Source: Acidobacteriota bacterium (GTDB lineage: Bacteria; Acidobacteriota; Polarisedimenticolia; JACPZX01). From it: a stretch of DNA of 64,000 nt. Below are positions 1 through 64,000 of this stretch, piece by piece. Numbering within the stretch: the first letter of the stretch is position 1; each line of letters opens with the position of its first letter. Position numbers and translations under genes: made by a program. The stretch lies in contig JACPZX010000016.1 in NCBI GenBank assembly GCA_016195325.1, forward strand, positions 8,703 through 72,702, read 5' to 3'. Under the pieces are notes generated by a model that saw only the letters and a list, made by a program, of their open reading frames with translations, searched no databases and had not been told where the DNA came from.

Positions 1-105
1 CTGCTTGCGGAGCATGGCGATCACGGCGTCCTTGTTGTCGGCGACGAGCACGCCCTCCTGGGCGGCTCCCGCTCGACTCTTCCCCTTCCATGCGTAGCTC
101 GGCAT
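1..105 (-). CDS. pilC: Type IV pilus platform protein PilC, N-terminal fragment running off the left edge of the window
   Basis: The minus-strand ATG is the reverse complement of 103-105. It translates as MPSYAWKGKSRAGAAQEGVLVADNKDAVIAMLRKQ, matching the conserved PilC/GspF N-terminus (M-x-F/Y-x-Y/W-K-x-x-D-x-G...EG-x-L-x-A). It sits 30 nt downstream of the pilT stop, in the canonical pilB-pilT-pilC order. Confidence 0.75.
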   Translation of the reverse strand, partial: MPSYAWKGKSRAGAAQEGVLVADNKDAVIAMLRKQ

Positions 106-134
106 CGATTCCTCCCGTCGGCGACGCTAGCTCG

Positions 135-1259
135 TCACGCCTTGCGTCCCGCGGCCGGCCCGCCGCCCGCCGAGGGCTGGTAGATCAGGCCGGCGCCCCT
201 GTTGATCATGTCCTGAAGCTCCTCGGGATTCGAGGAGGTCGTCAGGGCGGTCTGAAGGGAAATCTGCTTCTTGAAGTAGGACGAGGCGAGGGCCTGGTTG
301 AACGTCTGCATCCCGTGCTTGGACTGGCCCGCCTGCATCATCGCGTACACCTGGTGGATCTTGTCCTCGCGGATGAGGTTCCTCACCGCCGCGTTCGGGA
401 CGAGGATCTCCATCACGAGCGCGCGGCCCTGGTTGTTGGCCCTGGGGAGCAGCGACTGGCAGAGGATCCCCTCGAGCACGAACGACAGCTGCGCGCGCAC
501 CTGCGACTGCTGGTGCGCCGGAAAGACGTCGATGATGCGGTTGATCGTCTGCGTCGCGGAGTTGGTGTGGAGCGTGGCGAAGGTGAGGTGACCCGTCTCG
601 GCGATGCGCAGCGCCGACTCGACGGTCTCGAGGTCGCGCATCTCGCCGATGAGCACGACGTCGGGATCCTGTCTGAGCGCCGAGCGGAGCGCGTTCGCGA
701 ACGTGTGCGTGTCGGCGTGCAGCTCGCGCTGGTTGACGATGCACTTCTTGTGGGAGTGCAGGTACTCGACGGGGTCCTCGATCGTGACGATGTGCTCGTG
801 CCGCTCGGCGTTGACCTTGTCGAGCATGGCCGCGAGCGTCGTCGACTTGCCGGAGCCCGTCGGCCCGGTGACCAGCACGAGGCCGCGCGGCTTGTCGCAG
901 AGGGTCGCCACGACCTCGGGGAGGCCGAGATCCTTGAACCCCTTGATCTCCCACGGGATCAGGCGGAAGGCCGCGGCGACGGCGCCGCGCTGCGAGAAGA
1001 CGTTCGCGCGGAACCTCGCGAGCCCCTTGATGCCGAAGGAGAAGTCGAGCTCCAGCGTCTCCTCGAACCGGTGCTTCTGGTTGTCGGTCAGCACCGAGTA
1101 GCAGAGCTGCTTGGTCTCGGGAGCGTTGAGGGGGGGGAGCTGGAGCGGAATGAGCTTGCCGTCGATGCGGATCTGAGGCGGCGAGTTGGTCGTCACATGG
1201 AGGTCGGTCCCCCCCTGCTCGACGAGGGTCTTGAGCAACTGGTGAAGCGTGATGTTCAT
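135..1259 (-). CDS. pilT: Twitching-motility retraction ATPase PilT
   Basis: 374-aa ORF with a Walker A motif (GPTGSGKSTT), Asp/His boxes and the overall PilT/PilU signature (…LVLVTGPTGSGKSTTLAAMLD…IVTIEDPVEY…IGEMRD…). Confidence 0.92.
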   Translation of the reverse strand: MNITLHQLLKTLVEQGGTDLHVTTNSPPQIRIDGKLIPLQLPPLNAPETKQLCYSVLTDNQKHRFEETLELDFSFGIKGLARFRANVFSQRGAVAAAFRLIPWEIKGFKDLGLPEVVATLCDKPRGLVLVTGPTGSGKSTTLAAMLDKVNAERHEHIVTIEDPVEYLHSHKKCIVNQRELHADTHTFANALRSALRQDPDVVLIGEMRDLETVESALRIAETGHLTFATLHTNSATQTINRIIDVFPAHQQSQVRAQLSFVLEGILCQSLLPRANNQGRALVMEILVPNAAVRNLIREDKIHQVYAMMQAGQSKHGMQTFNQALASSYFKKQISLQTALTTSSNPEELQDMINRGAGLIYQPSAGGGPAAGRKA

Positions 1260-1299
1260 GACTTCCCCCCGGGCGTCCAGGCCCCGCGGCGCGGCTCGA

Positions 1300-3015
1300 T
1301 TAGAGTACCGTCTCCCTGAGCACTTCCTCCACCGTCGTCAGCGAGTCCTTGATCTTGCGGAGGCCGCTGCCCCGGAGGGTAATCATGCCATCCTCCACCG
1401 CCTTCCGCCTCAGCTCGATGGCGGAGGCGCCGGTCAGGATCATCTCGCGGATCCCCTCGGTGATCTCGAGGACCTCGTAGAGCCCGACGCGCCCCTTGTA
1501 GCCGGTGTTGTTGCAGATCGTGCACCCCTTCCCCTTGAACAGCTTGATCTTGGCCGCGTCCTCCGCGGCGAACCCGATCTCGACCAGGGCGCTCGGGGGC
1601 ATGTGGATCTCTTCCTTGCAGCCCGCGCACAGCCGCCTCACGAGGCGCTGGGCGCAGATGAGGTTGACGGAGGTCGAGACGAGGAACGGCTCGATCCCCA
1701 TGTTCATGAGCCGGTTGATGGTCGAGGGGGCGTCGTTGGTGTGCAGCGTCGAGAGGACGAGGTGGCCGGTGAGGGCGGCCTTGACCGCGATCTCCGCCGT
1801 CTCGAAGTCGCGGATCTCTCCGACGAGGATGATGTTGGGATCCTGGCGGAGGAACGAGCGCAGCGCGGCGGCGAAGTTGAGCCCGATCTGCTCCTTCACC
1901 TGCACCTGGTTGATGCCGTGCAGGTTGAACTCGACCGGGTCCTCGGCCGTCATGATGTTCGTCTCGGGAGTGTTCACGCGGCTTATCGAGGAGTAGAGAG
2001 TGTTCGTCTTCCCGGACCCGGTCGGCCCCGTGACCAGCACCATGCCGTACGGCCTGAAGATCGCCTTCTCGAACCTCGCCAGCGACTCGATCTCGAACCC
2101 GAGCCGCGTCATGTCGAGCATGAGGTTGTCCTTGTCGAGGAGACGCAGGACGATCTTCTCTCCGAAGAGGCACGGCAGGACCGAGACGCGGTAGTCCATC
2201 TCCTTGGTCTTGTTCTGGAGCTTCATCTTGATCTTGATGCGGCCGTCCTGCGGAAGCCGCTTCTCCGCGATGTCGAGCTTCGCCATGATCTTCAGGCGCG
2301 ACGTGATCGCGTCCTTCAGCTTCAGGGGCGGGTTCATGATCTCGTAGAGCACGCCGTCGATCCTGAACCGCACGCGGAAGTCCTTCTCGTACGGCTCGAT
2401 GTGGATGTCCGACGCCCCGCGCTTGATGGAATCCGAGAGGATGAGGTTGACCAGCTTCACGACCGGAGCTTCCTCGGTCGCCGCCTCGAGGCGCTGGAGG
2501 TCGAGCTCCTCTTCCTCTTCGAGGAGCTCGAGGCTGTCCGTGTCGGACTCGTTCATCTGGTCCATGACTTTCTTGAGCTCGAGCTGGTGGGACGAGCCGT
2601 AGTACTTGTCGATGGCGTCCTTGATCGCGATCTCGCTGGCGACCACGGGCTCGACGTTGTAGCCGGTCATGAACTTGATGTCGTCCATCGCGAAGACGTT
2701 CGTCGGATCGACCATCGAGATCGTCAGCGTCGCCCCCGTGCGCTGCACGGGCATGATCAGGTACTTCTGCGCGACCTCGGAGGGGATGAGCTTGACGACG
2801 GTTTCCTCGATCTGGATTTCGCGGAGGTTGATCGCCGGAACGCCGTACTGCTGCGAGAGGAGCTGGGTGATGTCGTCTTCCTTGACGAACCCCATCTTGA
2901 CGAGGTTATATCCGAGCTTGCCCCCGTTGACTTTCTGCGCTTCGAGGGACTTGTTCAGTTGCTCCTGGGTGATCAGGCGAGCCTTCAGGAGCATTTCACC
3001 GATCTTGATGGCCAT
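1300..3015 (-). CDS. pilB: Type IV pilus assembly ATPase PilB (GspE family)
   Basis: 571 aa with an N-terminal GSPII domain, Walker A (VTGPTGSGKT), the tetracysteine motif CAGCK…CTICNNTGYKGR and a C-terminal signature shared with GspE/PilB. Confidence 0.93.
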   Translation of the reverse strand: MAIKIGEMLLKARLITQEQLNKSLEAQKVNGGKLGYNLVKMGFVKEDDITQLLSQQYGVPAINLREIQIEETVVKLIPSEVAQKYLIMPVQRTGATLTISMVDPTNVFAMDDIKFMTGYNVEPVVASEIAIKDAIDKYYGSSHQLELKKVMDQMNESDTDSLELLEEEEELDLQRLEAATEEAPVVKLVNLILSDSIKRGASDIHIEPYEKDFRVRFRIDGVLYEIMNPPLKLKDAITSRLKIMAKLDIAEKRLPQDGRIKIKMKLQNKTKEMDYRVSVLPCLFGEKIVLRLLDKDNLMLDMTRLGFEIESLARFEKAIFRPYGMVLVTGPTGSGKTNTLYSSISRVNTPETNIMTAEDPVEFNLHGINQVQVKEQIGLNFAAALRSFLRQDPNIILVGEIRDFETAEIAVKAALTGHLVLSTLHTNDAPSTINRLMNMGIEPFLVSTSVNLICAQRLVRRLCAGCKEEIHMPPSALVEIGFAAEDAAKIKLFKGKGCTICNNTGYKGRVGLYEVLEITEGIREMILTGASAIELRRKAVEDGMITLRGSGLRKIKDSLTTVEEVLRETVL

Positions 3016-3225
3016 CAGCGCAAAGCCCCAAGGTGTCGTCCGACCTGGATCGAGGAGCGCCGGCTGGGTTGGACCGGCGAAGATAACTGTTTACGGTTTA
3101 ATGATTTACGATGAGGATTCGCCGTCGGCACGGGGCAAATACTATGTAGGAGTGACACTTTTGTCAAGGCGTGACGGGGCTTCTCACGTATTCGGGGCGC
3201 GGCCCACCTCAGAGGCGTCGGCCCC

Positions 3226-4515
3226 TTGACGGGACGCGGTGAATACAAGGGCGTCGCCGCCCTCATCCTTATATATGTCGCCTCCCGCGTTCTCCTCGTC
3301 GCCGCGGGGATGTCGGGATTCGTGCTGCTCCCCTCCGGACGCGAGTTCTCCGCCGGCAATGTGCAGCGTCCGTGGGCCGGGCCGCGCCCGCTCGAGATGT
3401 GGGCCCGATGGGACTCCGAGTGGTACCTCCTGATCGCCGAGCGCGGATACCACCTCGAGGACCGGATGTCGGGCCGTCGGGTGGCGTACGAGCCGGCCGA
3501 CGCGACCGGGTTCTTCCCCCTCTACCCGATCCTGACGCGCGAAGTGGCTCGTGGGCTCGAGTGGATTCCGGCCGTGCGCGCGATCGCCACGACCCCCTTC
3601 TCGCCCCGCGATCCGACGGACACGACGCCGCGCGGAGCGTCGCTCCTCCTCGCGGGGATTCTCGTCTCGAACGCCGCGCTGCTCGGCTCGCTCCTCGTCC
3701 TGCTCCATCGGGCCCGTGGCGCCGGCTCCTCGGGCTCGCGCCGGGGCGCGGAGCCATCGGGGGCCGGGGGCCCCGACCGCGCGGCGATGTTCGCGTGCGT
3801 CGCGCTGCTCTTCTTCCCCCCGTCGCTCTTCCTCTCCGCCGTCTACGCGGAGTCGCTGCTGCTCTTCCTGACGATTCTCTGCTTCCGCCTTCTGAGCGAC
3901 AGGCGGTGGCTCGCCGCCGCGGTGGCTGGCGCCCTCGCCTCCGCCACCAAGCCGACGGGGCTGCTGCTGATCGTCCCCGCCGTCCTGACGATGGCGCGCG
4001 CCCGCGTGGATCACCCTCAGGGGTCGCGCGAATCGTGGCTCGCGCCCTGGGTCACGCTTCCGCTCTACGGCGCCGGCGCGGCCGGCTTCTCCCTCTACTG
4101 CGGCACGGCTTTTGGCGATCCCCTCTCGTGGCTCAACAGGCAGGACCGCTGGCGCGGCCCCCTCTCCGGGCCCTGGCGCGCCTTCACGCGATGGGCGGAG
4201 TCCCCGCGCCTCCACGGCTCCCACGGCTCCACCGTCGAGCTGGTGTTCGCGATCTTCGTCCTGACGCTCCTCCTGATCTCGCTCTGGCGCCGGCCCGCGG
4301 CCGAAGGGATTCTCGCCGCGCTGGTCGCGGTGCCGCCGCTCTGCGCGACGCTCTGGTCCTACGGCCGGCTCTCGCTCCAGGCGTTCCCGATCTTCATCAC
4401 GCTCGGGGAGGCGCTCGCGCGACGGCCGAAGCTGGCGGCCGCGTACGTGGCGATCGGAGGGGCCGGATCGGCCGTGCTGATGGCCTACTTCGCGGCCGGG
4501 TACTGGGCGGGTTGA
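3226..4515 (+). CDS. Polytopic membrane glycosyltransferase, PIG-V / GPI-mannosyltransferase-2-like (GT-C fold)
   Basis: Contains the PIG-V family hallmark rWDsEWYllIAErGY…FFPLYP, with about ten predicted TM helices. The start is uncertain: the frame opens with TTG at 3226, and an internal ATG at ~3308 is an alternative. Divergently transcribed from pilB. Confidence 0.6.
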   Translation: MTGRGEYKGVAALILIYVASRVLLVAAGMSGFVLLPSGREFSAGNVQRPWAGPRPLEMWARWDSEWYLLIAERGYHLEDRMSGRRVAYEPADATGFFPLYPILTREVARGLEWIPAVRAIATTPFSPRDPTDTTPRGASLLLAGILVSNAALLGSLLVLLHRARGAGSSGSRRGAEPSGAGGPDRAAMFACVALLFFPPSLFLSAVYAESLLLFLTILCFRLLSDRRWLAAAVAGALASATKPTGLLLIVPAVLTMARARVDHPQGSRESWLAPWVTLPLYGAGAAGFSLYCGTAFGDPLSWLNRQDRWRGPLSGPWRAFTRWAESPRLHGSHGSTVELVFAIFVLTLLLISLWRRPAAEGILAALVAVPPLCATLWSYGRLSLQAFPIFITLGEALARRPKLAAAYVAIGGAGSAVLMAYFAAGYWAG

Positions 4516-4534
4516 GGCGGCGTCCCGACGGCCG

Positions 4535-5269
4535 CTACACTCCGAACTCGAGGCGGTAGGCGAGGGGGTACGGCAAGCCGGCGTCGGTGATCTTCTTCTG
4601 GGCCATGGCGACGTCGTACCGGACGCGATGCGCGGTCACGAGGCCGAGCTCGCGGTCGTAGATGGCGTAGGCGGCGCGCGGGTTGTGATCGCGGGGCTGC
4701 CCGATCGACCCGGGATTGATCAGGTACCGCCAGTCCGGGTCGAGGCGCAGCTCGTGGTCCTCCCCGAGCATCTCGAGGCGCGACCTCTCTCCCGACGTCG
4801 CGAAGCAGCAGGCGAAGTGCGTGTGCCCGAAGAACGCGAGGGAGAACGCGACCGACTCGAACGTCATGAGGGCGTCGACCTCGCTCAGGAGATAGCCGTC
4901 CTCGTCCGCCGGATTCCCGTGCGAGATGACGAAGCCTCCGGCGTCGACGGGCCCGCACGGGAGATCCCTGAGGTAGGCGCGGTTCTCCTCCGACAGCGCG
5001 TCGCGCGTCCACACGGCGGCGGCGCGGGCGATGTCGTTGAAGTGCTCACCGTCCTCGATGCCGCAGGCGACCTTGTCGTGGTTCCCCCGGATCACGGCGG
5101 CCGGCTCCTGGGCCCTGAGCAGGTCGATGACCTCGTTGGGATTCCCGCCGTACCCGACGATGTCGCCCAGGCAGAGGACGCGGTCGTACCGGCGCACCGC
5201 GGCATCGGCGAGCACGGCCGTGAAGGCCTCGAGGTTGGCGTGGAGATCGCTCAGGATCAGGTATCGCAT
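4535..5269 (-). CDS. Calcineurin-like metallophosphoesterase
   Basis: Motifs MRYLILSDLHAN, GDIVGYG, GNHD and GHTH. The start is set at the ATG that precedes the MRYLILSD motif (reverse complement of 5267-5269). Confidence 0.8.
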   Translation of the reverse strand: MRYLILSDLHANLEAFTAVLADAAVRRYDRVLCLGDIVGYGGNPNEVIDLLRAQEPAAVIRGNHDKVACGIEDGEHFNDIARAAAVWTRDALSEENRAYLRDLPCGPVDAGGFVISHGNPADEDGYLLSEVDALMTFESVAFSLAFFGHTHFACCFATSGERSRLEMLGEDHELRLDPDWRYLINPGSIGQPRDHNPRAAYAIYDRELGLVTAHRVRYDVAMAQKKITDAGLPYPLAYRLEFGV

Positions 5270-5375
5270 CGGCGGTCGCGGGGCCTCGAAGGGATCGACG
5301 GGGGGCCGGCTCAGGAAACCGCAATCTAGCACCGGCCTCGCGCGCGGCAAAGTGTTCAGCCGTGGCGCCCGTCCT

Positions 5376-5897
5376 TCATCTGAGACCCGCGAGGGTCGAG
5401 ACGATCCGCGCCGCCAGGGCGTCGGGCAGGTCCGCCGAGGCGTCGACCCTCAGGTCCGCGGCCCGGTAGGCGGGAAGCCGATCGGCGAGAAGGGCCTCCA
5501 TGCGCGGGCGGTCCGAGAGGAGCGGCCGGTGCTCGGAGGCGCGGCACCGCTCGAGCATCACGTCGAGCGGCGCGTCCAGCCAGATCGAGATGCCGGTCCG
5601 GTGGATGAAGTCCCGGTTCTCCCAGAGGGTGAGCGTCCCGCCCCCCGTCCCGACGACGACGCCCGGCGCGTCGACGAGGCGCAGCGCCCGCGCCTCGAGG
5701 CGGCGGAAGACCTCCTCGCCGTCGTCCCGAAAGAGCTCGGCGATCGTGCGCCCGGCCTCGCGCTCTATCTCGCGATCGAGATCGACGAACCGGAAGCGGA
5801 GCTCGCGCGCGAGGCACTCGCCGACCGACGTCTTCCCGGCCCCCATGAATCCCACGAGGTAGATCCGCCGGCGCCTGTCGCGATCGATGATGGCCAC
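5376..5897 (-). CDS. aroK: Shikimate kinase
   Basis: 173 aa with the P-loop LVGFMGAGKTSVG and a shikimate-kinase-like core. aroK downstream of a pilMNOPQ region is a conserved arrangement in several proteobacteria. Confidence 0.85.
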   Translation of the reverse strand: MAIIDRDRRRRIYLVGFMGAGKTSVGECLARELRFRFVDLDREIEREAGRTIAELFRDDGEEVFRRLEARALRLVDAPGVVVGTGGGTLTLWENRDFIHRTGISIWLDAPLDVMLERCRASEHRPLLSDRPRMEALLADRLPAYRAADLRVDASADLPDALAARIVSTLAGLR

Positions 5898-5945
5898 GTC
5901 AGTCCCACTCCCGGTGCGGGAGGCCGCTCCCCGGAGGCGAGTATA

Positions 5946-6563
5946 TCAACGAGGTTTCGGGGCGAGCGCGAGGTACGCGCGCGTCCGGGCCGCGATGTCC
6001 TCCGCCCGCATGAGGTCGGAGATGACGGCGACGGACGCGGCTCCCGCCGCGAGGACCCCGGGCGCGTTTCGGAGGGTGATCCCTCCGATGGCGACGAGCG
6101 GAAGGCGCGCCCTCGCGGCCGCCGCGGCGACCGCGGCCAGGCCGAGGGGCGGCCGGCGGACGGAGGCGTTGGGGGTCTCGAAGACGGGCCCGAGGGCCAC
6201 GTAGTCGACCGGGAGATCGCACGCCGCGATCGCGACCTCGACCGAGTGGGTCGAGACGCCGAGGATGGCGGCGGGGCCGAGGAGCTCGCGGGCGGCGCCG
6301 GCCGGAAGATCGTCCTCGCCGAGGTGCGCTCCGGCCGCGCCGGTCACGCTCGCGACGTCGGCCCGATCGTTCACGATGACCGAGAGACCCCGCACGAGAA
6401 GGCACTCCCGGACCGCCTCGGCGAGAAGGCGGTCGGGCATCGATTTCTCCCGCACCTGGACGATCGTCGCGCCGCCGTCCGCGAGACGCCTGGCGATCTC
6501 AGCGTGGGAGAGTCCGCCCGCGAGGGCGCGGTCGGTGATCGGATAGAGCGCGGGAAGCGTCAG
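5946..6563 (-). CDS. thiE: Thiamine-phosphate synthase
   Basis: ThiE-like motifs are present (IVNDR…GVHLG…LGVSTHS…DYVALGPVFET…IGGI). The first in-frame ATG is at 6455, but the conserved N-terminus (…LTLPALYPITDRALAGG…) continues upstream in the same frame with no canonical start before the accC stop. The true start is probably non-ATG and unresolved. Confidence 0.7.
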   Translation of the reverse strand: MTLPALYPITDRALAGGLSHAEIARRLADGGATIVQVREKSMPDRLLAEAVRECLLVRGLSVIVNDRADVASVTGAAGAHLGEDDLPAGAARELLGPAAILGVSTHSVEVAIAACDLPVDYVALGPVFETPNASVRRPPLGLAAVAAAAARARLPLVAIGGITLRNAPGVLAAGAASVAVISDLMRAEDIAARTRAYLALAPKPR

Positions 6564-6582
6564 GGGGATTCGCCCGCGCCGG

Positions 6583-7916
6583 TCACGGCACGTAGCGCTC
6601 GAGGAACTTCGTCGAGACGTTCCCCTTCTGGAAATCCGTGTCGGCGAGGATCTTCTTGTGCAGCGGGATGTTCGTCTTGATCCCCTCGACGACCATGACG
6701 TCGAGAGAGCGCCTCATCCGCGAGATCGCCTCCTCGCGCGTGCTCCCGTGAGTGATCACCTTGGCCACCATCGAGTCGTAGTAAGGCGAGATGCGGCAGT
6801 CGGAGTGCACCGCGGAGTCGACGCGGACGCCGGGGCCTCCCGGCTGGTGGTAGCTCGTGATGAGGCCGGGGCTGGGCATGAACGTGTCGGGGTCCTCGGC
6901 GTTGATCCGGCACTCGATGCTGTGGCCGCGGACGATGATCTCCTCCTGCTTCTTCGACAGCCGGTGGCCCGCGGCGACGAGGATCTGCTCCTTCACGATG
7001 TCGACCCCCGTCACCATCTCGGTCACCGGGTGCTCGACCTGGACTCGGGTGTTCATCTCGATGAAGTAGAACCTGCCGTCCTGGAGGAGAAACTCGATCG
7101 TCCCCGCGTTCTCGTACTTCACGGAGCGCGCCGCCTTGAGCGCGGCCTCCGCCATCCGGCGCCTCAGATCGGCTGTCAGCGCCGTGGATGGGGACTCCTC
7201 GAGCACCTTCTGGTGCCGCCGCTGGATCGAGCACTCGCGCTCGCCGAGATGGATGATGTTCCCCTTCTCGTCGGCCATGATCTGGAACTCGATGTGACGG
7301 GGATTCGGGAGGTACTTCTCGATGTAGACGTCGGGGACCGTGAACGCGGCCCTCGCCTCCTCCCGCGCGACGGGAAAGACGCGGCCGAGCTCCCGGGCGT
7401 CCGTCGCGATGCGCATGCCGCGCCCGCCCCCTCCCGCCGCGGCCTTCACGATGACCGGGTAGCCGATCTCGGAGGCGATGGCGGTGGCGCGCTCGACGTC
7501 CTCGACGACGCCGTCGCTGCCCGGGAGGACCGGGACTCCCGCCTTCCTCACGATCTCCCGCGCCCGCGACTTCTCGCCCATCATCGCGATGACGTTCGGC
7601 CGGGGACCGATGAACTTGATCTTGCAGGCCTTGCACACCTCGGCGAAGGCCGGCGATTCGGCCAGGAACCCGTATCCGGGGTGAATCGCCTCGGCGTCGG
7701 TGATCTCGGCCGCCGCGATGACTCCGCTGATGTTGAGGTAGCTCTCGCTGCTCTTCGCCGGGCCGATGCACACGTCCTCGTCGGCGAACCGGACGTGCAG
7801 CGAGTCCTTGTCGGGCTCCGAGTGCACCGCGACCGTCTTCACGCCGAGCTCCCGGCAGGCGTAGACGATCCGCAGGGCGATCTCGCCGCGGTTCGCGATC
7901 AGAATCTTCTTGAACA

Positions 7917-7917
<1 letters not shown>
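6583..7917 (-). CDS. accC: Acetyl-CoA carboxylase biotin carboxylase subunit
   Basis: 444 aa starting [17 protein letters not shown] with an ATP-grasp domain and a full biotin-carboxylase signature. The rest of the 914-aa track ORF upstream of this Met is readthrough of accB/antisense and was not counted. Confidence 0.95.
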
Positions 7918-8417
<500 letters not shown>

Positions 8418-8450
8418 CTGGTCCCTCGCTTCGGGCCGCCCGCGCCCGGC

Positions 8451-9587
8451 TCAGACGATGAGCATCTCCTTCGGCGTCGTGGTCAGGACGCGGCAACCGT
8501 CCCGCTCCACCACGACGATGTCCTCGATCCGCACGCCGCCCCAGCCTTCGATGTAGATCCCCGGCTCGATCGTCACGACCATGCCGGCGGCGAGGAGAGC
8601 CCCGTCCGCGGCGCGGCCCACGTGGGGTGCTTCGTGGACCTCGATCCCCACCCCGTGTCCCGTCCCGTGGCGGAACGCCGCGTCGGCAAAGCCGGCCTCG
8701 GCCACGGCGTCCCGCGCGGCGCCGTCGACGGCCGCGATGGAAGCGCCGTGCCGCACCAGCCCTTCCGCGCGGCGCACTCCCTCGAGGACGGCCGCGTGGA
8801 CGCGCCGCCCGAGGTCGCCGGGTTCGCCGAGAAAGACCGTCCTCGTCATGTCGCTCGTGTACCCGTCCACCTTCGCGCCGATGTCGACCACCACGGGCTC
8901 TCCCGCGACGAGACGCCGCATCGAGGCGCGCGCGTGCGGCAGCGCTCCGCGCGGACCCGACGCGACGATCGAGTCGAAGGCGGGGGACTCGGCCCCGCGC
9001 TCCCGCATCGTTCCCTCGATCACCGCCGCGACGCGCGCCTCCGTGACGCCGCCGGCGATCTCCGCGACTCCGGCGTCGAATGCCTCCGCGTTCACGCGGA
9101 CCGCGCTCTCGATCCTTCGAATCTCCTCCGGCTCCTTCACCGATCGATGCCCCTCGACCAGCCCCCGGGTCGCGACGAGCCGGGCGCCCGTGGCGGCGGC
9201 CTCGAGGTCCTCCCTCTCCGCGACCGTCACGTGCGCCGCCTCGAACGCGACGCGGACCGCCCCCGCCGCCCGGAGCGCCGCGCGCAGGGGGGCCCCGGTC
9301 ACGGTCTCGACCGTCCCGCCGGTCCACTCCTCGCCGGCCTGAATCGTGTACCGCGAGTCGGTGAAGAGCGTCGCCGCCCCCTTCGTCACGAGGATCGCCC
9401 CCGACGATCCGCTGAATCCCGAGAGGTAACGCACGTTCGCGCGCGATCCGACCAGCAGCGCGACGGCGCCGGCCTCGTCGATCTTCTCACGGATCCGCTC
9501 CAGCCTGGACGGCACTCGGGACGTCTCCGACGCGAAAGGGTTAGCGGAGATCCGACTCCAGGCGAGCGGCGGCTCGGGAAGCCTCAA
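8451..9587 (-). CDS. M24 family Xaa-Pro aminopeptidase / dipeptidase
   Basis: Creatinase N-terminal domain plus an M24 catalytic domain ([13 protein letters not shown]…[11 protein letters not shown]…GGVRIEDIV). An alternative GTG start at 9515 ([14 protein letters not shown]…) fits a typical N-terminus better and would remove the overlap with the roadblock gene. Confidence 0.85.
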
Positions 9588-9897
9588 ACCTCACCCTCCC
9601 CGGCACCGCGTTGCGTCCGGCCACGAGGATGAGAAAGAGATCGGCGCTCACAGGCTGCACGACGCAGGACCACGCCTCCAGCCGGAGAGTCAGATCCCTC
9701 ACGCCGCCGCCCCCGGCGTTGCGCCCGAGGGCCTCCACCGATCGCACCACCGGGGTGAGCTCGGCGGCGATGACCTCCGGCGACGGTCCGCCCGGCGAGG
9801 CCCAGTGCTCGACGACCATGCCGTCGCGCCCGACGAGCGCGGCGGCCTCACACCCCGGCAGACGTCGGGCCGCTTCTTCCAGCGTCGTCCTGAACAT
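9541..9897 (-). CDS. Roadblock/LC7 (MglB-like) domain protein
   Basis: 118 aa with the pattern GCEAAALVGRDGMVVEHW…LTPVVRSVEAL…VRDLTLRLEAWSCVVQPVSADLFLILVAGRNA, typical of the Roadblock/LC7 fold. Sits immediately downstream of the TPR/FimV-C-like gene on the same strand. Confidence 0.6.
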   Translation of the reverse strand: MFRTTLEEAARRLPGCEAAALVGRDGMVVEHWASPGGPSPEVIAAELTPVVRSVEALGRNAGGGGVRDLTLRLEAWSCVVQPVSADLFLILVAGRNAVPGRVRFEASRAAARLESDLR

Positions 9898-11164
9898 CTT
9901 TCAGCCTCCGAATCCTGCCGAGCCATCCCTCGAGTGTCTGGATCTTCCGCTGCGTGACGCTTCCCTGAGGTGCCAGCCTCTCGCGCAGCTCGCGAATGCG
10001 CACCGCGGCCTCGTGGTTGTGCGGATCGCCGGCGAGCACCGCCTCGTAGACCTCCAGCGCGCGCTCGGGCATCCCCTGCGCGAGGTAAATCTCGGCGAGA
10101 GTCGGCGTCGGAAGCGCCCCCACCGTGGGCTCGTCGTCGTGGGCCACCGGCTCTCCGTCGCGCGCGGCGAGAGGACCGGGCTCTGCGGCGGGCCCGCCGG
10201 CGGCCGCGGGGGCTGCCACGGGCACCGTCAAGCCGTCGAGGGCGCTCTCCAAGGTTTCTGCCGGGTGGGAGGCCGCGGGAACTTCATCAGCGCCGAAGAC
10301 GGGCGCGCGCATCATGACCGTCGCGGCGGAGGCATCGTGCGCCGGCGACGGCGTCGAGGGGGCGTGCGCCTCCATCCCGGCGACGACGTCGGCGGGCGAC
10401 ATGATCGTGGTTCGGACGTCGCGGGGGGCCCGGATTCCGACGGGGGGCGCCATCTCGATGGGCGGCCCCACGACATCTTCCTCGCGTGCTCCCTTCTCCA
10501 CATCCGGCGCCGTCATCATGACCGTGGCGGCGACGGCCTCGCCCGGGATCATCATGACGGTGGAGGCGACGGCCTCGGAGGGTGTCATGATCACCGTGGA
10601 GGCGATTTCGGGGAGTGTCATCATGACGGTGGACGCCACGGGTTCGGGCGGAGCGGGGGTGACGACCTCATCCGCGTCACCGACCTCGGCCGCCTCGGGC
10701 TCCGGCCTCGGAAGCGTCTCCAGCCCAGCCGTCGATTCCGCCGGGGGTCCGCTCTCGAGCTCCTCGATCTGCTTCAGGGCCTCCGCGTCCCCCGGCTGGA
10801 TCGCGAGAAACTGCCTCAGGGCGGCCACCGCGCCGGGACGATCGCCAACTCCGGCGAGGGCGTCGGCCAGGAGGCGCCGCGCGAGGAGGTTGTCGGGGGC
10901 CTGCTTGACGACGCGCTCGAGCTCCGGCCGGGCCTCCGCGAAGAGGCCCATGTCGAAGAGCACCTTCCCGAGCAGGACGCGGGCGGAGTGGTACGCCGGG
11001 TGCCTCTGCAGCCCCTCGCGGCAGAGGCGCGCCGCCTCGTCGAGGTTCTTCAGCGCATGGTGTTCCCGCGCCAGCTCGTAGAAGACCCGCGAGGTCGGAT
11101 CGAGCTTCAGGCGCCGGGCGAGGTGCAGGGCTTTCGGCGATGGCGTGATGGTTTTTTCTGGCAT
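9848..11164 (-). CDS. TPR protein with internal 12-aa tandem repeats and a FimV-C-terminal-like motif
   Basis: N-terminal TPR repeats (YHSARVLLGKVLFDMGLFAEARPELERVV…). A central acidic region carries ~5 copies of xxA(S/A)TVMMTxPE. The C-terminus (PTLAEIYLAQGMPERALEVYEAVLAGDPHNHEAAVRIRELRERL) resembles the FimV C-terminal domain. The start is taken as ATG 11164 (MPEKTITPSPKALHLARRL…); an alternative ATG lies at 11215. Confidence 0.65.
   Translation of the reverse strand: MPEKTITPSPKALHLARRLKLDPTSRVFYELAREHHALKNLDEAARLCREGLQRHPAYHSARVLLGKVLFDMGLFAEARPELERVVKQAPDNLLARRLLADALAGVGDRPGAVAALRQFLAIQPGDAEALKQIEELESGPPAESTAGLETLPRPEPEAAEVGDADEVVTPAPPEPVASTVMMTLPEIASTVIMTPSEAVASTVMMIPGEAVAATVMMTAPDVEKGAREEDVVGPPIEMAPPVGIRAPRDVRTTIMSPADVVAGMEAHAPSTPSPAHDASAATVMMRAPVFGADEVPAASHPAETLESALDGLTVPVAAPAAAGGPAAEPGPLAARDGEPVAHDDEPTVGALPTPTLAEIYLAQGMPERALEVYEAVLAGDPHNHEAAVRIRELRERLAPQGSVTQRKIQTLEGWLGRIRRLKDVQDDAGRSGPTSAGV
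10505..10655. repeat. Imperfect in-frame tandem repeat, ~36-nt period, four to five copies, inside the TPR/FimV-like CDS
   Basis: Visible directly: gtcatcatgaccgtggcggcgacggcctcgcccgggat / catcatgacggtggaggcgacggcctcggagggt / gtcatgatcaccgtggaggcgatttcggggagt / gtcatcatgacggtggacgccacgggttcgggc. A diverged copy sits at ~10311. Confidence 0.7.
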
Positions 11165-11261
11165 GAGTGTCGGGCCGGTGCGCCCGGATCGATCGGGCGC
11201 GGATCGGCGGCCCATGTTATCCGAGAGCGGCGCCCGCCATCAAGAGACGGCGTGCATGCGC

Positions 11262-11312
11262 CCCGAAAAGACAAAAGGCGGCTGGAGAGCCCTCGTCGGG
11301 GCCCGTCCAGCC
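11262..11312 (-). terminator. Putative rho-independent terminator after the lipoprotein gene, ending the pilMNOPQ-lipoprotein transcript
   Basis: Minus-strand stem GGCTGGA…TCCAGCC (7 bp, roughly 19-nt interior with extra pairing) followed by GCCTTTTGTCTTTT. Confidence 0.4.
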
Positions 11313-11340
11313 GCCCGGATGCCGCGGCGCCGTGCCGGCG

Positions 11341-11865
11341 CTATTGATCGACGAAGTTGACCGAGAAGCCCGCGAACGGGGTTTCCGCCGGATTTCCGGC
11401 GAGATCCTGTCCCTTGAACCGGACGAAGCACTGCCACGAATCGCCGACCGCCGCGCCGGTGGCGATCTTCTCGGCGACCGTGACCGCGGTCGTCGTGATG
11501 TCGGCCGAGCCGTTGACCGGGATGGTGAATCCCCCGGGGCCCGTCGCGCGGGCCACGGTGTTGCCGGCGAAGGTGCAGACGCGCTCGGACGACGTGACGG
11601 CGATGTCGCTGAAATTGCCGGTGGTCGTCGTGCGGGCCAGATTCTTCACCGTGACCGACGTCGAGTCGTCGTGGAGGGGCGTCGGGAGGCCCGTGTTCGG
11701 GTCCGTCGGCGTGATGTCCGACAGGACGAGCGCCGGGTTCACCTTCTCGATGGTGAGCAGGCCTTGACCCTGCGTCGGGTCGTCCAGGTTCTTGTTGCAG
11801 CCCGGGAGCAGGAGCCCCGAGACCGCCACGAGGACCAGGAGAAGGACTTTCACTTCGCTTCGCAT
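11341..11865 (-). CDS. Small lipoprotein of unknown function encoded directly downstream of pilQ
   Basis: ATG at 11865 is preceded by a strong SD (GAGGAGGG, 5-nt spacer). The signal peptide ends in a lipobox (LLLPG-C). The mature protein is ~150 aa, Thr/Gly/Ala-rich with a beta-strand pattern and two Cys residues. Only a 10-nt gap separates it from pilQ. Confidence 0.7.
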   Translation of the reverse strand: MRSEVKVLLLVLVAVSGLLLPGCNKNLDDPTQGQGLLTIEKVNPALVLSDITPTDPNTGLPTPLHDDSTSVTVKNLARTTTTGNFSDIAVTSSERVCTFAGNTVARATGPGGFTIPVNGSADITTTAVTVAEKIATGAAVGDSWQCFVRFKGQDLAGNPAETPFAGFSVNFVDQ

Positions 11866-11875
11866 CGAGCCCTCC

Positions 11876-14509
11876 TCAAACATTCGTCACGATCTTGGGC
11901 GTCAGGAAGACGATCAGCTCCGAGGAATCCTTCTTGAAGTCCTTGTTCTTGAACAGCCAGCCGAAGAAGGGGATTCGATGGAGCCCCGGGATGCCGGTCT
12001 CGGTGTCGGTCTCCTGGAGTTTATAGACCCCGCCGATGACGGCCGTCGTCCCGGTGCGGACGAGAATCTGCGTGTCGACGCGCTCGGTCACGATGCCCGG
12101 CGTGCCGCCGACGCTGACGGTCGAGCTCGGCTGGTTGTTCTCGACGAGGACCTTCATGATGACCGTCTGCTCGGCCGTGATCTGCGGCGTGACGATGAGC
12201 CGCAACGAGGCCGGCACGTACTGGACCTCGATCTGGGTGGCCGTCGTGGTGACGACCGGGATCTGCACGCCCTGCTCGATCGTCGCCGGCTGGTTGTTCT
12301 GGGTGACGACCTTCGGGGCGGACAGGATCCGGACCTTGCCGTCGGACTCGAACGCGTCCAGCGTGACGTCGAGGGTCACGCTGTCGAGGACGTTGCCGAG
12401 GGCCAGGCCGACCGTTCCGGCGTTCTTCGACGATGCCAGGTTGACGTCGGCGTTGAAGTCCGCCCGGTGCGGGAACTGCAGATTGGTCTGCGTCCCGTGC
12501 GCCGGGTCGGCCAGGGCCTTGAAGCCCCAGTCGATGCCGAGGCTGCGCTCGAACGACCGGATCGCCTCGACGATGCGCGCCTCGATCTGGACCTGCGGCG
12601 TCTGGGTGTCGAGGGCGTTGAGCAGGTTGTCGTACGCAGGGCGCTTGTCCGGGATGTCGCTGATGATGATCGTGTTCGTCCGGGCGTCCGCGATGATCTT
12701 GCCTCGCTCGGACCGGACCTGCTGCATGACGGCCATCGCCTCCTGCACCTTGGCATAGCTGAGCTTGCGGGTGAAGGTGACGGGGTCGACTTCCTGCTCC
12801 TGCGCCTGCTTGAGGGCGCGGCGCTCTCCGGCCTCGGCGCGCAGCTTCTGCGTGCGCGCGATGCGGACGACGCTGTCCTCCTCGACCGCGTCGAGACCCT
12901 GGTTCTTCAGGATCACCTGGAAGGCCTGGTCCCACGGGACCTGCGTCAGCCGGATGTCGATCTTGCCGGAGACGTCCGGGTCGAGGACGACGTTCATCTT
13001 CATCACGTCGGAGAAGAAGAAGAACACCTCGCGCAGATCGGCGTCGCGGAACGTGACCGAGATCTTCTCGCCCCGGTAGTGGCGCTTGTCGCCGGCGATC
13101 GTCTGGCTCTGGAAGCTGACCCCCGCGGGAAGCGAGGAGGTCGATTCCTCTTTGGAGGACGCCGCGGGGTCGGAGCGGTCGAAGAGAACGATGTCCTTGG
13201 CCACATCCTTCGCGCTCGTCGGCACGAGGCGGGGCTGGAGCTCCGTCGGGTCGGCCGCGGGCGCCGCCGCGACGGTCTGAGCCGGCTTTGGCTCGACGGC
13301 CGCAGGGGCTGAGGCTCCCGCGGGCTCCGCGAAGGAGACCGTCGGGGTCACCCTCCCGTCGGCGCGACGCGCGGCGGTCACGGGCGCGGCGGCCGGCGGC
13401 GTGGGGATCGCCTTCGGCACGATCGCCGCCACCGTCGGGACGGTGGTCGCGGCGCTCTGCTGCATCGCCTCGGCGCCGAGGAGAACCCTGATGCCGTCGG
13501 GATCGGTGACCACCTGGTGCTCGATCGGATGCGTGAGGTCGAAGACGATGCGGACGACCTTCTCGGGGTGCGTCTTGAACTGGGCGACCCTCACCCGCTG
13601 CAGGGGCTCTGCCGAGACGGGGTAGCTCTTCTCGGGGACCCTGTTCGTGACGCCGAGGAGGTCGACGACGAGGCGATCCGGGTTCTTCAGGATGAACTCG
13701 TTGTGACGGAAGGAGCCGTCGCCCACGATCGTGACGCTTCCCTTGGTTCGGGAGCCGTCCACGACGAGCCCGGTCACGACGCTCGCGTCGTCGCGGCGCG
13801 GGGCGGGCGGGGCGGGGATTTCCGCGGGCGCGCTCACCGCCACGGGCACCTGGATCGCCGCATCGGCCGGAGCCGCCACGGTGGCCGGCGCGGGCGTCGC
13901 CGCGAGGGCTGGCGCGGGCATCGCCGCGAGTGCCGGCGAGGGCCCGGAAGCCATCGCCGCGGCCGCGTCCGGAACGACGCTGGCCTGCCCCTCGACCGGC
14001 GTCAGGTAGACCGCCAGCCCGGAGCCCTCCGGGACCACCTTCGCCTCCATCGCCGATGGCCCGCTGAACTCGATGCGCGCGTGCGAGGATCCGTGATGCG
14101 AGGGAAGACCCGAGATCCTGATCGGGTTGAACCCTTCGCCGGCCATCGAGACGTCCGCCGGCAGCTTCGAGAGATCGACGTTCGGGATCTCGAGGATGAA
14201 GGCGTTCGGCTCGGGCTGGTATGACGTGTAATTGACCGGCGCTGACGCCGCGATCTCGACCTTGACGCTGCCCGCGGGCTCCGTCGCCGGGACGACGCGG
14301 ATTCCCGTGAGCGCGGTCACGTCGGAGACCGGCAGCGTGGCGGCCGAGTCGGACGCTCCGCGCGCGGCCTCCGCTCCGGGGGTCTGTTCCCCGCGGACTG
14401 AGGCCTGATCGGGCCCCGACTCCACCGGAACGCTCGCCCTTCCGGACGCGCCGCATCCTGCGGCCGTCGCGACGAGCAGGCAAAGCCCGAGGCTCTTAGG
14501 CCAGGTCAT
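11876..14509 (-). CDS. pilQ: Type IV pilus secretin PilQ with N-terminal AMIN domains
   Basis: 877 aa with a lipoprotein-type signal (LLVATAAGC), repeated AMIN-like beta domains, a long Ala/Pro linker, secretin N-domains and the C-terminal secretin domain (…GGVYKLQETDTETGIPGLHRIPFFGWLFKNK…ELIVFLTPKIV). Confidence 0.93.
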   Translation of the reverse strand: MTWPKSLGLCLLVATAAGCGASGRASVPVESGPDQASVRGEQTPGAEAARGASDSAATLPVSDVTALTGIRVVPATEPAGSVKVEIAASAPVNYTSYQPEPNAFILEIPNVDLSKLPADVSMAGEGFNPIRISGLPSHHGSSHARIEFSGPSAMEAKVVPEGSGLAVYLTPVEGQASVVPDAAAAMASGPSPALAAMPAPALAATPAPATVAAPADAAIQVPVAVSAPAEIPAPPAPRRDDASVVTGLVVDGSRTKGSVTIVGDGSFRHNEFILKNPDRLVVDLLGVTNRVPEKSYPVSAEPLQRVRVAQFKTHPEKVVRIVFDLTHPIEHQVVTDPDGIRVLLGAEAMQQSAATTVPTVAAIVPKAIPTPPAAAPVTAARRADGRVTPTVSFAEPAGASAPAAVEPKPAQTVAAAPAADPTELQPRLVPTSAKDVAKDIVLFDRSDPAASSKEESTSSLPAGVSFQSQTIAGDKRHYRGEKISVTFRDADLREVFFFFSDVMKMNVVLDPDVSGKIDIRLTQVPWDQAFQVILKNQGLDAVEEDSVVRIARTQKLRAEAGERRALKQAQEQEVDPVTFTRKLSYAKVQEAMAVMQQVRSERGKIIADARTNTIIISDIPDKRPAYDNLLNALDTQTPQVQIEARIVEAIRSFERSLGIDWGFKALADPAHGTQTNLQFPHRADFNADVNLASSKNAGTVGLALGNVLDSVTLDVTLDAFESDGKVRILSAPKVVTQNNQPATIEQGVQIPVVTTTATQIEVQYVPASLRLIVTPQITAEQTVIMKVLVENNQPSSTVSVGGTPGIVTERVDTQILVRTGTTAVIGGVYKLQETDTETGIPGLHRIPFFGWLFKNKDFKKDSSELIVFLTPKIVTNV

Positions 14510-15135
14510 ACGCCGCCCTCCCTCGTCAGATTCAACTTCTTCTCTATGTCGCGGTAGGGTTTGATCCGCGTCGGGTCGTTGATTTTCTGTCGAAACACCA
14601 CAGTTCCCGTGGGCGCATCCACTCTCAGGACCTCCCCGTCGTACAGCTTGTCACCCGCTTTGAGGCTGGCGCCGTAACCTTCCGGTCCGACGACGAGAGC
14701 CACGCCGCCGGATCGTCTCGAGAGCACGCCCACGAGATTGACCTCGGTGATCAGCCAGCACTCCATCCCCTCGCCCTCGCACTTGCCGACATCCTCGAGC
14801 TTGTTGGCCTCCGCGGGGGAGATGAACGGATCGCGCCGATCTCCCGGGTCGTACGTCAACCCCTTGCCGCTGGCCGAAGCCTCCTCCTGCTTGTGGACGT
14901 CCTCGAGAACCTTGTTCTCCCCGGCGGCCGGTGCCGGCGCCGATGACGCGGCCCCGCCCGATGCCGGGGGAGCCGATGCGGCGGCCGATGCGGCGGCCGC
15001 CTGCCGCGCCCTGGCCGGTCCGCGCCCCTGCGGCGTATTGTTCTCGTCGGGCACCCTGGCCCACAGAGCGCTTGCGGCGCAGGCCGCCACCAGGAGGGCC
15101 GACGCGCTGATGAGCTTCGTCACGCGCATGGTCAT
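14506..15135 (-). CDS. pilP: Type IV pilus lipoprotein PilP
   Basis: 209 aa with a signal/lipobox (LLVAAC), a Pro/Ala-rich linker and a C-terminal beta-domain. Its position between pilO and pilQ and the ATGA overlap with pilQ fit PilP. Confidence 0.8.
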   Translation of the reverse strand: MTMRVTKLISASALLVAACAASALWARVPDENNTPQGRGPARARQAAAASAAASAPPASGGAASSAPAPAAGENKVLEDVHKQEEASASGKGLTYDPGDRRDPFISPAEANKLEDVGKCEGEGMECWLITEVNLVGVLSRRSGGVALVVGPEGYGASLKAGDKLYDGEVLRVDAPTGTVVFRQKINDPTRIKPYRDIEKKLNLTREGGV

Positions 15136-15695
15136 CCTTCCTTTTCGGTGTAGACGAACGTCAGTGCCGAGAACGAGCTGACGATAGACCGCGATCGGGC
15201 GTCGGCCCCGGAGTTCTTCGTGATGCTGACGTTGCGCACGTTGATGATGCGATCGTGCTTGCCGATCACGTCGTAGAAACGGCCGAGGTCGTGGTAGTTG
15301 CCCACGACGTTCATCGAGTACGTGTATTCCTTGTAGAACTCGCCCTGCTTGATGCTGGCCTCGGAAAGCGACTTGATGCCCAGGTTAAACCGGCTGGCCT
15401 GGCTCTCGAGCCACTTGATGATGATGCCGGCCTCGGGCTCCGTCGGGAGAATCCGTCGCAGGCTGGCGAGCTCGATGTCCTTCTGGGCGATGAGCTTCTC
15501 GAGCTCCGCGCGCCGCCTCGCGGCCTCGCGCCCCTTGGCGATCTCGGCCTGGAGCCGATCGTGCTCCTGCTGCTTGCCGTCGATGTCGGACTGCTCCTGC
15601 GAGAAGTTCGGGTACGACTTCCACGCGCCGAACGCGAGCAGGCCGCAGACCCCGACCACGATCGCGACCCGCGCCCATACCGGCATCTTGTCCAT
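15132..15695 (-). CDS. pilO: Type IV pilus inner-membrane protein PilO
   Basis: 187 aa with a single N-terminal TM helix and a coiled coil, placed between pilN and pilP. Confidence 0.8.
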   Translation of the reverse strand: MDKMPVWARVAIVVGVCGLLAFGAWKSYPNFSQEQSDIDGKQQEHDRLQAEIAKGREAARRRAELEKLIAQKDIELASLRRILPTEPEAGIIIKWLESQASRFNLGIKSLSEASIKQGEFYKEYTYSMNVVGNYHDLGRFYDVIGKHDRIINVRNVSITKNSGADARSRSIVSSFSALTFVYTEKEG

Positions 15696-15722
15696 CGTAA
15701 AGTCCTCCAGCCCCGGGGCGCG

Positions 15723-16337
15723 TTAGTGCGCGCCCTCGGCAGGCGCCGGGGCCGCGGGCGCCGCGGCGGGCTTGGGATTCGGCACGAACCTCGCCGCCAG
15801 GGAGAAAGCGACGCCCTCGGCGCCGTCGTCGCGGTAGCTGATGCGGCCGACGTCCGAGAAATAGGGCGAAGCGTCCAGATTGTTGTAGAAGTTCGCGTAG
15901 GCCGTGGGCGTCGTCGCCTTGCCGCTGAAGGTCAGGGCGCCGCCATTCTCGTTCATCGCGGTCAGCCAGAGGAAGTCGGGGAGATTGCGGCTGATCTCGT
16001 CGAGAAGCCTGACCGGAACCTGCTGCTCGTTCTTCAGCTTGGTGATCAGGTCGATCTGGTGCTCGACCCTCTGCTTCTTCTTCTCGAGCTCGTCGGCGAC
16101 GCGGCGATCTTCCTCGACCTTCTTCATCGCGACGTGATCGTCCTCGAGCTTGCGGTCGAGATCGTCGATCTGCCCCTTGAGGTCGAGCTGCTTCCAGACA
16201 AGAAAGCTCAAGGTCCCGATGATGAGGACGGCGAAGAGCACGTTCTGAAGGGTCCCCGCCCCCTCGAGGTTGACGGTCGGCGCCTTTCTTCCTGCGGTCT
16301 CCTTGCGGGCGACGGCCAGAAGATTGACTTTGATCAT
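15723..16337 (-). CDS. pilN: Type IV pilus inner-membrane protein PilN
   Basis: Starts MIKVNLLAV…, followed by a TM helix and a coiled coil. ATGA overlap with the pilM stop (16334-16337). Confidence 0.8.
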   Translation of the reverse strand: MIKVNLLAVARKETAGRKAPTVNLEGAGTLQNVLFAVLIIGTLSFLVWKQLDLKGQIDDLDRKLEDDHVAMKKVEEDRRVADELEKKKQRVEHQIDLITKLKNEQQVPVRLLDEISRNLPDFLWLTAMNENGGALTFSGKATTPTAYANFYNNLDASPYFSDVGRISYRDDGAEGVAFSLAARFVPNPKPAAAPAAPAPAEGAH

Positions 16338-17401
16338 CGGTCGCCCACCTTCCTCAGCGCCAGGCCCACCGCGACGCTCGCGCACGAGGCGAGCGGCTCG
16401 AGACGGTCGGCGGGGAACTGTCGGTCGTTGACCGCCACTTTCTTGAAGGGATCCAGCATCTCGACGTGCGTTTCGAACCGCTGGCCGAGGTAGGCCGCGA
16501 GGTTCGGCGTGCGGGAGCCCCCGCCCGAGAGGACCATGAGAGAGACCGGGTCCGACGAGGAGGTCGCCTTGAAGAAGTCGAGCGTTTTCTGGATCTCGGT
16601 GCCGACCTGCTCACCGACCGCCTGGAGGACCGAGGCCACCCGCTCCGGGTTCGCCCCCTCGACCTCCTGCCCCTTCTTGAGGAGCTCGGCCTGATCGAAC
16701 GGCACGTTGAGGTCTTTCTGAATCGCCTCGGTGAAGAGGTTTCCGCCGATCGAGATGTCGCGCCAGAAGATCGAGGAACCGGACTGGAGGATGGCGATGT
16801 TCGTCACCGCCGCCCCGATGTTGATGAGCCCGACGACCTTGTCCGAGGGAACGTCGTAGTTCACCTCGTAGGCGTTCTGGAGCGCGAAGACGTCGACGTC
16901 CACGACCTGCGCCGACTTTCCGGCGTTGGCGAGAACCGTCGTGTAGTCGTTGATCTTGTCTTTCTTCACGGCGACGAGGAGGACGTCCATGTTCCCTTCG
17001 CCGGAGAGGCTGGGCCCCTCGAGGACCTGGTAGTCGATGTTCACGTCGTCGACGTCGAAGGGGATGTACTGCTCCGCCTCCCACTGGATCGACTCTCCCA
17101 GCTCCTCCTGCGTCATCTGGGGAAGGCTGATCTTCTTGATGATCACCGAGTGGCCCGAAAGCGAGATGGCGACCTCCTGGGACTTGATCCGGCTCGTCGT
17201 GAAGAGACGTTGGATCGTCTCCGCGACGAGCCCGGAGTCCATGATCGCGCCATCCACGATGGCTTCCGGCGACAGGGGCTCGATCCCGATGTTCAGAAGC
17301 TGGTACCCGCGCCCCTTGCCGAGATCTTTGAGCTCGACGGCCTTGACGGAACTGGACCCAATGTCGAGACCGACCAGGTTCTTGGTTCGCCCGAAGAGCA
17401 C
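16334..17401 (-). CDS. pilM: Type IV pilus actin-like ATPase-fold protein PilM
   Basis: 355 aa beginning LFGRTKNLVGLDIGSSSVKAVEL… with an FtsA/actin fold. GTG start with a GGAGAG SD upstream. Confidence 0.9.
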   Translation of the reverse strand: MLFGRTKNLVGLDIGSSSVKAVELKDLGKGRGYQLLNIGIEPLSPEAIVDGAIMDSGLVAETIQRLFTTSRIKSQEVAISLSGHSVIIKKISLPQMTQEELGESIQWEAEQYIPFDVDDVNIDYQVLEGPSLSGEGNMDVLLVAVKKDKINDYTTVLANAGKSAQVVDVDVFALQNAYEVNYDVPSDKVVGLINIGAAVTNIAILQSGSSIFWRDISIGGNLFTEAIQKDLNVPFDQAELLKKGQEVEGANPERVASVLQAVGEQVGTEIQKTLDFFKATSSSDPVSLMVLSGGGSRTPNLAAYLGQRFETHVEMLDPFKKVAVNDRQFPADRLEPLASCASVAVGLALRKVGDR

Positions 17402-17404
17402 CCC

Positions 17405-17470
17405 GTCTCTCCTATCCGTCAGATGTCAACGACTTAAACCAGCACCCAAAACGGCGTGTCAAGTTACCGT
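17405..17470 (-). promoter_or_regulatory. Candidate sigma70-like promoter for pilM (TTGACA-N18-TTTAAG on the minus strand)
   Basis: The reverse complement of 17415-17465 reads TTGACAcgccgttttgggtgctggTTTAAG, about 15 nt upstream of the pilM SD. The -35 element overlaps a motif (GTGTCaaGTTACCGTGA) that recurs at 17772-17791. Confidence 0.3.
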
Positions 17471-17842
17471 GACGCTTTTCGCCTTGTCAAGACAAAAGAA
17501 TGCGAGACAAAACAAAAGAGCGTGGGCATAGGCGCTTGGGCTGCAATCAACAGTCGTCGCCTCCCGCCGTGCCCGAAACGATCCGGTCGGTTCGTCAAGA
17601 CCTCCGCGGGGCGACTGGTTCGCGCGTGAGCTATGTTCCGGTTCTTCCGTTTCGGCGCAGCGGCAATATTATGCCGCTCTCCGTCACAAGCAAGCACTTC
17701 CGAGCGGCGGCCCCGAATCGGAACCTCTGAAGCCTCCCCGCCCCATCATTTTCATTTGATCCGCCGGGGGTGTCGTGTTACCGTGAGGCTCCCCTTCACG
17801 AACGGCCGCTGACGGCCCGACGAGTTCCGGAGTGACGAAAGC

Positions 17843-18037
17843 ATGGCGAGACGCTGCGAGTTCTGCGGCAAGGGTCCGCAGTTCGGTCACAACATCAGTC
17901 ACGCGCACAACCTGACCAGGGCCGTCTGGTATCCGAACCTCCAGCGGGTGCGAGCCCGGTTCGGCAAGGCGGTTCGGCGCGTCAAGATCTGCACCCGCTG
18001 CCTCCGGACCGGCCGCGTCCAGAAGGCCGTCTCCTAG
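17843..18037 (+). CDS. rpmB: 50S ribosomal protein L28
   Basis: 64 aa, [37 protein letters not shown]…, with conserved L28 residues throughout. Confidence 0.9.
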
Positions 18038-18039
18038 AT

Positions 18040-18429
18040 CTATCTCCCCTTCAGCGCGATCATCTCTATCTCGACGAGGGCCCCCTTCGGGAGCCCTGAC
18101 ACCTCGACGGTGGCCCGCGCGGGGGGGTCCCCCCTGAACGCCGCGCCATAGACCCGGTTCACCGCCTCGAAATCCTGGAGGCTCTTGAGGAAGATCGTCG
18201 CCTTCACCGCCCGATCGATGGAGGTGCCGGCGGCGTCGAGAATCGCGGCGAGGTTCTTCATCACCCTCTCCGTCTGTGCCGCCGCGTCCCCGCTCACGAA
18301 CGTCATGGTGGCCGGGTCGAGCGGGATCTGGCCGCTCACGAACACGAAATCGCCGGCCTCGATGGCCTGCGAGTACGGCCCGATGGCCGCCGGCCCCCTG
18401 TCCGTGACGATTCTCCTGCGCTCCATCAT
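18040..18429 (-). CDS. ridA: RidA/YjgF family reactive-enamine deaminase
   Basis: 129 aa, …AIGPYSQAIEAGDFVFVSGQIPLDP…ATIFLKSLQDFEAVNRVY…ARATVEVSGLPKGALVEIE. Confidence 0.85.
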   Translation of the reverse strand: MMERRRIVTDRGPAAIGPYSQAIEAGDFVFVSGQIPLDPATMTFVSGDAAAQTERVMKNLAAILDAAGTSIDRAVKATIFLKSLQDFEAVNRVYGAAFRGDPPARATVEVSGLPKGALVEIEMIALKGR

Positions 18430-18438
18430 CCTCTCTCC

Positions 18439-20601
18439 TCACGCGCCCATCTGGCGCTCGACGTGATGCACTCCATCGACGCTCCGAAGCTTCTCGATCA
18501 CCCGCTCGAGATGCGGCCGATCCTGCACGTCGATGACGAGGGATATCCGCCCCTTCCCGTCCGCGGTCGTGCGCGCCTCCACGTCGCGGATGTTGGTCCG
18601 CTCGTCGGCGATGACGGAGGTCAGCCTCGCGAGCATCCCCGGGCGGTCCTCCGTGTGGACGACGATCGGGACGTCGTACAGCCCCGACGCCGGTTGGTGC
18701 TCGTCCCCCTCCCAGGCCACCTCGATCCTCCGGTGGGGATCGAAGAGGAGGTTCTCCACGTTCGGGCACCGGGCGTTGTGGACGGAGACCCCCTTCCCGA
18801 ACGTGATGTAACCCACGATCGCGTCGCCGCGGATCGGCTTGCAGCAGCGCGCCAGAGTGACCATGACGTCGTCGGACCCCGACACGCGCACGCGGCTGTC
18901 GCCCGCGCGCACCGCCGGCCTGGGGTGCGCGGGCTCCTCCCTCGGGTGCAGCACGTCCCTGGGCACCAGCTCCTCGAAGAGCTGGTGGATCGTCAGCTTC
19001 CCGTACCCGACGTGGACGTGGAAGTCGTCGAGGGTCTCGCACCCGAGCTTCCTCAGCGCCCGATCGAGCGTCCCGTCCGCGGCGAGCGTCCTCAGGCTCA
19101 GCTTGTACCGCTTGAGCTCGCGCTCGAACATCGCGCGCCCGACGTCGAGGCTCCGCCCCCGCTCGTGGGCGTTCAGCCAATGGCGGATCTTGTGCCGCGC
19201 GTGCGACGTCTTGACCGACGCGAGCCAGTCCCGGCTGGGCCTCTGCGCGGGTGACGTCAGGATCTCGATCACGTCGCCGTTCTTCAGCTCGCTCTTGATG
19301 GGAACCAGCCGGCCGTTGATGCGGGCGCCCGTGCAGTGGTTGCCGACCTCGCTGTGGATCGAGTACGCGAAGTCGATGGCGGTCGCGCCCCGGGGGAAGG
19401 CCCGGACCTCTCCACGGGGGGTGAACGTGTAGACCTCCTCCGCGTAGAGATCGAGCTTGACCGCGTGGAGGAACTCGGTCGAGTCCTTGGTCTCCTTCTG
19501 GAGATCGAGGAGGCGCTGAATCCACTGGAAGCCCTGCTCTTCCCGCCTGTCGAACGAGCGCCCCTCCTTGTATTTCCAGTGCGCGGCGATCCCCTGCTCG
19601 GCGACGGCGTGCATCTCGCGGGTCCGGATCTGCACCTCGAACGGGTAGCCGCGATCGGTCATCACCGACGTGTGAAGGCTCTGGTAGAGGTTGGGCTTCG
19701 GCATCGCGATGAAGTCCTTGAACCGGCCCGGCACGGGGCGCCACCCCTCCTGCCCGTGAATGACCCCGAGGGCGGCGTAGCAGCTCTTCACCGTGTCGGT
19801 GATGATCCGGAACGCCACGTAGTCGTAGACGCGATCGACGTCGATGTGCTGGACCCGCATCTTCTTGTAGATCGAGTACAGGTGCTTGACGCGCCCCTTG
19901 ATCTCGGCGGGCACGCCGGCCTCCCGCAGCTTCTCCTCGATCGTGCGGCGGATCTCCGAGATGTACTCCTCGCTGACGCGCCGCTGCTCGTCGAGCTTGC
20001 GGGAGAGCATCTCGAATCCCGGAGCGTCGAGGTGCTGGAGCGACAGGTCCTCGAGCTCGGCCTTGATGCGCCCCATCCCGAGGCGGTTGGCGAGCGGCGC
20101 GTAGATCTCGATGGTCTCGCGCGCGATCCGCTCCTGCTTCTCCGCGGAGAGGAACTCGAGGGTGCGCATGTTGTGGAGCCGATCGGCGAGCTTGACGAGG
20201 ATCACCCGGATGTCGTCGAACATCGCCAGCATCATCTTGCGGAAGTTCTCCGCCTGCTTCTCCTCCTCGCTCGTGAACGTGATGCGGGAGATCTTGCTCA
20301 GCGCCTCGACGAGGCTGGCGACCTCCGCCCCGAAGTACTCCTCGATGACCTCGCGCGTCGCGAGGGTGTCCTCGATGACGTCGTGGAGGAGGCCGCCGAT
20401 GACGCTGACCACGTCGAGCTTCAGATCGGCCAGGATGTACGCGACCTCGAGGGGGTGGGTCAGGTACGGCTCGCCGGACCGGCGCACCTGGCCGCGGTGC
20501 GCCATCGCGGAGAAGACGTAGGCCCTGCGGAGCAGATCGAAGTCGGCCTCCGGATGGTAGGCCGCGATCTTCTCCTGGATGTCCTCGAAACGGACCTTCA
20601 T
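18439..20601 (-). CDS. relA: Bifunctional (p)ppGpp synthetase/hydrolase (RelA/SpoT family)
   Basis: HD hydrolase domain (HRGQVRRSGEPYLTHPLEVA…HD), synthetase domain, TGS and ACT domains. The start is set at ATG 20601 (MKVRFEDIQ…), which has a GGAG SD. The track ORF extends further upstream to 20727. Confidence 0.92.
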   Translation of the reverse strand: MKVRFEDIQEKIAAYHPEADFDLLRRAYVFSAMAHRGQVRRSGEPYLTHPLEVAYILADLKLDVVSVIGGLLHDVIEDTLATREVIEEYFGAEVASLVEALSKISRITFTSEEEKQAENFRKMMLAMFDDIRVILVKLADRLHNMRTLEFLSAEKQERIARETIEIYAPLANRLGMGRIKAELEDLSLQHLDAPGFEMLSRKLDEQRRVSEEYISEIRRTIEEKLREAGVPAEIKGRVKHLYSIYKKMRVQHIDVDRVYDYVAFRIITDTVKSCYAALGVIHGQEGWRPVPGRFKDFIAMPKPNLYQSLHTSVMTDRGYPFEVQIRTREMHAVAEQGIAAHWKYKEGRSFDRREEQGFQWIQRLLDLQKETKDSTEFLHAVKLDLYAEEVYTFTPRGEVRAFPRGATAIDFAYSIHSEVGNHCTGARINGRLVPIKSELKNGDVIEILTSPAQRPSRDWLASVKTSHARHKIRHWLNAHERGRSLDVGRAMFERELKRYKLSLRTLAADGTLDRALRKLGCETLDDFHVHVGYGKLTIHQLFEELVPRDVLHPREEPAHPRPAVRAGDSRVRVSGSDDVMVTLARCCKPIRGDAIVGYITFGKGVSVHNARCPNVENLLFDPHRRIEVAWEGDEHQPASGLYDVPIVVHTEDRPGMLARLTSVIADERTNIRDVEARTTADGKGRISLVIDVQDRPHLERVIEKLRSVDGVHHVERQMGA

Positions 20602-20678
20602 GGGAGGGCTCTCCGAGCCGGGAATATACACCGGCTCCCGGAGGAGGCGGGGCGCCGGAGCGCCCGCGCGGCGGGGCG

Positions 20679-21857
20679 CTAGGCCCGGACCGCGGCCTTC
20701 TTGCGCTCCGCGATCCAGCGCATCCACCAGACGACCACGGGGGACGAGATGTAGATCGTCGAGTAGGTTCCCGAGATGGAGCCGACGAGCAGGGCGAACG
20801 AGAACGGCTCGAGACGGCTGCCGCCGAAGACCCAGATGCTGACCAGCACGATCCAGACGAGGAAGCTCGTCAGGATGGTGCGGCTGAGCGTCTCGTTGAT
20901 GCTGTCGTTGAACGTCTTCTCGATGTTCGTGCTCCGGCGGAGCCTCAGGTTCTCGCGGACGCGGTCGAAGATGACGATCGTGTCATTGAGCGAGTACCCG
21001 ACGATCGTCAGGACGGCCGCGAGCACGGTGAGATCGAATTCCTTCTGGAAGAACGAGATGAACCCGAGGGTCACCATCACGTCGTACGCGAGGGTGACGA
21101 TCGCCGAGACGCCGTACGACCAGGCCTTGAACCTGAAGGCGATGTACATGAGCATCACGACGAGCGACATGACGACCGCCCATCGCGCCTTGCTCCGGAG
21201 ATCGGCGCCGACGGCGGGCCCGACGTAGTCGATCGAGACGATCGAGAAGCGCCCGGCGATCGCGCTCGCGCCGAGCCATCCGGCGACGGCCGGCGTGATC
21301 TCGGGCAGCGCCTTCACCATCGCGACGTCGGCGATCAGCTCTCCGTGCTCCTTGCGGTAGCGCTTGATCGCCAGCGCGGCGCGCTCCGCCTCGTCCTCCC
21401 GTCCGGGCCCCAGGGCCGAGACGAGGTTGCGCTTGATCTCGCTCGCCCCTGCGGCGTTGAGATCGACCTTCCCCTGCGCGGCGGCGGTGTCCTCGGGTGT
21501 CCGGATGGCGCGGAGGACGTCGGCCGCGAGATCCTCCTGCTCCTTCGGCTCCTCCGTGGCGCTGCCCCGCGCGTGCGCGTCGATCTGGATGAGGACCTCG
21601 TTGTCCGCGGCCGCGCCGAACGCCTGGAGGCTCACGCCGTGGAACCCGGCGGCCTCGAGGCCCGAGCGGATCTGCTGCGTCGGCGGCGTCTCACGGAACT
21701 TCAGCTGGACGTCCGCGCCGCCGCGGAAGTCGATGCCGAGCGGGATGCCGCGGATCGCGAGCGAGGTGATGCTCAGCGCCACGACGAGCAGCGAGGCGGT
21801 GACGAAATACTTCTTCTTGCCGAGGAAGTCGAACTTCGGGTTTGTCAGGATCTGCAT
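20679..21857 (-). CDS. secF: Protein translocase subunit SecF
   Basis: 392 aa with a SecF periplasmic domain and six TM helices; immediately downstream of secD. Confidence 0.9.
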   Translation of the reverse strand: MQILTNPKFDFLGKKKYFVTASLLVVALSITSLAIRGIPLGIDFRGGADVQLKFRETPPTQQIRSGLEAAGFHGVSLQAFGAAADNEVLIQIDAHARGSATEEPKEQEDLAADVLRAIRTPEDTAAAQGKVDLNAAGASEIKRNLVSALGPGREDEAERAALAIKRYRKEHGELIADVAMVKALPEITPAVAGWLGASAIAGRFSIVSIDYVGPAVGADLRSKARWAVVMSLVVMLMYIAFRFKAWSYGVSAIVTLAYDVMVTLGFISFFQKEFDLTVLAAVLTIVGYSLNDTIVIFDRVRENLRLRRSTNIEKTFNDSINETLSRTILTSFLVWIVLVSIWVFGGSRLEPFSFALLVGSISGTYSTIYISSPVVVWWMRWIAERKKAAVRA

Positions 21858-21864
21858 CGGTTCC

Positions 21865-23454
21865 TCAGATGCTCAGCCGCTCGACGCGTCGGCCCTGGCC
21901 GACCCTCCAGTCGAAGAGCGCCTTGGAGACGAAGAATGCCGTGAACATGCTCGCGATCAGGCCGATGCACAGCGAGACGGCGAACCCCTTGACGGGGCCG
22001 CTGCCGAACTGGATCAGCACGAGCGACGAGATGACGGCGGTGACGTGCGAGTCGAAGACGGCGCTGAAGGCGCGCTTGAAGCCGGCGTCGAGGGAAGCCC
22101 TCACGGTCTTCCCCAGGCGCAGCTCCTCGCGGATTCTCTCGAACACGAGGATGTTCGCGTCGAACGCGATGCCGAAGGTCAGGATGATGCCGGCGATGCC
22201 GGGGAGGCTGAGCGTGGCGCCGAGGTACGACATCATCGAGAGGATGATCAGGATGTTGATGACGAGCGCGACCACGGCGTTGATGCCCGCGCCCCTGTAG
22301 TAGACGAGCATGAAAATGACCGAGAGGCCGAGGCCGACGACCGACGCCGTGACGCCCTTGCGGATCGAGTCGAGACCCAGCGATGCGCCGACGGTCCGCT
22401 CCTCGATCACGTTGGTCCCGGCCGGGAGCGCGCCCGACCTCAGCTTGAGCGCGAGGTCGTCCGCCTCCTCGATGGAGAAGCTCCCCTCGATGATGCCGTT
22501 CGTGTTGATCACGCCGTTGATGCTGGGGGCGGAGATCACCTTCTTGTCGAGAAGGATCGCGAGCTGCTTGTGGAGGTTCTCGCGCGTCAGCTTCTCGAAC
22601 CGGACGCCCGCATCGGAGGTGAGCTGGAAGTCGACGGCCGGCATCCCGAGATTGTTCTGGCCGCGGCGGGCGAGCACGAGATCGTTGCCGCTGATCGGCG
22701 ACGACACGGTCAGAGGCCAGTAGAGCGTCTGCCGCGCCCCGTCCGCCCCGATCTTCTCCTGGGGGAAGACCGCGGTGTCCTGGGGGAGCGTGCCGCCGAA
22801 CATCTGGAGGACGCTCGGCTCGTCGGGAAGGCCGCCGAAGGTCTGCCCCTGGAAGTTCGCCGGCAGGCTCACCAGCTTGTACTCCAGGAAGGCGGGGGTC
22901 GAGAGCAGATCTCGCACGCGCTCCGGATTCTCGATGCCGGGGAGCTGGATGAGGATGCGGTCGCTGCTGAGCCCCTGCCGCTGGACGTTGGGCTCGGCGA
23001 CGCCGAAGGCGTCGACGCGGCGGCGGATCCGCTCGAGGGTGTCGGTGACGGCGGTCTCGCGGGCGAACGAGAGCTCCTGCGACCCCATCGTGACCCTGAA
23101 GTCGTTCCCCTCCTTCGAGACGCGCCACGAGGGGAGCTGCTCCGAGAACACCTTGCGGAACTCGTCCTGCGCGACGGGGTCGGCGCCGACGATGACCAGC
23201 CCGCCCCCCGCGACATCCGGGTTGATGTGCGCGACCTTGAGCCCCCGCCGGTTGAACTGCTCGGTCAGCGACGTCGAGCGGAGATCGAGCGAGGCCTTCA
23301 CCGCGTCATCGGTTCTCACCTGGAGGACGAGGTGGATTCCGCCCTTCAGGTCGAGCCCGAGGTGCACCTTTTCCTGCACCGGGAAGACCATGAACGACGT
23401 GATCGCCACGACGGCGAGGATGAGCAGCAGCTTCCATCTCAGGTCTTTGGACAC
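21865..23454 (-). CDS. secD: Protein translocase subunit SecD
   Basis: 529 aa with a SecD periplasmic domain and an RND-like TM bundle. Confidence 0.9.
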   Translation of the reverse strand: MSKDLRWKLLLILAVVAITSFMVFPVQEKVHLGLDLKGGIHLVLQVRTDDAVKASLDLRSTSLTEQFNRRGLKVAHINPDVAGGGLVIVGADPVAQDEFRKVFSEQLPSWRVSKEGNDFRVTMGSQELSFARETAVTDTLERIRRRVDAFGVAEPNVQRQGLSSDRILIQLPGIENPERVRDLLSTPAFLEYKLVSLPANFQGQTFGGLPDEPSVLQMFGGTLPQDTAVFPQEKIGADGARQTLYWPLTVSSPISGNDLVLARRGQNNLGMPAVDFQLTSDAGVRFEKLTRENLHKQLAILLDKKVISAPSINGVINTNGIIEGSFSIEEADDLALKLRSGALPAGTNVIEERTVGASLGLDSIRKGVTASVVGLGLSVIFMLVYYRGAGINAVVALVINILIILSMMSYLGATLSLPGIAGIILTFGIAFDANILVFERIREELRLGKTVRASLDAGFKRAFSAVFDSHVTAVISSLVLIQFGSGPVKGFAVSLCIGLIASMFTAFFVSKALFDWRVGQGRRVERLSI

Positions 23455-23473
23455 GATTCGATTCTCCGAGGGA

Positions 23474-23782
23474 TTACTCTTCCTTCTGGAGCCCGGCGAT
23501 TGCGTTGCGCGCGACGTCGATCTTCACGCCGTTGGAGACGCGGAGCTGGATGATGTCGTCGGTGATCCCCGCGACGGTCCCGTAGATGCCGCCGCTCGTG
23601 ATGACCCGGTCGCCGTTCTTCAGCGACTTGAGCATGGCCTCCACCGCCTTCTGCTTCTTGCTCGCCGGGCGGAACATGAGGAAATAGAAGATGACGAAGA
23701 CCAGCCCCATCGGGACGATGAACTGGAAGAAGAGATTGGGCGCCTCGGCGGCGGGGGCGGCGGGCTGCTGCAGGAAGTGCAT
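23474..23782 (-). CDS. yajC: Preprotein translocase subunit YajC
   Basis: YajC core FLMFRPASKKQKAVEAMLKSLKNGDRVITSGGIYGTVAGI. The start is placed at the internal ATG (23782) that gives a typical ~100-aa YajC. Confidence 0.85.
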   Translation of the reverse strand: MHFLQQPAAPAAEAPNLFFQFIVPMGLVFVIFYFLMFRPASKKQKAVEAMLKSLKNGDRVITSGGIYGTVAGITDDIIQLRVSNGVKIDVARNAIAGLQKEE

Positions 23783-23915
23783 CACTGTTTGAAGAAAACT
23801 CCCTATCGCGACGTCATGCAGATCGCGCGACAACGACGAGTCCTGTGGATCGAGAGGCCGGGTAGTCTGAGGCAGCACCCCGTGAATGTCAAGGCACGGC
23901 CGATGGACACGGAGA

Positions 23916-24692
23916 ATGCGCGCGGCTAGCCTCGCGGCCATGGCCGACTGGACGACGCTTCAGACCGATTCCGGGGACCGCGCCCTCGTCTGCGGCCCGC
24001 TGGCCGGCGCCGGGCTCGCTCACATGTTCACGCTCCGCCCGGCCGGGACGATCGCGTCCGGCACCGCCATCCCCGCCGGCCTGCTCGCGCGGATCGCCCT
24101 CGACGGGATTCCGATCTCGAGGCCGAGGCAGGTTCACGGCTCGATCGTCGCGACCCCCGCCGGCGCGAGCGGCGGGACCTCCCCCCCGGAGGCGGACGCC
24201 GTGGCCGTCACGACCGGGGGCGGGGCGGCCGCCATCGCGACCGCCGACTGCGTCGGCGCGATTCTCCTCGACCCCGGGTCGGGGGCCTTCGCCGTCGTGC
24301 ACGCGGGGTGGCGCGGAACGCTCGCGAGGGTCGTGCCCGCCGCGATCGAGACGCTCACGATCCGCGGCGGCGCGCGCCCAGGGCGGATGGTGATGGCGAT
24401 GGGGCCGTCGATCCGGGGGTGCTGTTACGAGGTCGGCGAGGAGGTCCTCGCGCCGTTCCGCCGCTCCTTTCCCGACGCGGACAGGCGCGGGATCTTCGGT
24501 GAGCGCGGAGGGCGTGAGACGGTCGACCTCGTGGCCGCGAACCGGGCCCTGGCCGAACAGTGCGGCCTCGATCCCCTCGGGATCCACGCCTCGGATCTGT
24601 GCACGTCGTGCCGCACGGATCTCTGCTGGTCGTATCGGAAGGCCGGCGCGGGCGCCGGCCGGATGTGGACTCTCGCCGGTCGCCCCGGCTAG
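23916..24692 (+). CDS. pgeF: Peptidoglycan editing factor PgeF (YfiH/DUF152 laccase-domain protein)
   Basis: Motifs QVHGSIV, ADA, ADCVGAIL, HAGWRG, GPSIRGCCYEVGEEV and CTSC. The start is ambiguous among ATGs at 23886, 23916 and 23940. Confidence 0.8.
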   Translation: MRAASLAAMADWTTLQTDSGDRALVCGPLAGAGLAHMFTLRPAGTIASGTAIPAGLLARIALDGIPISRPRQVHGSIVATPAGASGGTSPPEADAVAVTTGGGAAAIATADCVGAILLDPGSGAFAVVHAGWRGTLARVVPAAIETLTIRGGARPGRMVMAMGPSIRGCCYEVGEEVLAPFRRSFPDADRRGIFGERGGRETVDLVAANRALAEQCGLDPLGIHASDLCTSCRTDLCWSYRKAGAGAGRMWTLAGRPG

Positions 24693-26050
24693 CCCTTCGA
24701 GGCGGCCTTGCCCGGAGGCGCGAGCTTCTTGAGCTCCTGCACCATCTGCTTCGCCTCCGCGGCCTTCGCGTCCTTCGGGCTCAGCTTCAGAAACGTCTCG
24801 AAGTGGCCGACCGCTCCGGGGAAATCGCCGAGCTTCACCAGCGTGTAGGCGAGCTGGAAGTGGGCCATGGCGTGGTTCGGGTCCTTCTCGAGCACCTTCT
24901 TGTAGTAGACGTCCGCCTTCTGCGGCTCGTCGCGGTTGAAGGCGAGATTCCCCAGGTTGTAGAGAGACTTTCCCGTGGGATCGCGATCCCCGAGCTTCGT
25001 GTACATCTCCTCTTCCTTCGCCTTGTTCCCCGTCTCTTTGTACAGCGCGGCGAGGGAGGTGTACGCGTCGAGGTCGTCGGGGTTGTGCGCGATCATCCCC
25101 TGGTACAGCTCGATCGCCTTGTCGGGCTGTCCCGTGTCGGAGTACAGGCCCGCGAGCGCGTCGACGACCGCCTCGCTGTCCGGGCTCAGCGTCTTCTCGT
25201 CCTCGAGCGCCTGCACCGCCTGGATCTTTCGTCCCTTCTTGTCGTACACGCGCGCGAGATAGAAGCTGACGCCGGTCTTCGTCGGATCGAGAGCCTTCGC
25301 CTTCTTCAGCGACGTTTCCGCGTCGGCAAGCGCGTCGGTCTCGAACTGCGAGCGGCCGAGCCGGTAGTAGCCTTCCGCGTTGTTCGGATCGTCGGGGGCC
25401 TTCTCCACCGACTCCTTCAGGAGCGGGATCGCGCCGGCGTAGTCCTTCTGATCGAGCTTGTCCATCGCCAGCTCGAACGACGTCTTCTTGTCGCCGGTGC
25501 CCGCCGTCGGCGGCGGGAGCGCCTGCCCCGGCTCGGCCGGCTTGCCCGGATCGGTCGCGGGCACCCCCTTGTACTCGGCGTAGAGCTTGTTGACGGTCGC
25601 CATGTGCTTGTCGGGAGTGGTGAGGACCCAGTCGATCTTGTTCCTCGACTTGCTGGTCAGGTCGCCCGTGGCGAAGACGTGGACCTTCTTCTCGAACTCC
25701 TGCTTCTCGTTGAAGAAGTATGTGATGGAGTTCTTGACGCCGTCCCCGTTGGTGATCTCGGAGAGCTGGCGGACCACCAGGTAGCCTTCCTTCTTCGCGA
25801 TCAGGATGTACTCGCCGGGCTCGACGATATAGAGGTAGGAGCCCTTCTTGCTCGTCTTCGCCGGCTTGAGCAGGGCGTTGGTGTCAACTCTCCTGAGGCT
25901 GATCTCCACGGCCTCGAGCGGATTCCCCGCTTCGTCTGCGGCGATCCCTTCGATGCGCGCGACGACCTGGCAGAAGGCCGGGACGGCGAAAAAGGACGAG
26001 ACGGCGAGAACGAGGGACGCGGCGGCTGTCGATCGGGTTGGATTTTTCAT
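24689..26050 (-). CDS. Secreted protein: CarboxypepD_reg-like beta-sandwich followed by a multi-TPR domain
   Basis: The ATG at 26050 gives MKNPTRSTAAASLVLAVSSFFAVPAFCQ (signal peptide). This is followed by a transthyretin/CarbopepD_reg-like segment and then about eight TPR-like repeats. Confidence 0.7.
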   Translation of the reverse strand: MKNPTRSTAAASLVLAVSSFFAVPAFCQVVARIEGIAADEAGNPLEAVEISLRRVDTNALLKPAKTSKKGSYLYIVEPGEYILIAKKEGYLVVRQLSEITNGDGVKNSITYFFNEKQEFEKKVHVFATGDLTSKSRNKIDWVLTTPDKHMATVNKLYAEYKGVPATDPGKPAEPGQALPPPTAGTGDKKTSFELAMDKLDQKDYAGAIPLLKESVEKAPDDPNNAEGYYRLGRSQFETDALADAETSLKKAKALDPTKTGVSFYLARVYDKKGRKIQAVQALEDEKTLSPDSEAVVDALAGLYSDTGQPDKAIELYQGMIAHNPDDLDAYTSLAALYKETGNKAKEEEMYTKLGDRDPTGKSLYNLGNLAFNRDEPQKADVYYKKVLEKDPNHAMAHFQLAYTLVKLGDFPGAVGHFETFLKLSPKDAKAAEAKQMVQELKKLAPPGKAASKG

Positions 26051-26266
26051 GGGCTCCTTTGAGGGCGCGGAGGAGCGCGGACTCCAGCAGGCAGTATATT
26101 CGGGTGACGAGGCCGGCGGCAAGGGACGAACCCCAATCGTTGACACGACTTCGCTTCTGGTTGTAATGTTCCGACCCTGGTGAGGAACATGGCCTGAAGT
26201 AAGCCACTCGCTCCGCTCTCGATGTCCCTGCCTCACTCGCTCCCCGCCCTGCCGGGATAGGAGCCC

Positions 26267-28180
26267 ATGGCGCTTCAGAAGCTCGGCAAGTACGAGATCG
26301 TCGGAGAACTGGGTCGCGGCGCCATGGGCGTCGTCTACAAGGCCTTCGATCCGGTCCTCGAGCGCGAGGTCGCTCTCAAGACGATGATGGCGTCCATGAG
26401 CGGCATGGACGCGGAGAGCAAGGCCCGCTTCTACCGCGAGGCCCGCTCGGCGGCCAAGCTCACCCACCGGAACATCGTCACCATCTACGACATGGGCGAG
26501 GAAGAGGGAATCCCCTTCATCGCGATGGAGTTCCTCGACGGGGTCGACCTGCACAAGAAGATGAAGCGCGACGGCCCGATGCCCCTCAAGGAGGGGCTCA
26601 AGATCACCAGCCAGATCCTGCACGGCCTGAACTACGCGCACCAGTTCCAGATCGTGCACCGCGACATCAAGCCCGCCAACGTCTACATCCTGAAGAACGG
26701 GACCGCGAAGATCCTCGACTTCGGCATCGCCAAGCTCGCCAGCTCCGAGATGACGCGCACGGGGATGGTCCTGGGGACGGTCGACTACATGTCGCCCGAG
26801 CAGATCCGCGCCGACAAGATGGTGGACGGGCGCTCCGATCTCTTCTCGGCGGGGGTCATCCTCTTCGAGATGATGGCGGGGTGCAAGCCGTTCCCCGGCG
26901 AGACGATCACGCAGGTCATGTTCAAGATCGTCCACGATTCGCCCGGCGAGATGCCCACGGAGCGGGAGCTCCCGCCGAGGCTCGTCGCCATCTCCCGCCG
27001 GGCGCTCGAGAAGGACCCCGCCGTCCGTTTCCAGACCGGCGAGGACTTCGCGAACGATCTCGAGGCGGTGATTCGCGACATCGACGCCGAGCTGACGACG
27101 GTCCGCCAGATGGCGCCCGCGAGCCTCGACCCGCGAGCCGGCATCTCGAACGCGCGGCGGCTCTTCGAAGGAGGCTCCTTCATCGAGTCGGCCGCGATGC
27201 TCCGCGAGGTGCTGAAGAAGGATCCGGAGAACCGGGAGGCGACGGCGCTCTTCACCGTCGTCGAGCGCCGCCTCGGCGGCAGCGACAAGACGGTGATGCT
27301 CGACGGCGAGGGGGCGCAGAAGGCGTCCGGGTCCTCGGGGTCCGGGGCGCGCTCGGGGAGCATCGAGCAGATCCTCGCCGAGATTGAAGAGGAGCGGAAG
27401 ACCGGGCACGACCCGGCCCGGAGCGACGCCGGCAATCCCAACCTGACGCTGAGGCTCGACGATTCGGGGCCGCAGCCCGCGCCCCCGGTGGCGGCGAAGC
27501 CGCAGACGCAGACACCCTCGCGCCCCGCGCCCCCTCCGCCGGTGAGCCCGGATCGTCCCACCGAGCAGTTCACCCCTCCCTCCCGCGCCGTCAGCAGGCC
27601 GGAGCCCCTCCCGAAGGGGGAGAGGAAGACGGAGGCGAAGCCCTCCCCGACCGCCACGCCGAAACCTGCCGCCATGAGGCAGCCCGCCGCTTCGCCGGCC
27701 GCGGCGCGCTCGCCCCTGCCGATGATCCTGGGCGGCGCCGCCGTCCTCGCGCTCATCGTGGGGGTGGTGCTCTACATGAGGAGCTCGAAGCCCGCCCAAC
27801 CCTCCGTCACGACGATCCCTCAGAGCGCCCCGTCGGGGGCCCCCTCCGGGGCGCCGCCGGCGTCCACGGGCGCCCCGGCCGCGGCGACGACCGCGGGGTT
27901 CCTCGCGATCGACGCCGAGCCGTGGGCCGAGGTCACGGCGATCCGCGAGGCAGGCGGGGGGAAGGCGACGGCGCTGCCGGCGGAGGCGGGGCACGCGGGA
28001 CCGACGACCCCCCTCGTCGTCCCTCTCCCACCGGGCCGCTACGAGGTCGTCCTCAGGAATCCCGAGTTCCAGGAAGTGACCCTGCGCGACGTGCAGATCG
28101 CGCCGGGGGAGTGGACCCGAAAGCACCAGATGATGCCCGGATTCTCCTACAAGTCGAAGATGCCGGCGGGAGTTCCTTGA
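26267..28180 (+). CDS. Hanks-type Ser/Thr protein kinase with a C-terminal TM helix and an extracytoplasmic PEGA-like domain
   Basis: GELGRGAMGVVYKA…VALK, HRDIKPANV, DFGIAK and SPEQ motifs. A Pro-rich linker leads to TM helix ILGGAAVLALIVGVVLYM and a ~120-aa C-terminal PEGA-like beta domain. Confidence 0.9.
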   Translation: MALQKLGKYEIVGELGRGAMGVVYKAFDPVLEREVALKTMMASMSGMDAESKARFYREARSAAKLTHRNIVTIYDMGEEEGIPFIAMEFLDGVDLHKKMKRDGPMPLKEGLKITSQILHGLNYAHQFQIVHRDIKPANVYILKNGTAKILDFGIAKLASSEMTRTGMVLGTVDYMSPEQIRADKMVDGRSDLFSAGVILFEMMAGCKPFPGETITQVMFKIVHDSPGEMPTERELPPRLVAISRRALEKDPAVRFQTGEDFANDLEAVIRDIDAELTTVRQMAPASLDPRAGISNARRLFEGGSFIESAAMLREVLKKDPENREATALFTVVERRLGGSDKTVMLDGEGAQKASGSSGSGARSGSIEQILAEIEEERKTGHDPARSDAGNPNLTLRLDDSGPQPAPPVAAKPQTQTPSRPAPPPPVSPDRPTEQFTPPSRAVSRPEPLPKGERKTEAKPSPTATPKPAAMRQPAASPAAARSPLPMILGGAAVLALIVGVVLYMRSSKPAQPSVTTIPQSAPSGAPSGAPPASTGAPAAATTAGFLAIDAEPWAEVTAIREAGGGKATALPAEAGHAGPTTPLVVPLPPGRYEVVLRNPEFQEVTLRDVQIAPGEWTRKHQMMPGFSYKSKMPAGVP

Positions 28181-28270
28181 GCCGGCGCCGACGATTCGAG
28201 TTCACACGGCCCATCCCATCGGTTGGACGACGGAGTCCAGAGGGGCCCAGGAAACCATGGAGGCAGATGC

Positions 28271-29602
28271 ATGAGAAGTGAAACGCGATTCATCGCCCGG
28301 GCGGCCGCCCTGACGCTCGCCGTGCTCCTCGCTGGATCGGCCGCGCTCTTCGCGATCACCGACGAAGAGGTCTTCCGCGACTTCCGGTTCAACCTCAGCA
28401 ACCCGGGAGCGCGGTCGATCGCGCTCGGCGGCGCGTTCATCGCCGTCGCCGACGACGCGACCGCCTCGCTCGCGAACCCGGCCGGCCTGATGCTCCTCGC
28501 GCGCCCCGAGTTCTTCACCGAGATCCGCGACTCGAAGGCCGACTCGTCGTCGATCCAGCAGGCGTTCGGCGGCGGCCAGGGAATCGTCTCCACGACCGAT
28601 CCGCGGGCGACCTTCGGCCCGTCGTTCATCTCCTACGTCTACCCGTGGAAGCGCTTCGCGGCCGGCATCTCGCGCCTCGAGCTCAACACCACCAACAACA
28701 ACACCTCGAACGCGTTCGCGCTGTCGTTCGACCCGAACAACCCGTCGAACCTCTTCGTCCTGGGCGGGCGCGGATCGATCCAGTCCGACCTCTCGGTCTG
28801 GAACGTCTCCGGCGCGGCCAAGATCACCGACAAGATCTCCGTCGGCGCGACCGTGGCCATCGGCGTCCTCAGCCTGCGCTCGAGCGTCACCAACACCCTG
28901 ACCGACAGCAGCGACCCGAACAGCCCGACCTTCAACATCCCGCAGACGCTCTACACCACCGACATCAACTCCACCGACACCGACTTCGCCTTCAACGCCG
29001 GAGTCCACTGGCGCCCGTGGTCGAAGCTCTCCTTCGGCGCCGTCTACCGCGGCGGCATGAAGTTCAAGGTGGCGGAGACCGTCGCCAACGACGGATTCTT
29101 CGGGGGCGGCTTCGCGGCGTCGCTCGGGAGCCCGCTGAGCACGACCTTCAACACCCCCGACAGCTGGGGCGCGGGCGCGGCGTGGCGGCCGCTCGCGGCG
29201 CTCACCGTCTCGCTCGACTGGGTGCACATCAAGTACTCGCAGCTCCTCGACGGCTTCCAGTCCGGGCTGAACGTGCTGACGATCTTCGACCAGCAGGCGA
29301 AGTTCACGATCCACGACACCGACGAGTTCCATCTCGGCGGCGAGTGGGTCTTCACCGCGGGATCGGTCCCGTGGGCCGTCCGCGGCGGCGCGTACAGCGA
29401 GCACAACGCCCGCGTCTTCGCGGACTTCAAGAACGGGCAGTCGAGCTTCTCGAGCAACGACTCGTTCCCCCCGCGCGACGTCGTCACGCACTACACCGTC
29501 GGCACGGGCGTCGTCGTCAAGGACCGGTTCCAGATCGACGCGGCGGCCGACTTCTCGAAACTGGCGAATGCCTATGTCGTCTCGACGATCTTCCGGTTCT
29601 GA
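28271..29602 (+). CDS. FadL/TodX-family outer-membrane beta-barrel (hydrophobic-compound channel)
   Basis: ATG at 28271 with a GGAGG SD. Signal peptide, the FadL N-terminal signature GARSIALGGAFIAVADDATASLANPAGL, alternating beta-strand pattern and a C-terminal aromatic residue (…VSTIFRF). Confidence 0.7.
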   Translation: MRSETRFIARAAALTLAVLLAGSAALFAITDEEVFRDFRFNLSNPGARSIALGGAFIAVADDATASLANPAGLMLLARPEFFTEIRDSKADSSSIQQAFGGGQGIVSTTDPRATFGPSFISYVYPWKRFAAGISRLELNTTNNNTSNAFALSFDPNNPSNLFVLGGRGSIQSDLSVWNVSGAAKITDKISVGATVAIGVLSLRSSVTNTLTDSSDPNSPTFNIPQTLYTTDINSTDTDFAFNAGVHWRPWSKLSFGAVYRGGMKFKVAETVANDGFFGGGFAASLGSPLSTTFNTPDSWGAGAAWRPLAALTVSLDWVHIKYSQLLDGFQSGLNVLTIFDQQAKFTIHDTDEFHLGGEWVFTAGSVPWAVRGGAYSEHNARVFADFKNGQSSFSSNDSFPPRDVVTHYTVGTGVVVKDRFQIDAAADFSKLANAYVVSTIFRF

Positions 29603-30407
29603 CCCGCGGCGTCACGCCGCGGTGACGATCTGGCTCCTCGGGGCCGCGATCTGGGCGTCCGTCCTGCCCGCCGTCGCGGCCCCTCTCCCCCAGGCCTCGC
29701 CGACGACGCCGGGCTCGCCTCCCTGGTACGAGGCGTACCAGAGGGCGGTGGCCGACGCCGAGCTCGAGAACTGGGAGGGGGTCGAGGCGAAGATCGATCA
29801 GGCCCTCAAGCTCAACGCGAAGTCGGAGAGAAACGTGCGCACGTACGGGATGTGGCACGCGTCGTACATCCCGTACTACTACCTCGGCATGGCCCAGTAC
29901 CACATGGGGAAGGGGAACGAGGCCCTCAAGAGCCTGCAGAGGGAGGAGGCGGCCGGCGTCGTGCAGCACGACCCTGTCGCGTACCTGAAGCTCCGGAAGA
30001 TCTCGGACGCGATCGAGGCGGGGCCCAAGGCCCCGCCGTCCGCCGCCGCGACCTCGACGGCGGCTCCACCCGCCGCCTCGAAGCCGGCCACCGCCGCCTC
30101 GACGAAGGCCGACGCCCTCGTGGGCGGCCTGCAGGCCTTCTTCCAGGGTAACTACGACAGGTCGATCTCCCTCTTCCAGGAAGAGATGAAGCGCACGACC
30201 ACCGACGATCTGACGCTCCACCTCTACCTCGGCATGGCCTACGCCGGCAAGGCGTCGGAGCAGCCGGGGCAGAAGGAGATCTGGCGGAACCTCGCCATCC
30301 TCGAGTTCCAGCGCGTGCACGCGCTCGACTCCGCGTACACGCTCGCCTCTGGGGTCTTCTCGGAGGAGATGGTCGTGCTGTTCAACGAGGCGCAGAAGAA
30401 GAAATGA
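29568..30407 (+). CDS. Secreted TPR-like protein, paralog A
   Basis: Signal peptide (…VTIWLLGAAIWASVLPAVAA) and TPR-like helices containing the motif SYIPYYYLGMAQYH. The start is ambiguous (ATG 29568/29574 or GTG 29622), and it overlaps the end of the FadL-like gene. Confidence 0.6.
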   Translation: MPMSSRRSSGSDPRRHAAVTIWLLGAAIWASVLPAVAAPLPQASPTTPGSPPWYEAYQRAVADAELENWEGVEAKIDQALKLNAKSERNVRTYGMWHASYIPYYYLGMAQYHMGKGNEALKSLQREEAAGVVQHDPVAYLKLRKISDAIEAGPKAPPSAAATSTAAPPAASKPATAASTKADALVGGLQAFFQGNYDRSISLFQEEMKRTTTDDLTLHLYLGMAYAGKASEQPGQKEIWRNLAILEFQRVHALDSAYTLASGVFSEEMVVLFNEAQKKK

Positions 30408-31792
30408 AGGCCGTTCGCGTCGCCGCCGCCGTGCTTTTCCTGCTCGCGCTCGCCCTCCCCTCGCCCGCGTTCGCGGGATGGGAGTCGAGCTACAAGGACG
30501 GCAAGGCGGCGTACGACGCGGGCGAGTACGCGAAGGCGATCAAGCTCCTGAAGGAGGCGATCGACGCCAAGGGGGACGAGAAGGCCAACGCCCTCAAGTC
30601 CAGCGGCATGTTCTTCGAGTCCTACCTCCCGCACTACTACCTCGGCATGGCGCTCTTCCAGAAGAAGGACTTCAAGGGCGCCATCGACGAGCTCAACGCC
30701 AGCGAGGAGGCGAAGGTCATCCAGAAGTCGAAGGACCTCTTCGCCCAGCTGAGGCAGACGCGCACCGCCGCCGAGGCCGCCGCCGCGGCGGGCGGGGCGC
30801 CCCCCCAGGTCGCGCAGAACACCCCTCCCCCCCCGGCGGCGACACCGCCGAAGGAGACTCCCCCCGAGACGGTGAAGGAGACGCCGAAAGAGACGCCCCC
30901 TCCCGTGAAGGAGGCGCCGAAGCCCGCCCCCATTCAACCCGTCCCGATGGGCCCCGACCCCGCCCTGACCTCCGCCCTCAACGCCGCGGCGGCCGACATC
31001 GCGGCGGCGCAGAAGTTCGCCGTCGACAACGCGAAGTACCTCGACGACGGCGAGAAGCGCCATCTCGACACCCTCGCCACCGACATCCGCGGCGGGCAAA
31101 CGCCGGCCGCCGTCGGCGCGAAACGCCAGGAGCTCGACCGCGCGATCGCCGAACTCCGCGGCAAGAGCGCCGAGCGGAAGAAGGCCGAGGACGATCGCCT
31201 CGCGCAGCAGAGGAAAGATCAGGAGGCCCTCCAGGCGCGCGCGGCGCAGAACAAGGCCCTCGCCGACGCCGTGGCGAAGGCCAACCCCGTCTTCACCGAG
31301 GCCGAAGGATTTCTCGCCGACAACCGCACGAACCTCGCCCCCGCCGACGCCCAGAAGATCCAGGGGCTCCTGGAAGGGGCGCGCCGCGGCGCGACCCCCG
31401 ACGCCGTCACGAAGAGCGCCGCCGAGCTGAAGGGGGCGGTCAGCGCCGCGCGCCGCTCCCTCGACGATCGGCGCGCCGCCACGGCGCGAGAGGCCCAGGC
31501 CCAGTACGGGCGCGCCGTCGAGGCCTACTTCAACGGCCACTACGACGACGCGCTCCCCGCTCTTCTCCAGGCGAGCGGCGGCCTCCCGAAGGACGCGACG
31601 CTCAAGGGGATGCTCGGGTCCACCTATTACAAGAAGTACCTCCTCTCGAACGGCGCCGACACCCTCTCGAAGCAGCAGGCCGAGGAGGCCTTCCGCTCGG
31701 CGGTGTCGGTGGATCGCAGCTTCTCGCTCGACCCCCGCTACTTCCCGCCGAAGATCGTCGCGTACTTCAAAGAGGTCACCGGCCGGAGGTGA
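30404..31792 (+). CDS. Secreted TPR-like protein, paralog B, with a Pro-rich linker and coiled-coil region
   Basis: Signal peptide MKAVRVAAAVLFLLALALPSPAFA, the motif SYLPHYYLGMALFQ shared with paralog A, a PPPPAATPPKETPPETVKETPKETPPP linker, and long Ala/Glu/Arg-rich helices. ATGA overlap with paralog A. Confidence 0.7.
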   Translation: MKAVRVAAAVLFLLALALPSPAFAGWESSYKDGKAAYDAGEYAKAIKLLKEAIDAKGDEKANALKSSGMFFESYLPHYYLGMALFQKKDFKGAIDELNASEEAKVIQKSKDLFAQLRQTRTAAEAAAAAGGAPPQVAQNTPPPPAATPPKETPPETVKETPKETPPPVKEAPKPAPIQPVPMGPDPALTSALNAAAADIAAAQKFAVDNAKYLDDGEKRHLDTLATDIRGGQTPAAVGAKRQELDRAIAELRGKSAERKKAEDDRLAQQRKDQEALQARAAQNKALADAVAKANPVFTEAEGFLADNRTNLAPADAQKIQGLLEGARRGATPDAVTKSAAELKGAVSAARRSLDDRRAATAREAQAQYGRAVEAYFNGHYDDALPALLQASGGLPKDATLKGMLGSTYYKKYLLSNGADTLSKQQAEEAFRSAVSVDRSFSLDPRYFPPKIVAYFKEVTGRR

Positions 31793-31847
31793 GCGAAGCT
31801 CAGCCGCCCGTTCCAGCTCCTCGCCGAGTTGACGACTCGCGCGTGGA

Positions 31848-32280
31848 CATGACCGAGCTGGTGATGCCCGGCGACGCGAACGTCCTCGGAAACGTCTTCG
31901 GCGGCCGCGTGATGGCCCTCATCGACAAGGCGGCGGCGATGGTCGGCATCCGCCACTGCCGCTCGATCGTGGTCACGGCGTCGGTCGACAGCATCGACTT
32001 CATCGCGCCGATCAAGCTCGCCGACATCATGAGCTTCCACGCGCGCATCACGCAGGCTTTCCGGACGTCTTTGGAAGTGCGCGTGGACGTCCACTGCGAG
32101 GATCCGCGCTCGGGGCGGCGGCTGTTGGCGACCTCCGCCTTCGCCACGATGGTGAGCCTCGGCCCTGACGGGAAGCCCCAGCCCGTGCCGCCTCTCGTCC
32201 TCGAGTCCGACGCCGAGCGCGCCGAGGCGGCGGCCGCCGACAAGCGACGAGCCCTGCGCCTCGCCCGCCGCGGCGCGTGA
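31848..32280 (+). CDS. Hotdog-fold acyl-CoA thioesterase (YciA-like)
   Basis: MTELVMPGDANVLGNVFGGRVMALIDKAAAM…, characteristic of YciA/4HBT family thioesterases. Confidence 0.75.
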
Positions 32281-33815
32281 GCATCACCGGGTCTCGGACC
32301 GAAATACCTCCTTCGCGGTTGTCGCCGGGGAATTCCTTCTCGCGGGAGGCCCGGCTCCTTGGGCCGGACGAAATCCATGCGTGGTCCGCTGGAGCGGGGG
32401 ATCTCCTCGAGCTGTACGGGCTGACTCTTCTCGAGTGTCGAGTGATCCCGCTGCGGGAGGCGGTGCGTCCGGTGCGCGGGGAGTTGGAGACCGTGCATCG
32501 TCCCCGGCTCGCGGTGGCGGCCGCGGTGGCGGCGCTGGCGGTGACGGTGCGGGGCCGAGGGGCGCTGCTCGATCTACCTTCTGATCAACGCGCCGCGGCG
32601 AAGGAGTCGATCAAGGAGCGGAACGATCGCGCGGCGGCTTGCGCGCTGGCGGAGGGGCTCTTCTCGCTCGCCTCGGCATCGGATTCCGTCTGCGAGATCG
32701 CGATCGGCGAGGGGGTGCGAAAGAAGCCCGACGAGCGCGGGTCGAACCCGACGCTCTACGCGGGACAGAGGTTTGGCTCATCTGGTTCGGTCACGTACTC
32801 GGTGGCCGTCGATGCGGTCGAGGGAACATCCAAGAGCACGGTGGCGGAGGGCTCGTCCGGGTGCCTTTTCTACATCACGCCGGCGGCGATCCGGAGGGTG
32901 CCCGACCTCTACTTCAACCGGTGTCACCTGTTCGAGGTCCCGGGAGTGCACGTCGATTCGGATCTGGGGGAGATCCTGGCGGCGATCTGTCGGTCTCGCG
33001 GGGGGATCGACGTCTTCTCGCTCGATCGGCCGCGGCATCCGCACGCGCTGATGGCGTCGCTCGGGGCGAACGTGCGGACCGATGCGGACGGCGACGCCTT
33101 TCCCGTGGTCGCCACGGGACTTCGCTGGGGCGTCTTCCCGGACGACGGGCGGTGTCTCGATGGCGTCGTCGGGAACATCGGCGGCGCGGCGGAGGTGATC
33201 GCCTCGTCGGCGGCGGCGCATTACCTCGGTGTCCGATCGTCGGTCCGGTTCGCGGCCTCGTCGATCTCGCGGTGGGAGGATCGGTACGCGTTCTCGTCTT
33301 CGGATGTCGAGACGATTCGCGCCGCGGGTTTCGACGAGTCGGTGGTCTACCGGATCGAGGATCTCGTGCCGGGGATCGATTCCGCAGACGGTCTCTTCGT
33401 GGCGTCGGCGATCACAGACAACGCGCACATTCCTCTTCTCGACGCGGCGGTGTGGGGGTCGAACTTCGCGGAGGCCTCGGTGCTGATCGTGGGCGCTTCT
33501 GGGGAGGCTTCGATTTTCCGGCTGTCATTCGGATTCGCCTCGGCGGACGCCGCCGCACGGCGGCTCACGCCGATTCTGGACGGGCTGCTCGCGTTGCCGC
33601 CAGAGGAGATGAAGCAGTCGATCCGGCAGGCGCTCAGCTCGCCGAGCGGCGCGAGGCGGCTGAGGCACGAGTTTCAGTCGACGTACTACCGGTACTTCAC
33701 GGAGGAGGGGGGCCGATTCAAGTTGGACCTGGCTTCGACCGACGATGGGGAATCGCATCATGCGATCCGGTTCCTGCGCACACTCGTAGAACTGGCGCCG
33801 GAGTGGCTCGGCTGA
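32277..33815 (+). CDS. Class II fructose-1,6-bisphosphatase (GlpX) family protein with N- and C-terminal extensions
   Basis: The central ~330 aa align to GlpX: CEIAIGEGVRKKPDE…TLYAGQRFGSSGSVTYSVAVDAVEGTS ~ [21 protein letters not shown]…DIAVDPIEGT; DRPRHPHALMASLGANVRTDADGDAFPVV ~ AKPRHDAVIAEMQQLGVRVFAIPDGDVAA; NIGGAAEVIASSAAAHYLG ~ GIGGAPEGVVSAAVIRALDG. The GTG start overlaps the thioesterase stop (GTGA). Total length 512 aa, against ~330 for canonical GlpX. Confidence 0.65.
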   Translation: MSITGSRTEIPPSRLSPGNSFSREARLLGPDEIHAWSAGAGDLLELYGLTLLECRVIPLREAVRPVRGELETVHRPRLAVAAAVAALAVTVRGRGALLDLPSDQRAAAKESIKERNDRAAACALAEGLFSLASASDSVCEIAIGEGVRKKPDERGSNPTLYAGQRFGSSGSVTYSVAVDAVEGTSKSTVAEGSSGCLFYITPAAIRRVPDLYFNRCHLFEVPGVHVDSDLGEILAAICRSRGGIDVFSLDRPRHPHALMASLGANVRTDADGDAFPVVATGLRWGVFPDDGRCLDGVVGNIGGAAEVIASSAAAHYLGVRSSVRFAASSISRWEDRYAFSSSDVETIRAAGFDESVVYRIEDLVPGIDSADGLFVASAITDNAHIPLLDAAVWGSNFAEASVLIVGASGEASIFRLSFGFASADAAARRLTPILDGLLALPPEEMKQSIRQALSSPSGARRLRHEFQSTYYRYFTEEGGRFKLDLASTDDGESHHAIRFLRTLVELAPEWLG

Positions 33816-33824
33816 ATCCGGCGA

Positions 33825-35282
33825 TCAATCCTCCGAGATCGCCCCTGAAGGCCCGGTTTCGATCGGCGCGGCCGACTTCGCCCCCGCCCTCCCCGACCCC
33901 GGCGGCGGCATCCTCACCTCGATCGGCTTCACCCACTTCGCGACAGTGGCCGCCCCGCCGTCCACGCGGAGCTGCTTGAAGAGGAACTCGAACTTCGCCT
34001 CGAGCGTCGCCCGCATCGCCTCCCGGATGGACGAAGGCAGCCCCCAGAGCTGAGCCTTGAACGGACCCCAGGTCCTCTTCCGCGCCTTGTAGTTGAACTG
34101 CTCGTCGGTCATCCCGGCCTTCCGCTCGTCGGCGCAGTGCACCCCGCACCACGCGTACATCTCCGCCCGAAGCTCCTTAGGCAACGCCGGATGATCGAAG
34201 AGGATGTTCTGGAACTCCGTCGCGAGATGGACCTCCGCGGCCCCGGCCTCCGGAAACTTCCCGAACGCCTCGGCAGGCAGAGTCGAAGCCCCGTGCTGCA
34301 CCGACCCCGCCATCCCGTACTCTCGGCGCGCGATGTCGGTGATCGAGCGAAGCACGCCAAAATCCAGAGCGACCTTCGCGACGGTGCCGTCCGCCAGAGG
34401 CACCCCGCCGTGTGATGTCCCCGTTTGAACCGAGATCTTGCTGGGCCCCCGAACGCCCCCGAGCCGCGCGAACTCGGCCGAAAACCCGGACATGAAGGTA
34501 CGGAACTCCTCCGGCGTCGAGTTCTTTCCGCCGACCTCTCCGATCTCGGCGCCGATGGAGATGACGACCCCCGCCGGCTGCCTCTTCCTCACGAGAGCCC
34601 CCAGGCCCGCCGCCTCCGTGAAGTTTTCCCGCTGCTGCTCGACGAGGGACGGGCGATCGAGGATGACGAGCGTCGACGAATCAATGTCGATGTTGTAGAA
34701 GCCGGCCGCTACCGCATCGACCACCAGCGCGCGAAGGGCCGTGAGCTCCCCTTCCCGCGACGCCCCGCCGGCCTGGTACTTCTTGGGCGAAACCTGGAAG
34801 TGATCCCCCTGGATGAAGAGGGGGCCGGTGAGCCCCTCCCGAAGCGCCGCCGCGATGACGACCGTCGCGTACTCGGCGGGCTTCTGGAAGGTGTACCCCA
34901 TCTCCGAGCGCGCCAGCTCGAAGACGACCGGCCCGGCCGAGAGCTTCTTCATCGTGCGGACGACGGCGCGCGCGCTGTCGTAGGCGAGGCCGCGGAGGTT
35001 CAACGCCGGGGTCGTGAAGCCCGAGGCCTCGCCCCGCCCCATCGCGTCGTAGAGAGGCTGGATCGACGCGGGGACGAGACCCCGTAGCCTCGCGAGCTCG
35101 TGGATGAGCCAGCGCGCGGTCTCCTGCTCGTCGTCCGAGCCGAAGACCGCCTTCTCGACGAGGCGATCGATCACCTCGCCGGTGAGGGCCTTCGGATCGG
35201 TGAGCGAGACGTCCCACGCCGCCGAGACGGAGACGATGTCCTTGAACGAGTCGATGAGCGCGCGCGCGCCGCCTGATGACAC
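33825..35282 (-). CDS. Class II (metal-dependent) fructose/tagatose-bisphosphate aldolase family protein, long form
   Basis: 485 aa. FIQGDHF, SIGAEIGEVGG, SVQTGTSHGG and GSVQHGASTLP correspond to the conserved TDH / E-x-G-x-x-GG-E-E / GN-x-HG / HG-x-SG blocks of class II aldolases. Confidence 0.65.
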   Translation of the reverse strand: MSSGGARALIDSFKDIVSVSAAWDVSLTDPKALTGEVIDRLVEKAVFGSDDEQETARWLIHELARLRGLVPASIQPLYDAMGRGEASGFTTPALNLRGLAYDSARAVVRTMKKLSAGPVVFELARSEMGYTFQKPAEYATVVIAAALREGLTGPLFIQGDHFQVSPKKYQAGGASREGELTALRALVVDAVAAGFYNIDIDSSTLVILDRPSLVEQQRENFTEAAGLGALVRKRQPAGVVISIGAEIGEVGGKNSTPEEFRTFMSGFSAEFARLGGVRGPSKISVQTGTSHGGVPLADGTVAKVALDFGVLRSITDIARREYGMAGSVQHGASTLPAEAFGKFPEAGAAEVHLATEFQNILFDHPALPKELRAEMYAWCGVHCADERKAGMTDEQFNYKARKRTWGPFKAQLWGLPSSIREAMRATLEAKFEFLFKQLRVDGGAATVAKWVKPIEVRMPPPGSGRAGAKSAAPIETGPSGAISED

Positions 35283-35401
35283 GGAAGCCCCCTTTGGCGA
35301 TGTGGTGATCCGGAGGACTCGCCCCGAGGGGCCGTCCCGGAGGCGGCGATCCTATCGCAACGCGGCCGGCAAAGACCAGCCGCGTTGCGAGGGGCCGCCC
35401 A

Positions 35402-38368
35402 TCAGTTCTGGGTCTGCCCCGAAAAGAAGGGGAACGGCGCGGGGCAGCGACGGATCACGACGCGCTCGGCCCCGGAGGAGGCGTACCCGGGACTGCCCTC
35501 GTTCCCCTCTTCGGGGGTGACCGCGGGGTTCACGGTCAGCGTGGAAACTTTCGTCATGACGTACACGAACGCCGTTCCGGGAAGCGGCGTCGCGGTGTCC
35601 ACCGCGTGCGGCGTAGCCACCCGCTCGAAGCAGTCCGCGTCGGCGAGCGACGTCGAGCCGTCCAGCGTGGCGCGATAGACGTGATAGGCACCCTGCCCCG
35701 CCTCGGCCTTCCATCGAAGATCGATCCCCGGTGTCCCCTGCGCGCTCCCGTCGTACACCTCGACGCCGGCAATGAGGCCGTCGTCCCCGTCGCAGGCGTC
35801 CCCTGCGCCGTCCGCGTCCCGGTCGTGCTGGTTGGGGTTCGCGGCGGTGGGGCAGTTGTCGAGGGCGTTGGGGACACCGTCCCCATCAAGGTCCGGATCG
35901 GAAACGTCGGCGATGCCGTCGTTGTCGTCGTCCGGATCGCAGACGTCTCCGAGCCCGTCCCGATCGTTGTCGGCCTGGTCGACGTTGGGCGTCGCCGGGC
36001 AGTCATCGCCGGCATCCCCGATGCCGTCCCCATCCGCGTCGGCCTGGAGCGGGTTGAACGCCGCCGGGGCGTTGTCATCGGGGGAGCACCAGCCGTCCTG
36101 GTCGGCGTCGTTCATCGCGTCGGCCGGGCAGAAATCGCACGCGTCGCTGATGCCGTCCCCGTCGGCGTCGGCGAGCCCCGGGAGGGCGCGGGCGTCGCAG
36201 GAATCGAGGACCTGGAAGTCGTCGACGCCGGCCTCGGTCACGTTGTCCTCGTTCCCCGTGTTGTTGTCGGAATCGCTCGCCAGGAACCGGACGCCGACCG
36301 AGGATGGGCGCGCGAGGACGGTCTGCACCGATCGATTGACCTCGCGCCACCGGGGTGTCGGCGGGGGAAGCATGTAATCCTGCTCGGGGATCCCGTCCTC
36401 GAGCGGAAACCAGGTCGCGAAGTAGTCCGTCGAAGCGTCCACGTGCCAGCGCTGCCTGGACGGGTAGGCTGAGTACCACGAGAAGTACGAGATCACGGGA
36501 TGGTCGAGGTTCGAGATGTCGTAGAGCTGGGTGCGGAGCGTCGTCCTCCCGTGCTTCACGTCGGCGCTCACCGCGCCCCCGCCGGGCTCGCCCTGGCCGG
36601 TGACGAATGCCGTGCTGCCGCTCCCCGGAGTGTGATCGTCCTCCGGCTGCGAGGGGTCGCCCCAGTACAGGTGCGTGCCGATGGGATCCACGCGCTCCCA
36701 GGCGCCGTGCATCGCCGAATCGTCGTTGAGAGGGTTGACGAGCCACCCGGGATCGCTCTCCATGTCGAAGGCAAGGTACGCGGGAGCCAGGCTCAGGCTC
36801 ACGCTGGCCGGCCGCTGCGGCGTTGCTTCGACTTCCTCCGAGACGGGGGTGAACCCGAGCTTCGCGGCGCGCAGGGTGTAGACCCCTCGCGGCACCCGCG
36901 GCAGGGAGAAGATCCCGGCGGCGTCGGAGGTCGCCGAAAGAGCGGTGCCGGCGACGGTGACTTGCGCCCCTTCGAGCGCGTCTCCCGACGCCGTCGTCAC
37001 GACCCCCGAGATCGAGCCCGCCGGAAGCGGCGTCAGCTCGATATCGACCGTCTTCCGCGGCCCGACCGCGGCCGTCGTCGAGACGAACCGCCCCCTGTAA
37101 CCCTGCGCGATGGCGCCGAGCGTGACCGGCCCCGGATCGGCGTCGAGGGCGTAACGGCCCCCTTCATTCGTCGACACGGGCCGGTTCTCGCCGATCCGGC
37201 GCACCGAGGCCCCCGGGATCGGCAGCCCGCTGACGGCATCCCGCACCGTTCCGGTGAGGATGCCGTACTGCCCCGTGAACGAAAGGACGAAGAGGCCATC
37301 CTCGTAGTCGCTCATCAGGATGTTCCCCGAGGGGAGGTACGGGTACACGCCGCGGGTGCCGGGGGGGACGTTCTGGTCGTCGCCGACCTCCTCCGGCGGC
37401 ATCTGGTCGTAGAAGCCGACCTCGACGGGCATCGTCGGGTCTGCGATGTCCACGATGCGCAGCCCGTCCTCGGTCCACGCGCAGTAGGCGAGATCCCCCT
37501 TCACGCGGACGTCGCGGATCGACGTGTGGAAGCGATGATCGGAGTTGGGGCCGACGAAGCTCGACACCCTCGACGGCGCGTTGGGGTTCGACACGTCGTA
37601 GATCGAGAGGTATCCGCCGCCGTCCTTGCGAAAGTCGGCCGCGAGGAGATGGCGGCCGTCGTCGGTCACGGTCACGTTCCAGGAATATCGAAGGGGCTCC
37701 GGAAGGGTGCTGAGCACGGTGGGCCGCGAGCGGTTCGTGATGTCCAGGATCTGCACGTTCCCGTCGTAGACGTTCGACGAGAATAGGAGGTTGCCGCGCA
37801 CGTGGCTCGCGTAGGTCGGGATCGGGAGCGGGATCCCGGCAAACAGGCCGAGGTCCACGGGATGGATCGGGTCGGCGAGGGAGATCTCCTTGACCCCTCC
37901 CGTGCCGCCGGCCCCGAGCCCGCTCACGAAGATCCGATCCTGCGAGTCGACGAACAGGGTGTCCCCGGAGTTGAAGGACTGCGTGTACGTGCCGACGAGG
38001 CTCACCGTCCCGGGGAGCCCCGCGAGATCGATGATCTGGAGCCCGCCAGGGTCGCTGTACACCCTCCCTGAGCTGTAGGCGTAATGGCCCGCGGTCCTCA
38101 CGTCCCGGAGATCGAGGCCGACCGCGGTCCCCGAAACGTACGCGCGCTCCACGGGATTGTCCGGGTCGGTCACGTCAACGACCATCGTCCCCGTGTATTC
38201 GCCGAGCAGGGCGTACTCGCGTCCCGCGGCCGCGTATCCCCAGATTCCCGCGTACTCGGCGTGCGGGGCGAGGCGCGAGTGGAAAATCACCCTCTTCGAA
38301 CTCTGCGCCGCTGCCGGGGCGGCGAACCCGATCAGTGCCATCGCCAGGATCGCGAGCGTTCGTCTCAT
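35402..38368 (-). CDS. Large secreted protein: LVIVD-repeat beta-propeller, two CarboxypepD_reg-like domains and a thrombospondin type-3 Ca-binding repeat array
   Basis: ATG at 38368 gives signal peptide MRRTLAILAMALIGFAAPAAAQ. About six LVIVD-type repeats (…YAYSSGRVYSDPGGLQIIDLAG…). A TSP3-like D-x-D-x-D-G-x-x-D-x-C-D array (DADGDGISDACD…DADGDGIGDAGDDCP…DNDRDGLGDVCDPDDDNDGI…DLDGDGVPNALDNCP) is also visible as DNA-level repeats at ~35750-36200. Confidence 0.75.
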   Translation of the reverse strand: MRRTLAILAMALIGFAAPAAAQSSKRVIFHSRLAPHAEYAGIWGYAAAGREYALLGEYTGTMVVDVTDPDNPVERAYVSGTAVGLDLRDVRTAGHYAYSSGRVYSDPGGLQIIDLAGLPGTVSLVGTYTQSFNSGDTLFVDSQDRIFVSGLGAGGTGGVKEISLADPIHPVDLGLFAGIPLPIPTYASHVRGNLLFSSNVYDGNVQILDITNRSRPTVLSTLPEPLRYSWNVTVTDDGRHLLAADFRKDGGGYLSIYDVSNPNAPSRVSSFVGPNSDHRFHTSIRDVRVKGDLAYCAWTEDGLRIVDIADPTMPVEVGFYDQMPPEEVGDDQNVPPGTRGVYPYLPSGNILMSDYEDGLFVLSFTGQYGILTGTVRDAVSGLPIPGASVRRIGENRPVSTNEGGRYALDADPGPVTLGAIAQGYRGRFVSTTAAVGPRKTVDIELTPLPAGSISGVVTTASGDALEGAQVTVAGTALSATSDAAGIFSLPRVPRGVYTLRAAKLGFTPVSEEVEATPQRPASVSLSLAPAYLAFDMESDPGWLVNPLNDDSAMHGAWERVDPIGTHLYWGDPSQPEDDHTPGSGSTAFVTGQGEPGGGAVSADVKHGRTTLRTQLYDISNLDHPVISYFSWYSAYPSRQRWHVDASTDYFATWFPLEDGIPEQDYMLPPPTPRWREVNRSVQTVLARPSSVGVRFLASDSDNNTGNEDNVTEAGVDDFQVLDSCDARALPGLADADGDGISDACDFCPADAMNDADQDGWCSPDDNAPAAFNPLQADADGDGIGDAGDDCPATPNVDQADNDRDGLGDVCDPDDDNDGIADVSDPDLDGDGVPNALDNCPTAANPNQHDRDADGAGDACDGDDGLIAGVEVYDGSAQGTPGIDLRWKAEAGQGAYHVYRATLDGSTSLADADCFERVATPHAVDTATPLPGTAFVYVMTKVSTLTVNPAVTPEEGNEGSPGYASSGAERVVIRRCPAPFPFFSGQTQN

Positions 38369-38616
38369 GGCCTCACCCCCACTCGCCTCGCCGGTCGGGA
38401 GAGCGGCGGGCGAACCGGCCGAATTGTGACTCGAGAAATCGAACGGATGCGGAAAGCTCCGGAGCGAGCGCCTAGCGTGCGACACTTACCGTGAGCCACG
38501 ATACGCGTCAAGGGGAATAATTGCCACCGACCTGCTGCCGTAGCAGCAAGCCTGGCGGGCACGAGGGAGGCCGCCCGCCCGATCGAGCTTCGACCGGGCG
38601 GGCGACGGTTCGGGAG

Positions 38617-40431
38617 CTAGACGCTCACGATGTCGTAGTGTTCGTGGTGCAGCGACGGATCGGGCTTGATGACCAGCTCCGTGCCGTTCCGCGAGCCGAG
38701 CCCCTCGAGGAGCACCCCCCTCTCGAGCTCCATCTCGGCCGCCACCTCGGGGTTCGCCCGGATGACGAGCTTCTTGCCGTCCATGCTCGGCGCGAGGCGG
38801 CGGATCTCCCGCTGGACCTCGAAGAGCACGGTCGGGTTCGACTTCACCTTCCCGGTGCCCGTGCAGTACGGGCACGAGCGCGTGAGGAGCCTCTCGAGAG
38901 ACTTCTTCGTGCGCTGCCGCGTGATCTCCACGAGGCCGAAGTCGCTGATCTGGAGGACCTTCGTGCGGGCGCGGTCCTTCATCAGCTCCTTCTCGAAGGC
39001 CTCGTTGAGCTTGCGCCGGTTCTTCCGGTCCTCCATGTCGATGAAGTCGACGACGATGATGCCGCCGAGATCGCGGAGCCTCAGCTGCCGCACGATCTCG
39101 CCGACCGCCTCGAGGTTGGTCTTGAGGACCGTCTCCTCGAGGTTGCGCCGGCCGACGAACTTCCCGGTGTTGACGTCGACCGCGACGAGCGCCTCGGTCT
39201 GGTTGATGACGATGTAGCCGCCGGACTTCAGCCACACCTTGCTCTTGAGCGCCTTGTCGAGCTCGGCCTGGACGCCGTACTTGTCGAAGACCGGCAGCTC
39301 CTCGTCGTAGTAGTGGACCTTCTTCACGTCGGCCGGATCGAAGAGGCTCAGGAAGTCGACGGCCTGCTTGCGGGCCTTCGGGCTGTCCACGACGACCTTG
39401 TTGACCCCGGCGTTGAAGTGGTCTCTCAGGATCCTGAGGAGCGGGTCCATCTCGGCGCGCACGAGCGCCGGAGCGACGACCTTCTCCGCGTTCTTGCGGA
39501 TCTCCTCCCAGATGCCCGTGAGGAACTTGACGTCCCCCTCGAGCTCCTCCTTGCCGGCGCTGTCGGCGACGGTGCGGATGACGAAGCCCAGGCCGTGCTT
39601 GCGCGCCTTCTCGACCGCCTTCCGGAGGCGCGCCCTCTCGCGGGCGTCGCCGATCTTGCGGCTCACGCCGACGTGATCGACCTGCGGCATCAGAACGAGA
39701 AAGCGGCCCGCGATCGTCACGTAGCTCGTGATGCGCGCGCCCTTCGTGCCGATCCCCTCCTTCGTGACCTGCACGAGGAGCTCCTGCCCTTCCTTGAGGA
39801 GCGCCTGGATCGGCGCGCGGCGGTCGGGCTTCGGGACGTCCTTGCGGATCTCGTCCCCTCCCTCGACGTCGTCGAGGTTCAGCGGCCCCTCGTAGTCGTC
39901 GAACCCCGGCGAGATGTCGCTCACGTACAGGAACGCGTCGCGCTCCAGGCCGATGTCGACGAACGCCGACTGCATGCCGGGGAGGACCTTGGAGACCTTC
40001 CCCTTGTAGACGTTGCCGACGACCCCGGGCGCGTTCTCGCGCTCGATGAAGATCTCGGCGAGCGCCCCCTTCTCGAGGATGGCGATCCGGGTCTCGCGCG
40101 ACGTGTCGTTGACGACGATCGTGCGCTCCGGCCCGGCGCTCTTCAGCCGGCGCTTCTGCGAGCGGCTCGGCTCGGGCTCGTCGAGCTCGGCCTCCACCTC
40201 GACCACGGGCCGGGGCTCGATCCCCTCGTCCCCCTCGGCCGGCTCGGGGAGCAGCTCCAGCACCGGCGTCGAATCGTCGGGCTCGAGCGCCTCGATCGGA
40301 ATGGGCTGCTCTTCGGTTCCGTTCTCCCCGTTGCCGGGAGCCTTCTGCGAGGTTCCCGCCGGGCTCTTTCCACCACGACCGCGCCCACCGCGGCGGCCGC
40401 GTCTTCTTCTTCTCTTCAATTCACCAGACAT
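38617..40431 (-). CDS. rng: Ribonuclease E/G family endoribonuclease with an Arg/Lys-rich N-terminal extension
   Basis: The ATG at 40431 gives [21 protein letters not shown]…. An S1 domain (VGNVYKGKVSKVLPGMQSAFVDIG) and the RNase E/G catalytic core follow, ending in the Zn-link CPYCTGTGKVKS. Its position after mreBCD-mrdA-rodA matches the conserved mre-rng neighbourhood. Confidence 0.85.
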   Translation of the reverse strand: MSGELKRRRRRGRRGGRGRGGKSPAGTSQKAPGNGENGTEEQPIPIEALEPDDSTPVLELLPEPAEGDEGIEPRPVVEVEAELDEPEPSRSQKRRLKSAGPERTIVVNDTSRETRIAILEKGALAEIFIERENAPGVVGNVYKGKVSKVLPGMQSAFVDIGLERDAFLYVSDISPGFDDYEGPLNLDDVEGGDEIRKDVPKPDRRAPIQALLKEGQELLVQVTKEGIGTKGARITSYVTIAGRFLVLMPQVDHVGVSRKIGDARERARLRKAVEKARKHGLGFVIRTVADSAGKEELEGDVKFLTGIWEEIRKNAEKVVAPALVRAEMDPLLRILRDHFNAGVNKVVVDSPKARKQAVDFLSLFDPADVKKVHYYDEELPVFDKYGVQAELDKALKSKVWLKSGGYIVINQTEALVAVDVNTGKFVGRRNLEETVLKTNLEAVGEIVRQLRLRDLGGIIVVDFIDMEDRKNRRKLNEAFEKELMKDRARTKVLQISDFGLVEITRQRTKKSLERLLTRSCPYCTGTGKVKSNPTVLFEVQREIRRLAPSMDGKKLVIRANPEVAAEMELERGVLLEGLGSRNGTELVIKPDPSLHHEHYDIVSV

Positions 40432-41510
40432 CGCATTCTCACATTCAGGACCAGCCCGAGCGCCCCGACAGACGTGACGAGGGACGATCCTCCATAGGAC
40501 ATGAGGGGCAGCGGGATGCCGGCCGTCGGCATCAACCCGAGTATCACCCCGATATTGATAATTATCTGCGACCCCAGCAGCGCGGCGACGGTCATGCACA
40601 GGAAGAGCCCGAGTCTGTCCCGGGCGGCCCTGGCGCTCGCCACGCAGCCGTAGAGCAGAATACCGTAGAGCAGCAGCGCGGAGGCCGTGCCCGCGAAGCC
40701 TATCTCCTCGGCAAGGACCGAGAAGATGAAATCTGTGTGCCTGTCGGGAAGGAAGTTGAGCTGGGCCTGGCTGCCCTCGCCCAGTCCCTTCCCGAGCAGA
40801 CCGCCCGATCCCACAGCGATCCGCGATTGGAGCACCTGCCAGCCGACCCCTTTCGGATCGAGCCCGGGCTCCAGGAAAATCATCACACGCTCCTTCTGAT
40901 AGGGCTTGAGGAGAAGCCAGAACGCGGGGACGCAGAGAACGCCCAGGAGCATCACCGCGATGATCGTCTTCCAGCGCACCCCCGACAGGAAGACCGCCAC
41001 CCCCAGGAGAGGGAAGAACGGCAGCGTGCTTCCCAGATCGGGCTGCATCAGGATGAGCCCGACCGGGGCCGCGACGATCAGCCCCATCCCGGCGAGGATT
41101 CTCGGCGTCAGGCCGAAACCCTGCCGGGACGCGGCGTAGGTCGAGAGCAACAGGGCCGTCGTGAACTTCGCCGCCTCGGCCGGCTGGAAACGCACCGGCC
41201 CGAAGGCGAGCCACGAGTTCGATCCCCTCACCTCGGTCCCCGCGACGAGCACGATGGCGAGGAGAACGAGGCTGCCGAGCCAGAGCGGCAGCGAGAGGTT
41301 CGACCAGATCTGGTAAGGGACCGCGACGACGAGGGCCAGCACCGCGAGCGCCGCCGCGCATGAGTACGCCTGCTTGCGGAAGGGCTCGTGGTCCTCGTAG
41401 ACGGTGGCGGTGTAGACCATGAGCAGACCGAGGGTGATGAGGGCCGCCATCGCGCCCAGGAGCGCCCAGTCAAAGCGCCCGCGTGGCGGTGCCTGCAGGA
41501 CCAACCGCAA
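40416..41510 (-). CDS. rodA: Peptidoglycan glycosyltransferase RodA (SEDS family)
   Basis: 364 aa with ten TM helices and FtsW/RodA/SpoVE motifs; located downstream of the PBP2 gene. Confidence 0.9.
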   Translation of the reverse strand: MRLVLQAPPRGRFDWALLGAMAALITLGLLMVYTATVYEDHEPFRKQAYSCAAALAVLALVVAVPYQIWSNLSLPLWLGSLVLLAIVLVAGTEVRGSNSWLAFGPVRFQPAEAAKFTTALLLSTYAASRQGFGLTPRILAGMGLIVAAPVGLILMQPDLGSTLPFFPLLGVAVFLSGVRWKTIIAVMLLGVLCVPAFWLLLKPYQKERVMIFLEPGLDPKGVGWQVLQSRIAVGSGGLLGKGLGEGSQAQLNFLPDRHTDFIFSVLAEEIGFAGTASALLLYGILLYGCVASARAARDRLGLFLCMTVAALLGSQIIINIGVILGLMPTAGIPLPLMSYGGSSLVTSVGALGLVLNVRMRCLVN

Positions 41511-43365
41511 CCTCCGTCGTCGCGGGATGGCCGGGGGCCTTCCGCGTCTTGTCGTAGTAGATCTGGAGCACGTCCTTCGCGATCGGCGCCGCGGCGTCCC
41601 CGCCGTGGCCGCCGTGCTCCACGAGGATCGCGAAGGCGACCTCGGGTGATGAGTAGGGCGCGAAGCCGACGAACCACGCGTGATCGCGCTGCTCGGGCGG
41701 GAGCTCCAGCTCGTTCTTCACGCCGACGGAGGCCGCGACCACCTGCACGGTCCCCGTCTTGCCGCAGATGTCGAAGCCCTTGATGAGAGCCCTCGTCCCG
41801 GTGCCCGCCTCGTGGACGACGCCCCACATCGCGCGCCGGATGACGGCCAGGGTCGACTCCGAGAGCGCCTCCCCGTGCGGCTCGGGAAGGGAGCCCGTCC
41901 CCATCTCGCCGCCGAGCCGGAAGGTCGGCGACACGAGCCGGCCGTCGGTGGCCAGCGCCGCCTCGGCGATCGCCTGCTGGATCGGAGTCACGAGGATCGG
42001 CCCCTGGCCGATCGAGACGGAGATCGTCTCGGACGGGTACCAGCGATCGTGGTAGACGCGCTGCTTCCAGGTCTCGTCCGGGACGAGGCCGGGCTCCTCG
42101 GTCCCGAGGCCCAGTCCCGTCGGGCTGCCGAGCCCGAACCGGCGGGCCATCGCGGAGATCTTCTCGATGCCGAGCCGCTTGCCGACGTTGTAGAAGAAGA
42201 CGTCGCACGACTTGATGATCGCCTCGTTCAGGTCGACCGCGCCGTGCCCCTTCTTCTCGTGGCAGTGGAAGATGCGCCCGTAGAACTCCGCCTGCCCGGG
42301 GCAGAAGAAGGTCGTCGAGGGGTCGATGACCCCCGCCTCGAGCGCCGCCGCGGCGACGATCATCTTGAACGTCGAGCCGGGTGAGTACGACGACTGCGAC
42401 GCGCGGTTCTGCAGCGGGTGCCCCGGATCCCCGATGAGGGCCCGCCACACCGTCCGGTTCAGCCCCGTGACGAAGAGGTTGGAGTCGTACCCGGGGCGCG
42501 ACGTGAGGGCGAGGATCTCGCCGGTGCGCGTGTTGAGGAAGACGGCCGCGCCGGCCCTGTCGCCGAACGAAAGGTCGAGGCGGCGCTGCATGTCGAGATC
42601 GATGGAGGTCCGAATGTTCTCACCGGGCTGCGGGAGGTTCCCCGAGGGAAGCTCCCCCACCTCGCGGCCCACGCTGTTCACGATGACGTCGCGGTACCCG
42701 CGCCGGCCCCTGAGGCTCGAGTCGAAGTACCGCTCGAGCCCCGCCTTGCCCACGAAGTCGCCGCGCCGCGCGTCGGGGACCCTGCCCGTCGACAGATCGC
42801 TCGCGGACACCTCGCTCACGTAGCCCACGAGGTGCGCGCCGCTCGCGCCACCCTCGTAGTAGCGCCGATCGTCGATGCCGATCGAGACACCGGAGAGCTC
42901 CGAGCGCCGGGCTTCGACGTAGGACACGGTGCCCAGATCGACGTCCTCGGCGAGGACGATCGGCTCGTACTTGAACCGGCGCGCGGCCGCGCGGTAGTAG
43001 ATGCCCGCGATCTCCTGGGGGGTCCGGCGCATCACCGGCGAGAGGATCGAGAAGGCCCGGGTGAGATCGCGCCCCTTCTCGCGATCGAGCACGACGCTGA
43101 ACGAGAGGCGGTTCCTGACGATGACCTGCCCGTTCCTGTCGAGGAGCGCCCCCCGCGGCGCGGGCACGTCGAGATGCCGGACCCGGTTCTCCTCGGCCAT
43201 CGTCCGGTACTTGTCGCTCTCGACGACCTGGAGGTACCAGAACGCGAAGAGGAAGCCGACGAGGACGGCCGCGAAGACCCACCACAGGACGGCGATCCGG
43301 GCCGAGAGGGTCTGCTCCTCGACGTGCTCCTGGAAGCCTTTCGTGTGGCGGAAGTTCTGGGTCAA
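41470..43365 (-). CDS. mrdA: Penicillin-binding protein 2 (elongasome transpeptidase)
   Basis: N-terminal TM helix, dimerisation domain and transpeptidase motifs STFK (GSTFKMIV), SCD and KTGT. Confidence 0.9.
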   Translation of the reverse strand: MTQNFRHTKGFQEHVEEQTLSARIAVLWWVFAAVLVGFLFAFWYLQVVESDKYRTMAEENRVRHLDVPAPRGALLDRNGQVIVRNRLSFSVVLDREKGRDLTRAFSILSPVMRRTPQEIAGIYYRAAARRFKYEPIVLAEDVDLGTVSYVEARRSELSGVSIGIDDRRYYEGGASGAHLVGYVSEVSASDLSTGRVPDARRGDFVGKAGLERYFDSSLRGRRGYRDVIVNSVGREVGELPSGNLPQPGENIRTSIDLDMQRRLDLSFGDRAGAAVFLNTRTGEILALTSRPGYDSNLFVTGLNRTVWRALIGDPGHPLQNRASQSSYSPGSTFKMIVAAAALEAGVIDPSTTFFCPGQAEFYGRIFHCHEKKGHGAVDLNEAIIKSCDVFFYNVGKRLGIEKISAMARRFGLGSPTGLGLGTEEPGLVPDETWKQRVYHDRWYPSETISVSIGQGPILVTPIQQAIAEAALATDGRLVSPTFRLGGEMGTGSLPEPHGEALSESTLAVIRRAMWGVVHEAGTGTRALIKGFDICGKTGTVQVVAASVGVKNELELPPEQRDHAWFVGFAPYSSPEVAFAILVEHGGHGGDAAAPIAKDVLQIYYDKTRKAPGHPATTEVAVGPAGTATRAL

Positions 43366-43832
43366 ACGGCTTTCTCTCTGCGAAGAAGTTGGAATGCGGT
43401 CCAGCCGACGGCCGTGTTGCCAAGGATGCCGGCGAACAGTTCAGGGAGGGGCGGAAGGACGAGTTGCCTTCCCATCACGACGAGGGTCAGAAGGTCCAGA
43501 AGCCTCACGGCGAGTGTCCCGCCGGCGATCACCAGGAGCTGGGAGAGCGGTCTGGTGAGGACGAATCGATTTCCGGCGGCTCCGACCACGTAGCCCGTGA
43601 GCCCTCTCGCCACCGAAGCGGCTCCGAGGAGGCTCCCCGTCAGGCTGTCCTGCACGATTCCCACTCCGGCGCCAATCAGCAGCGCCGCGACGGGCCCGCG
43701 GTCGAGGCCATAGTATAGGACCACGAGCAGTGGAAGATCAAAGAAGATGGCGCTCGAGGGCCAGAGCGACGAGACGAAGAGTTGCCCGAAGAGCGTCCCC
43801 AGCAGCGCCAGACCTCCCCAAACCCACGTCAC
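43362..43832 (-). CDS. mreD: Rod shape-determining protein MreD
   Basis: ~156-aa polytopic membrane protein in the mreC-mreD-mrdA order. The GTG start overlaps the mreC stop (GTGA), and the stop overlaps the mrdA ATG (ATGA). Confidence 0.75.
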   Translation of the reverse strand: MTWVWGGLALLGTLFGQLFVSSLWPSSAIFFDLPLLVVLYYGLDRGPVAALLIGAGVGIVQDSLTGSLLGAASVARGLTGYVVGAAGNRFVLTRPLSQLLVIAGGTLAVRLLDLLTLVVMGRQLVLPPLPELFAGILGNTAVGWTAFQLLRREKAV

Positions 43833-44653
43833 GGCTGGATTTCTCCCTGGCCCTGGTCGGGGTTGACGCGCGTGAGCACGAGGAGTTCCTCGAGCCTGTC
43901 GAAATCGACCCTGGGGACGACCGTCACGATCCGCATGAGCCCTCCCCCCGCCCGGACCTCGCCGACGACGCCGACCGGGAGACCGCGGGGGTAGATCCGG
44001 TCGAGTCCCGACGTGAGGAGGAGATCGCCCGTGCGCACGTCGTCGATCGTGGAGACGTAGCGGAGCTCGAGGAGGGGATCCCCCCTGCCCATCAGCACCC
44101 CCTGCACGCGGGTGCGCTGCACGAGCACGGCGATGCCCGCCGAAGCGTCGGTCAGCAGCTGCACCTTCGACAGGCTCGACCCGGCGGACCACACGCGGCC
44201 GACCACCCCCTGCGAGTTGATGACCGGCATGTCGGCGACGACGCCCGAGCCGGTGCCGCGGTCGATGAGGCACGTCTTCGTGACCGAGCGGAAGGAGTTG
44301 GCGACGACGGTGGCCGCGACCGTGGGGACCGGCAGGCTCTGCTTCAGATCGAGGAGGGCCCGAAGCCTCGCGTTCTCGAGCCCCTCCTCCTCGAAGCGCT
44401 GCCGCTGCAGCTCGAGCGCGGCGATCCGCTCCTCGAGATCGCGCACGCGGCTCGGGCTCTCGGCGCCCGTCACGGCGCTGACCGCCTCGGCGGTCCCCGC
44501 GACGGCCAGGTGCGCCCCCCTGAGGAAGGGCGAGGCCGTGCGCAGGAGCAGCCCTTCGACCCTCGAGAGAGGTCCTCCCCGCACCTGTCCGGCCATGAGC
44601 CCGAAGAGAGCGACCAGGACGATGACGAGGACGACGGCGGGCCGGCGACTCAT
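43829..44653 (-). CDS. mreC: Rod shape-determining protein MreC
   Basis: 274 aa with an N-terminal TM helix, a coiled coil and MreC beta domains (…VINSQGVVGRV…). Confidence 0.85.
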   Translation of the reverse strand: MSRRPAVVLVIVLVALFGLMAGQVRGGPLSRVEGLLLRTASPFLRGAHLAVAGTAEAVSAVTGAESPSRVRDLEERIAALELQRQRFEEEGLENARLRALLDLKQSLPVPTVAATVVANSFRSVTKTCLIDRGTGSGVVADMPVINSQGVVGRVWSAGSSLSKVQLLTDASAGIAVLVQRTRVQGVLMGRGDPLLELRYVSTIDDVRTGDLLLTSGLDRIYPRGLPVGVVGEVRAGGGLMRIVTVVPRVDFDRLEELLVLTRVNPDQGQGEIQP

Positions 44654-45703
<1,050 letters not shown>

Positions 45704-45725
45704 TCAAGGAAGACGGCGCGGCCCT

Positions 45726-47123
45726 TCACGTGGCGAGGGCGACGCCGTTCTTCTCCTTCTCTTTGATCTCGTACATCGCTCGATCGGCCTTCTGAATCAG
45801 CTCTTCCCTCGACTGCCCGTGCTCCGGGTACGACGACACCCCGAAGGAGGCGGTCAACCTGACCTCGTGCCCCATCTCGGAGAGGAACGTCTGGGCCTCG
45901 ATGTTCTGCCGGATCCTCTCGGCGATGACGGCGGCTCCCGCCGCATTGGTCTGCGGGAGCACGATGGTGAACTCGTCTCCCCCGTACCTGCAGACGATGT
46001 CGATCTCCCGGACCGAAGCCTGGAGAACGTCGCCGACCTCCACGAGCGCCCGCGATCCCGCGAGATGCCCGTGGGAGTCGTTGATCTTCTTGAAGCCGTC
46101 GAGGTCCAGGAAGATCACCGACACCGGGGTCTGGTAGCGCCTGCCGCGCTTGACCTCCCTCCGGAGGGCGAGGTCGAGGTAGCGGCCGTTGAAAAGATGC
46201 GTCAAATCGTCCGTAAAGGAAAGCTCCGTGGAACGCTTGTACAGGATGGCGTTTTCGATGGCGATGGCGCCGGGCTCGACGAGGACCTTCAGCGTCTCGA
46301 GATCCTCCCGCGAGAACCCCCCCCGGCGCTTGTTGATGAGCTCCACCACGCCGATGATCCGGCCCCGGCTGATGAGGGGCGCGCAGAGGATGGAGCGCGT
46401 CTTGAACCCGGTCATCATGTCGAAACGGGGGTCGAATCGCCTGTCGCGGTAGACGTTGTTGATGATGACGGGCCTGCGGTACTGCACGACCCAGCCGGCA
46501 ATGCCCTGCCCGATGCGGACCTTCTGCTCCTTGATGTCGGCCGACCGCTCCCCGCGCGACATCTCGAACGTCAGGCTCTGCTCGTTCTCGTCGACGAGGA
46601 GGAGCGACCAGGCCTCGGACCGGATGAGGGACTGGGCCTTTCCCATGACGATTTCCATCACGCGCCGCGGCTCGAGCACCGAGTTCGCGGTCCGGGTGAT
46701 GTCCGAGAGAATCTTGAACCGCCGCGCGCTCCTCGTACCCGCGACGTCCCGGGACGGGATCCGCCCCGCGGGCTTCAGGCGCGCCAGGCGGCGCAGCGTC
46801 GCGCGCGCGTCGGCGGCGGACGACCTGTCGAGGTGCACCGCGAAGCCGAGCGACGCGGAGCGTCGGGCCGTGCCGCGGCCCCGCTCCGGCCCGACCGAGA
46901 GGCAGGGGCCCGCCGCCGCCCGCACGAGCGCCCGGACGCGCCGGTCCGACGCGCGGCTTTCGCCGAGCCAGACGGCCAGCGCGCCGCGGGAGAGATCCTC
47001 GAGGCGGCGCTCCGCGCGTTCGAGTGGAAGGCGCCCCTTCGACGAGCCGGCGCGCGCGCCCCGCGGGGGGACGGTCGCGTCGACGAGGATGAGAGTGGGA
47101 GCGGGCATCCGGATCCGGACCAT
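45726..47123 (-). CDS. GAF-domain diguanylate cyclase (GGDEF)
   Basis: ~130-aa N-terminal region of unclear fold, then a GAF domain, then GGDEF (…FLDLDGFKKINDSHGHLAGSRAL…RYGGDEFTIVLP…) with an intact GG(D/E)EF site and an RxxD-like I-site. The ATG overlaps the stop of the upstream FecR-domain gene (TGATG). Confidence 0.85.
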   Translation of the reverse strand: MVRIRMPAPTLILVDATVPPRGARAGSSKGRLPLERAERRLEDLSRGALAVWLGESRASDRRVRALVRAAAGPCLSVGPERGRGTARRSASLGFAVHLDRSSAADARATLRRLARLKPAGRIPSRDVAGTRSARRFKILSDITRTANSVLEPRRVMEIVMGKAQSLIRSEAWSLLLVDENEQSLTFEMSRGERSADIKEQKVRIGQGIAGWVVQYRRPVIINNVYRDRRFDPRFDMMTGFKTRSILCAPLISRGRIIGVVELINKRRGGFSREDLETLKVLVEPGAIAIENAILYKRSTELSFTDDLTHLFNGRYLDLALRREVKRGRRYQTPVSVIFLDLDGFKKINDSHGHLAGSRALVEVGDVLQASVREIDIVCRYGGDEFTIVLPQTNAAGAAVIAERIRQNIEAQTFLSEMGHEVRLTASFGVSSYPEHGQSREELIQKADRAMYEIKEKEKNGVALAT

Positions 47124-48592
47124 CAATAGGTGTCGACGTCGACGACCCGCTCGAGGCGGGTGGCGTTCCCCGCGACGTCCTGCGCGACGAAGACCAGCGT
47201 GTGGTGTCCCGCCTTGCGCAGGGGGATGACCGAGGTGAAGGTGCCGTCGTCGTAGACGTCGATCTTCGCCCCGTCCACGGAGAGCTGGGCGCCCGGCTCG
47301 GTCTTCCCCCTCACGATGACCTGCGTCGCAAAGGTGAGGAAGTCGTCGATTTCGAGGGGCGGAGGCTGCACGTCTCCCGACGGCGCCAGCGTCCCGGGGA
47401 CTATCTTGAACTTTCTCGCCTCGCTCATTGGCCCCTCGGTCCCGTCGTCGAAGATGGCCGCGACCCGCCAGTAGTAGTTCCCCTCGCCGGCGCGCGGCAG
47501 CGTGGCGGACGTGGTGTCGAGCGTCCTGTCCACGAGCGAGTCCGAGAAGAGCGGGTGCGCCGAGATCTGGAGATGGTAGCTCTTCGCCTCCGCGACCTCC
47601 TGCCACTCGAGCTGGACCGACCCCCCCTCGCCTCCTTCGAGCGGGAGGATCCTCTGATCCACGGGGGAGTTCAGGAGCGGCGCGGCCGGCAGCTTGACCT
47701 TCGTCGAGAGCCGCTCCTTCTGATCGACCTCGACGCGCTCCTGCGCCTCGACGGCGATCTTCCGGGCCCCCTCCTCGGGGGTGGAGACGCTGGCCTTCCC
47801 GGTGTGGACTTCGAGGCGCGTCGTCGCCTGCCGGTCGTCGAACGCAACGTCCATCTCGGTGCGTTCCTCGGTGGTGGCGACCGTGTTCTGGGTGGCGATC
47901 TCGTGGAACGATCCCTTGGTCGGGGGATCCTGCGTCGACGACGAGACGCGCCCCTCGTGGAGCCGCTCCCTCACCTGCTGCACGCGGGTCGTCGGGTTCT
48001 CGTAGAGCTCCTTGATCTCGAGGAGCGAGCCGGGCGTGACGGTGGTGATCGTCCCGTTGAAGTAGATGATTTGGGCCGCGGAACGCGAGTCCGTCTTGAT
48101 CTGGTCGCCGACGGAGAGGGTCATCCCCTTGGCGGCGGGAGCCCAGATCAGCTCGCGCGAGCGCTTCACCTTGACGTCCCCTTCGATCTTGTAGAACTGC
48201 GCCGCGCGCGACGTCTCCCCGTGGGCGAGCGCGATCACGCGCTGGCTGCTCATCTGCGACTGCTCGGCCGACTTCGCGGCGTCCTCGAAGTTGGTCGCGT
48301 CGAACTGGCGCCTGGCCTCGCCGAGAAGCCGCTCCGCGTTCTGCTTGAGCGGCTCGCTCTCCTTCGTGGCCTCGCCGGCCGACGCCTTCTCGAGGAGCCC
48401 CTCCGCCTGCGTGATCGACGTCGACGCCCGCGCGCGCGGGCTGTTGCGGTAGACGAACTGGTAGTAGAGGGCGCCGCCGACCGCCGACAGCAGCAGGATG
48501 AGGGCGATGGATCCGCCCACGATGGACCGGTAGCTGACCGTGAACCAGTCGAGGAGGACCGCGGGCCGATCCCCTCCCCTTCTCACCGCCAT
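47123..48592 (-). CDS. Membrane-anchored FecR-domain protein with C-terminal Ig-like beta domains
   Basis: The ATG at 48592 gives MAVRRGG… and a TM helix (GGSIALILLLSAVGGALYY). The FecR-like segment is VKVKRSRELIWAPAAKGMTLSVGDQIKTDSRSAAQIIYFNGTITTVTPGSLLEIKEL, followed by repeated beta-rich modules. Confidence 0.65.
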   Translation of the reverse strand: MAVRRGGDRPAVLLDWFTVSYRSIVGGSIALILLLSAVGGALYYQFVYRNSPRARASTSITQAEGLLEKASAGEATKESEPLKQNAERLLGEARRQFDATNFEDAAKSAEQSQMSSQRVIALAHGETSRAAQFYKIEGDVKVKRSRELIWAPAAKGMTLSVGDQIKTDSRSAAQIIYFNGTITTVTPGSLLEIKELYENPTTRVQQVRERLHEGRVSSSTQDPPTKGSFHEIATQNTVATTEERTEMDVAFDDRQATTRLEVHTGKASVSTPEEGARKIAVEAQERVEVDQKERLSTKVKLPAAPLLNSPVDQRILPLEGGEGGSVQLEWQEVAEAKSYHLQISAHPLFSDSLVDRTLDTTSATLPRAGEGNYYWRVAAIFDDGTEGPMSEARKFKIVPGTLAPSGDVQPPPLEIDDFLTFATQVIVRGKTEPGAQLSVDGAKIDVYDDGTFTSVIPLRKAGHHTLVFVAQDVAGNATRLERVVDVDTY

Positions 48593-48840
48593 GATGGTCC
48601 CGCCACCCGGATCCGCCCCACGATTCCGGGAGGATCCCGAAACGTTGAGAGTCGGAGTGCCGGCCGCTCGAAGCCCCGGCCGTTCTTGGCTGATAAGTAG
48701 CTTATTTTCAATTAGTTGAGATAGATCGGCAGCGGGGCGCCTCAATCTAACACACTCATCCGAAAAGGGCCACAGAATGCGGTCTTGCTCGACCGCGCGC
48801 GGAACCGTAGAATGCACCCCTTCCTCGGGGGACATCGCGA

Positions 48841-50753
48841 ATGCTGGGATGGGCGCGCAAGAGCAAGGGAGTCACGAAGATCATTCTCGGACTGGTCGTC
48901 ATCGCGACGGTGGGCAGCCTCGCGCTCGCGATGTACGGGCTGTGGGGCGGCGGTCTCGCGGGCAAGGAGCAGGGCGCGCCCGACTGGATCGCCAACGTCG
49001 ACGGCGAGCCGATTCCCACGAAGGCCTTCATCAAGACGAGGGGAATCGTCGAGAACGATCTGCGCCAGCGGTTCGCGGGCCAGGCCAGCGACGACGCGCT
49101 CAGCGCGTTCGTCGACCAGCAGGCGCTCGGGACGGTGCTCGGGCAGTACCTGACCGAGCGGGAGGCGACGCGCGCCGGCCTGCGGGTCACCCCCGCCGAG
49201 CTCAAGGACGACATCGTCAGCATGCCCCAGTGGCAGCGCGACGGCAGGTTCATCGGGGCCGATCAGTACCGGAAGATCCTCGAGTCGGCCCGCATCAACA
49301 TCGCCGAGTTCGAGGGTGAGCGAGAGAAGGAGATCGCCGCCGAGAAGCTGCGCGCCGCCGTCTTCAGCCTCGCGAGAATCGACGACGCCGAGGTGGATCG
49401 GCGCTTCCGCTCCGAGGTCGAGAGGGTCGACCTCGACTACGTGCTCCTCGCCGATGCGTCCTTCACCGACGCGAAGGAGCCGGCCGCCGCCGACACGAAG
49501 AGCTACTACGAGTCCCACCGCGCGGACTACATGACGGCGGAGGCCCGCCGGGCCGGCTACGTGCTCTTCGACCGCGAGGCGAAGGCCGCGTCGGCGCAGG
49601 TGAGCGACGCCGAGATCAACGACGCCTACGAGAAGGGGAAGGCGACGACCTACACGCACCCCGATCAGCGCCGCGCCTCGCACATCCTCTTCAAGGTCCC
49701 GCAGAACGCGACCCCCGCGCAGGACGCCGAGATCCGCGCGAAGGCGGCCGCCGTCCTCGCCCGCGCGCGCGGCGGCGAGGATTTCGCGGCGCTCGCGCGC
49801 CAGAGCTCGGAGGATTCGGGCTCCGCGGCGTCGGGCGGCGACCTCGGGTTCTTCGGGCGCAACCGGATGGTGAAGGAGTTCGAGGACGCGGCTTTTTCGC
49901 TCAGCGTCGGCGCCGTCAGCGATCTCGTGAAGACTCCGTTCGGCTACCACATCATGAAGGTCACGGAGGCCCGGACGGCCGGGGTCGATCCGCTCAGCGA
50001 GGTGAAGGACGAGATCCGCCGCGGGCTGGCCGTGGCGAAATCGCAGGAGGCCCTCCGCGTGGAAGCCCAGGCGTTCCAGGGCAAGCTGGCGGCGCAGGAG
50101 GCGTCGTTCGACAAGAGCGCGGCCGCGATGGGATACAAGGTGGGCGACACGGGATTCTTCGCGAAGGGCGAGCCCGCCGGACCGCTCGGGTGGACGATGC
50201 CCTCTTCGCCCTCAAGCCGGGAGGGTTCTCGGCCCCCGTGACCGTGCCGCAGGGTCTCGCCGTCCTCAGTCTCGCCGATGTCCGCGCTCCGCAGCCCTCG
50301 CCCTTCGAGACGGTGAAGGGGCGCGTGGAGGCCGATCTCAGGAAATCGCGATCCCGCGCGAAGGCGAGGACCACCGCCGCCGAGATCGTGGGCGCTTCGG
50401 GAACCCTCTCGGCGCGCGTCGAGAAGAAGAAGCTCGAGGTGAAGAGCCTCCCGCAGATCAACCGATCCCAGCCCGCCCCGCCCATCACCGAGGCGGCGAA
50501 GGCGGCCGCCTTCGCGGCGACCGTGGGCTCGGTCCTCGGTCCGTACGACTCGGACGACGGCCTGCTAATCCTCGCGGTCAAGGCGAAGACGCCGGCGACG
50601 CCGGACCAGGCCGCCGCGGATCGCGCCACGCTCAAGCGGCGGATGCTCGACGAGGATCGCGCGTCGCTCTACCAGGCGCTCCTGGCCCGACTCGAGAAAA
50701 CGTCGACGATCGACGTCAACGAGGGACTGCTCCGCAAGCGCACGCAGGGCTGA
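48841..50753 (+). pseudogene. ppiD: PpiD-like periplasmic chaperone / parvulin PPIase, reading frame broken by a -1 frameshift at ~50188-50190
   Basis: N-terminal TM helix, a SurA-N/PpiD-like region and a parvulin domain (ASHILFKV…[23 protein letters not shown]…FGYHIMKV). The C-terminal PpiD region continues in the adjacent frame (…[16 protein letters not shown]…). The junction lies in a G-run (ccgctcGGGtgg), where one extra G would restore …[11 protein letters not shown]…. Confidence 0.7.
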
Positions 50754-50851
50754 CGCGTTCGAGGGCTCGCGCCCCCCGCCCCGGGTTGCCCGTGATCCGG
50801 AGAGGCACCATATTTTCGCCGCTCCGCACATTCCCCGGACCGGAGGCGGCC

Positions 50852-51334
50852 TTGTCCACCAAGCTCACACCATCCGATCGTTCGTTCGCCCGCGGGCTCC
50901 ATGCGCTCGAGGCCGGCAACGCACTCGAGGCCCTCGCCTTCTTCGAGTCGAGCCTCAAGCTGGACGAGTCGGCTCCCAACGTCGCGCGGCGGGCCCGCAT
51001 CACCTCTTACTACGGCTATTGCCTCGCCGCCGCCCTCGGCCGCACCCGCGAGGGACTGACGATATGCAGGAAGGCGGCATCGAGCGAGTTCTTCTCTCCC
51101 GAGATCCTCCTGAACCTGGCGAAGGTGCACCTCCTCGCGGGACAGCGCCGGGAGGCCTGGGACACCCTGATGAAGGGGCTCAGCGTCGATGCCGATCATG
51201 GCGGGCTGCGCGCCGCGCTGAGGGACATGGGGATTCGCAAGAGGCCGGCGATCCCGTTCCTGGAGCGAGCGCACCCGCTGAACCGGGCGGCCGGCAGGAT
51301 GTCGGCGAAGCGCAGGAGCTCCGGCCGAAAATAA
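50852..51334 (+). CDS. Small TPR-like protein
   Basis: High GC3 begins at TTG 50852 (GGAGG SD with a 5-nt spacer), whereas the ATG at 50786 is followed by low-GC3 codons. The product carries two to three TPR-like helices (…GLHALEAGNALEALAFFESSLKLD…). Confidence 0.5.
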   Translation: MSTKLTPSDRSFARGLHALEAGNALEALAFFESSLKLDESAPNVARRARITSYYGYCLAAALGRTREGLTICRKAASSEFFSPEILLNLAKVHLLAGQRREAWDTLMKGLSVDADHGGLRAALRDMGIRKRPAIPFLERAHPLNRAAGRMSAKRRSSGRK

Positions 51335-51349
51335 AAGAAGACAACTCCT

Positions 51350-51425
51350 GGTGGAGCTGGCGGGGATCGAACCCGCGACCTCATGACTGCCAGTCATGCG
51401 CGCTCCCAGCTGCGCTACAGCCCCA
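51350..51425 (-). tRNA. tRNA-Ala (anticodon GGC)
   Basis: The minus-strand sequence GGGGCTGTAGCGCAGCTGGGAGCGCGCATGACTGGCAGTCATGAGGTCGCGGGTTCGATCCCCGCCAGCTCCACCA folds as a cloverleaf. It has the G3:U70 alanine identity pair, anticodon loop CTGGCAG and an encoded CCA. Confidence 0.9.
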
Positions 51426-51501
51426 CGGCAGGAAGGTTGTCTTCAAGTTTGCTGCTGGAACCTTCTCCGGAGAAGGACTCCTTACACTTGCCTGCGCTCT
51501 G

Positions 51502-51561
51502 CTAGCGGCGCTTCTTCGCGGTCTTCTTCGCGGCCTTCTTCTTGGTGGTCTTCTTCTTCAT
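51502..51561 (-). CDS. Candidate 19-aa lysine-rich mini-ORF (MKKKTTKKKAAKKTAKKRR) upstream of tRNA-Ala
   Basis: ATG at 51561 with GGAGGTG upstream (an in-frame GTG two codons earlier gives an 8-nt spacer). The AAG-rich composition is anomalous for this genome. Too short for the ORF track. Confidence 0.25.
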   Translation of the reverse strand: MKKKTTKKKAAKKTAKKRR

Positions 51562-51676
51562 CGGCACGCTGGGTTCACCTCCATGGAAACGACGGGCCGT
51601 CCGTCTCCTGTTCCACGATCCGGCCCGACCAACGATGACGGGGCGCGGCCGCACCCCGCCGACCTATGAGACCGTG

Positions 51677-51722
51677 AACAACAAAAGACCCCCCGTGGCC
51701 GTTCGTCCGTCGCCACGCGGGG
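51677..51722 (-). terminator. Rho-independent terminator after the dipeptidase gene
   Basis: Minus strand: CCCCGCGTGGC-gacggacgaacg-GCCACGGGGGG (11-bp stem with one mismatch) followed by TCTTTTGTTGTT. Confidence 0.55.
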
Positions 51723-51779
51723 TCCGATGAGACACTCAATGACCACGGCGCGCAATATAGTGCAGCCCTCGAAAAACTG

Positions 51780-53105
51780 TCAACGTGCCGGCGCGGTCGC
51801 GGCGATCTTTTCGGCGCTCTCGAACACGCGCAGGAAATTTCCGCCGAGAACCTGGATCACCTCCTCGTCGGAGTGGCCGCGCTCGAGGAGCCCTCGCGTG
51901 ATCGCCGGCAGCTTCGAGACGTCCTCGAGCCCCTTCGGCGCGCTCGTGATGCCGTCGAAGTCGGAGCCGAGGCCGACGTGATCGGGGCCGGCCACCCGCA
52001 TCACGTGCTCGATGTGATCGAGCACGCGCTCGATCGACGGCGGAGGGATCGCGCCGTCGAGCTGCGTGTACATCTCCCACATCCGGTTCTCGCGCGCGAC
52101 CGGATCGCCGAGCGTCTCGGTGGCGATCCTCGAGATCGTCTCCTTCGCGCCGTCCTCGGCCTTGTCCGCGGCCTTCGCGAAGTCCTGATCGATGAAGGCC
52201 GAGAAGTAGTTGATCATCACGACGCCCCCGTTCTTCGCGAGGGCGCGCAGCATGTCGTCGGTCATGTTGCGCTTCGCGTCGCAGATCGCGCGGCACGACG
52301 AGTGCGACGCGATCACCGGGGCGCTCGTCACGCGCAGCACGTCGGCGAACGTCTCGTCGGAGACGTGCGAGACGTCGACGAGCATGCCGAGCCGGTTCAT
52401 CTCCCTCACGACCTGCTCGCCGAAGCCGGTCAGGCCATGGCTGACCCGCTTGTCCCCCGAGGAGTCGGCCCACGAGGTGTTGATGGACCACGTGAGCGTC
52501 ATGTAGCGGACCCCCGCGCGATAGAACATGCGGAGCACGCCGAGGTCGTCCTCGATCGCCTGCCCCCCCTCGATGCCGACCAGCGCCGCGACCCTCCCCT
52601 CCCGGTCGGCGCGCCGGATGTCCGCGGCGCTCGTCGCGAGGAACATCCTCCCGCCGCTCCTCGCGACGACGCCGTGCAGCGCGTCGATGAGCCTCAGGCT
52701 GCGCTTCACCCACCCCGAGGGGCCGTACAGGGGCTGCGGCCAGATCGAGAAGAACTGCCCGTCGACCCCTCCCGCGAGGAGGCGCGGGAGATCGACCTGC
52801 CCCTTCCCGTCGCTCGAGACGATGTCGTCCCCCTTGTCGAGCACGCGCCAGAGCGTGTCGGCGTGCGTGTCGACGACGATCGCACGCCGGTGGACCTCTC
52901 GGACGTGCTCCTCGCTGACCGCCACCTTCGTCGTGGCGCCCGCGGCGCTCTGCCAGAGCGCGGCCGCGATGAAGCACACCGAGCCGAGCGCCGTGCTTCC
53001 CCTGACGAATCTCTCGATCACGACGGATCTCCCGAAGTGCCCGGAACCGGCCGGGCGCCGCATGCAAGGCATGCAGACTACCCGCAGCCGCCCGCGCCGG
53101 TCCAC
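51780..53105 (-). CDS. Membrane dipeptidase (peptidase family M19)
   Basis: Signal peptide, then the M19 core (…VVDTHADTLWR…YRAGVRYMTLTWS…MLVDVSHVSD…PVIASHS…GLGSDFDG…). The start is uncertain among in-frame Met residues at 53105, 53072 and 53063. Confidence 0.85.
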   Translation of the reverse strand: MDRRGRLRVVCMPCMRRPAGSGHFGRSVVIERFVRGSTALGSVCFIAAALWQSAAGATTKVAVSEEHVREVHRRAIVVDTHADTLWRVLDKGDDIVSSDGKGQVDLPRLLAGGVDGQFFSIWPQPLYGPSGWVKRSLRLIDALHGVVARSGGRMFLATSAADIRRADREGRVAALVGIEGGQAIEDDLGVLRMFYRAGVRYMTLTWSINTSWADSSGDKRVSHGLTGFGEQVVREMNRLGMLVDVSHVSDETFADVLRVTSAPVIASHSSCRAICDAKRNMTDDMLRALAKNGGVVMINYFSAFIDQDFAKAADKAEDGAKETISRIATETLGDPVARENRMWEMYTQLDGAIPPPSIERVLDHIEHVMRVAGPDHVGLGSDFDGITSAPKGLEDVSKLPAITRGLLERGHSDEEVIQVLGGNFLRVFESAEKIAATAPAR

Positions 53106-53153
53106 CGGTCATCGGGCGCGACATTTCGTCCACCGGCGTCTAGTCTGGGGACG

Positions 53154-54014
53154 ATGCTCCCGATCCTGATGGTCGCGGCCCTCGTCCTCCCCCCGCCGCA
53201 GACGGCGGACCCGAACGGAGACAGCCAGGGGGCGGTCTCGCGCTTCATGCGCGACCACGGCTGGCGGCTCCTCTTCTGCGCCGGCGTCGACAAGGCCGCG
53301 GATGTGTACGGGCACCAGATCGGCGAGTCGAGGGAGCCCCTTCTCTTCCGCGGCGTGCCGGGGATCGATCGCGCCGTCCACGACACCTTCACCACGGGGG
53401 CCGAAGGGCACGACTACTTTGCCGTCCATGGCCTCGAGACGTTCCGGTACGGCACCCCGCTCGTCCTCCTGGGTCTCGACTTCGGGAGCTGGCACGAGCT
53501 GAGCGGCGATCTCTTCGGAGCGGCCGACGCCTTCTTCCTGAACCGCGGCCTCACGGGGCTCACGAAAGCGGTGATCGGAAGGCGCCGCCCGACGCTCGAG
53601 TTCGCCGATCGCAAGGCGCTCGGCCCCGCCGCCTTCGCCGCGCTTCAGGCGGCACCCGACGAGCGCCGCTCGTTCCCGTCCGGGCACTCGAGCGGATCCT
53701 TCACCTGGGCCTCGTACCTCGATCGCGTCGTCGCGCGCAAGTACGGGCCCCGGAGCCTCTCCCGCAAGATCGCCTTCGCCGGCCTCTACGGCGCCGCCGC
53801 CTACATCGGGTACACGCGGATCCGCGAGGGGGAGCACTACCTGACCGACGTCGTGGCGGGGTCGGCTCTCGGGATCGGCCTCAGCCGCTGGGCCTATCGA
53901 TCGGAGCATTCGCCCCGATCGCAGGCGCCGCGCGTCAGGCTGCTCACCCCGCAGATCCTCCAGGGAGGAGCCGCCTTGACGATTGGCATCCGCCTGTCGT
54001 CAGATCCCCCTTGA
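53154..54014 (+). CDS. PAP2 (type 2 phosphatidic-acid phosphatase) family protein, paralog 1
   Basis: Signal peptide MLPILMVAALVLPPP. PAP2 motifs KAVIGRRRP, PSGHSS and SRIREGEHYLTDVVAG. Confidence 0.8.
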   Translation: MLPILMVAALVLPPPQTADPNGDSQGAVSRFMRDHGWRLLFCAGVDKAADVYGHQIGESREPLLFRGVPGIDRAVHDTFTTGAEGHDYFAVHGLETFRYGTPLVLLGLDFGSWHELSGDLFGAADAFFLNRGLTGLTKAVIGRRRPTLEFADRKALGPAAFAALQAAPDERRSFPSGHSSGSFTWASYLDRVVARKYGPRSLSRKIAFAGLYGAAAYIGYTRIREGEHYLTDVVAGSALGIGLSRWAYRSEHSPRSQAPRVRLLTPQILQGGAALTIGIRLSSDPP

Positions 54015-54901
54015 TGCGTCTCGTTCCGTGCACGGTCCTTCTGCTCCTCGCCTGCGCCGTGCCGTGCCGCGCCACCGACGATCAGGCCGCGCGCCCCTTC
54101 TGGAAGCCCCTCGTCGAGGACCACTGGCGGCACGTCACGCTCGTCGTCCTCACGTGGGCGGCCGACGAGGGGATCGACCAGCGGATCGGACCGCGGCAGC
54201 ATCCCCTCCTCTTCGGCAACCCGCCGATCTTCGACGAGGAGGTCCGCGACCACTTCCGCCGCGGTGCGAGCGACACGCGGCCGCACGGATTCATCGAGAG
54301 CCACGCGTCGGAGGTGACGGGGACGATCGCGGCTGGGGCGATCCTCGCCTCGGCCGGCCCGAGGTGGCGCGACGACGTCACCGATTTCCTGGGGCTCTGG
54401 GAGGCGCGCCGGTTCAACATCGCCATGACCGGGATCGTGAAGAACGTTCTCGGCCGCCAGAGGCCGGAGCTGGAGTTCGCGGCGGCGGACGGGGCGAGCC
54501 CGCGGCAGATCCGGCGCCTCCGGGGCGAGGACGACAACCACCGGTCCTTCTACTCCCACCACGCGTCGTCGGCGTTCACGACGCTGAGCTACGCCGACTT
54601 CGTCCTCTCGCGCCGCCTGGAGCTTCAACCGATCGCGCGGCGGTGGGCTCACGTCGGGCTCTACACCCTCGGGGCGTACATCGCCTGGTCGCGCGTCCTC
54701 CAGGATGCGCACTACCTGAGCGACGTGGCGATAGGATCCGTCGCGGGGACGCTCGTCGGCCGCTCCTTCTACTCCTTCAACCACGCCGATGGGCTGGATC
54801 ACCGTTTGTCGTGGGATCCGATCACGTCGCGCCGCTTCACGCTCTCGCCGCCGGTGCCCATCCCGGGCGGGGTGATGGTGTCGGCGCGCGTCGGGATCTG
54901 A
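54011..54901 (+). CDS. PAP2 family protein, paralog 2
   Basis: Signal peptide MMRLVPCTVLLLLACAVPC. PAP2 motifs KNVLGRQRP, SFYSHHAS and SRVLQDAHYLSDVAIG. ATGA overlap with paralog 1. Confidence 0.8.
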   Translation: MMRLVPCTVLLLLACAVPCRATDDQAARPFWKPLVEDHWRHVTLVVLTWAADEGIDQRIGPRQHPLLFGNPPIFDEEVRDHFRRGASDTRPHGFIESHASEVTGTIAAGAILASAGPRWRDDVTDFLGLWEARRFNIAMTGIVKNVLGRQRPELEFAAADGASPRQIRRLRGEDDNHRSFYSHHASSAFTTLSYADFVLSRRLELQPIARRWAHVGLYTLGAYIAWSRVLQDAHYLSDVAIGSVAGTLVGRSFYSFNHADGLDHRLSWDPITSRRFTLSPPVPIPGGVMVSARVGI

Positions 54902-54966
54902 CCCCCGCGCTTTGACGCTCCCGCGGGGCGCTGGTACGATGCGCCCTCTCGTCACCTGAGTTCCGG

Positions 54967-55064
54967 GGAAGCGAATCGGGGCTGGTGTCTCGCACGGACT
55001 TCAAATCCGTTGGCGGTACGCGAGAGCGTGCCGCGGTGGGTTCGATTCCCACACGCTTCCGCCA
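54967..55064 (+). tRNA. selC: Selenocysteine tRNA (tRNA-Sec, anticodon UCA)
   Basis: 98 nt: GGAAGCGAATCGGGGCTGGTGTCTCGCACGGACTTCAAATCCGTTGGCGGTACGCGAGAGCGTGCCGCGGTGGGTTCGATTCCCACACGCTTCCGCCA. It closely parallels E. coli selC (GGAAG…GGACUUCAAAUCC…CUUCCGCCA). Features: 6-bp D-stem with a 4-nt loop, anticodon loop CTTCAAA, a 9-bp extra arm and an encoded CCA. The eighth acceptor pair is A·A. Confidence 0.8.
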
Positions 55065-55194
55065 CCCAATCGCGGAACTCAGCGAGCCGCACGAGAAGAC
55101 CAGGGTCGAGGAGGATCGGATCGACAAGGACAGATGGCGCCTGGACCCGCGGGAGGTCACCTCGGGGTACGAATCGACGTCGCAGCCCACGAGG

Positions 55195-55404
55195 CGCGTG
55201 GCGCACCTTCCTCCCGGCGCAGACGTGCGCGAGTACGTCATCTGGCTCGAGCACCCGCCGACGGGCCAGCGCGTGGAAGGGGTCATCCCCCGTCAGCCCC
55301 ACACGCGGCAGGAGCTGGAGCTCCTGGAGATCGAGCTGCGCAAGGCCCTCTTCGCCGAGCTGGAGCTGAAGGTGTCACGCCACCTCGGCGGCCCGGCAGC
55401 CTGA
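55195..55404 (+). CDS. Hypothetical small protein; coding frame abuts the 3' end of tRNA-Sec
   Basis: High GC3 runs from the tRNA 3' end to the stop at 55404. The first canonical start is GTG 55195 (VAHLPPGADVREYVIWLEHPPTGQRVEG…). No homology recognised. Confidence 0.3.
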   Translation, partial: RVAHLPPGADVREYVIWLEHPPTGQRVEGVIPRQPHTRQELELLEIELRKALFAELELKVSRHLGGPAA

Positions 55405-55423
55405 GATCATGGTCTCCTGACGC

Positions 55424-55966
55424 GTGGCCACCGGCGCGACCATCTACAATTTCGACATCGATCTGGCGGACGCCGACCGGAGCGTCTACGAGTCGCTCGC
55501 GCTTCGCCTGGCTCGTCACCCGTCGGAATCCGAGGAGTACCTGGTGACGCGGGTGCTCGCCTACGCCATGGAGCACGCGGAGGGGATCGCGTTCTCCACC
55601 GGCGGCCTCGCCGACCCGGACGAACCGGCGATGACCGTTCGCGATCTCTCCGGCGCCCTCCGTGTGTGGATCGAGGTCGGCAGCCCGGATGCCGCCCGCC
55701 TGCACAGGGCCTCGAAGGCCTCGCCGCGCGTCGTGGTCTACACCCACAAGGACGCCCAGCGCCTGGCCGGACGCCTGTCGGGCGAGCGCATCCATCGCGC
55801 CGAGGCTCTCGAGCTCTACTCGATCGATCCCGCCCTCATCAGCGCGCTCACGTCACGACTCGATCGGCGGATGGCCTTCGCGCTGTCCATCGCAGGCCGC
55901 GAGCTGTTCGTCTCGATCGGCGCCGACACGCTCACGGGCCGGGTCGTCCGCCGCGCGATCGCCTGA
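55424..55966 (+). CDS. yaeQ: YaeQ family protein
   Basis: GTG start. ATIYNFDIDLADADRSVYESLALRLARHPSESEEYLVTRVLAYAME…VWIEVGSPDAARLHRASKASPRVVVY matches the YaeQ family throughout. Confidence 0.8.
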   Translation: MATGATIYNFDIDLADADRSVYESLALRLARHPSESEEYLVTRVLAYAMEHAEGIAFSTGGLADPDEPAMTVRDLSGALRVWIEVGSPDAARLHRASKASPRVVVYTHKDAQRLAGRLSGERIHRAEALELYSIDPALISALTSRLDRRMAFALSIAGRELFVSIGADTLTGRVVRRAIA

Positions 55967-56030
55967 GTGCGGACCAGGATCGCGCGCGTGCCCCTTGCCG
56001 CGGAGTGTCCGGTCTGAGAGACTGGGTTGA

Positions 56031-56900
56031 ATGTCGCCCGATAACGAGAGGCTGCTGCTCGATGTCCCCTTCTTCGAGAACCTCGACGAGGAAGAAAGAC
56101 GGACGCTGGCCGCCCACGTCGAGACCGTCCGTTACCCGCAGGGCCACGAGCTGTTCGCGGTCGGCGACCCGGGGGACTCTCTCTACGTCCTGACCGGAGG
56201 CGTCGTCGAGATCTATTTCAAGGACAACACCGGCCGTCGCATCGTTCTCGAGACGCTGGGGGCGGGTGAGTTCTTCGGCGAGCTTTCGCTGCTCGATGCG
56301 GGGCCTCGGAACGCCTCGGTCGTGATCAAGGAGGACATGGAGGCCATCCGGGTTGACCGGCACGACCTCGATGCCCTGATTCGACGCCACCCGGACGCCG
56401 CCATGGATCTGCTCGCGGCCACGGGCCGCAGGTTACGACAGACCGTCGGACTCCTGCGGCACACCGCGTCTCGCAACGTGAACCAGGAGGTCGCGGACAC
56501 TCGTACCGCGGTCCAGCGCGTGGCCGACTGGATCGCGGAGTTCTCGGGGAGTCTGACCTTTCTGGTCCTTCACCTGCTGTTCTTCTTCTTCTGGATACTG
56601 CTCAACACGCATTGGGCTCAGAGCTTCGAGGCCCCGTGGATCCGGCCTCTGACCGGATTCGATCCGTTCCCCTACGGCCTTCTCACGATGGCGGTCTCCC
56701 TCGAGGCCATCGTCCTGTCGGTCTTCGTTCTGCTGAGTCAAAGCCGCCAGGTGGCCAAGGACAAGATCCGAGGCGACATCGAGTACGACGTGAACCTCAA
56801 GGCCGAGCTCGAGGTCGCGGAACTTCACGAGAAGGTGGATCGCCTCCACTCGGAAGCGCTCAGTCGCATGGAGCGGATCGAGAAGCTCGTCACGAAATAG
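56031..56900 (+). CDS. Cyclic-nucleotide-binding domain fused to a DUF1003-like membrane domain
   Basis: N-terminal cNMP-binding fold (FFENLDEEERRTLAAH…GEFFGELSLLD…RNASVV). The C-terminal half (LTFLVLHLLFFFFWILLN…FDPFPYGLLTMAVSLEAIVLSVFVLLSQSRQ…) is two TM helices plus a coiled coil, typical of DUF1003. Confidence 0.75.
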   Translation: MSPDNERLLLDVPFFENLDEEERRTLAAHVETVRYPQGHELFAVGDPGDSLYVLTGGVVEIYFKDNTGRRIVLETLGAGEFFGELSLLDAGPRNASVVIKEDMEAIRVDRHDLDALIRRHPDAAMDLLAATGRRLRQTVGLLRHTASRNVNQEVADTRTAVQRVADWIAEFSGSLTFLVLHLLFFFFWILLNTHWAQSFEAPWIRPLTGFDPFPYGLLTMAVSLEAIVLSVFVLLSQSRQVAKDKIRGDIEYDVNLKAELEVAELHEKVDRLHSEALSRMERIEKLVTK

Positions 56901-56965
56901 AAGGGGCGGGCTCACGCTGATAAGGCGGAATCGCGAGCTCCGCGATCTTCGACCGCGCCGAGCCG

Positions 56966-58231
56966 CTACTCCGGGAGGCGCGCCGGGAACGCGAGCTCCC
57001 TCAGGCCCACCGCGAAGAGCGCCACGCTCGTGGCGACGACGAGCGTCCCCGCTACCCGAGCCGAGACGGGGATGCCGACGTTCATGGCCGGTTCGATCGC
57101 GAGACCGAGCACCGCCAGGGCCAGGAAAACGCGTCGCAGCATCGAGGCGCGCGGCGTCGCTCCCTCGCGGGGCCGCGCGAGAAAGATGAGGATCGGGATC
57201 GTCAGAACGAAGTAATGGAGCCATGCGAGGCGCGGGGCGAGGACCACGAGGAGGCAGCCCAGGGCCACGACAAGCTCGTCGCCGAGATCGGCGGCCGCCG
57301 ACCCCCCGCCGCGCCGGGAGGCGGTCCGACTCCGCATCCAGATCGCGGCGGCGAGTGCGGAGATCGCCACGATCGTGAAGGTGAGCGGGGCATCGAGGCC
57401 GAGGTTCTCGGCGGCCAGACGCGACGGCGCGAAGTTCCCGATCTCCACCGAGATGATGTCGCCCGGCAGCGACCCGAGCGCAGAGAGCCAATCCGTCCAG
57501 CACCGGAGCGATCCGAACGCGGCGGCCGAGACGGCGACCGCAAGAGCGACGCCGACTGCGGCGCCGGCGGCGTGCTCCGCCATCTTGCGCAGGCGCCTGC
57601 TCATGATCCAGTGGAGCGTGAGAGCTCCCGGAACGAAGAGAAGATTCGGTTTGAACGCGACGGCCAGGGCGAGGATCAGTCCACCGAGGAAGTCGCGACC
57701 GCGCCAGGGCAGGCGCGTCACCGTGCCGAGGTATGCGGCGAGTGCCGCGAGCTGTATCGCGTTCACGTTACCGACGCGCAGGTCGGATGCGAACGGCATG
57801 AACCAGGCCGTGAAGACTGCGACGGCGCCGAGCGTCACGGGCCACGCGAGCTGCGCGAGCCGGCCAAACGCGATCACACCCGCGGCCATGCACGCGAGAA
57901 GGAGCAGCTGGTAGTTCCTGAGGCTTCTACCGTAGTCGTCCGTCGAAAAGAACCGGAAGAACGTGTAAAGGAAGGGCGACGAGTACGTTTCCAACACCTT
58001 GCGCTTCTCGGCCGCGGCGATCATCGACGCTTGGCCCGAGCGATTCGCCTGATCGAGAAACCTGGCGCCGATGCGGACGCGATCGCCCTCCGAGTAAACG
58101 CTTGCCGGACCGGGCGTCTTCAGCTCGCGTCCGACCGCCCAGAACTGGTAGGCGTCCATGCCCGAGTCGCGCGAGGCGGCCTTCCACGCACTCGTGAGCG
58201 CGAGGCCTGCGAGCAGGACAGCGAAGATCAC
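56966..58231 (-). CDS. Polytopic membrane protein, possibly a GT-C / DUF2029-like glycosyltransferase
   Basis: 421 aa with at least ten predicted TM helices and periplasmic loops carrying conserved Arg/Asp/Lys residues (…AVAFKPNLLF…). GTG start. Confidence 0.5.
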   Translation of the reverse strand: MIFAVLLAGLALTSAWKAASRDSGMDAYQFWAVGRELKTPGPASVYSEGDRVRIGARFLDQANRSGQASMIAAAEKRKVLETYSSPFLYTFFRFFSTDDYGRSLRNYQLLLLACMAAGVIAFGRLAQLAWPVTLGAVAVFTAWFMPFASDLRVGNVNAIQLAALAAYLGTVTRLPWRGRDFLGGLILALAVAFKPNLLFVPGALTLHWIMSRRLRKMAEHAAGAAVGVALAVAVSAAAFGSLRCWTDWLSALGSLPGDIISVEIGNFAPSRLAAENLGLDAPLTFTIVAISALAAAIWMRSRTASRRGGGSAAADLGDELVVALGCLLVVLAPRLAWLHYFVLTIPILIFLARPREGATPRASMLRRVFLALAVLGLAIEPAMNVGIPVSARVAGTLVVATSVALFAVGLRELAFPARLPE

Positions 58232-58445
58232 GTCGGCATTCCTGGGCGGGTGCGCTCGGATGAGATCCTCCGCAAGCTGCCACGGACCTCCGTCCGCGCG
58301 GTGATCGCGAGCGGGCGGGGGTGCCTACAAGACTTCGATCGGGCCAGGGATCATGGCAGGACCGGCGCCGCCCGTCCATCTGTTTTCCACGTCCATTCCC
58401 ATGAGGCGTTCACCCAAGCCGGGGCAGGGCTGGATCTCCACGGCC

Positions 58446-59240
58446 TCACCTCGAAGCGGCGTCGCCGGGCCGGGTGAAAATGCTGCGGAGGAAGTAGTAC
58501 TCGTTGACGGGGCGGTCGTCCGAGAGTGCCTCGGCCGGTACCGGGGCGTCGACGAGGATGCGGGGCGAGAACTCCCGCTTCAGCACGCGCTCGAACTGAT
58601 CCTCTACCGTCGTCGCCGGACCCCACTCCAGGAGGTCCCGGGCCGCCTCCGCCGGCACACGCGCGGCCAGATCGGATGCGCTCCCCTGCGCGATGGGTTC
58701 GGTACTCGCCAGGAAATGACCACCCCACCCCTCCATGGAAGTAAAGGTCCGCAGGTGAGGGAAGCTCTCGTTCAACGCCCTCGCCACGGCGACCACCACA
58801 GTGGGATCACATGGGGGCAGCCACTGGGCCAGGATCCCGCCCGGGCGCAGTCTCTTCTTCGCCGCCTCCTAGAATTGTTTCGAGTAGAGCAGGCTCGATC
58901 CAGCCGCTTCCACGGGAGGCGGCGGGTCCACGGTGATGACATCGAAGCTCTCGCGCGAGCGCTCGAGGAAGCGGCGGGCATCGTCGACGACGATTCGCGC
59001 GGTCGGCAAGTGAATGAGTTTTTCGGCGTCCTGGTGGTAGTACCCGAAGAGCGAGGGAACGCTCGGCACGAGTTCCACCGCCGTGCTGGAAATTCCCCAG
59101 GAGAGCATCGAGCGGAAGGACGTGCCCATCCCGAAGCAGAGCACCAGCCCCTTCTCTGGGCGCCTCTGAAGGAACGCCAGGGGCAGGTGAGCCATCATCT
59201 TGGTGATGGGTGTCAGGTGGGTGCATCCGTGTTCGGTTAG
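58446..59240 (-). pseudogene. Spermidine-synthase-family (PABS methyltransferase fold) gene remnant: N-terminus missing and an in-frame TAG
   Basis: Two same-frame ORFs (58869-59198 and 58446-58799) separated by TAG at 58866-58868: …DVITVDPPPPVEAAGSSLLYSKQF*EAAKKRLRPGGILAQWLPP…. The N-terminal ~60 aa expected for this fold are absent; the frame is closed by TAA ~40 nt upstream of the first Met, close to the IS. Confidence 0.6.
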
Positions 59241-59249
59241 CGGTTTGGA

Positions 59250-60640
59250 AGGAAGAGGGTAGACGAAGGGCCACGTCCTCTGTTCTCATGGGGTTGTCGA
59301 AGCTCCAGGAGATGGAGGAAAAACCGTGGCCCGACACAAGTCTATCGGAATCCGTCGTGAGTTGGAGTGGACGGGACTCGTGAAGCGCCGTCGCAAGATC
59401 GAGCCGATGGCGCTGTTTTGGACGATCGTTCTGGGCTTCGCCGCCGGCAAGGAACGCTCCCTCACGGCTTTGAGGCGCGCGTACGAGCGATGCACCGGCG
59501 CAACGCTGGTGCCGTCGGCCTTCTACGACCGGTTCAGTCAGGCGATGGCGGAGTTCTTCCGCACCGTGGCCGCGGTGATGATGGAGCGGCTCGGCGAGAC
59601 GGACGGGAAGCTCGGAGGAGTTCTCGCGGGGTTCAAGGACGTGTTGCTGACGGACTCGACGCTCGTGAGAGTGCACGATCTCCTGGAAAAGAGCTTCCCG
59701 GCGAGCCGGACGAACCACACGAAGGCGGCGGTGAAGCTGCACGTCGTGATGAGCGTGAAGGGAGGCGGGGCGCACTCGATGAAGATGACGTCGGGGCGGC
59801 AGCACGACGGGCCGGTCCTGCAGGTTGGCCGGTGGGTGAAGGATCACCTGATGCTCTTCGACCTCGGGTACTTCCGCTACGCGCTGTTCGACCAGATCGA
59901 CAGGTTTGGCGGTTACTTCGTCTCGCGCTTGAAGCAGAGCGCGAACCCGGTCGTCGTGGAAGACCCGCAAGAGGGCGGCCGAGGTGGTCTCGTCGGGCGC
60001 CGGCTTCTCGACGTGTTGAAGAGAGTCCGAAGAGAGGAGCTGGACCTGATCGTGGAAGTGCCGTTCCGGCGGCGCGCTTACCTCGGACGACGTTCGGGGG
60101 CAAAGTGCACGCTGAGACTCGTCGGCACGCGCGACAAGGCGACGGGGGCGTGGCACCTCTACTTCACGAACATCCCCGCGGAGAAACTGTCGGCGCGGCA
60201 GGTGGCGACGGTGTACGCGTGCCGCTGGGAGATCGAGCTGCTCTTCAAGGAGATGAAGTCCGAGTACCGGCTCGACGAGGTGCACACGAGCAAGCGGCAC
60301 ATCGTCGAAGCTCTGCTGTACGCCACGGTGCTGACGCTGCTCGTGAGCCGCAAGCTGATGCGAGCGGTCAGAGAGAAACTCCGCTCGACCGGACGGATGG
60401 TTCCACAGGGGCGGTGGGGGGCGGTGTTCGCCGAGATCGCAGCGGACGTACTGAAGCTGGTTCTTGCCCCGGTCGCGCTCGCGCGCGTGCTCGCGGTCCA
60501 CCTGGAGGCGACGCTGCTGCATGAGGCGCTCGATCCGAACCTATCGCGCACGCTGTTGCGAGAGCGCGTTGAGAATGGGGCGACGTGGTGATCGATGGAA
60601 ACCCACGCCAGTCTCCAAGGCCGGGCTCCACGCCACGGCC
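59250..60640 (+). mobile_element. IS4-family insertion sequence; ends approximate, inverted repeats not resolved
   Basis: Transposase gene flanked on both sides by truncated genes: the SpeE-like remnant on the left and an Ig/HYR-like fragment on the right. Confidence 0.45.
59326..60591 (+). CDS. IS4-family DDE transposase
   Basis: 421 aa with the characteristic C-terminal YACRWEIELLFKEMKS (the Y-x-x-R-W-x-I-E-x-x-F-K-x-L-K motif of IS4-type transposases) and conserved DDE spacing. Confidence 0.85.
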   Translation: MARHKSIGIRRELEWTGLVKRRRKIEPMALFWTIVLGFAAGKERSLTALRRAYERCTGATLVPSAFYDRFSQAMAEFFRTVAAVMMERLGETDGKLGGVLAGFKDVLLTDSTLVRVHDLLEKSFPASRTNHTKAAVKLHVVMSVKGGGAHSMKMTSGRQHDGPVLQVGRWVKDHLMLFDLGYFRYALFDQIDRFGGYFVSRLKQSANPVVVEDPQEGGRGGLVGRRLLDVLKRVRREELDLIVEVPFRRRAYLGRRSGAKCTLRLVGTRDKATGAWHLYFTNIPAEKLSARQVATVYACRWEIELLFKEMKSEYRLDEVHTSKRHIVEALLYATVLTLLVSRKLMRAVREKLRSTGRMVPQGRWGAVFAEIAADVLKLVLAPVALARVLAVHLEATLLHEALDPNLSRTLLRERVENGATW

Positions 60641-60950
60641 TCCCCTGCCGGCGTCGCGGGGGACCGTCACCGTCGCGACGCCCCAGCTTGCATTCCCCGC
60701 CGCGTCGGCGCACGAAACGCCGACCGCGTAGACCCGTTCCATCACCGCGCCCGCACCGCCGGCGCGGAGAAGGGCGACCAGCCTCGCCGGGCTCGCCAGG
60801 GGGCCGGGATCGAGGAGAGCGAAATCGGAAGCCGCGATCGGCTCGTTCGCCGTCACCGAGGTGATCTCGCACGTCGGTGCTCCGTTTCCGAAGCCGGTGG
60901 CCTCGACCGCGATCGAGACCGGGAAGAACTTCCGACACGTCCCATGCGAA
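60640..60950 (-). pseudogene. Fragment of an Ig-like/HYR-like domain protein truncated at the IS
   Basis: The minus-strand frame reads …ATGFGNGAPTCEITSVTANEPIAASDFALLDPGPLASPARLVALLRAGGAGAVMERVYAVGVSCADAAGNASWGVATVTVPRD…, a HYR/Ig-like end motif. The frame runs into the 3' end of the transposase and there is no plausible start. Confidence 0.3.
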
Positions 60951-61040
60951 CCTCCTCCGAAACCATGCCGTCGCCCTTGAATCCCGCCCGGAGCAGCCTC
61001 TCTCCGGGCGGGACCATGGGACGTCGACTCGTTCAGCCGC

Positions 61041-61652
61041 CTAGTTGCCGAACTGCCCGAGCGGCCCGTCGCCGTCCGCGAAGTTCGTGGTGTTGAGCAC
61101 CTGGATCCCGGCGGTGTGGTCGCCGTTGAACGGGGTCTGCCCGCCGGGGCAACCCTGGGCCGTCGCCTCGGCCGTCGAGTCGAACCACATCCCGACGTGG
61201 AACATGTGGACCGGCGCCGTCACCGGGTTCGAGGTCGCGTCGGCCGGGTGGACGACCGGAGCCGGGTTCACGGCCGGCGCCACGATGAAGGTCTCGTCGC
61301 TGAAGATCCCGATGAACCGCGCGTGGCCGTTCCCCTGGTCATCGGTCCTCACGTCCCCCTGGTACCAGGCCATGCCGAAGGGGCCGTGGGGAATCTGGAG
61401 GACGAAGACGGTGAAGATGTCGTTGGGGGCCAGCCCCGACACCCTCACGTCCATCTGCTGGCTCACGCCGTGCGGCGTGAGCCTCACCTCGCCCCGGGCG
61501 TTCGGCATGCACGTCGCGACCGTCGCGGGGGCGACCAGGTCGAACGTGAGCGAGGCCTCTTTCCCGGAGGCGAAGGGGGTCGAGCCGGTGAGCGTAAGCG
61601 TCGCTGCCGCGACGAGCAGCGCGGTTCCCATGCGAGTCGGTTTCATGTGCAA
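61041..61652 (-). CDS. Secreted hypothetical protein
   Basis: Signal peptide MKPTRMGTALLVAAATLTLTG, then a beta-rich ~180-aa domain of no recognised family. Lies downstream of the 491-aa secreted protein on the same strand. Confidence 0.6.
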   Translation of the reverse strand: MHMKPTRMGTALLVAAATLTLTGSTPFASGKEASLTFDLVAPATVATCMPNARGEVRLTPHGVSQQMDVRVSGLAPNDIFTVFVLQIPHGPFGMAWYQGDVRTDDQGNGHARFIGIFSDETFIVAPAVNPAPVVHPADATSNPVTAPVHMFHVGMWFDSTAEATAQGCPGGQTPFNGDHTAGIQVLNTTNFADGDGPLGQFGN

Positions 61653-61711
61653 TTCTCCTTATGGCGTTGATGGTTCAAGGTGTTCTTGTGGACGGTGGAC
61701 GGTGTCGGGTG

Positions 61712-63187
61712 CTAACGGTCGTCGCCGTCGCGGCCGGCGGAGGCCGGCACGGCGGGGTTGACTATGGTCGCGGATCCCGTGAGGATCCAGGCCTTCTGGC
61801 TGGGTGCGAAGCGCGGGGCGAGGTAGCCGTCGTTGATCTCGCGCGTCACGGCGAAGCGGTTGAAGGCGGTCGCCGGCAGGAAAAGGCGGGCGTTGTCGGC
61901 GAAGCCGTCGGACGCGCTGTCGACGTCCCCCTCGACGGCAGAGATCACGCCGTCCCGGTCCTGGTCGACTCGGGCCACCTCGAAAGCGTAGGCGTCGAAG
62001 AGGCGCTGCGGGAAGCCGACTCCCCGCTCGAACGAGGCGATCCTCTCGTAGACGTCGAGGTAGATTTCGCGGGCGAGGCCGCTCGGAACGAACCGGTTCC
62101 GGAACTCGCGCTGCGAGTCCTCGTCGCCGTCGAACTTGTCGGGATCGCGGGGAAGGAAGGGACTGTCACCGTACTTCGTCGGGTCGTTCGTGACGCCCGA
62201 TGGTCCCGACCCGGGCACCAAGCTCGACAGGGTGCCGATCAGCCCCGCCTCGAATGTCCCGGGGATTCCGCCGGTGAAGGGGAGCTCGTAGAGCGGGAAG
62301 ACCCAGTCGGTCGTGTAGTTGAACTCCCAGTAGCTGTGCACGTCGCTCTGCTGCATGGCGTTGTAGGCCCCCATGCTGAGCTGGATCGGGACCGTGTTCC
62401 CCTGGATGTCGGGGAAGTGGTCCGACTCGCTCGGGAATCGCACGGGCTTGCCGTCCGAGGTGAAGAGCTCCCCCGCGACGTTGTTTCCCGTCCCCATCGC
62501 CTTGAGCGCGTCGGCGTCCGCCTGGAGGAGCACTCCGAACTGCGCGTGGCCGTCGCCGCGCGGCGAGCCGACGGGCGCGACCTTGAGGTCGTGGATCATC
62601 CACCCCTCGTACCAGCCGCTCTCGTTGTTGATGACGAACATCGGGTCGATGTCGGTGAAGATGTCGATGAAGGCGCGGACGTCGTTCGGATCCGTCGGCA
62701 GGCCGGGCTTCGGCTCGAGGGCGAGGCGGACCGATCCGATCGTGGGGATGCCGCAGTCGGCGCCGGTCACGGTGAGCATGACGGCGTCGTTGATGCCGGG
62801 GAAGAGCGCGCTGAAGACGTTCGGCTCGAACCCACGGGTGTCGAGAAGGTAGTACTGGAAGAGCTGGCTGGGGCCGTCCGCCTCGGCGAACGTCTGCATC
62901 GGGAGAAACGTGTGCGGGCGCCCCGCCATCCGGAGCAGCCTCTCCTTGAGGGGGCGCGGCGTGAAGCGGACGTCGCCGCGCTCGGCGAGGTTCGCCATGT
63001 CGGCCTGCGCGCGCGGGTTCGGATGGCATGGCGGCGGGATCGTGTCCGTCTGGAAGATCGGGCGCTCCCCCTCCCTGTCCTTGTCGTCACGGTGCTGAGA
63101 CTTGCCGTCCGCGAGGCCGTAGCTCCCGGCCCCGGCGAGTGTCAGAGCGGCGGCGACGGCCACCGCGAGTGAAATCCTGGAATTCAT
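61712..63187 (-). CDS. Secreted hypothetical protein with an EF-hand-like Ca-binding loop
   Basis: Signal peptide MNSRISLAVAVAAALTLAGAGS. 470-aa domain of unknown family, with a C-terminal DQDRDGVISAVEGDVD loop. Confidence 0.65.
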   Translation of the reverse strand: MNSRISLAVAVAAALTLAGAGSYGLADGKSQHRDDKDREGERPIFQTDTIPPPCHPNPRAQADMANLAERGDVRFTPRPLKERLLRMAGRPHTFLPMQTFAEADGPSQLFQYYLLDTRGFEPNVFSALFPGINDAVMLTVTGADCGIPTIGSVRLALEPKPGLPTDPNDVRAFIDIFTDIDPMFVINNESGWYEGWMIHDLKVAPVGSPRGDGHAQFGVLLQADADALKAMGTGNNVAGELFTSDGKPVRFPSESDHFPDIQGNTVPIQLSMGAYNAMQQSDVHSYWEFNYTTDWVFPLYELPFTGGIPGTFEAGLIGTLSSLVPGSGPSGVTNDPTKYGDSPFLPRDPDKFDGDEDSQREFRNRFVPSGLAREIYLDVYERIASFERGVGFPQRLFDAYAFEVARVDQDRDGVISAVEGDVDSASDGFADNARLFLPATAFNRFAVTREINDGYLAPRFAPSQKAWILTGSATIVNPAVPASAGRDGDDR

Positions 63188-63214
63188 GCGACTCTCTCCT
63201 TTCGTGAATGCGTT

Positions 63215-63535
63215 TCAGTTCGACTTCGAAGCCTTCCGGTCGTCCGACTCTCCGAGGGCTCGGGTCACTTCGATCCCCTCCTGCGCGAGCACGTCGGCGA
63301 TGAGCGGCGTGCAGCCGACGATGCCGGCTCCGGCCCAGACGAGGCAGACGAGCGCCTGGATGCCGGAGCGACCGATGAAGACCACGCCCGAGAAGTCGAG
63401 CACGACGCGCCGGCCGCGCCGGATCGACTCCAGGCCCTCTCGCTCGAGCAGCTCAGCCCACTCTCCCTCGATCCGGCCCTGGAGAATCAGGACCTCCAAT
63501 CGAGATTCCGTTCGGTTGCGCAGGATGCGAAGCAC
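63215..63535 (-). CDS. STAS-domain protein (anti-sigma-factor-antagonist-like)
   Basis: The C-terminal ~105 aa (LEVLILQGRIEGEWAELLEREGLESIRRGRRVVLDFSGVVFIGRSGIQALV…) fit a STAS/SpoIIAA fold. The start is set at GTG 63535; the track's first ATG at 63715 would add a low-complexity, Arg-rich N-terminus. Confidence 0.55.
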   Translation of the reverse strand: MLRILRNRTESRLEVLILQGRIEGEWAELLEREGLESIRRGRRVVLDFSGVVFIGRSGIQALVCLVWAGAGIVGCTPLIADVLAQEGIEVTRALGESDDRKASKSN

Positions 63536-63725
63536 GCTCGCTCTCCCTTCGTCGTGACGCCGGGACCCTGGACATATCAATGCCCGTGCCAGCGCCGTTC
63601 CGGCGCGGCGATTCGACCGCAATCGGTTCAGGGACGGAGAGTTGGCGGGCGCGGGGTTCGGGAAGCGCAGCGATCGGCTCGCGGGCCGCGAGCCACCAGG
63701 TTGGCGGAATGCCAATGCGGGGGGA

Positions 63726-64000
63726 TCAGGTGGGACGGGAGATGCCGAGCTTGCTCATCCGGGCTTCGAGGGTGGTCCGCTTGAGGCCGAGAATCTTCGC
63801 GGCCCCCTTCTCGCCGCTCACGCGCCAGCCCACGCTCTCGAGGACCGACAGGATGTGCTCGCGCTCGATCTCCTCGAGGGAGTCCCCCGTCGTCTTCCGC
63901 GATCGGGCAACGGGGGCTGCCAGCGAGTCGTCCAGCTCGAGCCGGTTGTTCCGCGAGAGGATGACCGCCCGCTCGATGACGTTCTGCAGCTCCCTCACGT
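63726..64000 (-). CDS. Sigma54-dependent transcriptional activator (NtrC family), C-terminal fragment running off the right edge
   Basis: The …RELQNVIERAVILS… end of the AAA+ sigma54-interaction domain, followed by a Fis-type HTH (GEKGAAKILGLKRTTLEARMSKLGI). Confidence 0.8.
   Translation of the reverse strand, partial: VRELQNVIERAVILSRNNRLELDDSLAAPVARSRKTTGDSLEEIEREHILSVLESVGWRVSGEKGAAKILGLKRTTLEARMSKLGISRPT

Follow-up and report, generated by a model that had tools for sequence, protein, structure and literature searches.

Whether they serve type II or type III secretion, type IV pili or filamentous phage, secretins depend on partner proteins, and the partners known so far comprise a few unrelated folds. 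For the type IVa pilus (T4aP) secretin we know of no described partners other than the TPR pilotins, TsaP and, recently, the Slk plugs and PA0359. The pilotins PilF (P. aeruginosa), PilW (Neisseria) and Tgl (M. xanthus) are six-TPR superhelices that bind the unfolded beta-lip transiently (PMC10653833). In the solved type II complexes AspS and PulS encircle the secretin barrel as a belt on its periplasmic side, their acylated N-termini directed towards the outer membrane, and in type IVb pili BfpG and TcpQ associate with the liposecretins BfpB and TcpC as a 1:1 hoop that aids multimerisation and is dispensable for targeting (PMC12531336). The PilQ-like secretin of D. radiodurans carries the lipoproteins DR_0940 (GspT), which forms a cap, and DR_1364 (GspP), which forms an Ig-like belt (PDB 8CO1, PMC10828601). 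These are beta-rich proteins of 155-208 aa bound 15:15 on the secretin, in a machine that makes no pili and that its authors call a type II secretion system (PMC10828601).

We have analysed a stretch of 64,000 nucleotides from an Acidobacteriota genome (the window), in which a small gene, here called X, lies directly after pilQ (Table 1). The product of pilQ is a canonical T4aP secretin of AMIN-N0-N3 architecture, encoded in a pilMNOPQ operon that has pilB and pilT in its vicinity, and its closest solved relative is PilQ of M. xanthus (3jc8, E = 5.6e-82). Near its N-terminus the PilQ of the window has a lipobox (LLVATAAG-C19), a feature conserved in the window and in the homologous loci L001-L004 and L006. 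With a conserved lipobox of its own, the PilQ of this clade has less need of a pilotin acting in Lol targeting. At the other end the protein terminates as ...ELIVFLTPKIVTNV*, with nothing beyond the secretin domain (Pfam Secretin, residues 719-874 of 877), and in each of the 12 PilQ C-termini compared the last barrel strand is followed by no more than a few residues.

Table 1. Coordinates of pilQ, gene X and associated features within the window
Feature	Coordinates	Strand	Description	Basis
pilM, pilN, pilO, pilP	14506..17401	minus	Pfam PilM_2, PilN, PilO and a weak PilP match	
pilQ	11876..14509	minus	Type IVa pilus secretin, 877 aa; Pfam Secretin, Secretin_N, N0, AMIN and TIGR02515 PilQ	
pilQ-X spacer	11866..11875	minus	10 nt; Shine-Dalgarno GGAGG directly after the pilQ stop	Sequence
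X (predicted lipoprotein CDS)	11341..11865	minus	174-aa precursor; TAG stop at 11341-11343	ORF list and sequence
Predicted signal peptide and lipobox	11797..11865	minus	Residues 1-23; Cys23 codon 11797-11799	Pattern inspection
Tether	11761..11796	minus	Residues 24-35; acidic motif C-N-x-x-[LIT]-D-D-P	55-member alignment
Ig-like beta-sandwich (modelled)	11350..11760	minus	Residues 36-172; Cys97 codon 11575-11577, Cys146 codon 11428-11430	
Intrinsic terminator of X	11266..11316	minus	GC-rich hairpin and U-tract	RNA fold

The minus-strand open reading frame of X spans 11341-11883, within which we place the start at the ATG at 11865 (MRSEVKV...), a choice backed by the homologues. The pilQ stop codon lies at 11876-11878, giving the junction TGA-GGAGGGCTCG-ATG; the reading frame 10 nt past pilQ and its strong ribosome-binding site were both correctly identified in the first-pass annotation. 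The codons (GC3 0.90, GC2 0.49) resemble those of the neighbouring genes in a window of 68% GC. The product is identical to NCBI MBI3447818.1, 'MAG: hypothetical protein [Acidobacteria bacterium]'. X occurs only once at each locus, and the window contains no paralogue of it.

X is the final gene of the pilMNOPQ transcription unit. From pilM to pilQ consecutive genes overlap or abut, and a terminator scan found no minus-strand terminator-like site between pilM and X. Beyond X the RNA folds into a GC-rich hairpin of 17 bp (11276-11316), with UUUUGUCUUUU continuing as far as 11266, and the 106-nt terminator region folds with -58.9 kcal/mol (z = -3.6). A simple terminator scanner reported no minus-strand terminator and missed this hairpin because its loop is too long for the scanner rule. 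By eye, a comparable hairpin followed by a T-rich run is also found 3' of X in L001, L002, L003, L005 and L011. This arrangement agrees with the earlier proposal that the terminator comes only after X, placing the gene on the pilMNOPQ transcript. The gene downstream encodes a TPR protein without a signal peptide.

The N-terminus of the protein, MRSEVK-VLLLVLVAVSGLLLPG-C23, reads on pattern inspection as a lipoprotein signal, with a charged n-region (MRSEVK), the hydrophobic h-region VLLLVLVAVSGLL and the lipobox L-P-G-C23. The lipobox Cys, with G or A before it, occurs in 55/55 aligned family members, and the lipobox is retained in X even if the alternative upstream ATG at 11883 is used. At position +2, 76% of members have Asn, and Asp is rare. 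Lipidation at Cys23 would leave a mature protein of 152 aa, beginning with an acidic tether of about 12 residues in which D28, D29 and P30 are conserved in 87%, 85% and 78% of the 55 members, respectively. Lipoprotein linkers are usually variable, so this conservation suggests a specific contact; in the AlphaFold2 model pLDDT is below 50 across residues 17-33. The protein has three Cys, not two as first described, but two of these (C97 and C146) are indeed additional to the lipid-bearing Cys23. In the 55 members both are present in 19, neither in 35 and a single one in 1, a pattern of joint presence and absence that fits a likely disulfide. The invariant lipobox and the covarying Cys pair place the predicted lipoprotein outside the cytoplasm. 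All the mature family members scored are acidic (59/59, pI 4.05-4.82), and X is also rich in Thr and Ser.

AlphaFold2 models the remaining ~137 residues as an Ig-like domain of 10 strands and two short helices, with the family signature F-x-G-x-D-x-x-G-x-P at residues 150-159. The description of X as a beta-rich, non-TPR lipoprotein is thus upheld, by the lipobox in the corrected gene model (start 11865) and its homologues, by the modelled fold and by the lack of any TPR match in Pfam or NCBIfam. The top fold matches (TRAP-alpha, ApaG, Spo0M and LEA14) are all unrelated to secretion, and TMEM106B is also listed. The matches include chain 8co1_Q3 of the D. radiodurans secretin complex 8CO1, though the match is unspecific. 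By elimination this chain is probably the cap subunit DR_0940, because 142 of its residues have coordinates compared with only 95 modelled for the belt DR_1364. Pfam LEA_2 (PF03168) scores 13.6 bits against X, below the cut-off of 25.4 (E = 0.095), and 0/44 family members match it at E <= 0.05. Given the presence of LEA14, TMEM106B and Spo0M among the fold matches to the model, a remote kinship with LEA_2 is possible.

The X family comprises 51 clusters among 1.84 billion representative proteins, with homologues of equal length (14 close and 51 representative), and neither fusions nor stray architectures were found among the 51 representatives in that search. It was first noted as uncharacterised, and so it is: Pfam and NCBIfam scans of X and 44 family members gave no family, and profile searches of PDB sequences with A1 and A2 (E up to 10) gave nothing meaningful, the lone match (E = 0.0026) spanning the signal peptide only. 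Nothing relevant came up in a literature search for accounts of a gene following pilQ or of relatives of DR_0940. The family members all come from uncultured genomes, and the records that carry names are 'hypothetical proteins' of Acidobacteriota MAGs; a genome-collection scan with close-family patterns only found one MAG.

Linkage to pilQ is strict. In 15/15 loci with readable upstream DNA the end of a pilQ gene precedes X by 10-24 nt, and in the 14 loci other than the window the spacer nearly always contains a purine-rich GGAG/GAGG motif, weakest in L015. Conservation next to pilQ in relatives had been set as a test that could refute the initial proposal, and the adjacency is kept down to ~25% X identity (25-30%) while X diverges about twice as fast as PilQ. 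It persists as the downstream TPR, Roadblock and M24 peptidase genes come and go, and is intact in L015, where the upstream context is altered. All the loci share the wider synteny pilMNOPQ-X...accBC. They appear to share one lineage as well as this synteny, so the 15 contexts are probably not independent and the adjacency may in part reflect inheritance.

How does X compare with the known secretin partners? PilF, PilW and Tgl are, like X, predicted outer-membrane lipoproteins, and PilW and Tgl contain disulfides. They are, however, alpha-helical and encoded away from pilQ, whereas X is modelled as all-beta, lies 10 nt after pilQ and has no TPR in Pfam or NCBIfam. The first-pass annotation had stated that secretin pilotins are TPR lipoproteins encoded elsewhere in the genome, which is true of PilF, PilW and Tgl, but the published examples of secretin lipoproteins also include the beta-rich ones of D. 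radiodurans (PMC10828601). PulS/OutS/GspS, AspS, MxiM/ExsB/YscW and InvH are small lipoproteins like X (~120-180 aa), but these bind a C-terminal S domain of the secretin, which is absent from all 12 PilQ C-termini compared. Nor does the model of X have the helical-bundle, alpha/beta or cracked-barrel fold of these pilotins. BfpB and TcpC are lipoprotein secretins, as PilQ would be here by its lipobox, and they have a small co-encoded partner; in contrast to X, BfpG is no lipoprotein, resembles N0 in its fold and docks at the N3 ring. TsaP is a LysM protein that forms a peripheral ring on the T4aP secretin, and Pfam finds no LysM domain in X or the family members. PilP, the inner-membrane lipoprotein of the alignment complex, is a small beta-sandwich encoded in the same operon. 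X is ruled out as its paralogue: a separate pilP gene is present, and there is no similarity to the PilP of the window (BLASTP E = 0.44) or match to PF04351 (0/44 members).

The D. radiodurans proteins resemble X, as predicted and modelled here, in being small lipoproteins with a beta-rich or Ig-like fold. There is no detectable sequence similarity between them, as the A1 and A2 profiles retrieve no 8CO1 chain at E up to 10. Moreover, the Deinococcus genes lie outside the secretin operon while X lies inside, and the Deinococcus machine is devoid of pili whereas X accompanies a canonical T4aP PilQ with pilB and pilT nearby.

We conclude that the X family of Acidobacteriota is probably an undescribed accessory part of the PilQ channel. 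More specifically, we favour X as a lipid-anchored accessory subunit of PilQ that serves as a ring, anchor or stabiliser, a role to which we give about even credence. X would be translated right after PilQ from a single pilMNOPQ-X mRNA, so that the two proteins would be made in similar amounts. It would be exported by Sec, lipidated at Cys23 and sorted to the outer membrane, where the acidic tether would hold the acidic Ig-like domain against the outside of the PilQ barrel wall, close to the membrane. With about one X per PilQ protomer the domains could form a ring or hoop that stabilises or anchors the multimer, lying either as a periplasmic belt or as a surface cap. By analogy, this is the role of the D. 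radiodurans lipoproteins, of the AspS and PulS belts and of BfpG around the liposecretin BfpB. In its favour we count the pilQ linkage, single copy, lack of fusions, lipobox, conserved tether and acidity, together with the precedents of beta-rich lipoproteins (PMC10828601) and of a liposecretin with a hoop partner (PMC12531336). Against it we count the shared lineage, the lack of sequence similarity to any PDB chain, including those of 8CO1, and the possibility that X is retained in the inner membrane.

Other explanations must be weighed against this. X could be a non-TPR pilotin replacing PilF, PilW or Tgl, which would bind the PilQ monomer transiently, escort or guide that monomer to the outer membrane by way of Lol, promote multimerisation and then leave. 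In favour of this, X is small, predicted to be a lipoprotein and transcribed together with pilQ, pilotin folds are unrelated between secretion systems (PMC12531336), no TPR lipoprotein is found in the pilM-to-pilB region of the window, L001, L002 or L015, and the TPR protein beside X lacks a signal peptide. That survey covers only parts of genomes, however, and a Tgl- or PilF-like gene may sit elsewhere. Furthermore, PilQ with its own conserved lipobox could reach the outer membrane unaided, and all known T4aP pilotins are six-TPR superhelices gripping the unfolded beta-lip (PMC10653833), while X is modelled as a rigid beta-sandwich. We regard a pilotin as rather unlikely. It is very improbable that X is a plug that seals the lumen of PilQ channels when they are idle, as SlkA and SlkB do in P. 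aeruginosa. Unrelated plugs have been proposed in bacteria that lack Slk (PMC13392014), but the Slk proteins are soluble and periplasmic, and the ~12-residue tether of a lipid-anchored X would be too short to round the barrel wall into the lumen. We have rejected the plug on the basis of this tether length.

Bacteroidota lipoproteins carry acidic surface-export signals, and the acidic motif just after the lipid Cys of X resembles these. X might on this basis be exposed at the surface, either capping or crowning PilQ at its extracellular rim or as a surface lipoprotein that relies on the pilus machinery for its display. The strongly acidic, Thr/Ser-rich character of X and the probable identity of 8co1_Q3 as the cap subunit point the same way. 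Yet that identity was reached by elimination from an unspecific fold match, a cap must let a ~6-nm pilus through, and no surface-lipoprotein export route is known in Acidobacteriota. We consider surface exposure to be quite improbable, and are equally doubtful that the conserved tether is an export or retention signal. It is also unlikely, in our estimation, that X is an envelope lipoprotein not aimed at PilQ, whose place at the tail of the pil operon a single lineage has simply passed on. It could then be, for example, a protein with a general outer-membrane or stress function and a fold of the LEA_2/ApaG-like class, or else an adhesin or regulator connected with the pilus. The synteny common to all loci up to accB accC, the Acidobacteriota origin of the named ones, best fold matches unrelated to secretion and the sub-threshold LEA_2 match are all consistent with such a protein. 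This would not account for pilQ coupling within 10-24 nt that is kept despite changing flanks and the faster divergence of X, for a terminator that always comes after X and never before, or for the absence of any member elsewhere or as a second copy (51 representatives; window).

Returning to X as an accessory subunit of PilQ, this lineage of Acidobacteriota might have a T4aP secretin built of two co-translated lipoproteins, a lipidated PilQ and a dedicated Ig-like X whose permanent, lipid-anchored ring, as belt or cap, replaces the TPR pilotin. We put this forward tentatively, as possible but on balance doubtful. If true, beta-sandwich secretin lipoproteins would be a recurrent and possibly ancient partner class, overlooked because they evolve too fast for sequence searches. 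All the members come from uncultured sources, and tests will require heterologous expression. For such fast-evolving partners a search rule can be offered, namely a small lipoprotein gene within ~25 nt after pilQ.

Until now the Deinococcus machine, an atypical one, has been the sole system in which beta-sandwich secretin lipoproteins were observed. As a conserved Ig-like lipoprotein encoded within the operon, X would bring the canonical T4aP a new class of partner and would tie these pili to the beta-rich lipoproteins on the Deinococcus secretin. It provides a concrete candidate for the stabilisation of PilQ in Acidobacteriota, an abundant and little-studied soil phylum.

Within the window the genes pilM, pilN, pilO, pilP and pilQ abut or overlap with their neighbors in the list of open reading frames. 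Directly after pilQ lies the lipoprotein gene that we call X, with the pilQ stop and X start codons arranged as TGA-GGAGGGCTCG-ATG, a gap of 10 nt. X has a GC3 of 0.90, as in real genes of this 68% GC window. Upon RNA folding the hairpin stretch after X gives -58.9 kcal/mol (z = -3.6), with UUUUGUCUUUU directly 3′ of the hairpin. A terminator pattern scanner, whose loop limit caused it to overlook this hairpin, found no terminator on the minus strand from pilM to the end of X. X closes a pilMNOPQ-X unit; the reading frame, gap, GC3 and terminator all bear out the first-pass annotation, which had placed a gene after pilQ at the end of the pilMNOPQ unit.

Pilus genes and terminator in the window
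Feature	Position	Strand	Evidence
pilM	16334-17401	minus	Pfam + NCBIfam
pilN, pilO	between pilM and pilP	minus	Pfam + NCBIfam
pilP	14506-15135	minus	Pfam + NCBIfam
pilQ	11876-14509	minus	Pfam + NCBIfam
X	11341-11865	minus	ORF 10 nt past pilQ stop
Terminator hairpin + UUUUGUCUUUU	11266-11316	minus	17-bp GC-rich hairpin, RNA folding
pilB + pilT-like ATPase	135-3015		domain identification

Upstream, a non-coding region of ~450 nt (17402-17850) separates pilM from the divergently read rpmB. It contains several TTGACA-like boxes, and no sigma-70 promoter was found there at the level of the scanner. Directly past the terminator is a gene for a 455-aa TPR protein (9848-11215, minus) that lacks a signal peptide and has five or six A[SA]TVMM-like repeats in its middle part; it is overlapped by a Roadblock/LC7 (MglB-like) gene (9541-9897, minus). 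The TPR gene is also found in the homologous loci L001-L005 and L007, adjoined by the Roadblock gene in all but L005. Both are absent from L012 and L015, and L006 has only a 95-aa TPR remnant. The pair may be a module for pilus polarity or regulation. Between pilMNOPQ-X and pilB-pilT lie accB-accC (5376-8417), joined in the window alone by thiE and aroK. The order pil-accBC-pilBTC is retained even in L015, the most divergent locus.

Beyond the window we examined 14 loci for which the upstream DNA was usable (L001-L012, L014 and L015), spanning the family to a profile E of ~1e-3; L013 was left out of the count as its upstream sequence is absent. In all 14 the X-family member follows the end of a PilQ-type secretin gene at a distance of 10-24 nt, and nearly all of these gaps contain a purine-rich ribosome-binding motif. 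X is present as a single copy per locus, with no second copy in the window. Some loci have the TPR, Roadblock and M24-peptidase genes downstream and others do not, and the upstream context of L015 is unlike that of the rest. Adjacency to pilQ, on which the annotation had staked its proposal, is thus seen in 15 of 15 loci including the window, within a single lineage: accB-accC lies further downstream in all loci and the named loci are Acidobacteriota, so the 15 observations are not independent. Over its C-terminal 400 residues, PilQ diverges at about half the rate of X (for example, 92% identity where X has 62%, and 52% where X has 25-30%).

The 174-aa X precursor begins MRSEVK, followed by a hydrophobic stretch and L-P-G-Cys23. 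The mature protein is acidic (pI 4.5), with two further cysteines, C97 and C146. An AlphaFold2 model using 13 homologues (mean pLDDT 80.7) has residues 17-33 disordered (pLDDT <50) and residues 36-172 forming a ten-strand beta-sandwich, mostly in pLDDT blocks of 83-95, falling to 73-80 at residues 71-90. The model of the relative P0060 (27% identity) has identical strand order at a lower confidence of 68.5.

A word-indexed search found 14 relatives; searching 1.84 billion representatives exhaustively with a profile yielded 51, of 93-229 aa, none fused to anything informative. Pfam and NCBIfam gave no family match in the members except to Asp-rich C-terminal tails of a few, and a PDB sequence search with the family gave none. 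P0037, P0024, P0032 and P0050 have C-terminal extensions that are Cys-rich or Asp-rich and thrombospondin type 3-like; P0037 matches Pfam TSP_3 (E = 1.6e-11). The record MBI3447818.1, from an Acidobacteria MAG, is identical to window X; other Acidobacteriota MAGs are the source of P0016 and P0020, and every name found is 'hypothetical protein'. Apart from one labelled just 'bacterium', the other named records (the window's own and those of P0016 and P0020) are Acidobacteriota. The Verrucomicrobiae label of HZE89996.1 (MAG), a protein at least 90% identical to window X, probably stems from faulty binning or labelling.

Aligning 55 members shows an invariant lipobox cysteine, a tether motif C-N-x-x-[LIT]-D-D-P conserved at ~80-87% and a C-terminal signature F-x-G-x-D-x-x-G-x-P conserved at ~80-95%. 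C97 and C146 are both present in 19 members and both absent from 35, with one exception, a pattern that fits a disulfide and hence a location outside the cytoplasm. All 59 mature proteins scored are acidic (pI 4.05-4.82). One sub-family (alignment A3; P0060, P0025, P0028, P0031 and others) has an Asp/Gly-rich insertion, A-C-V-D-x-D-G...D-x-N-G-D-G-T, that by its sequence looks like a calcium-binding loop. Its cysteine pair differs, with one in the insertion loop and the other at the C-terminus.

The domains of the adjacent PilQ (AMIN, N0, Secretin_N and Secretin; TIGR02515, 357 bits) are those of a canonical type IVa secretin, and among solved structures M. xanthus PilQ is closest to it (E = 5.6e-82). 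The signal peptide of the window's PilQ (14453-14509, minus) ends in a lipobox, MTWPKSLGLCLLVATAAG-C19 (LLVATAAG-C19). The lipobox suggests a 'liposecretin' type IVa PilQ with AMIN domains, a kind not known to have been described.

PilF, PulS, AspS, MxiM, InvH, TadD, PilP, TsaP and BfpG are all absent from the fold-match lists of X, which lies outside every described pilotin or partner family. A match was found to a chain of 8CO1, the Deinococcus radiodurans PilQ-like secretin complex, in which two accessory lipoproteins are bound 15:15, the Ig-like belt DR_1364 (95 residues modelled) and the cap DR_0940 (residues 28-199 modelled) (PMC10828601). Coordinates exist for 142 residues of the matched chain, which by elimination is probably the cap. 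The fold is common, so the match is no proof of homology. The Deinococcus proteins are beta-rich secretin partners of the fold class predicted for X, and show that such lipoproteins can be integral to a secretin.

In the mechanism we propose, X, once exported, would receive a lipid at Cys23 and become anchored in the outer membrane. The short conserved acidic tether would keep its domain by the outer wall of the PilQ barrel, close to the membrane, where about one X per PilQ protomer could form a stabilizing ring; the tight translational arrangement suggests the ~1:1 ratio. Binding to PilQ, the membrane face and the stoichiometry are what we infer. The AspS and PulS belts, the Deinococcus lipoproteins and the BfpG hoop around the liposecretin BfpB (PMC12531336) follow the same logic.

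A classical targeting pilotin is less likely. The PilQ lipobox is conserved in the window and five related loci (L001-L004 and L006), and every T4aP pilotin known so far is a TPR superhelix gripping the unfolded beta-lip (PMC10653833). In its favor, X is kept also in L011 and L015, whose PilQ carries an ordinary signal peptide in place of the one with a lipobox. A plug like Slk (PMC13392014) is unlikely because X is tethered by only 12 residues. A surface cap and an unrelated envelope function are rivals to the stabilizing ring.

X is best filed among the secretin accessory lipoproteins. The first-pass interpretation is supported in part: genomic and structural-prediction evidence points to a secretin-associated, non-TPR lipoprotein of a new family, with a putative role at PilQ. 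X offers a clean candidate that lends itself to testing in a phylum that is understudied, but it is restricted to one lineage of uncultured genomes and its fold is non-diagnostic.

What the first reader, a model, noticed from the sequence alone, without database searches (positions are those of the whole stretch)
24689..31792. Candidate envelope-spanning module: PEGA-ectodomain Ser/Thr kinase, FadL-like outer-membrane channel and two tandem secreted TPR paralogs
- Gene arrangement: four co-directional genes follow a divergent secreted TPR/CarboxypepD_reg protein and are tightly packed (90-nt gap, then overlaps of 35 and 4 nt). They encode an inner-membrane kinase with a periplasmic PEGA-like domain, an outer-membrane FadL-type channel and two paralogous periplasmic TPR proteins.
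- Paralog evidence: the two TPR proteins share the motif SY(L/I)P(H/Y)YYLGMA.
- Why it matters: a FadL channel operon-linked to a eukaryote-type kinase and periplasmic TPR scaffolds suggests that uptake of a hydrophobic molecule is coupled to transmembrane signalling. That combination is not a described system.
Basis: inference. Interest (0 to 1): 0.65.

Follow-up and report, generated by a model that had tools for sequence, protein, structure and literature searches.

The report
Conserved kinase, outer-membrane barrel, periplasmic-adaptor module
The four genes are one copy of a widespread but undescribed three-part bacterial envelope system: an inner-membrane Ser/Thr kinase, a FadL-type outer-membrane barrel and secreted proteins carrying a new TPR-like domain, which most likely carries a signal from the outer membrane into the cell.

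Summary
Window 26267-31792 (+) encodes an intact Hanks-type kinase with one TM helix and a small PEGA-like ectodomain, a FadL-fold outer-membrane barrel, and two secreted paralogs, P3 and P4.

P3 and P4 are not generic TPR proteins. [quoted passage not shown] The family has about 2,100 cluster representatives at E<=1e-10 and no Pfam or NCBIfam model.

Kinase, P3N protein and FadL-like barrel recur together in Acidobacteriota, Lysobacterales and Woeseiaceae, Ignavibacteriota and Bacteroidota, in several gene orders. No fourth partner recurs.

Fusions tie the parts together: kinase-TM-P3N, P3N-TM-kinase, P3N fused to the kinase-type ectodomain, and P3N-TPR-TM-STAND NTPase.

The best reading is a trans-envelope signalling module. 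Physical contacts, the signal (hydrophobic ligand or outer-membrane state) and the kinase substrates are all untested. The divergent TPR/CarboxypepD_reg gene and the downstream thioesterase are conserved only in close relatives.

The parts
26267..28180 (+). Single-pass transmembrane Hanks-type Ser/Thr kinase, 637 aa. Cytoplasmic kinase domain, low-complexity juxtamembrane region, one TM helix, Pro/Ala/Ser-rich periplasmic linker, small C-terminal beta-sandwich ectodomain.
   Evidence: Pkinase E=1.1e-51. Motifs and TM helix located.
26291..27034 (+). Kinase catalytic domain (aa 9-256) with intact G-loop, catalytic Lys38, HRD, DFG and SPE motifs.
27719..27778 (+). Transmembrane helix of the kinase (aa 485-504, PMILGGAAVLALIVGVVLYM).
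   Evidence: Hydropathy scan and motif location.
27896..28141 (+). PEGA-like periplasmic ectodomain of the kinase (aa ~544-625). Consensus G.L.IDA.PWA.V...TP..L.LP.G.Y.V.
   Evidence: Sub-threshold PEGA and CarboxypepD_reg hits. Conserved in the kinases of related loci across phyla, and fused to P3N in P0189, P0130 and L124.
28271..29602 (+). FadL-fold 14-stranded outer-membrane beta-barrel, 443 aa. Signal peptide aa 1-28, conserved N-terminal hatch (ITDEEVFRDFRFNLSNPGARS...DDATASLANPAGL), NPA motif at aa 69-71 (nt 28475-28483), C-terminal ...STIFRF.
   Evidence: Toluene_X E=1.7e-15. AF2 pLDDT 87.6. Foldseek FadL E=4.5e-18, also TbuX, TodX, CymD, BamG and PorV. Family conservation.
29568..30407 (+). 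P3, a secreted 279-aa protein: signal peptide, P3N domain (aa ~43-145, nt 29694-30002), Pro/Ala-rich linker, P4C-type C-terminal domain (aa ~183-279).
30404..31792 (+). P4, a secreted 462-aa protein: signal peptide (cleavage ...PAFA|GW), P3N domain (aa ~22-122, nt 30467-30769), disordered Pro/Ala-rich linker (aa 130-185), long helical middle (aa 186-360), P4C domain (aa 361-462, nt 31484-31789).
   Evidence: AF2 pLDDT 86.3. Only generic TPR structural matches. Family architecture.
24689..26050 (-). Divergent secreted CarboxypepD_reg plus multi-TPR protein, 453 aa. A neighbour, not part of the conserved core.
   Evidence: Pfam hits. Start codon confirmed. Conserved only in L002 and L003.
31825..32280 (+). 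4HBT-family acyl-CoA thioesterase directly downstream. Conserved only in close relatives, so probably not part of the module.
   Evidence: Pfam 4HBT E=8e-20. Present in L002 and L003 only.

Best explanation
The locus encodes a three-component trans-envelope signalling module.

Shown:
- An active single-pass Hanks-type kinase with a small PEGA-like periplasmic domain.
- A FadL-fold outer-membrane barrel with a conserved plug (hatch) and NPA motif.
- These three gene families are linked across several phyla.
- P3N occurs as the periplasmic ectodomain of kinases and of transmembrane STAND NTPases.

Inferred:
- P3 and P4 are periplasmic adaptors or co-sensors that physically connect the periplasmic face of the barrel to the kinase ectodomain.
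- A change at the barrel is relayed through P3N proteins to the kinase, which then phosphorylates cytoplasmic targets. That change could be passage of a hydrophobic ligand through the FadL-type plug and lateral gate, or a perturbation of the outer membrane.
- In logic this resembles Rcs (RcsF-OMP to IgaA) and TonB-dependent cell-surface signalling (FecA-FecR), but with unrelated parts and a Ser/Thr kinase as output.
For: 1. Synteny near the window. The whole block is kept at 58% and 54% FadL identity (L002, L003).

2. Same order in distant phyla.
- Kinase, barrel, P3N, P3N occurs in an Ignavibacteriota MAG (L038) and in metagenome locus L108.
- Barrel, P3N, P3N occurs in a Bacteroidota MAG (L023).

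3. Other gene orders.
- Barrel convergent with P3N-then-kinase occurs in Lysobacterales and Thermoanaerobaculia (L016, L017, L019, L021, L024, L044, L074).
- A divergent arrangement occurs in L007.

4. Counts from the barrel side.
- Among 80 species-representative loci seeded with the barrel: P3N plus kinase 16, P3N only 12, kinase only 8, neither 44. Fisher odds ratio 7.3, p=2e-4.
- One barrel subclade in housekeeping context has 0 of 18 loci with P3N and serves as an internal control.

5. Reciprocal test from the P3N side, outside the window's own clade.
- 28 of 45 loci have a kinase ending less than 1.5 kb upstream on the same strand.
- 11 of 20 loci with at least 4 kb on both sides have the barrel within 4 kb, and 10 of these also have the kinase.

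6. No fourth partner. Unsupervised clustering of all neighbours finds only these three recurrent families.

7. Fusions.
- L164: kinase, TM, P3N.
- L128: signal peptide, P3N, TM, kinase.
- P0189, P0130 and L124: P3N plus the kinase-type PEGA-like domain.
- L035, L041, L048 and L066: P3N, TPR, TM, STAND NTPase, next to a STAND-wHTH-kinase.

8. Topology fits. P3 and P4 have signal peptides, the kinase ectodomain lies after its TM helix, and all three periplasmic parts carry Pro/Ala-rich linkers.

9. Operon structure. There are 4-nt and 35-nt overlaps, and no terminator-like site on the + strand inside the cluster.
Against: - No physical interaction has been tested. Multimer modelling was not available.
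- 44 of 80 barrel-seeded loci have neither partner within 7 kb. The barrel subfamily is therefore broader than the module, or the partners are encoded elsewhere in those genomes.
- No barrel-P3N fusion was found among 120 barrel homologs.
- No recurrent kinase substrate, FHA protein or phosphatase gene is linked, so the output is unknown.
- The counts come mostly from MAG and metagenome contigs with a home-made gene caller, and relatedness among loci inflates significance.
- P3N also occurs on secreted caspases, a trypsin-like protease and CsgG/LpoB-like proteins. Its role may be recruitment rather than signalling as such.
Confidence: 0.5

Rival explanations
1. Barrel-as-hub complex, like BamG or PorV. 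The FadL-fold barrel does not transport small molecules. It is a docking subunit that holds P3N-domain proteins at the outer membrane. Those proteins may be adaptors, kinase partners, caspases or proteases. The kinase monitors or regulates this outer-membrane complex, for example envelope biogenesis or integrity.
For: - FadL-fold barrels with protein-docking roles exist. BamG binds the N-terminus of BamH through its lateral opening, and BamG2-BamH2 form an operon (PMC12578637). PorV is another example.
- BamG and PorV structures are among the Foldseek hits.
- The best, though sub-threshold, NCBIfam hits are BamG (1.7e-9) and PorV_fam (4.4e-6), ahead of FadL (0.0099).
- The barrel's mature N-terminus is strongly conserved within subtypes.
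- P3N is fused to varied periplasmic enzymes next to the barrel.
Against: - All three NCBIfam scores are far below their cut-offs.
- Foldseek ranks the transporters FadL and TbuX above BamG and PorV.
- P3 and P4 have no lipobox and no T9SS C-terminal domain.
- The NPA plug motif typical of transporting FadL channels is invariant in the family.
Confidence: 0.2
2. Hydrophobic-nutrient uptake operon. The barrel imports fatty acids or hydrocarbons. P3 and P4 are periplasmic carriers or chaperones for the cargo. The thioesterase downstream processes it. The kinase is only a local regulator, or an unrelated neighbour.
For: - FadL fold, plug and NPA motif.
- A 4HBT acyl-CoA thioesterase lies directly downstream and is kept in L002 and L003.
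- T. pallidum FadL orthologs carry periplasmic TPR-containing extensions proposed to hand over cargo (PMC8407342).
Against: - The thioesterase is not linked outside the close clade.
- No fadD or beta-oxidation genes, and no aromatic-degradation genes, recur.
- The tightest partner of P3N is a kinase, including direct fusions.
- Alternative partners are STAND NTPases, caspases and proteases, not metabolic enzymes.
- The curated FadL equivalog model scores 14.6 bits against a cut-off of 585.
Confidence: 0.15
3. Envelope-level conflict or defence sensor. The module belongs to the STAND, caspase and kinase 'conflict system' world. It detects an invader or toxin at the cell surface and triggers a kinase- or protease-mediated response.
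For: - Related loci pair the barrel and P3N with nSTAND1- or ATPase_2-type STAND NTPases and STAND-wHTH-kinases.
- Other related loci pair them with caspase or CHAT proteins, or with a trypsin-like protease.
Against: - The window version has no STAND NTPase or protease.
- It sits in a housekeeping, syntenic chromosomal region: RelA/SpoT, SecDF, YajC, YfiH, RNase G.
- PADLOC hits are only generic kinase-domain matches, and the barrel, P3 and P4 have none.
- The reference paper on these systems does not mention outer-membrane barrels (PMC7159879).
Confidence: 0.1
4. Chance juxtaposition of unrelated envelope genes in a gene-dense, high-GC genome.
For: Acidobacteriota encode many kinases and TPR proteins (general knowledge, not tested here). 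More than half of barrel-seeded loci lack the partners.
Against: - Linkage recurs across phyla and gene orders, and reciprocally from both seeds.
- Domain fusions exist.
- The window holds only one kinase in 64 kb.
Confidence: 0.02

Closest known systems
FadL/TodX/TbuX outer-membrane hydrophobic-compound channels (Pfam Toluene_X, PF03349)
   Same: 14-stranded barrel with an N-terminal plug and an NPA motif. Pfam score is above the gathering threshold. The best structural matches are E. coli FadL, TbuX, CymD and TodX.
   Different: About 15% identity to FadL. The curated FadL equivalog scores far below threshold. The mature N-terminus (TDEE.FRDFRFN) and the hatch consensus NPGARS...DDATAA..NPAGL are distinctive. 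The gene is linked to a kinase and P3N proteins rather than to lipid or aromatic catabolism genes.
BamG (with BamH) of the Bacteroidota BAM complex, and PorV of the type IX secretion system
   Same: FadL-fold barrels that act through protein partners encoded next to them. In BamGH the partner's N-terminus sits in the barrel's lateral opening, against the barrel's conserved N-terminus (PMC12578637). Both appear among the structural hits.
   Different: NCBIfam BamG scores 37 bits against a cut-off of 250, and PorV_fam 26.5 against 90. The partners here are soluble TPR-like proteins without lipid anchors or T9SS C-terminal domains. A Ser/Thr kinase is part of the unit.
Treponema pallidum FadL orthologs TP0548, TP0859 and TP0865 with C-terminal periplasmic TPR-containing extensions
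   Same: A FadL-like barrel combined with a periplasmic helical, TPR-motif module proposed to mediate protein-protein contacts (PMC8407342).
   Different: In T. pallidum the two are fused in one polypeptide. Here they are separate genes, and no such fusion was found in this subfamily. The P3N domain has a specific beta-hairpin insert and motif. No kinase is involved in T. pallidum.
Transmembrane Hanks-type receptor kinases such as PknB/Stk1 (PASTA ectodomain) and PknD (beta-propeller ectodomain)
   Same: N-terminal cytoplasmic kinase domain, a single TM helix and an extracytoplasmic sensor domain. All catalytic motifs are present.
   Different: The ectodomain is a small PEGA-like beta-sandwich, not PASTA or a beta-propeller. 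NF033483 scores 309 bits against a cut-off of 450, over the kinase domain only. The kinase works in a diderm envelope with dedicated periplasmic and outer-membrane partners.
Trans-envelope signalling systems: Rcs (RcsF-OMP to IgaA to RcsCDB) and TonB-dependent transducers (FecA-FecR-FecI). Comparison from general knowledge.
   Same: Same logic: an outer-membrane barrel plus a periplasm-spanning partner relays surface information to an inner-membrane signalling protein.
   Different: No homologous parts. There is no STN signalling domain, no anti-sigma or ECF sigma factor, no RcsF or IgaA. The output is Ser/Thr phosphorylation. This is a functional analogy only.
LpoP/LpoA/LpoB-type envelope-spanning regulators (TPR or globular domain on a long disordered linker)
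   Different: No lipobox, no link to PBP genes, and only generic TPR-level similarity.

Membership tests
Hanks-type Ser/Thr protein kinase (Pfam Pkinase PF00069) | Profile score above the gathering threshold | tested here: met
   176.2 bits against a cut-off of 31.7, E=1.1e-51, aa 9-256.
Hanks-type Ser/Thr protein kinase (Pfam Pkinase PF00069) | Catalytic motifs: Gly-rich loop, VAIK Lys, HRD...N, DFG, APE/SPE | tested here: met
   GRGAMGVV 16-23, VALK with K38, HRDIKPAN 131-138, DFG 151-153, SPE 176-178.
PknB/Stk1 PASTA kinase (NCBIfam NF033483) | Equivalog score at or above cut-off, and PASTA repeats in the ectodomain | tested here: not met
   309 bits against a cut-off of 450. The match covers only aa 7-275. 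No PASTA hit in Pfam.
PEGA domain (Pfam PF08308) | Profile score above the gathering threshold in the kinase ectodomain | tested here: not met
   14.7-15 bits against a cut-off of 20.8 (E=0.02-0.03). CarboxypepD_reg scores 18.6-19.2 against 32.3. Sub-threshold PEGA hits recur in 5 of 14 homologous ectodomains, best E=1.1e-3. The domain is PEGA-like, but membership is not established.
FadL/Toluene_X outer-membrane transport proteins (Pfam PF03349) | Profile score above the gathering threshold | tested here: met
   56.9 bits against a cut-off of 29.7, E=1.7e-15, aa 49-425.
FadL/Toluene_X outer-membrane transport proteins (Pfam PF03349) | 14-stranded beta-barrel plugged by an N-terminal hatch | tested here: met
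   AF2 model pLDDT 87.6, pTM 0.82. The N-terminal ~78 residues are non-barrel, followed by the strands. Foldseek top hits are FadL 3pgs and 1t1l (E~5e-18, TM 0.62-0.66).
FadL/Toluene_X outer-membrane transport proteins (Pfam PF03349) | Conserved NPA motif in the hatch | tested here: met
   NPA at aa 69-71. N69 and P70 are invariant in the 40-sequence family alignment.
FadL/Toluene_X outer-membrane transport proteins (Pfam PF03349) | S3 kink and lateral opening, and actual transport of a hydrophobic substrate | not testable with these tools
   Model coordinates could not be inspected. There are no biochemical data.
FadL sensu stricto (NCBIfam PRK10716 equivalog) | Equivalog score at or above cut-off | tested here: not met
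   14.6 bits against a cut-off of 585, E=0.0099.
BamG (NCBIfam NF053685) | Equivalog score at or above cut-off | tested here: not met
   37.3 bits against a cut-off of 250. Association with BamA could not be tested.
PorV/PorQ (NCBIfam NF033709) | Subfamily score at or above cut-off, and a T9SS context | tested here: not met
   26.5 bits against a cut-off of 90, matching only the hatch region aa 42-75. No T9SS genes appear in the annotated neighbourhood.
Tetratricopeptide repeat (Pfam TPR_1, TPR_2) | Sequence profile above threshold in P3 and P4 | tested here: not met
   P3: TPR_2 18.2 bits against 27. P4: TPR_1 27.3 against 27.8 and TPR_2 24.7 against 27.
Tetratricopeptide repeat (fold level) | Helix-turn-helix repeat fold | tested here: met
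P3N/P4C family (defined here; no database model) | Signal peptide, then a ~100-aa domain with W/Y..Y...A, R.YGM....Y.P..YLG.A and G.I/V motifs, and a conserved ~90-aa C-terminal domain | tested here: met
   P3 and P4 both carry both domains. A profile search finds 2,093 cluster representatives at E<=1e-10. No Pfam or NCBIfam family matches.
TonB-dependent transducer / cell-surface signalling | TonB-dependent receptor barrel with an N-terminal STN signalling domain, plus an anti-sigma factor and an ECF sigma factor | tested here: not met
   No such domains in the four proteins or their immediate neighbours. This is a functional analogy only.
STAND-NTPase conflict systems (Kaur et al. 2020, PMC7159879) | STAND NTPase core with effector and sensor repeat modules | tested here: not met
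   No STAND NTPase was found among the window genes scanned (18439-39999). nSTAND1 and ATPase_2 proteins occur only in related loci such as L004, L035, L041, L047 and L066.

The most novel reading that the evidence does not exclude
A previously unrecognised, phylogenetically widespread trans-envelope signalling system of diderm bacteria. A dedicated FadL-fold outer-membrane barrel acts as the surface-exposed receptor or gate. A new periplasmic TPR-like domain (P3N, with its beta-hairpin motif R.YGM....Y.P) docks to it. The signal passes to interchangeable inner-membrane or periplasmic output modules: a Hanks kinase with a PEGA-like ectodomain as in this window, or elsewhere transmembrane STAND NTPases, caspases and proteases. 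This would be a eukaryote-like kinase counterpart of Rcs or FecAIR signalling, and a third, signalling role for the FadL fold alongside transport and BAM/T9SS docking.
Probability: 0.35. Interest if true: 0.8.

Novelty: new variant of a known kind. Interest (0 to 1): 0.62.

Why it matters
- How Hanks-type kinases in Gram-negative bacteria receive extracellular information across two membranes is largely unknown. This locus offers a defined, conserved three-part candidate pathway that can be tested directly.
- It identifies a large uncharacterised protein family with no Pfam or NCBIfam model: about 2,100 cluster representatives at E<=1e-10. Its genomic partners are clear.
- It suggests a further, signalling-linked role for FadL-fold barrels, whose known roles have recently expanded from transport to BAM and T9SS subunits.
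- The same P3N-plus-barrel pair is combined elsewhere with STAND NTPases, caspases and proteases. Working out one version would inform a whole set of envelope-associated systems in soil and sediment bacteria.

Tried and rejected
1. The 1145-aa ORF 24689-28126 (-) antisense to the kinase. Rejected as a high-GC run-on. The real gene starts at ATG 26050.

2. Word-index homolog searches with P4, and with a 40-sequence P3N alignment. They returned only 6 and 15 hits, because low-complexity and short sequences filled the candidate list. An exhaustive HMMER search replaced them.

3. The first, simple gene caller lost genes through run-on starts. It was replaced with a GC3-based start choice.

4. Looking for a barrel-P3N fusion among 120 barrel homologs. 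None found.

5. Looking for a fourth conserved partner such as an FHA protein, a PP2C phosphatase or a regulator. None found.

6. PADLOC defence models. Only generic kinase-domain hits; nothing for the barrel, P3 or P4.

7. Structure searches for a specific relative of P4. Only generic TPR matches. The afdb50 library was unavailable.

8. Metagenome scan with the broad P3N alignment. It failed for lack of a conserved stretch and was redone with a narrower alignment.

9. Literature searches for FadL plus kinase, STAND, caspase, TPR or PEGA. No description of this module.

10. The divergent TPR/CarboxypepD_reg gene and the 4HBT thioesterase as module members. Rejected, because they are conserved only in close relatives.

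Full report
**Source and context**

The window is a 68% GC chromosome segment. It comes from an Acidobacteria MAG: P4 is identical to NCBI protein 'MAG: hypothetical protein HY049_02770 [Acidobacteria bacterium]' on a 163-kb contig.

The finding lies in a housekeeping region.
- Upstream: RelA/SpoT (18439-20631, -), SecF, SecD, YajC and a YfiH/Cu-oxidase_4 protein.
- Downstream: a 4HBT thioesterase, a GlpX-like protein, a class II aldolase-like protein, a large LVIVD/CarboxypepD_reg/TSP3 protein and RNase G.

**1. Checking the observation**

The gene layout is as described.
- Kinase: 26267-28180 (+).
- FadL-like gene: 28271-29602 (+).
- P3: 29568-30407 (+).
- P4: 30404-31792 (+).
- Spacing: a 90-nt gap, a 35-nt overlap and a 4-nt ATGA overlap.
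- The divergent secreted TPR/CarboxypepD_reg gene is 24689-26050 (-). The 1145-aa ORF that overlaps the kinase on the opposite strand is a high-GC artefact.
- No terminator-like hairpin lies on the + strand within the cluster.

*Kinase.*
- Pfam gives Pkinase E=1.1e-51.
- All catalytic motifs are intact and there is a single TM helix at aa 485-504.
- The C-terminal ~80 residues give only sub-threshold PEGA (E=0.029) and CarboxypepD_reg (E=0.0025) hits.
- This ectodomain is nonetheless a conserved unit in the kinases of related loci, with consensus G.L.IDA.PWA.V...TP..L.LP.G.Y.V. Five of 14 homologous ectodomains give sub-threshold PEGA hits.
- I call it PEGA-like, not PEGA.

*Barrel.*
- It passes the Toluene_X threshold: 56.9 bits against 29.7.
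- It has a clean signal peptide and an invariant NPA motif within a strongly conserved hatch (NPGARS...DDATAA..NPAGL).
- It ends in ...STIFRF.
- The AF2 model has pLDDT 87.6 and pTM 0.82.
- The best PDB matches are E. coli FadL (E=4.5e-18, TM 0.62-0.66), then TbuX, CymD and TodX.
- Matches also include BamG of the Bacteroidota BAM complex and PorV of the T9SS.
- Curated NCBIfam models for FadL, BamG and PorV all score far below threshold.
- It is therefore a divergent member of the FadL superfamily, not an ortholog of any characterised protein.

*P3 and P4.*
- They are true paralogs: BLASTP E=8e-10 over the N-terminal domains and 1e-4 over the C-terminal domains.
- They share the reported motif.

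**2. What P3 and P4 are**

Searching six-frame ORFs of related loci with the window proteins gave a clear pattern. The only part of P3 and P4 that recurs widely is a ~100-aa N-terminal domain.

A 40-sequence alignment of this domain from several phyla is almost gap-free. Its consensus is WY..Y..A..A...g.W..A...L..Al.....R.R.YGM....Y.P..YLG.A.y.lG....Al......E..G.i. I call the domain P3N.

An exhaustive profile search of 1.84 billion cluster representatives found 2,093 proteins at E<=1e-10 and 4,433 at E<=1e-3.

The typical member resembles P4:
- a signal peptide;
- one to three P3N copies;
- a variable Pro/Ala-rich or helical middle;
- a conserved ~90-aa C-terminal domain (P4C), detectable in 70 of 168 members by simple phmmer.

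No Pfam or NCBIfam model covers either domain. Only scattered TPR hits appear. Source annotations read 'hypothetical protein' or 'TPR repeat protein'.

The AF2 model of P4 (pLDDT 86.3) shows:
- P3N as two helical hairpins, with a beta-hairpin insert formed by the most conserved motif (residues 63-73);
- a disordered linker at aa 130-185;
- long helices at aa 186-376;
- a TPR-like C-terminal domain.

**3. Conservation of the gene linkage**

*Close relatives.* L002 and L003 (58% and 54% barrel identity) keep the whole block, from YfiH to the thioesterase.

*More distant barrels.* At 42% identity (L004) the surroundings change completely, but a P3N-TPR-STAND protein and a STAND-kinase still precede the barrel. 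At 33% identity (L007) a 1242-aa kinase with the PEGA-like tail and a P4-like protein sit divergently from the barrel.

*Barrel-seeded scan.* A scan of one genome per GTDB species, seeded with the barrel alignment, gave 80 loci. I see four arrangements.
- Kinase, barrel, P3N, P3N. This is the window's order. It also occurs in an Ignavibacteriota MAG (L038). A Bacteroidota MAG (L023) has barrel, P3N, P3N at a contig start.
- Barrel convergent with P3N-then-kinase, in Lysobacterales and Thermoanaerobaculia.
- Barrel(s) with a P3N-TPR-TM-STAND NTPase and a STAND-wHTH-kinase.
- Barrel followed by P3N fused to other domains: caspase, trypsin-like protease, or CsgG/LpoB-like with Glucodextran_B.

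*Counts from the barrel side.*
- P3N plus kinase 16, P3N only 12, kinase only 8, neither 44. Fisher odds ratio 7.3, p=2e-4.
- Several 'P3N only' loci are truncated contigs.
- Clustering all neighbours ranks kinases (28 loci) and two P3N clusters (23 and 16 loci) first. The next clusters are clade-specific housekeeping genes.
- Clustering the barrels at about 40% identity shows P3N linkage in almost every subcluster.
- The exception is one Thermoanaerobaculia clade next to proS and a D-Ala-D-Ala dipeptidase. It has 0 of 18 loci with P3N and serves as an internal negative control.
- The window itself holds one kinase in 64 kb.

*Reciprocal test.* A metagenome scan seeded only with the P3N motif gave 80 loci. 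The figures below exclude the window's own clade.
- 28 of 45 loci with visible upstream sequence have a kinase ending less than 1.5 kb upstream on the same strand.
- Of 20 loci with at least 4 kb on both sides, 11 have the barrel within 4 kb, and 10 have both partners.

In the 30 longest loci, unsupervised clustering finds only three recurrent families: kinase (25 loci), P3N/P4C protein (25) and FadL-like barrel (14). No FHA protein, phosphatase or regulator recurs.

**4. Fusions that link the parts**
- L164 encodes kinase (aa 1-270), TM helix (397-415) and a periplasmic P3N domain.
- L128 encodes signal peptide, P3N, TM helix (411-429) and a cytoplasmic kinase.
- P0189, P0130 and the 236-aa genes in L124, L140 and L141 are signal peptide, P3N and the same PEGA-like domain that ends the kinases.
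- The ~800-aa proteins of L035, L041, L048 and L066 have a signal peptide, P3N plus TPRs, a TM helix near residue 480-513 and a cytoplasmic STAND NTPase.

In every case P3N is periplasmic and the signalling domain is cytoplasmic.

**5. Mechanism**

*Shown.* The parts, their topology, their linkage and the fusions.

*Inferred.*
- P3 and P4 are periplasmic adaptors or co-sensors between the barrel and the kinase ectodomain.
- The Pro/Ala-rich linkers in P3, P4 and the kinase fit proteins that must reach across the periplasm.
- A change at the barrel would then be converted into Ser/Thr phosphorylation.

*The nature of the signal is open.*
- BamG-BamH shows that a FadL-fold barrel can instead hold a partner's N-terminus in its lateral opening, against its own conserved N-terminus. 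BamG2-BamH2 are an operon (PMC12578637).
- T. pallidum FadL orthologs fused to periplasmic TPR-containing extensions give a precedent for barrel-TPR cooperation (PMC8407342).

*My estimates.*
- A physically linked trans-envelope signalling module: 0.5.
- A docking-hub complex without small-molecule sensing: 0.2.
- A nutrient uptake operon: 0.15.
- A conflict or defence sensor: 0.1.
- Chance: 0.02.

**6. Comparison with known systems, and novelty**

Each part belongs to, or resembles, a known superfamily: Hanks kinase, FadL fold, TPR fold. The logic resembles Rcs and TonB-dependent cell-surface signalling (general knowledge). No defining component of those systems is present.

The P3N/P4C family has no database model. 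Literature searches found no description of a FadL-like barrel linked to a kinase or to this domain. The reference survey of STAND, caspase and kinase conflict systems does not mention outer-membrane barrels.

I rate it a new variant of a known kind (trans-envelope signalling by receptor kinases). There is a fair chance (0.35) that it deserves to be called a new system.

**7. Limits**
- All evidence is comparative.
- Most loci are MAG or metagenome contigs.
- Gene calls in the loci came from a simple GC3-based caller or from stop-to-stop ORFs.
- Related loci are not independent, so the p-value is indicative only.
- No interaction, ligand, substrate or expression data exist.
- Multimer modelling and inspection of model coordinates were not possible with these tools.

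Noticed in passing
L006:8397-10967 and 11713-13818; L087:4895-6193; L013:8259-10553: The P3N domain is also the N-terminal module of secreted caspase (Peptidase_C14) proteins. It sits C-terminal to the protease domain in a trypsin-like protein. It is also found in proteins with Glucodextran_B plus CsgG/LpoB-like domains. Each of these lies within about 1 kb downstream of a FadL-like barrel gene (directly after it in L006 and L013).
   Followed up: partly
L035, L041, L046, L048, L066 (for example L048:2639-12615): A larger variant locus in Sulfomarinibacteraceae and Holophagae MAGs. It holds two FadL-like barrels, an ~860-aa beta-lactamase-family protein, an OmpW-like barrel, a cytoplasmic nSTAND1-wHTH-kinase and a P3N-TPR-TM-STAND NTPase.
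   Followed up: partly
L025, L031, L039, L050-L052, L065, L067, L073, L078, L080, L081, L084, L086: A Thermoanaerobaculia subclade of the same barrel family has mature N-terminus QNTDIE.LSGLQFNFGNPGARS. Its gene context is fixed and housekeeping: prolyl-tRNA synthetase or a Secretin_N protein upstream, then a D-Ala-D-Ala dipeptidase and a luciferase-like monooxygenase downstream. No P3N protein or kinase is nearby.
   Followed up: partly
window 35402-38368 (-): A 988-aa protein with LVIVD repeats, two CarboxypepD_reg domains and thrombospondin type 3 repeats. Function unknown.
   Followed up: no
window 32277-35282: A 512-aa GlpX-like protein with a long N-terminal extension (weak FBPase_glpX hit, E=2.8e-19) lies next to a convergent 485-aa class II aldolase-like protein. 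In relatives L002 and L003 a PFK gene lies upstream of the GlpX-like gene, between it and the 4HBT thioesterase. In the window that gene is absent and the thioesterase abuts the GlpX-like gene.
   Followed up: no
window 9851-11239 (-): A second ORF is related to the divergent TPR/CarboxypepD_reg protein (phmmer E=2.3e-9), so that secreted TPR protein has a paralog about 14 kb upstream.
   Followed up: no
P0064 and P0067 (barrel homologs, 566 aa): Some FadL-like homologs carry a ~110-aa beta-rich C-terminal extension after the barrel. It is not P3N or TPR, and its role is unknown.
   Followed up: no
window 24689-28126 (-) and other long ORFs listed: Many long antisense or out-of-frame ORFs (up to 1145 aa) overlap real genes in this 68% GC sequence. 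ORF length alone is misleading here.
   Followed up: yes

What the first reader, a model, noticed from the sequence alone, without database searches (positions are those of the whole stretch)
31848..35282. Thioesterase translationally coupled to an over-long GlpX-like bisphosphatase, facing an over-long class II aldolase-like gene
- Bisphosphatase: it keeps the GlpX metal-site motifs but carries ~85-aa N-terminal and ~50-aa C-terminal extensions. It overlaps a hotdog thioesterase by GTGA.
- Aldolase: the convergent 485-aa gene has class II aldolase catalytic blocks but is ~130 aa longer than FbaA or GatY.
- Why it matters: neither gene looks like the housekeeping gluconeogenic enzyme. Together they may act on a non-canonical sugar bisphosphate, or be moonlighting or regulatory variants.
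Basis: partly seen in the sequence, partly recalled or inferred. Interest (0 to 1): 0.55.

Follow-up and report, generated by a model that had tools for sequence, protein, structure and literature searches.

The report
Divergent over-long FBPase and aldolase pair
Two unusually long sugar-metabolism genes in a soil or sediment acidobacterium are real and keep their catalytic residues, and they are most likely the cell's ordinary fructose-bisphosphate aldolase and fructose-bisphosphatase in little-studied forms, while the overlap with the thioesterase gene looks like a local accident of gene order.

Summary
A hotdog thioesterase (31789/31849..32280) overlaps by GTGA a 512-aa GlpX-like gene (32277..33815). 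That gene ends 9 nt from a convergent 485-aa class II aldolase-like gene (33825..35282).

The extra lengths are not miscalls. 42 homologues of the phosphatase are 509-537 aa and align end to end. The aldolase belongs to a very large family of ~460-490 aa proteins found in many phyla.

All ten GlpX catalytic residues are kept, and so are the catalytic Asp and three Zn-binding His of class II aldolases. AlphaFold models are confident: pLDDT 93 and 90.

Gene context points to central carbon metabolism, not an exotic pathway:
- The long GlpX sits next to the long aldolase in three separate lineages.
- It follows TIM plus the long aldolase in one lineage, and TIM plus an FbaB-like class I aldolase in another.
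- It lies beside a PPi-type PFK in close relatives.
- In other phyla the long aldolase sits next to a class I FBPase, PFK, PGI or pyruvate kinase.

The thioesterase belongs to an upstream FadL/TPR operon. In most relatives an opposite-strand gene separates it from GlpX.

Verdict: a probable FBA/FBPase pair from divergent subfamilies. The long GlpX clade is rare and its extra domains are undescribed. Interest is modest.

The parts
28223..29602 (+). FadL/TodX-type outer-membrane transporter gene, first gene of the upstream operon (context, not part of the sugar pair)
   Evidence: PF03349 Toluene_X at E 1.9e-15. The same gene order occurs in L001, L008, L009 and L011.
29568..30407 (+). 279-aa secreted or TPR-like protein gene of the upstream operon
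   Evidence: ORF. It has a weak TPR_2 match and is conserved in L001, L008, L009 and L018. It shares an ATGA overlap with the next gene.
30404..31792 (+). 462-aa TPR protein gene whose stop overlaps the thioesterase start (GTGA at 31789-31792)
   Evidence: TPR_1 and TPR_2 hits, overlap seen, synteny.
31789..32280 (+). Hotdog (4HBT, YciA-like) acyl-CoA thioesterase gene, 163 aa from GTG 31789 or 143 aa from ATG 31849
   Evidence: PF03061 at 71.1 bits. NF007970 YciA scores 59.8 bits against a cut-off of 162. Homologues align from residue 4-16 of the long form.
32277..33815 (+). Long GlpX-type (class II) sugar bisphosphatase gene, 512 aa, probable fructose-1,6-bisphosphatase
32277..32492 (+). N-terminal extension of the long GlpX (residues 1-72), absent from canonical GlpX
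   Evidence: Conserved across 43 sequences, with a mean majority-residue frequency of 0.59 against 0.74 in the core. pLDDT is 91-97. Also present in relatives of 25-34% identity.
33537..33812 (+). C-terminal extension of the long GlpX (residues 421-512): helical with a small hairpin, and invariant R461-L462-R463, E465, Y471, W510
   Evidence: No convincing structural match beyond the GlpX core.
33816..33824 (.). 9-nt spacer between the convergent stop codons, with no terminator-like hairpin
   Evidence: The gap is 0 nt in L003.
33825..35282 (-). Long class II (Zn-dependent) ketose-bisphosphate aldolase gene, 485 aa, probable fructose-1,6-bisphosphate aldolase

Best explanation
The two convergent genes most likely encode this acidobacterium's fructose-1,6-bisphosphate aldolase and fructose-1,6-bisphosphatase, the consecutive steps DHAP + GAP <-> FBP -> F6P + Pi.

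The aldolase belongs to a widespread, structurally unsolved clade of ~465 aa. It has a class IIB-type Zn site with three His plus the catalytic Asp. Its TIM barrel carries N- and C-terminal helical additions like those of GatZ and UxaE.

The phosphatase belongs to a rare, deeply divergent clade of the GlpX fold. It keeps the full GlpX catalytic set, so it presumably uses the same two-metal, Thr-assisted hydrolysis of the 1-phosphate. It adds a ~72-aa N-terminal module, a K-P-G-E-x-G-G-N-P loop insertion and a ~90-aa C-terminal helical module.

What the extra modules do is inferred only. Oligomerisation or allosteric control is the most plausible role, because the C-terminus of canonical class II FBPases lies at the tetramer interface and AMP site.

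The thioesterase is the last gene of an upstream FadL/TodX-TPR operon. Its 4-nt overlap with GlpX arose in this lineage when an intervening opposite-strand gene was lost.
For: Shown:
- All ten published GlpX active-site residues (PMC5892879) map to conserved residues. They include the Tyr/Arg/Arg triad that binds the FBP 6-phosphate.
- The aldolase keeps N95, D160-H161, E246, H291, H330 and the G-A-S phosphate loop when aligned to GatY.

Context:
- The long GlpX and long aldolase are adjacent in all acidobacterial loci with enough flank.
- They are also adjacent, but co-directional, in two distant lineages, L085 and L089.
- L089 reads TIM -> long aldolase -> long GlpX.
- L030 reads TIM -> FbaB-like class I aldolase -> long GlpX.
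- A PFK lies directly upstream in L001, L002, L008 and L009.
- In other phyla the long aldolase sits next to a class I FBPase (L103), PGI and pyruvate kinase (L102, L005) or PFK (L101).
- The aldolase is 52-70% identical across phyla, as expected of a core enzyme.

Thioesterase: it is separated from GlpX by MgtC(-) or PFK(-) in most relatives.
Against: - No enzyme assay exists for either clade, and I found no paper on them.
- Both proteins fall far below the NCBIfam equivalog cut-offs.
- In the aldolase, the Asn that binds the DHAP enediolate (GatY N230, E. coli FbaA N286) is an invariant His (H352). The catalytic-loop GG-x-EDD is G-G-K-N-S-T.
- Most of the 65 distant long-GlpX loci have no sugar-metabolism neighbour.
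- Y212 is replaced by Arg in some distant members.
- Whether the genome has other fba or fbp genes is unknown. None lies in the 64-kb window.
Confidence: 0.7

Rival explanations
1. The pair acts on a different sugar bisphosphate. Examples are tagatose-1,6-bisphosphate, or sedoheptulose-1,7-bisphosphate in an SBP-type pentose-phosphate bypass. Alternatively the phosphatase is a dual FBP/SBPase like the cyanobacterial class II enzyme.
For: - The aldolase has N-V-A-T-like 'H-L-A-T' instead of the N-I-D-T of FBP-specific enzymes, and it aligns best with the tagatose-bisphosphate aldolase GatY.
- The best PDB profile hit of the phosphatase is the dual FBP/SBPase 5a5l.
- The PFK next to it in relatives has the PPi-type GGDDT/PKTMDND signature. 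By my own knowledge, such enzymes serve SBP bypasses in some organisms.
- L031 has GmhA-like and cytidylyltransferase genes nearby.
Against: - No galactitol, tagatose, PTS or heptose genes are conserved around either gene.
- The recurrent partners are TIM, PFK, PGI, PK and FBPase I.
- The scores to 5a5l and to E. coli GlpX are practically equal.
- Dual FBP/SBP activity would extend the main explanation, not replace it.
Confidence: 0.12
2. The 'aldolase' is really a C4 epimerase of the GatZ, UxaE or tagatose-4-epimerase kind, working by a retro-aldol/aldol mechanism without releasing the trioses. The GlpX-like enzyme then dephosphorylates its product.
For: - There is a weak PF08013 hit: 25.0 bits against a cut-off of 26.7.
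- The segment around E122 and G-Y-T..P-x-E-Y resembles GatZ.
- The Asn-to-His change and the altered catalytic loop also fit.
Against: - GatZ-type epimerases bind the metal with His, His and Glu (PMC11907403). This family has the three-His FBA-type site and the Asn (N95) that supports the catalytic Asp.
- hhalign gives 97% probability to GatY but only 66% to GatZ, over 83 columns.
- Sequence identity is higher to FBAs (22%) than to the epimerases (14-16%).
- The TIM -> aldolase -> FBPase order in L089 makes sense only for a triose-condensing enzyme.
Confidence: 0.08
3. The thioesterase and the GlpX-like protein work together, for example on an acyl- or CoA-linked phosphosugar or in lipid-linked regulation. 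The translational coupling would reflect that.
For: - There is a GTGA overlap in the window.
- A 4HBT gene lies upstream on the same strand in every acidobacterial locus.
- A very weak Foldseek local match links part of the GlpX-like model to hotdog thioesterases: E 0.026-0.15 over ~70 columns.
Against: - In L001, L002, L008 and L009 a PFK on the other strand lies between the two genes. In L011-L016 it is an MgtC gene on the other strand.
- The thioesterase is instead translationally coupled to the upstream TPR gene in the window, L008 and L009.
- No 4HBT gene sits near the long GlpX in any of the ~70 distant loci.
- The Foldseek match is not significant.
Confidence: 0.03
4. The extra lengths are gene-calling artefacts, meaning wrong starts or read-through.
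For: 32277 is a GTG start without an obvious Shine-Dalgarno sequence.
Against: - 42 homologues match the query in length and cover 98-100% of it.
- The N- and C-terminal regions are conserved even at 25-34% identity.
- AlphaFold folds them at pLDDT above 90 (N-terminal region) and about 75-95 (C-terminal region), with pTM 0.93.
- The aldolase family is 458-494 aa in many phyla.
Confidence: 0.01

Closest known systems
Class II fructose-1,6-bisphosphatase GlpX (E. coli 1ni9/3d1r, M. tuberculosis 6ayy, F. tularensis 7txa) and the cyanobacterial dual FBP/SBPase (3roj, 5a5l)
   Different: It is 512 aa against 320-350 aa. It adds an N-terminal ~72-aa module, a 16-aa insert, a K-P-G-E-x-G-G-N-P loop and a ~90-aa C-terminal module. 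Identity is only ~20-24%. TIGR00330 scores 50.8 bits against a cut-off of 259. In an exhaustive search, canonical GlpX proteins reach only E 1e-13 to 1e-8 against the family profile.
Class IIB ketose-bisphosphate aldolases (E. coli GatY/AgaY 1gvf, Thermus aquaticus FBA 1rv8, Giardia FBA)
   Different: It is ~465-485 aa against 284-305 aa. It has extra N-terminal (~85 aa) and C-terminal (~100 aa) helical parts. His stands in place of the enediolate-binding Asn, and the catalytic loop is altered. No PDB sequence matches at E below 0.005, even with a profile.
GatZ/KbaZ, UxaE and tagatose 4-epimerase (class II aldolase-like C4 epimerases; 2fiq, 6il9, 9kct)
   Different: The metal site is His/His/His rather than His/His/Glu. 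Identity is 14-16%. PF08013 falls just below its cut-off. The gene context is glycolytic, not galactitol or hexuronate.
Bifunctional FBP aldolase/phosphatase (class V FBPase of archaea and deep-branching bacteria); comparison from my own knowledge
   Same: It performs the same two consecutive reactions. Here they are encoded by two tightly adjacent genes in several lineages.
   Different: The fold is unrelated, and it is one polypeptide with one remodelling active site. Nothing here shows a physical complex.
YciA-type acyl-CoA thioesterase (hotdog fold)
   Same: PF03061 domain with the D-x-N...G-G motif.
   Different: It scores below the YciA equivalog cut-off. It is part of a FadL/TodX-TPR operon, and no link to the sugar genes holds up.

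Membership tests
Class II FBPase (GlpX; PF03320 / TIGR00330) | Scores above the Pfam PF03320 gathering threshold | tested here: met
   69.6 bits against 27.
Class II FBPase (GlpX; PF03320 / TIGR00330) | Scores above the NCBIfam TIGR00330 equivalog cut-off | tested here: not met
   50.8 bits against 259.3. This places it in the superfamily, but not as an equivalog by sequence.
Class II FBPase (GlpX; PF03320 / TIGR00330) | Active-site residues Asp33, Glu57, Asp85, Glu88, Thr90, Tyr119, Lys164, Arg166, Asp188, Glu213 (E. coli numbering, PMC5892879) | tested here: met
   They map to D117, E145, D179, E182, T184, Y212, R251, R253, D273 and E306. These positions are invariant or nearly so in 43 sequences.
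Class II FBPase (GlpX; PF03320 / TIGR00330) | GlpX two-domain fold | tested here: met
Class II FBPase (GlpX; PF03320 / TIGR00330) | Compact ~320-350-aa architecture without extra domains | tested here: not met
   It is 512 aa with conserved N- and C-terminal modules.
Class II FBPase (GlpX; PF03320 / TIGR00330) | Mn2+/Mg2+-dependent, Li+-sensitive hydrolysis of FBP to F6P | not testable with these tools
   This needs an enzyme assay. Only gene context supports it.
Class II (metal-dependent) ketose-bisphosphate aldolase (PF01116 / TIGR00167) | Scores above the PF01116 gathering threshold | tested here: met
   41.2 bits against 25.5.
Class II (metal-dependent) ketose-bisphosphate aldolase (PF01116 / TIGR00167) | Scores above the NCBIfam cut-offs (TIGR00167, TIGR01859, TIGR01858) | tested here: not met
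   33.2 against 215.6, 20.7 against 343, and 18.4 against 443.6 bits.
Class II (metal-dependent) ketose-bisphosphate aldolase (PF01116 / TIGR00167) | Catalytic Asp plus three Zn-binding His (GatY D82/H83, H180, H208) | tested here: met
   D160/H161, H291 and H330 are invariant in 31 sequences.
Class II (metal-dependent) ketose-bisphosphate aldolase (PF01116 / TIGR00167) | Enediolate-binding Asn (E. coli FbaA N286, GatY N230) | tested here: not met
   It is replaced by an invariant His352.
Class II (metal-dependent) ketose-bisphosphate aldolase (PF01116 / TIGR00167) | Mobile-loop catalytic Glu in G-G-x-E-D-D | tested here: inconclusive
   The loop reads G-G-K-N-S-T-P-E-E. E258 and E259 are nearly invariant and lie a few residues later.
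GatZ/KbaZ-like C4 epimerases (PF08013) | Scores above the PF08013 gathering threshold | tested here: not met
   25.0 bits against 26.7, and only residues 129-259 match.
GatZ/KbaZ-like C4 epimerases (PF08013) | Metal site of two His plus one Glu, with Cys/Glu/Lys in place of the FBA Asn24/Gln48/Asp253 (PMC11907403) | tested here: not met
   The site has three His and Asn95 is kept. Only E122 resembles GatZ Glu44.
YciA-like acyl-CoA thioesterase | Hotdog 4HBT domain, and a score above the NF007970 equivalog cut-off | tested here: inconclusive
   The PF03061 domain criterion is met at 71.1 bits. NF007970 scores 59.8 bits against 162, so that criterion is not met.

The most novel reading that the evidence does not exclude
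The long aldolase and long GlpX (and, in L089 and L030, an over-long TIM) might use their clade-specific extra modules to assemble into a complex. Such a complex could channel triose phosphates through FBP to F6P. It would be a multi-protein counterpart of the archaeal bifunctional FBP aldolase/phosphatase. Alternatively the modules might form a new allosteric switch that sets the direction of flux alongside a reversible PPi-PFK. Nothing here tests physical interaction.
Probability: 0.1. Interest if true: 0.6.

Novelty: new variant of a known kind. Interest (0 to 1): 0.3.

Why it matters
Curated equivalog models miss both proteins. Pathway reconstructions of Polarisedimenticolia-type Acidobacteriota could therefore report a missing FBPase or FBA. 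The same risk applies to the aldolase in Nitrospirota, anammox Planctomycetota, Gemmatimonadota and others.

It has no solved structure and an altered active site (Asn to His). It sits structurally between true aldolases and the C4 epimerases used to make tagatose, so a biochemical and structural study would be worthwhile.

The long GlpX clade is rare. Only 22 of 1.84 billion cluster representatives reach E 1e-30. It adds two undescribed modules to a drug-target fold. If these genes are simply the housekeeping pair, as I conclude, the finding refines annotation and does not reveal a new pathway.

Tried and rejected
- phmmer of the aldolase against PDB sequences found nothing. A profile search reached only E 0.005.
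- The afdb50 fold library was not available.
- De novo clustering of neighbours in ~70 distant long-GlpX loci gave no conserved sugar-metabolism partner. It found only small lipoprotein-like and PilZ-like ORFs.
- Literature searches for either long clade returned nothing relevant.
- The names that sources give are only 'class II fructose-bisphosphate aldolase', 'aldolase' or 'fructose-bisphosphatase class II'.
- No promoter or terminator consensus was found around the genes.
- I could not scan the rest of the genome for canonical fba or fbp. Only the 64-kb window was available, and it holds none.
- The look-up of the window's own aldolase returned only a 6.9-kb Logan contig.
- I considered and rejected a heptose-bisphosphate phosphatase role, suggested by L031. 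That context occurs in a single locus.
Full report
**What is there**

The window is ~68% G+C. Its aldolase-like protein is 100% identical to a protein of an NCBI 'Acidobacteria bacterium' MAG.

On the + strand, five ORFs follow one another with overlapping start and stop codons:
- a FadL/TodX-type outer-membrane protein (28223..29602);
- a 279-aa protein (29568..30407);
- a 462-aa TPR protein (30404..31792);
- a 4HBT hotdog thioesterase (31789..32280 from GTG, with an in-frame ATG at 31849, not 31848);
- a 512-aa GlpX-like protein (32277..33815).

The GTGA overlap between the thioesterase and the GlpX-like gene is real. Nine nucleotides after the GlpX-like stop lies the stop of a convergent 485-aa class II aldolase-like gene (33825..35282). 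No terminator-like hairpin lies between them.

**Are the extra lengths real?**

Yes.
- The GlpX-like protein has 44 relatives in a 5.8-billion-protein collection. All 42 full-length ones are 509-537 aa and cover 98-100% of the query.
- The N-terminal ~72 residues and the C-terminal ~90 residues are conserved. They are less conserved than the core: mean majority-residue frequency 0.59 and 0.62 against 0.74.
- They are still recognisable in relatives of only 25-34% identity.
- AlphaFold2 folds the whole chain as one confident unit: pLDDT 93, pTM 0.93.
- The aldolase-like protein belongs to a family that filled the 8000-hit limit of the search. Its members are 458-494 aa and 52-70% identical across Acidobacteriota, Gemmatimonadota, Nitrospirota, Brocadiia, Polyangia and Tectomicrobia.
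- Its model is also confident at pLDDT 90. Only the last ~18 residues form a disordered tail, which is specific to this lineage.

**The phosphatase**

- Pfam places it in FBPase_glpX at 69.6 bits. The NCBIfam equivalog TIGR00330 scores only 50.8 bits against a cut-off of 259.
- hhalign against E. coli GlpX gives 97% probability. It places GlpX residues 29-308 on residues 113-405.
- The ten residues listed as the class II FBPase active site are Asp33, Glu57, Asp85, Glu88, Thr90, Tyr119, Lys164, Arg166, Asp188 and Glu213 (PMC5892879).
- They correspond to D117, E145, D179, E182, T184, Y212, R251, R253, D273 and E306. All are invariant or nearly so in the acidobacterial clade. Lys164 is Arg, as in the M. 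tuberculosis enzyme.
- The differences are the N-terminal module, a 16-aa insert after the first helix, a family-specific G-E-G-x-R-x-K-P-G-E-x-G-G-N-P loop and the C-terminal helical module. None of these has a convincing structural counterpart.
- An exhaustive profile search of 1.84 billion cluster representatives found only 22 proteins at E <= 1e-30. About a dozen are full-length long forms of 524-576 aa. Canonical GlpX proteins reach only E 1e-13 to 1e-8.
- The clade is therefore rare and deeply separated from ordinary GlpX.

**The aldolase**

- Pfam F_bP_aldolase scores 41.2 bits. GatZ_KbaZ-like scores just below its cut-off, and all NCBIfam aldolase models score far below theirs.
- No PDB sequence matches by phmmer. 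A family profile reaches only GatZ (E 0.005) and AgaY (E 0.05).
- hhalign gives 97% probability to the class IIB tagatose-bisphosphate aldolase GatY, 66% over a short stretch to GatZ, and a weak match to FbaA.
- The GatY alignment puts N95 on the Asn of P-A-F-N and D160/H161 on Asp82/His83. It puts E246 on the alternative Zn-site Glu, H291 on His180 and H330 on His208, followed by the G-A-S phosphate loop. All these residues are invariant.
- This is the three-His site of true aldolases, not the His/His/Glu site described for the GatZ/KbaZ epimerases (PMC11907403).
- Two features depart from canonical aldolases. GatY Asn230 (the enediolate-binding Asn) is an invariant His352. The mobile-loop G-G-x-E-D-D reads G-G-K-N-S-T-P-E-E.
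- The N- and C-terminal helices are thus the accessory parts this clade shares with the long epimerase branch of the superfamily.

**Gene context**

In every acidobacterial locus with enough flank, the order is 4HBT(+), long GlpX(+), long aldolase(-), RNase G(-), RodA, PBP2, MreD, MreC, MreB. The window differs only by a 1027-aa LVIVD/TSP3 secreted-protein gene inserted between the aldolase and RNase G.

Links to central carbon metabolism recur in independent lineages:
- A PFK lies directly upstream of the long GlpX on the other strand in L001, L002, L008 and L009. It carries the PPi-type GGDDT/PKTMDND signature (the rule is from my own knowledge).
- L089 reads TIM -> long aldolase (39% identical) -> long GlpX, all co-directional with short gaps.
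- L085 reads long aldolase -> long GlpX.
- L030 reads TIM -> a 352-aa DeoC/LacD-family protein similar to E. coli FbaB (E 6e-11) -> long GlpX. Here the aldolase partner has been replaced by a non-homologous one.
- In other phyla the long aldolase follows a class I FBPase (L103). It follows pyruvate kinase, an MBL-fold gene and PGI in L102, and pyruvate kinase and an MBL-fold gene in L005. It faces a PFK in L101.

In two other loci (L004, L006) it has no glycolytic neighbour. Most of the ~65 distant long-GlpX loci likewise show no conserved sugar partner. That pattern is typical of housekeeping genes.

**The thioesterase**

- It is translationally coupled to the upstream TPR gene in the window and in L008 and L009.
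- The FadL-279aa-TPR-4HBT block is conserved.
- Between 4HBT and the long GlpX, most relatives carry an opposite-strand gene. It is PFK in one sub-clade and MgtC in another.
- The distant long-GlpX loci have no 4HBT at all.
- The GTGA overlap in the window is therefore best read as a secondary juxtaposition after loss of the intervening gene, not as a functional coupling.

**Interpretation**

The best-supported reading is an FBA/FBPase pair of central metabolism, encoded by divergent subfamilies (confidence ~0.7).
- Shown: fold, catalytic residues, conservation of the extensions, and recurrent glycolytic and gluconeogenic neighbours.
- Inferred: the actual substrates, and the role of the extra modules. 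Oligomerisation or allostery is plausible because the C-terminus of canonical class II FBPases lies at the tetramer interface and AMP site (PMC5892879).
- Rivals: another bisphosphate such as TBP or SBP, or dual FBP/SBPase activity (~0.12); an epimerase rather than an aldolase (~0.08); a real thioesterase link (~0.03); gene-calling artefact (~0.01).

**Novelty and score**

Both proteins are already auto-annotated as 'class II' enzymes in public records. I found no paper on either long clade, and curated equivalog models miss both.

The long GlpX architecture is a new variant of a known kind. The long aldolase is a large clade without a solved structure and with an unusual active-site substitution. 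The finding mainly refines annotation and points to two worthwhile biochemical targets. I rate interest at 0.3.

Noticed in passing
window 35402..38485 (-): A 1027-aa secreted protein with LVIVD, CarboxypepD_reg and thrombospondin type 3 repeats sits between the aldolase and RNase G, where relatives have nothing. The closest relatives (L018, L022) instead carry a >2000-aa secreted-protein gene right after the long GlpX. This spot seems to collect large secreted-protein genes.
   Followed up: partly
window 28223..32280 (+): A FadL/TodX outer-membrane transporter, a 279-aa protein, a TPR protein and a hotdog thioesterase form a conserved block with overlapping starts and stops. A Ser/Thr kinase gene (26267..28180) precedes it. 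The block may be a module for uptake or processing of hydrophobic compounds.
   Followed up: partly
L001 8655..9848 (-); also L002, L008, L009: The PFK next to the long GlpX in relatives has GGDDT and PKTMDND. By my own knowledge this is the Asp104/Lys124 signature of PPi-dependent PFKs. The window has no PFK.
   Followed up: partly
L089 97..1017 and L030 4388..5386: The TIM genes heading the TIM-aldolase-long GlpX clusters are themselves over-long. They are 306 and 332 aa against a 245-position Pfam model, and they match in two stretches. All three enzymes of those clusters therefore carry extra sequence.
   Followed up: no
P0182, P0265, P0286: Three fusion proteins turned up in the exhaustive search. 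P0182 is 1041 aa, with a long-GlpX domain at 484-938 and an N-terminal 480 aa with no Pfam match. P0265 is a transketolase-GlpX fusion of 986 aa. P0286 is an RNase H-GlpX fusion of 489 aa.
   Followed up: partly
L017 4372..5997 (Margulisiibacteriota MAG) and L028-L097: Distant members of the long-GlpX clade (26-32% identity, 524-576 aa) are common in sediment metagenomes and usually stand alone. L017 lies beside PP2C-like and HD-domain genes. L031 lies beside PFK, a GmhA-like SIS protein and a cytidylyltransferase.
   Followed up: partly
window 32277..33815 (model m637e45b31ba6): Foldseek lists non-significant local matches (E 0.026-0.15, ~70 columns) between part of the GlpX-like model and hotdog thioesterases 2cye and 3ck1. 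These are probably noise, but curious given the neighbouring gene.
   Followed up: no
window 38620..45679 (-): An RNase G, RodA, PBP2, MreD, MreC and MreB cell-shape cluster lies downstream. It is 62-92% identical to that of L001.
   Followed up: yes
L006 1249..3213: A Cas4-Cas1 fusion gene and a cas2 gene lie about 5 kb upstream of the long aldolase in a Nitrospirae MAG contig. They are unrelated to the finding.
   Followed up: no
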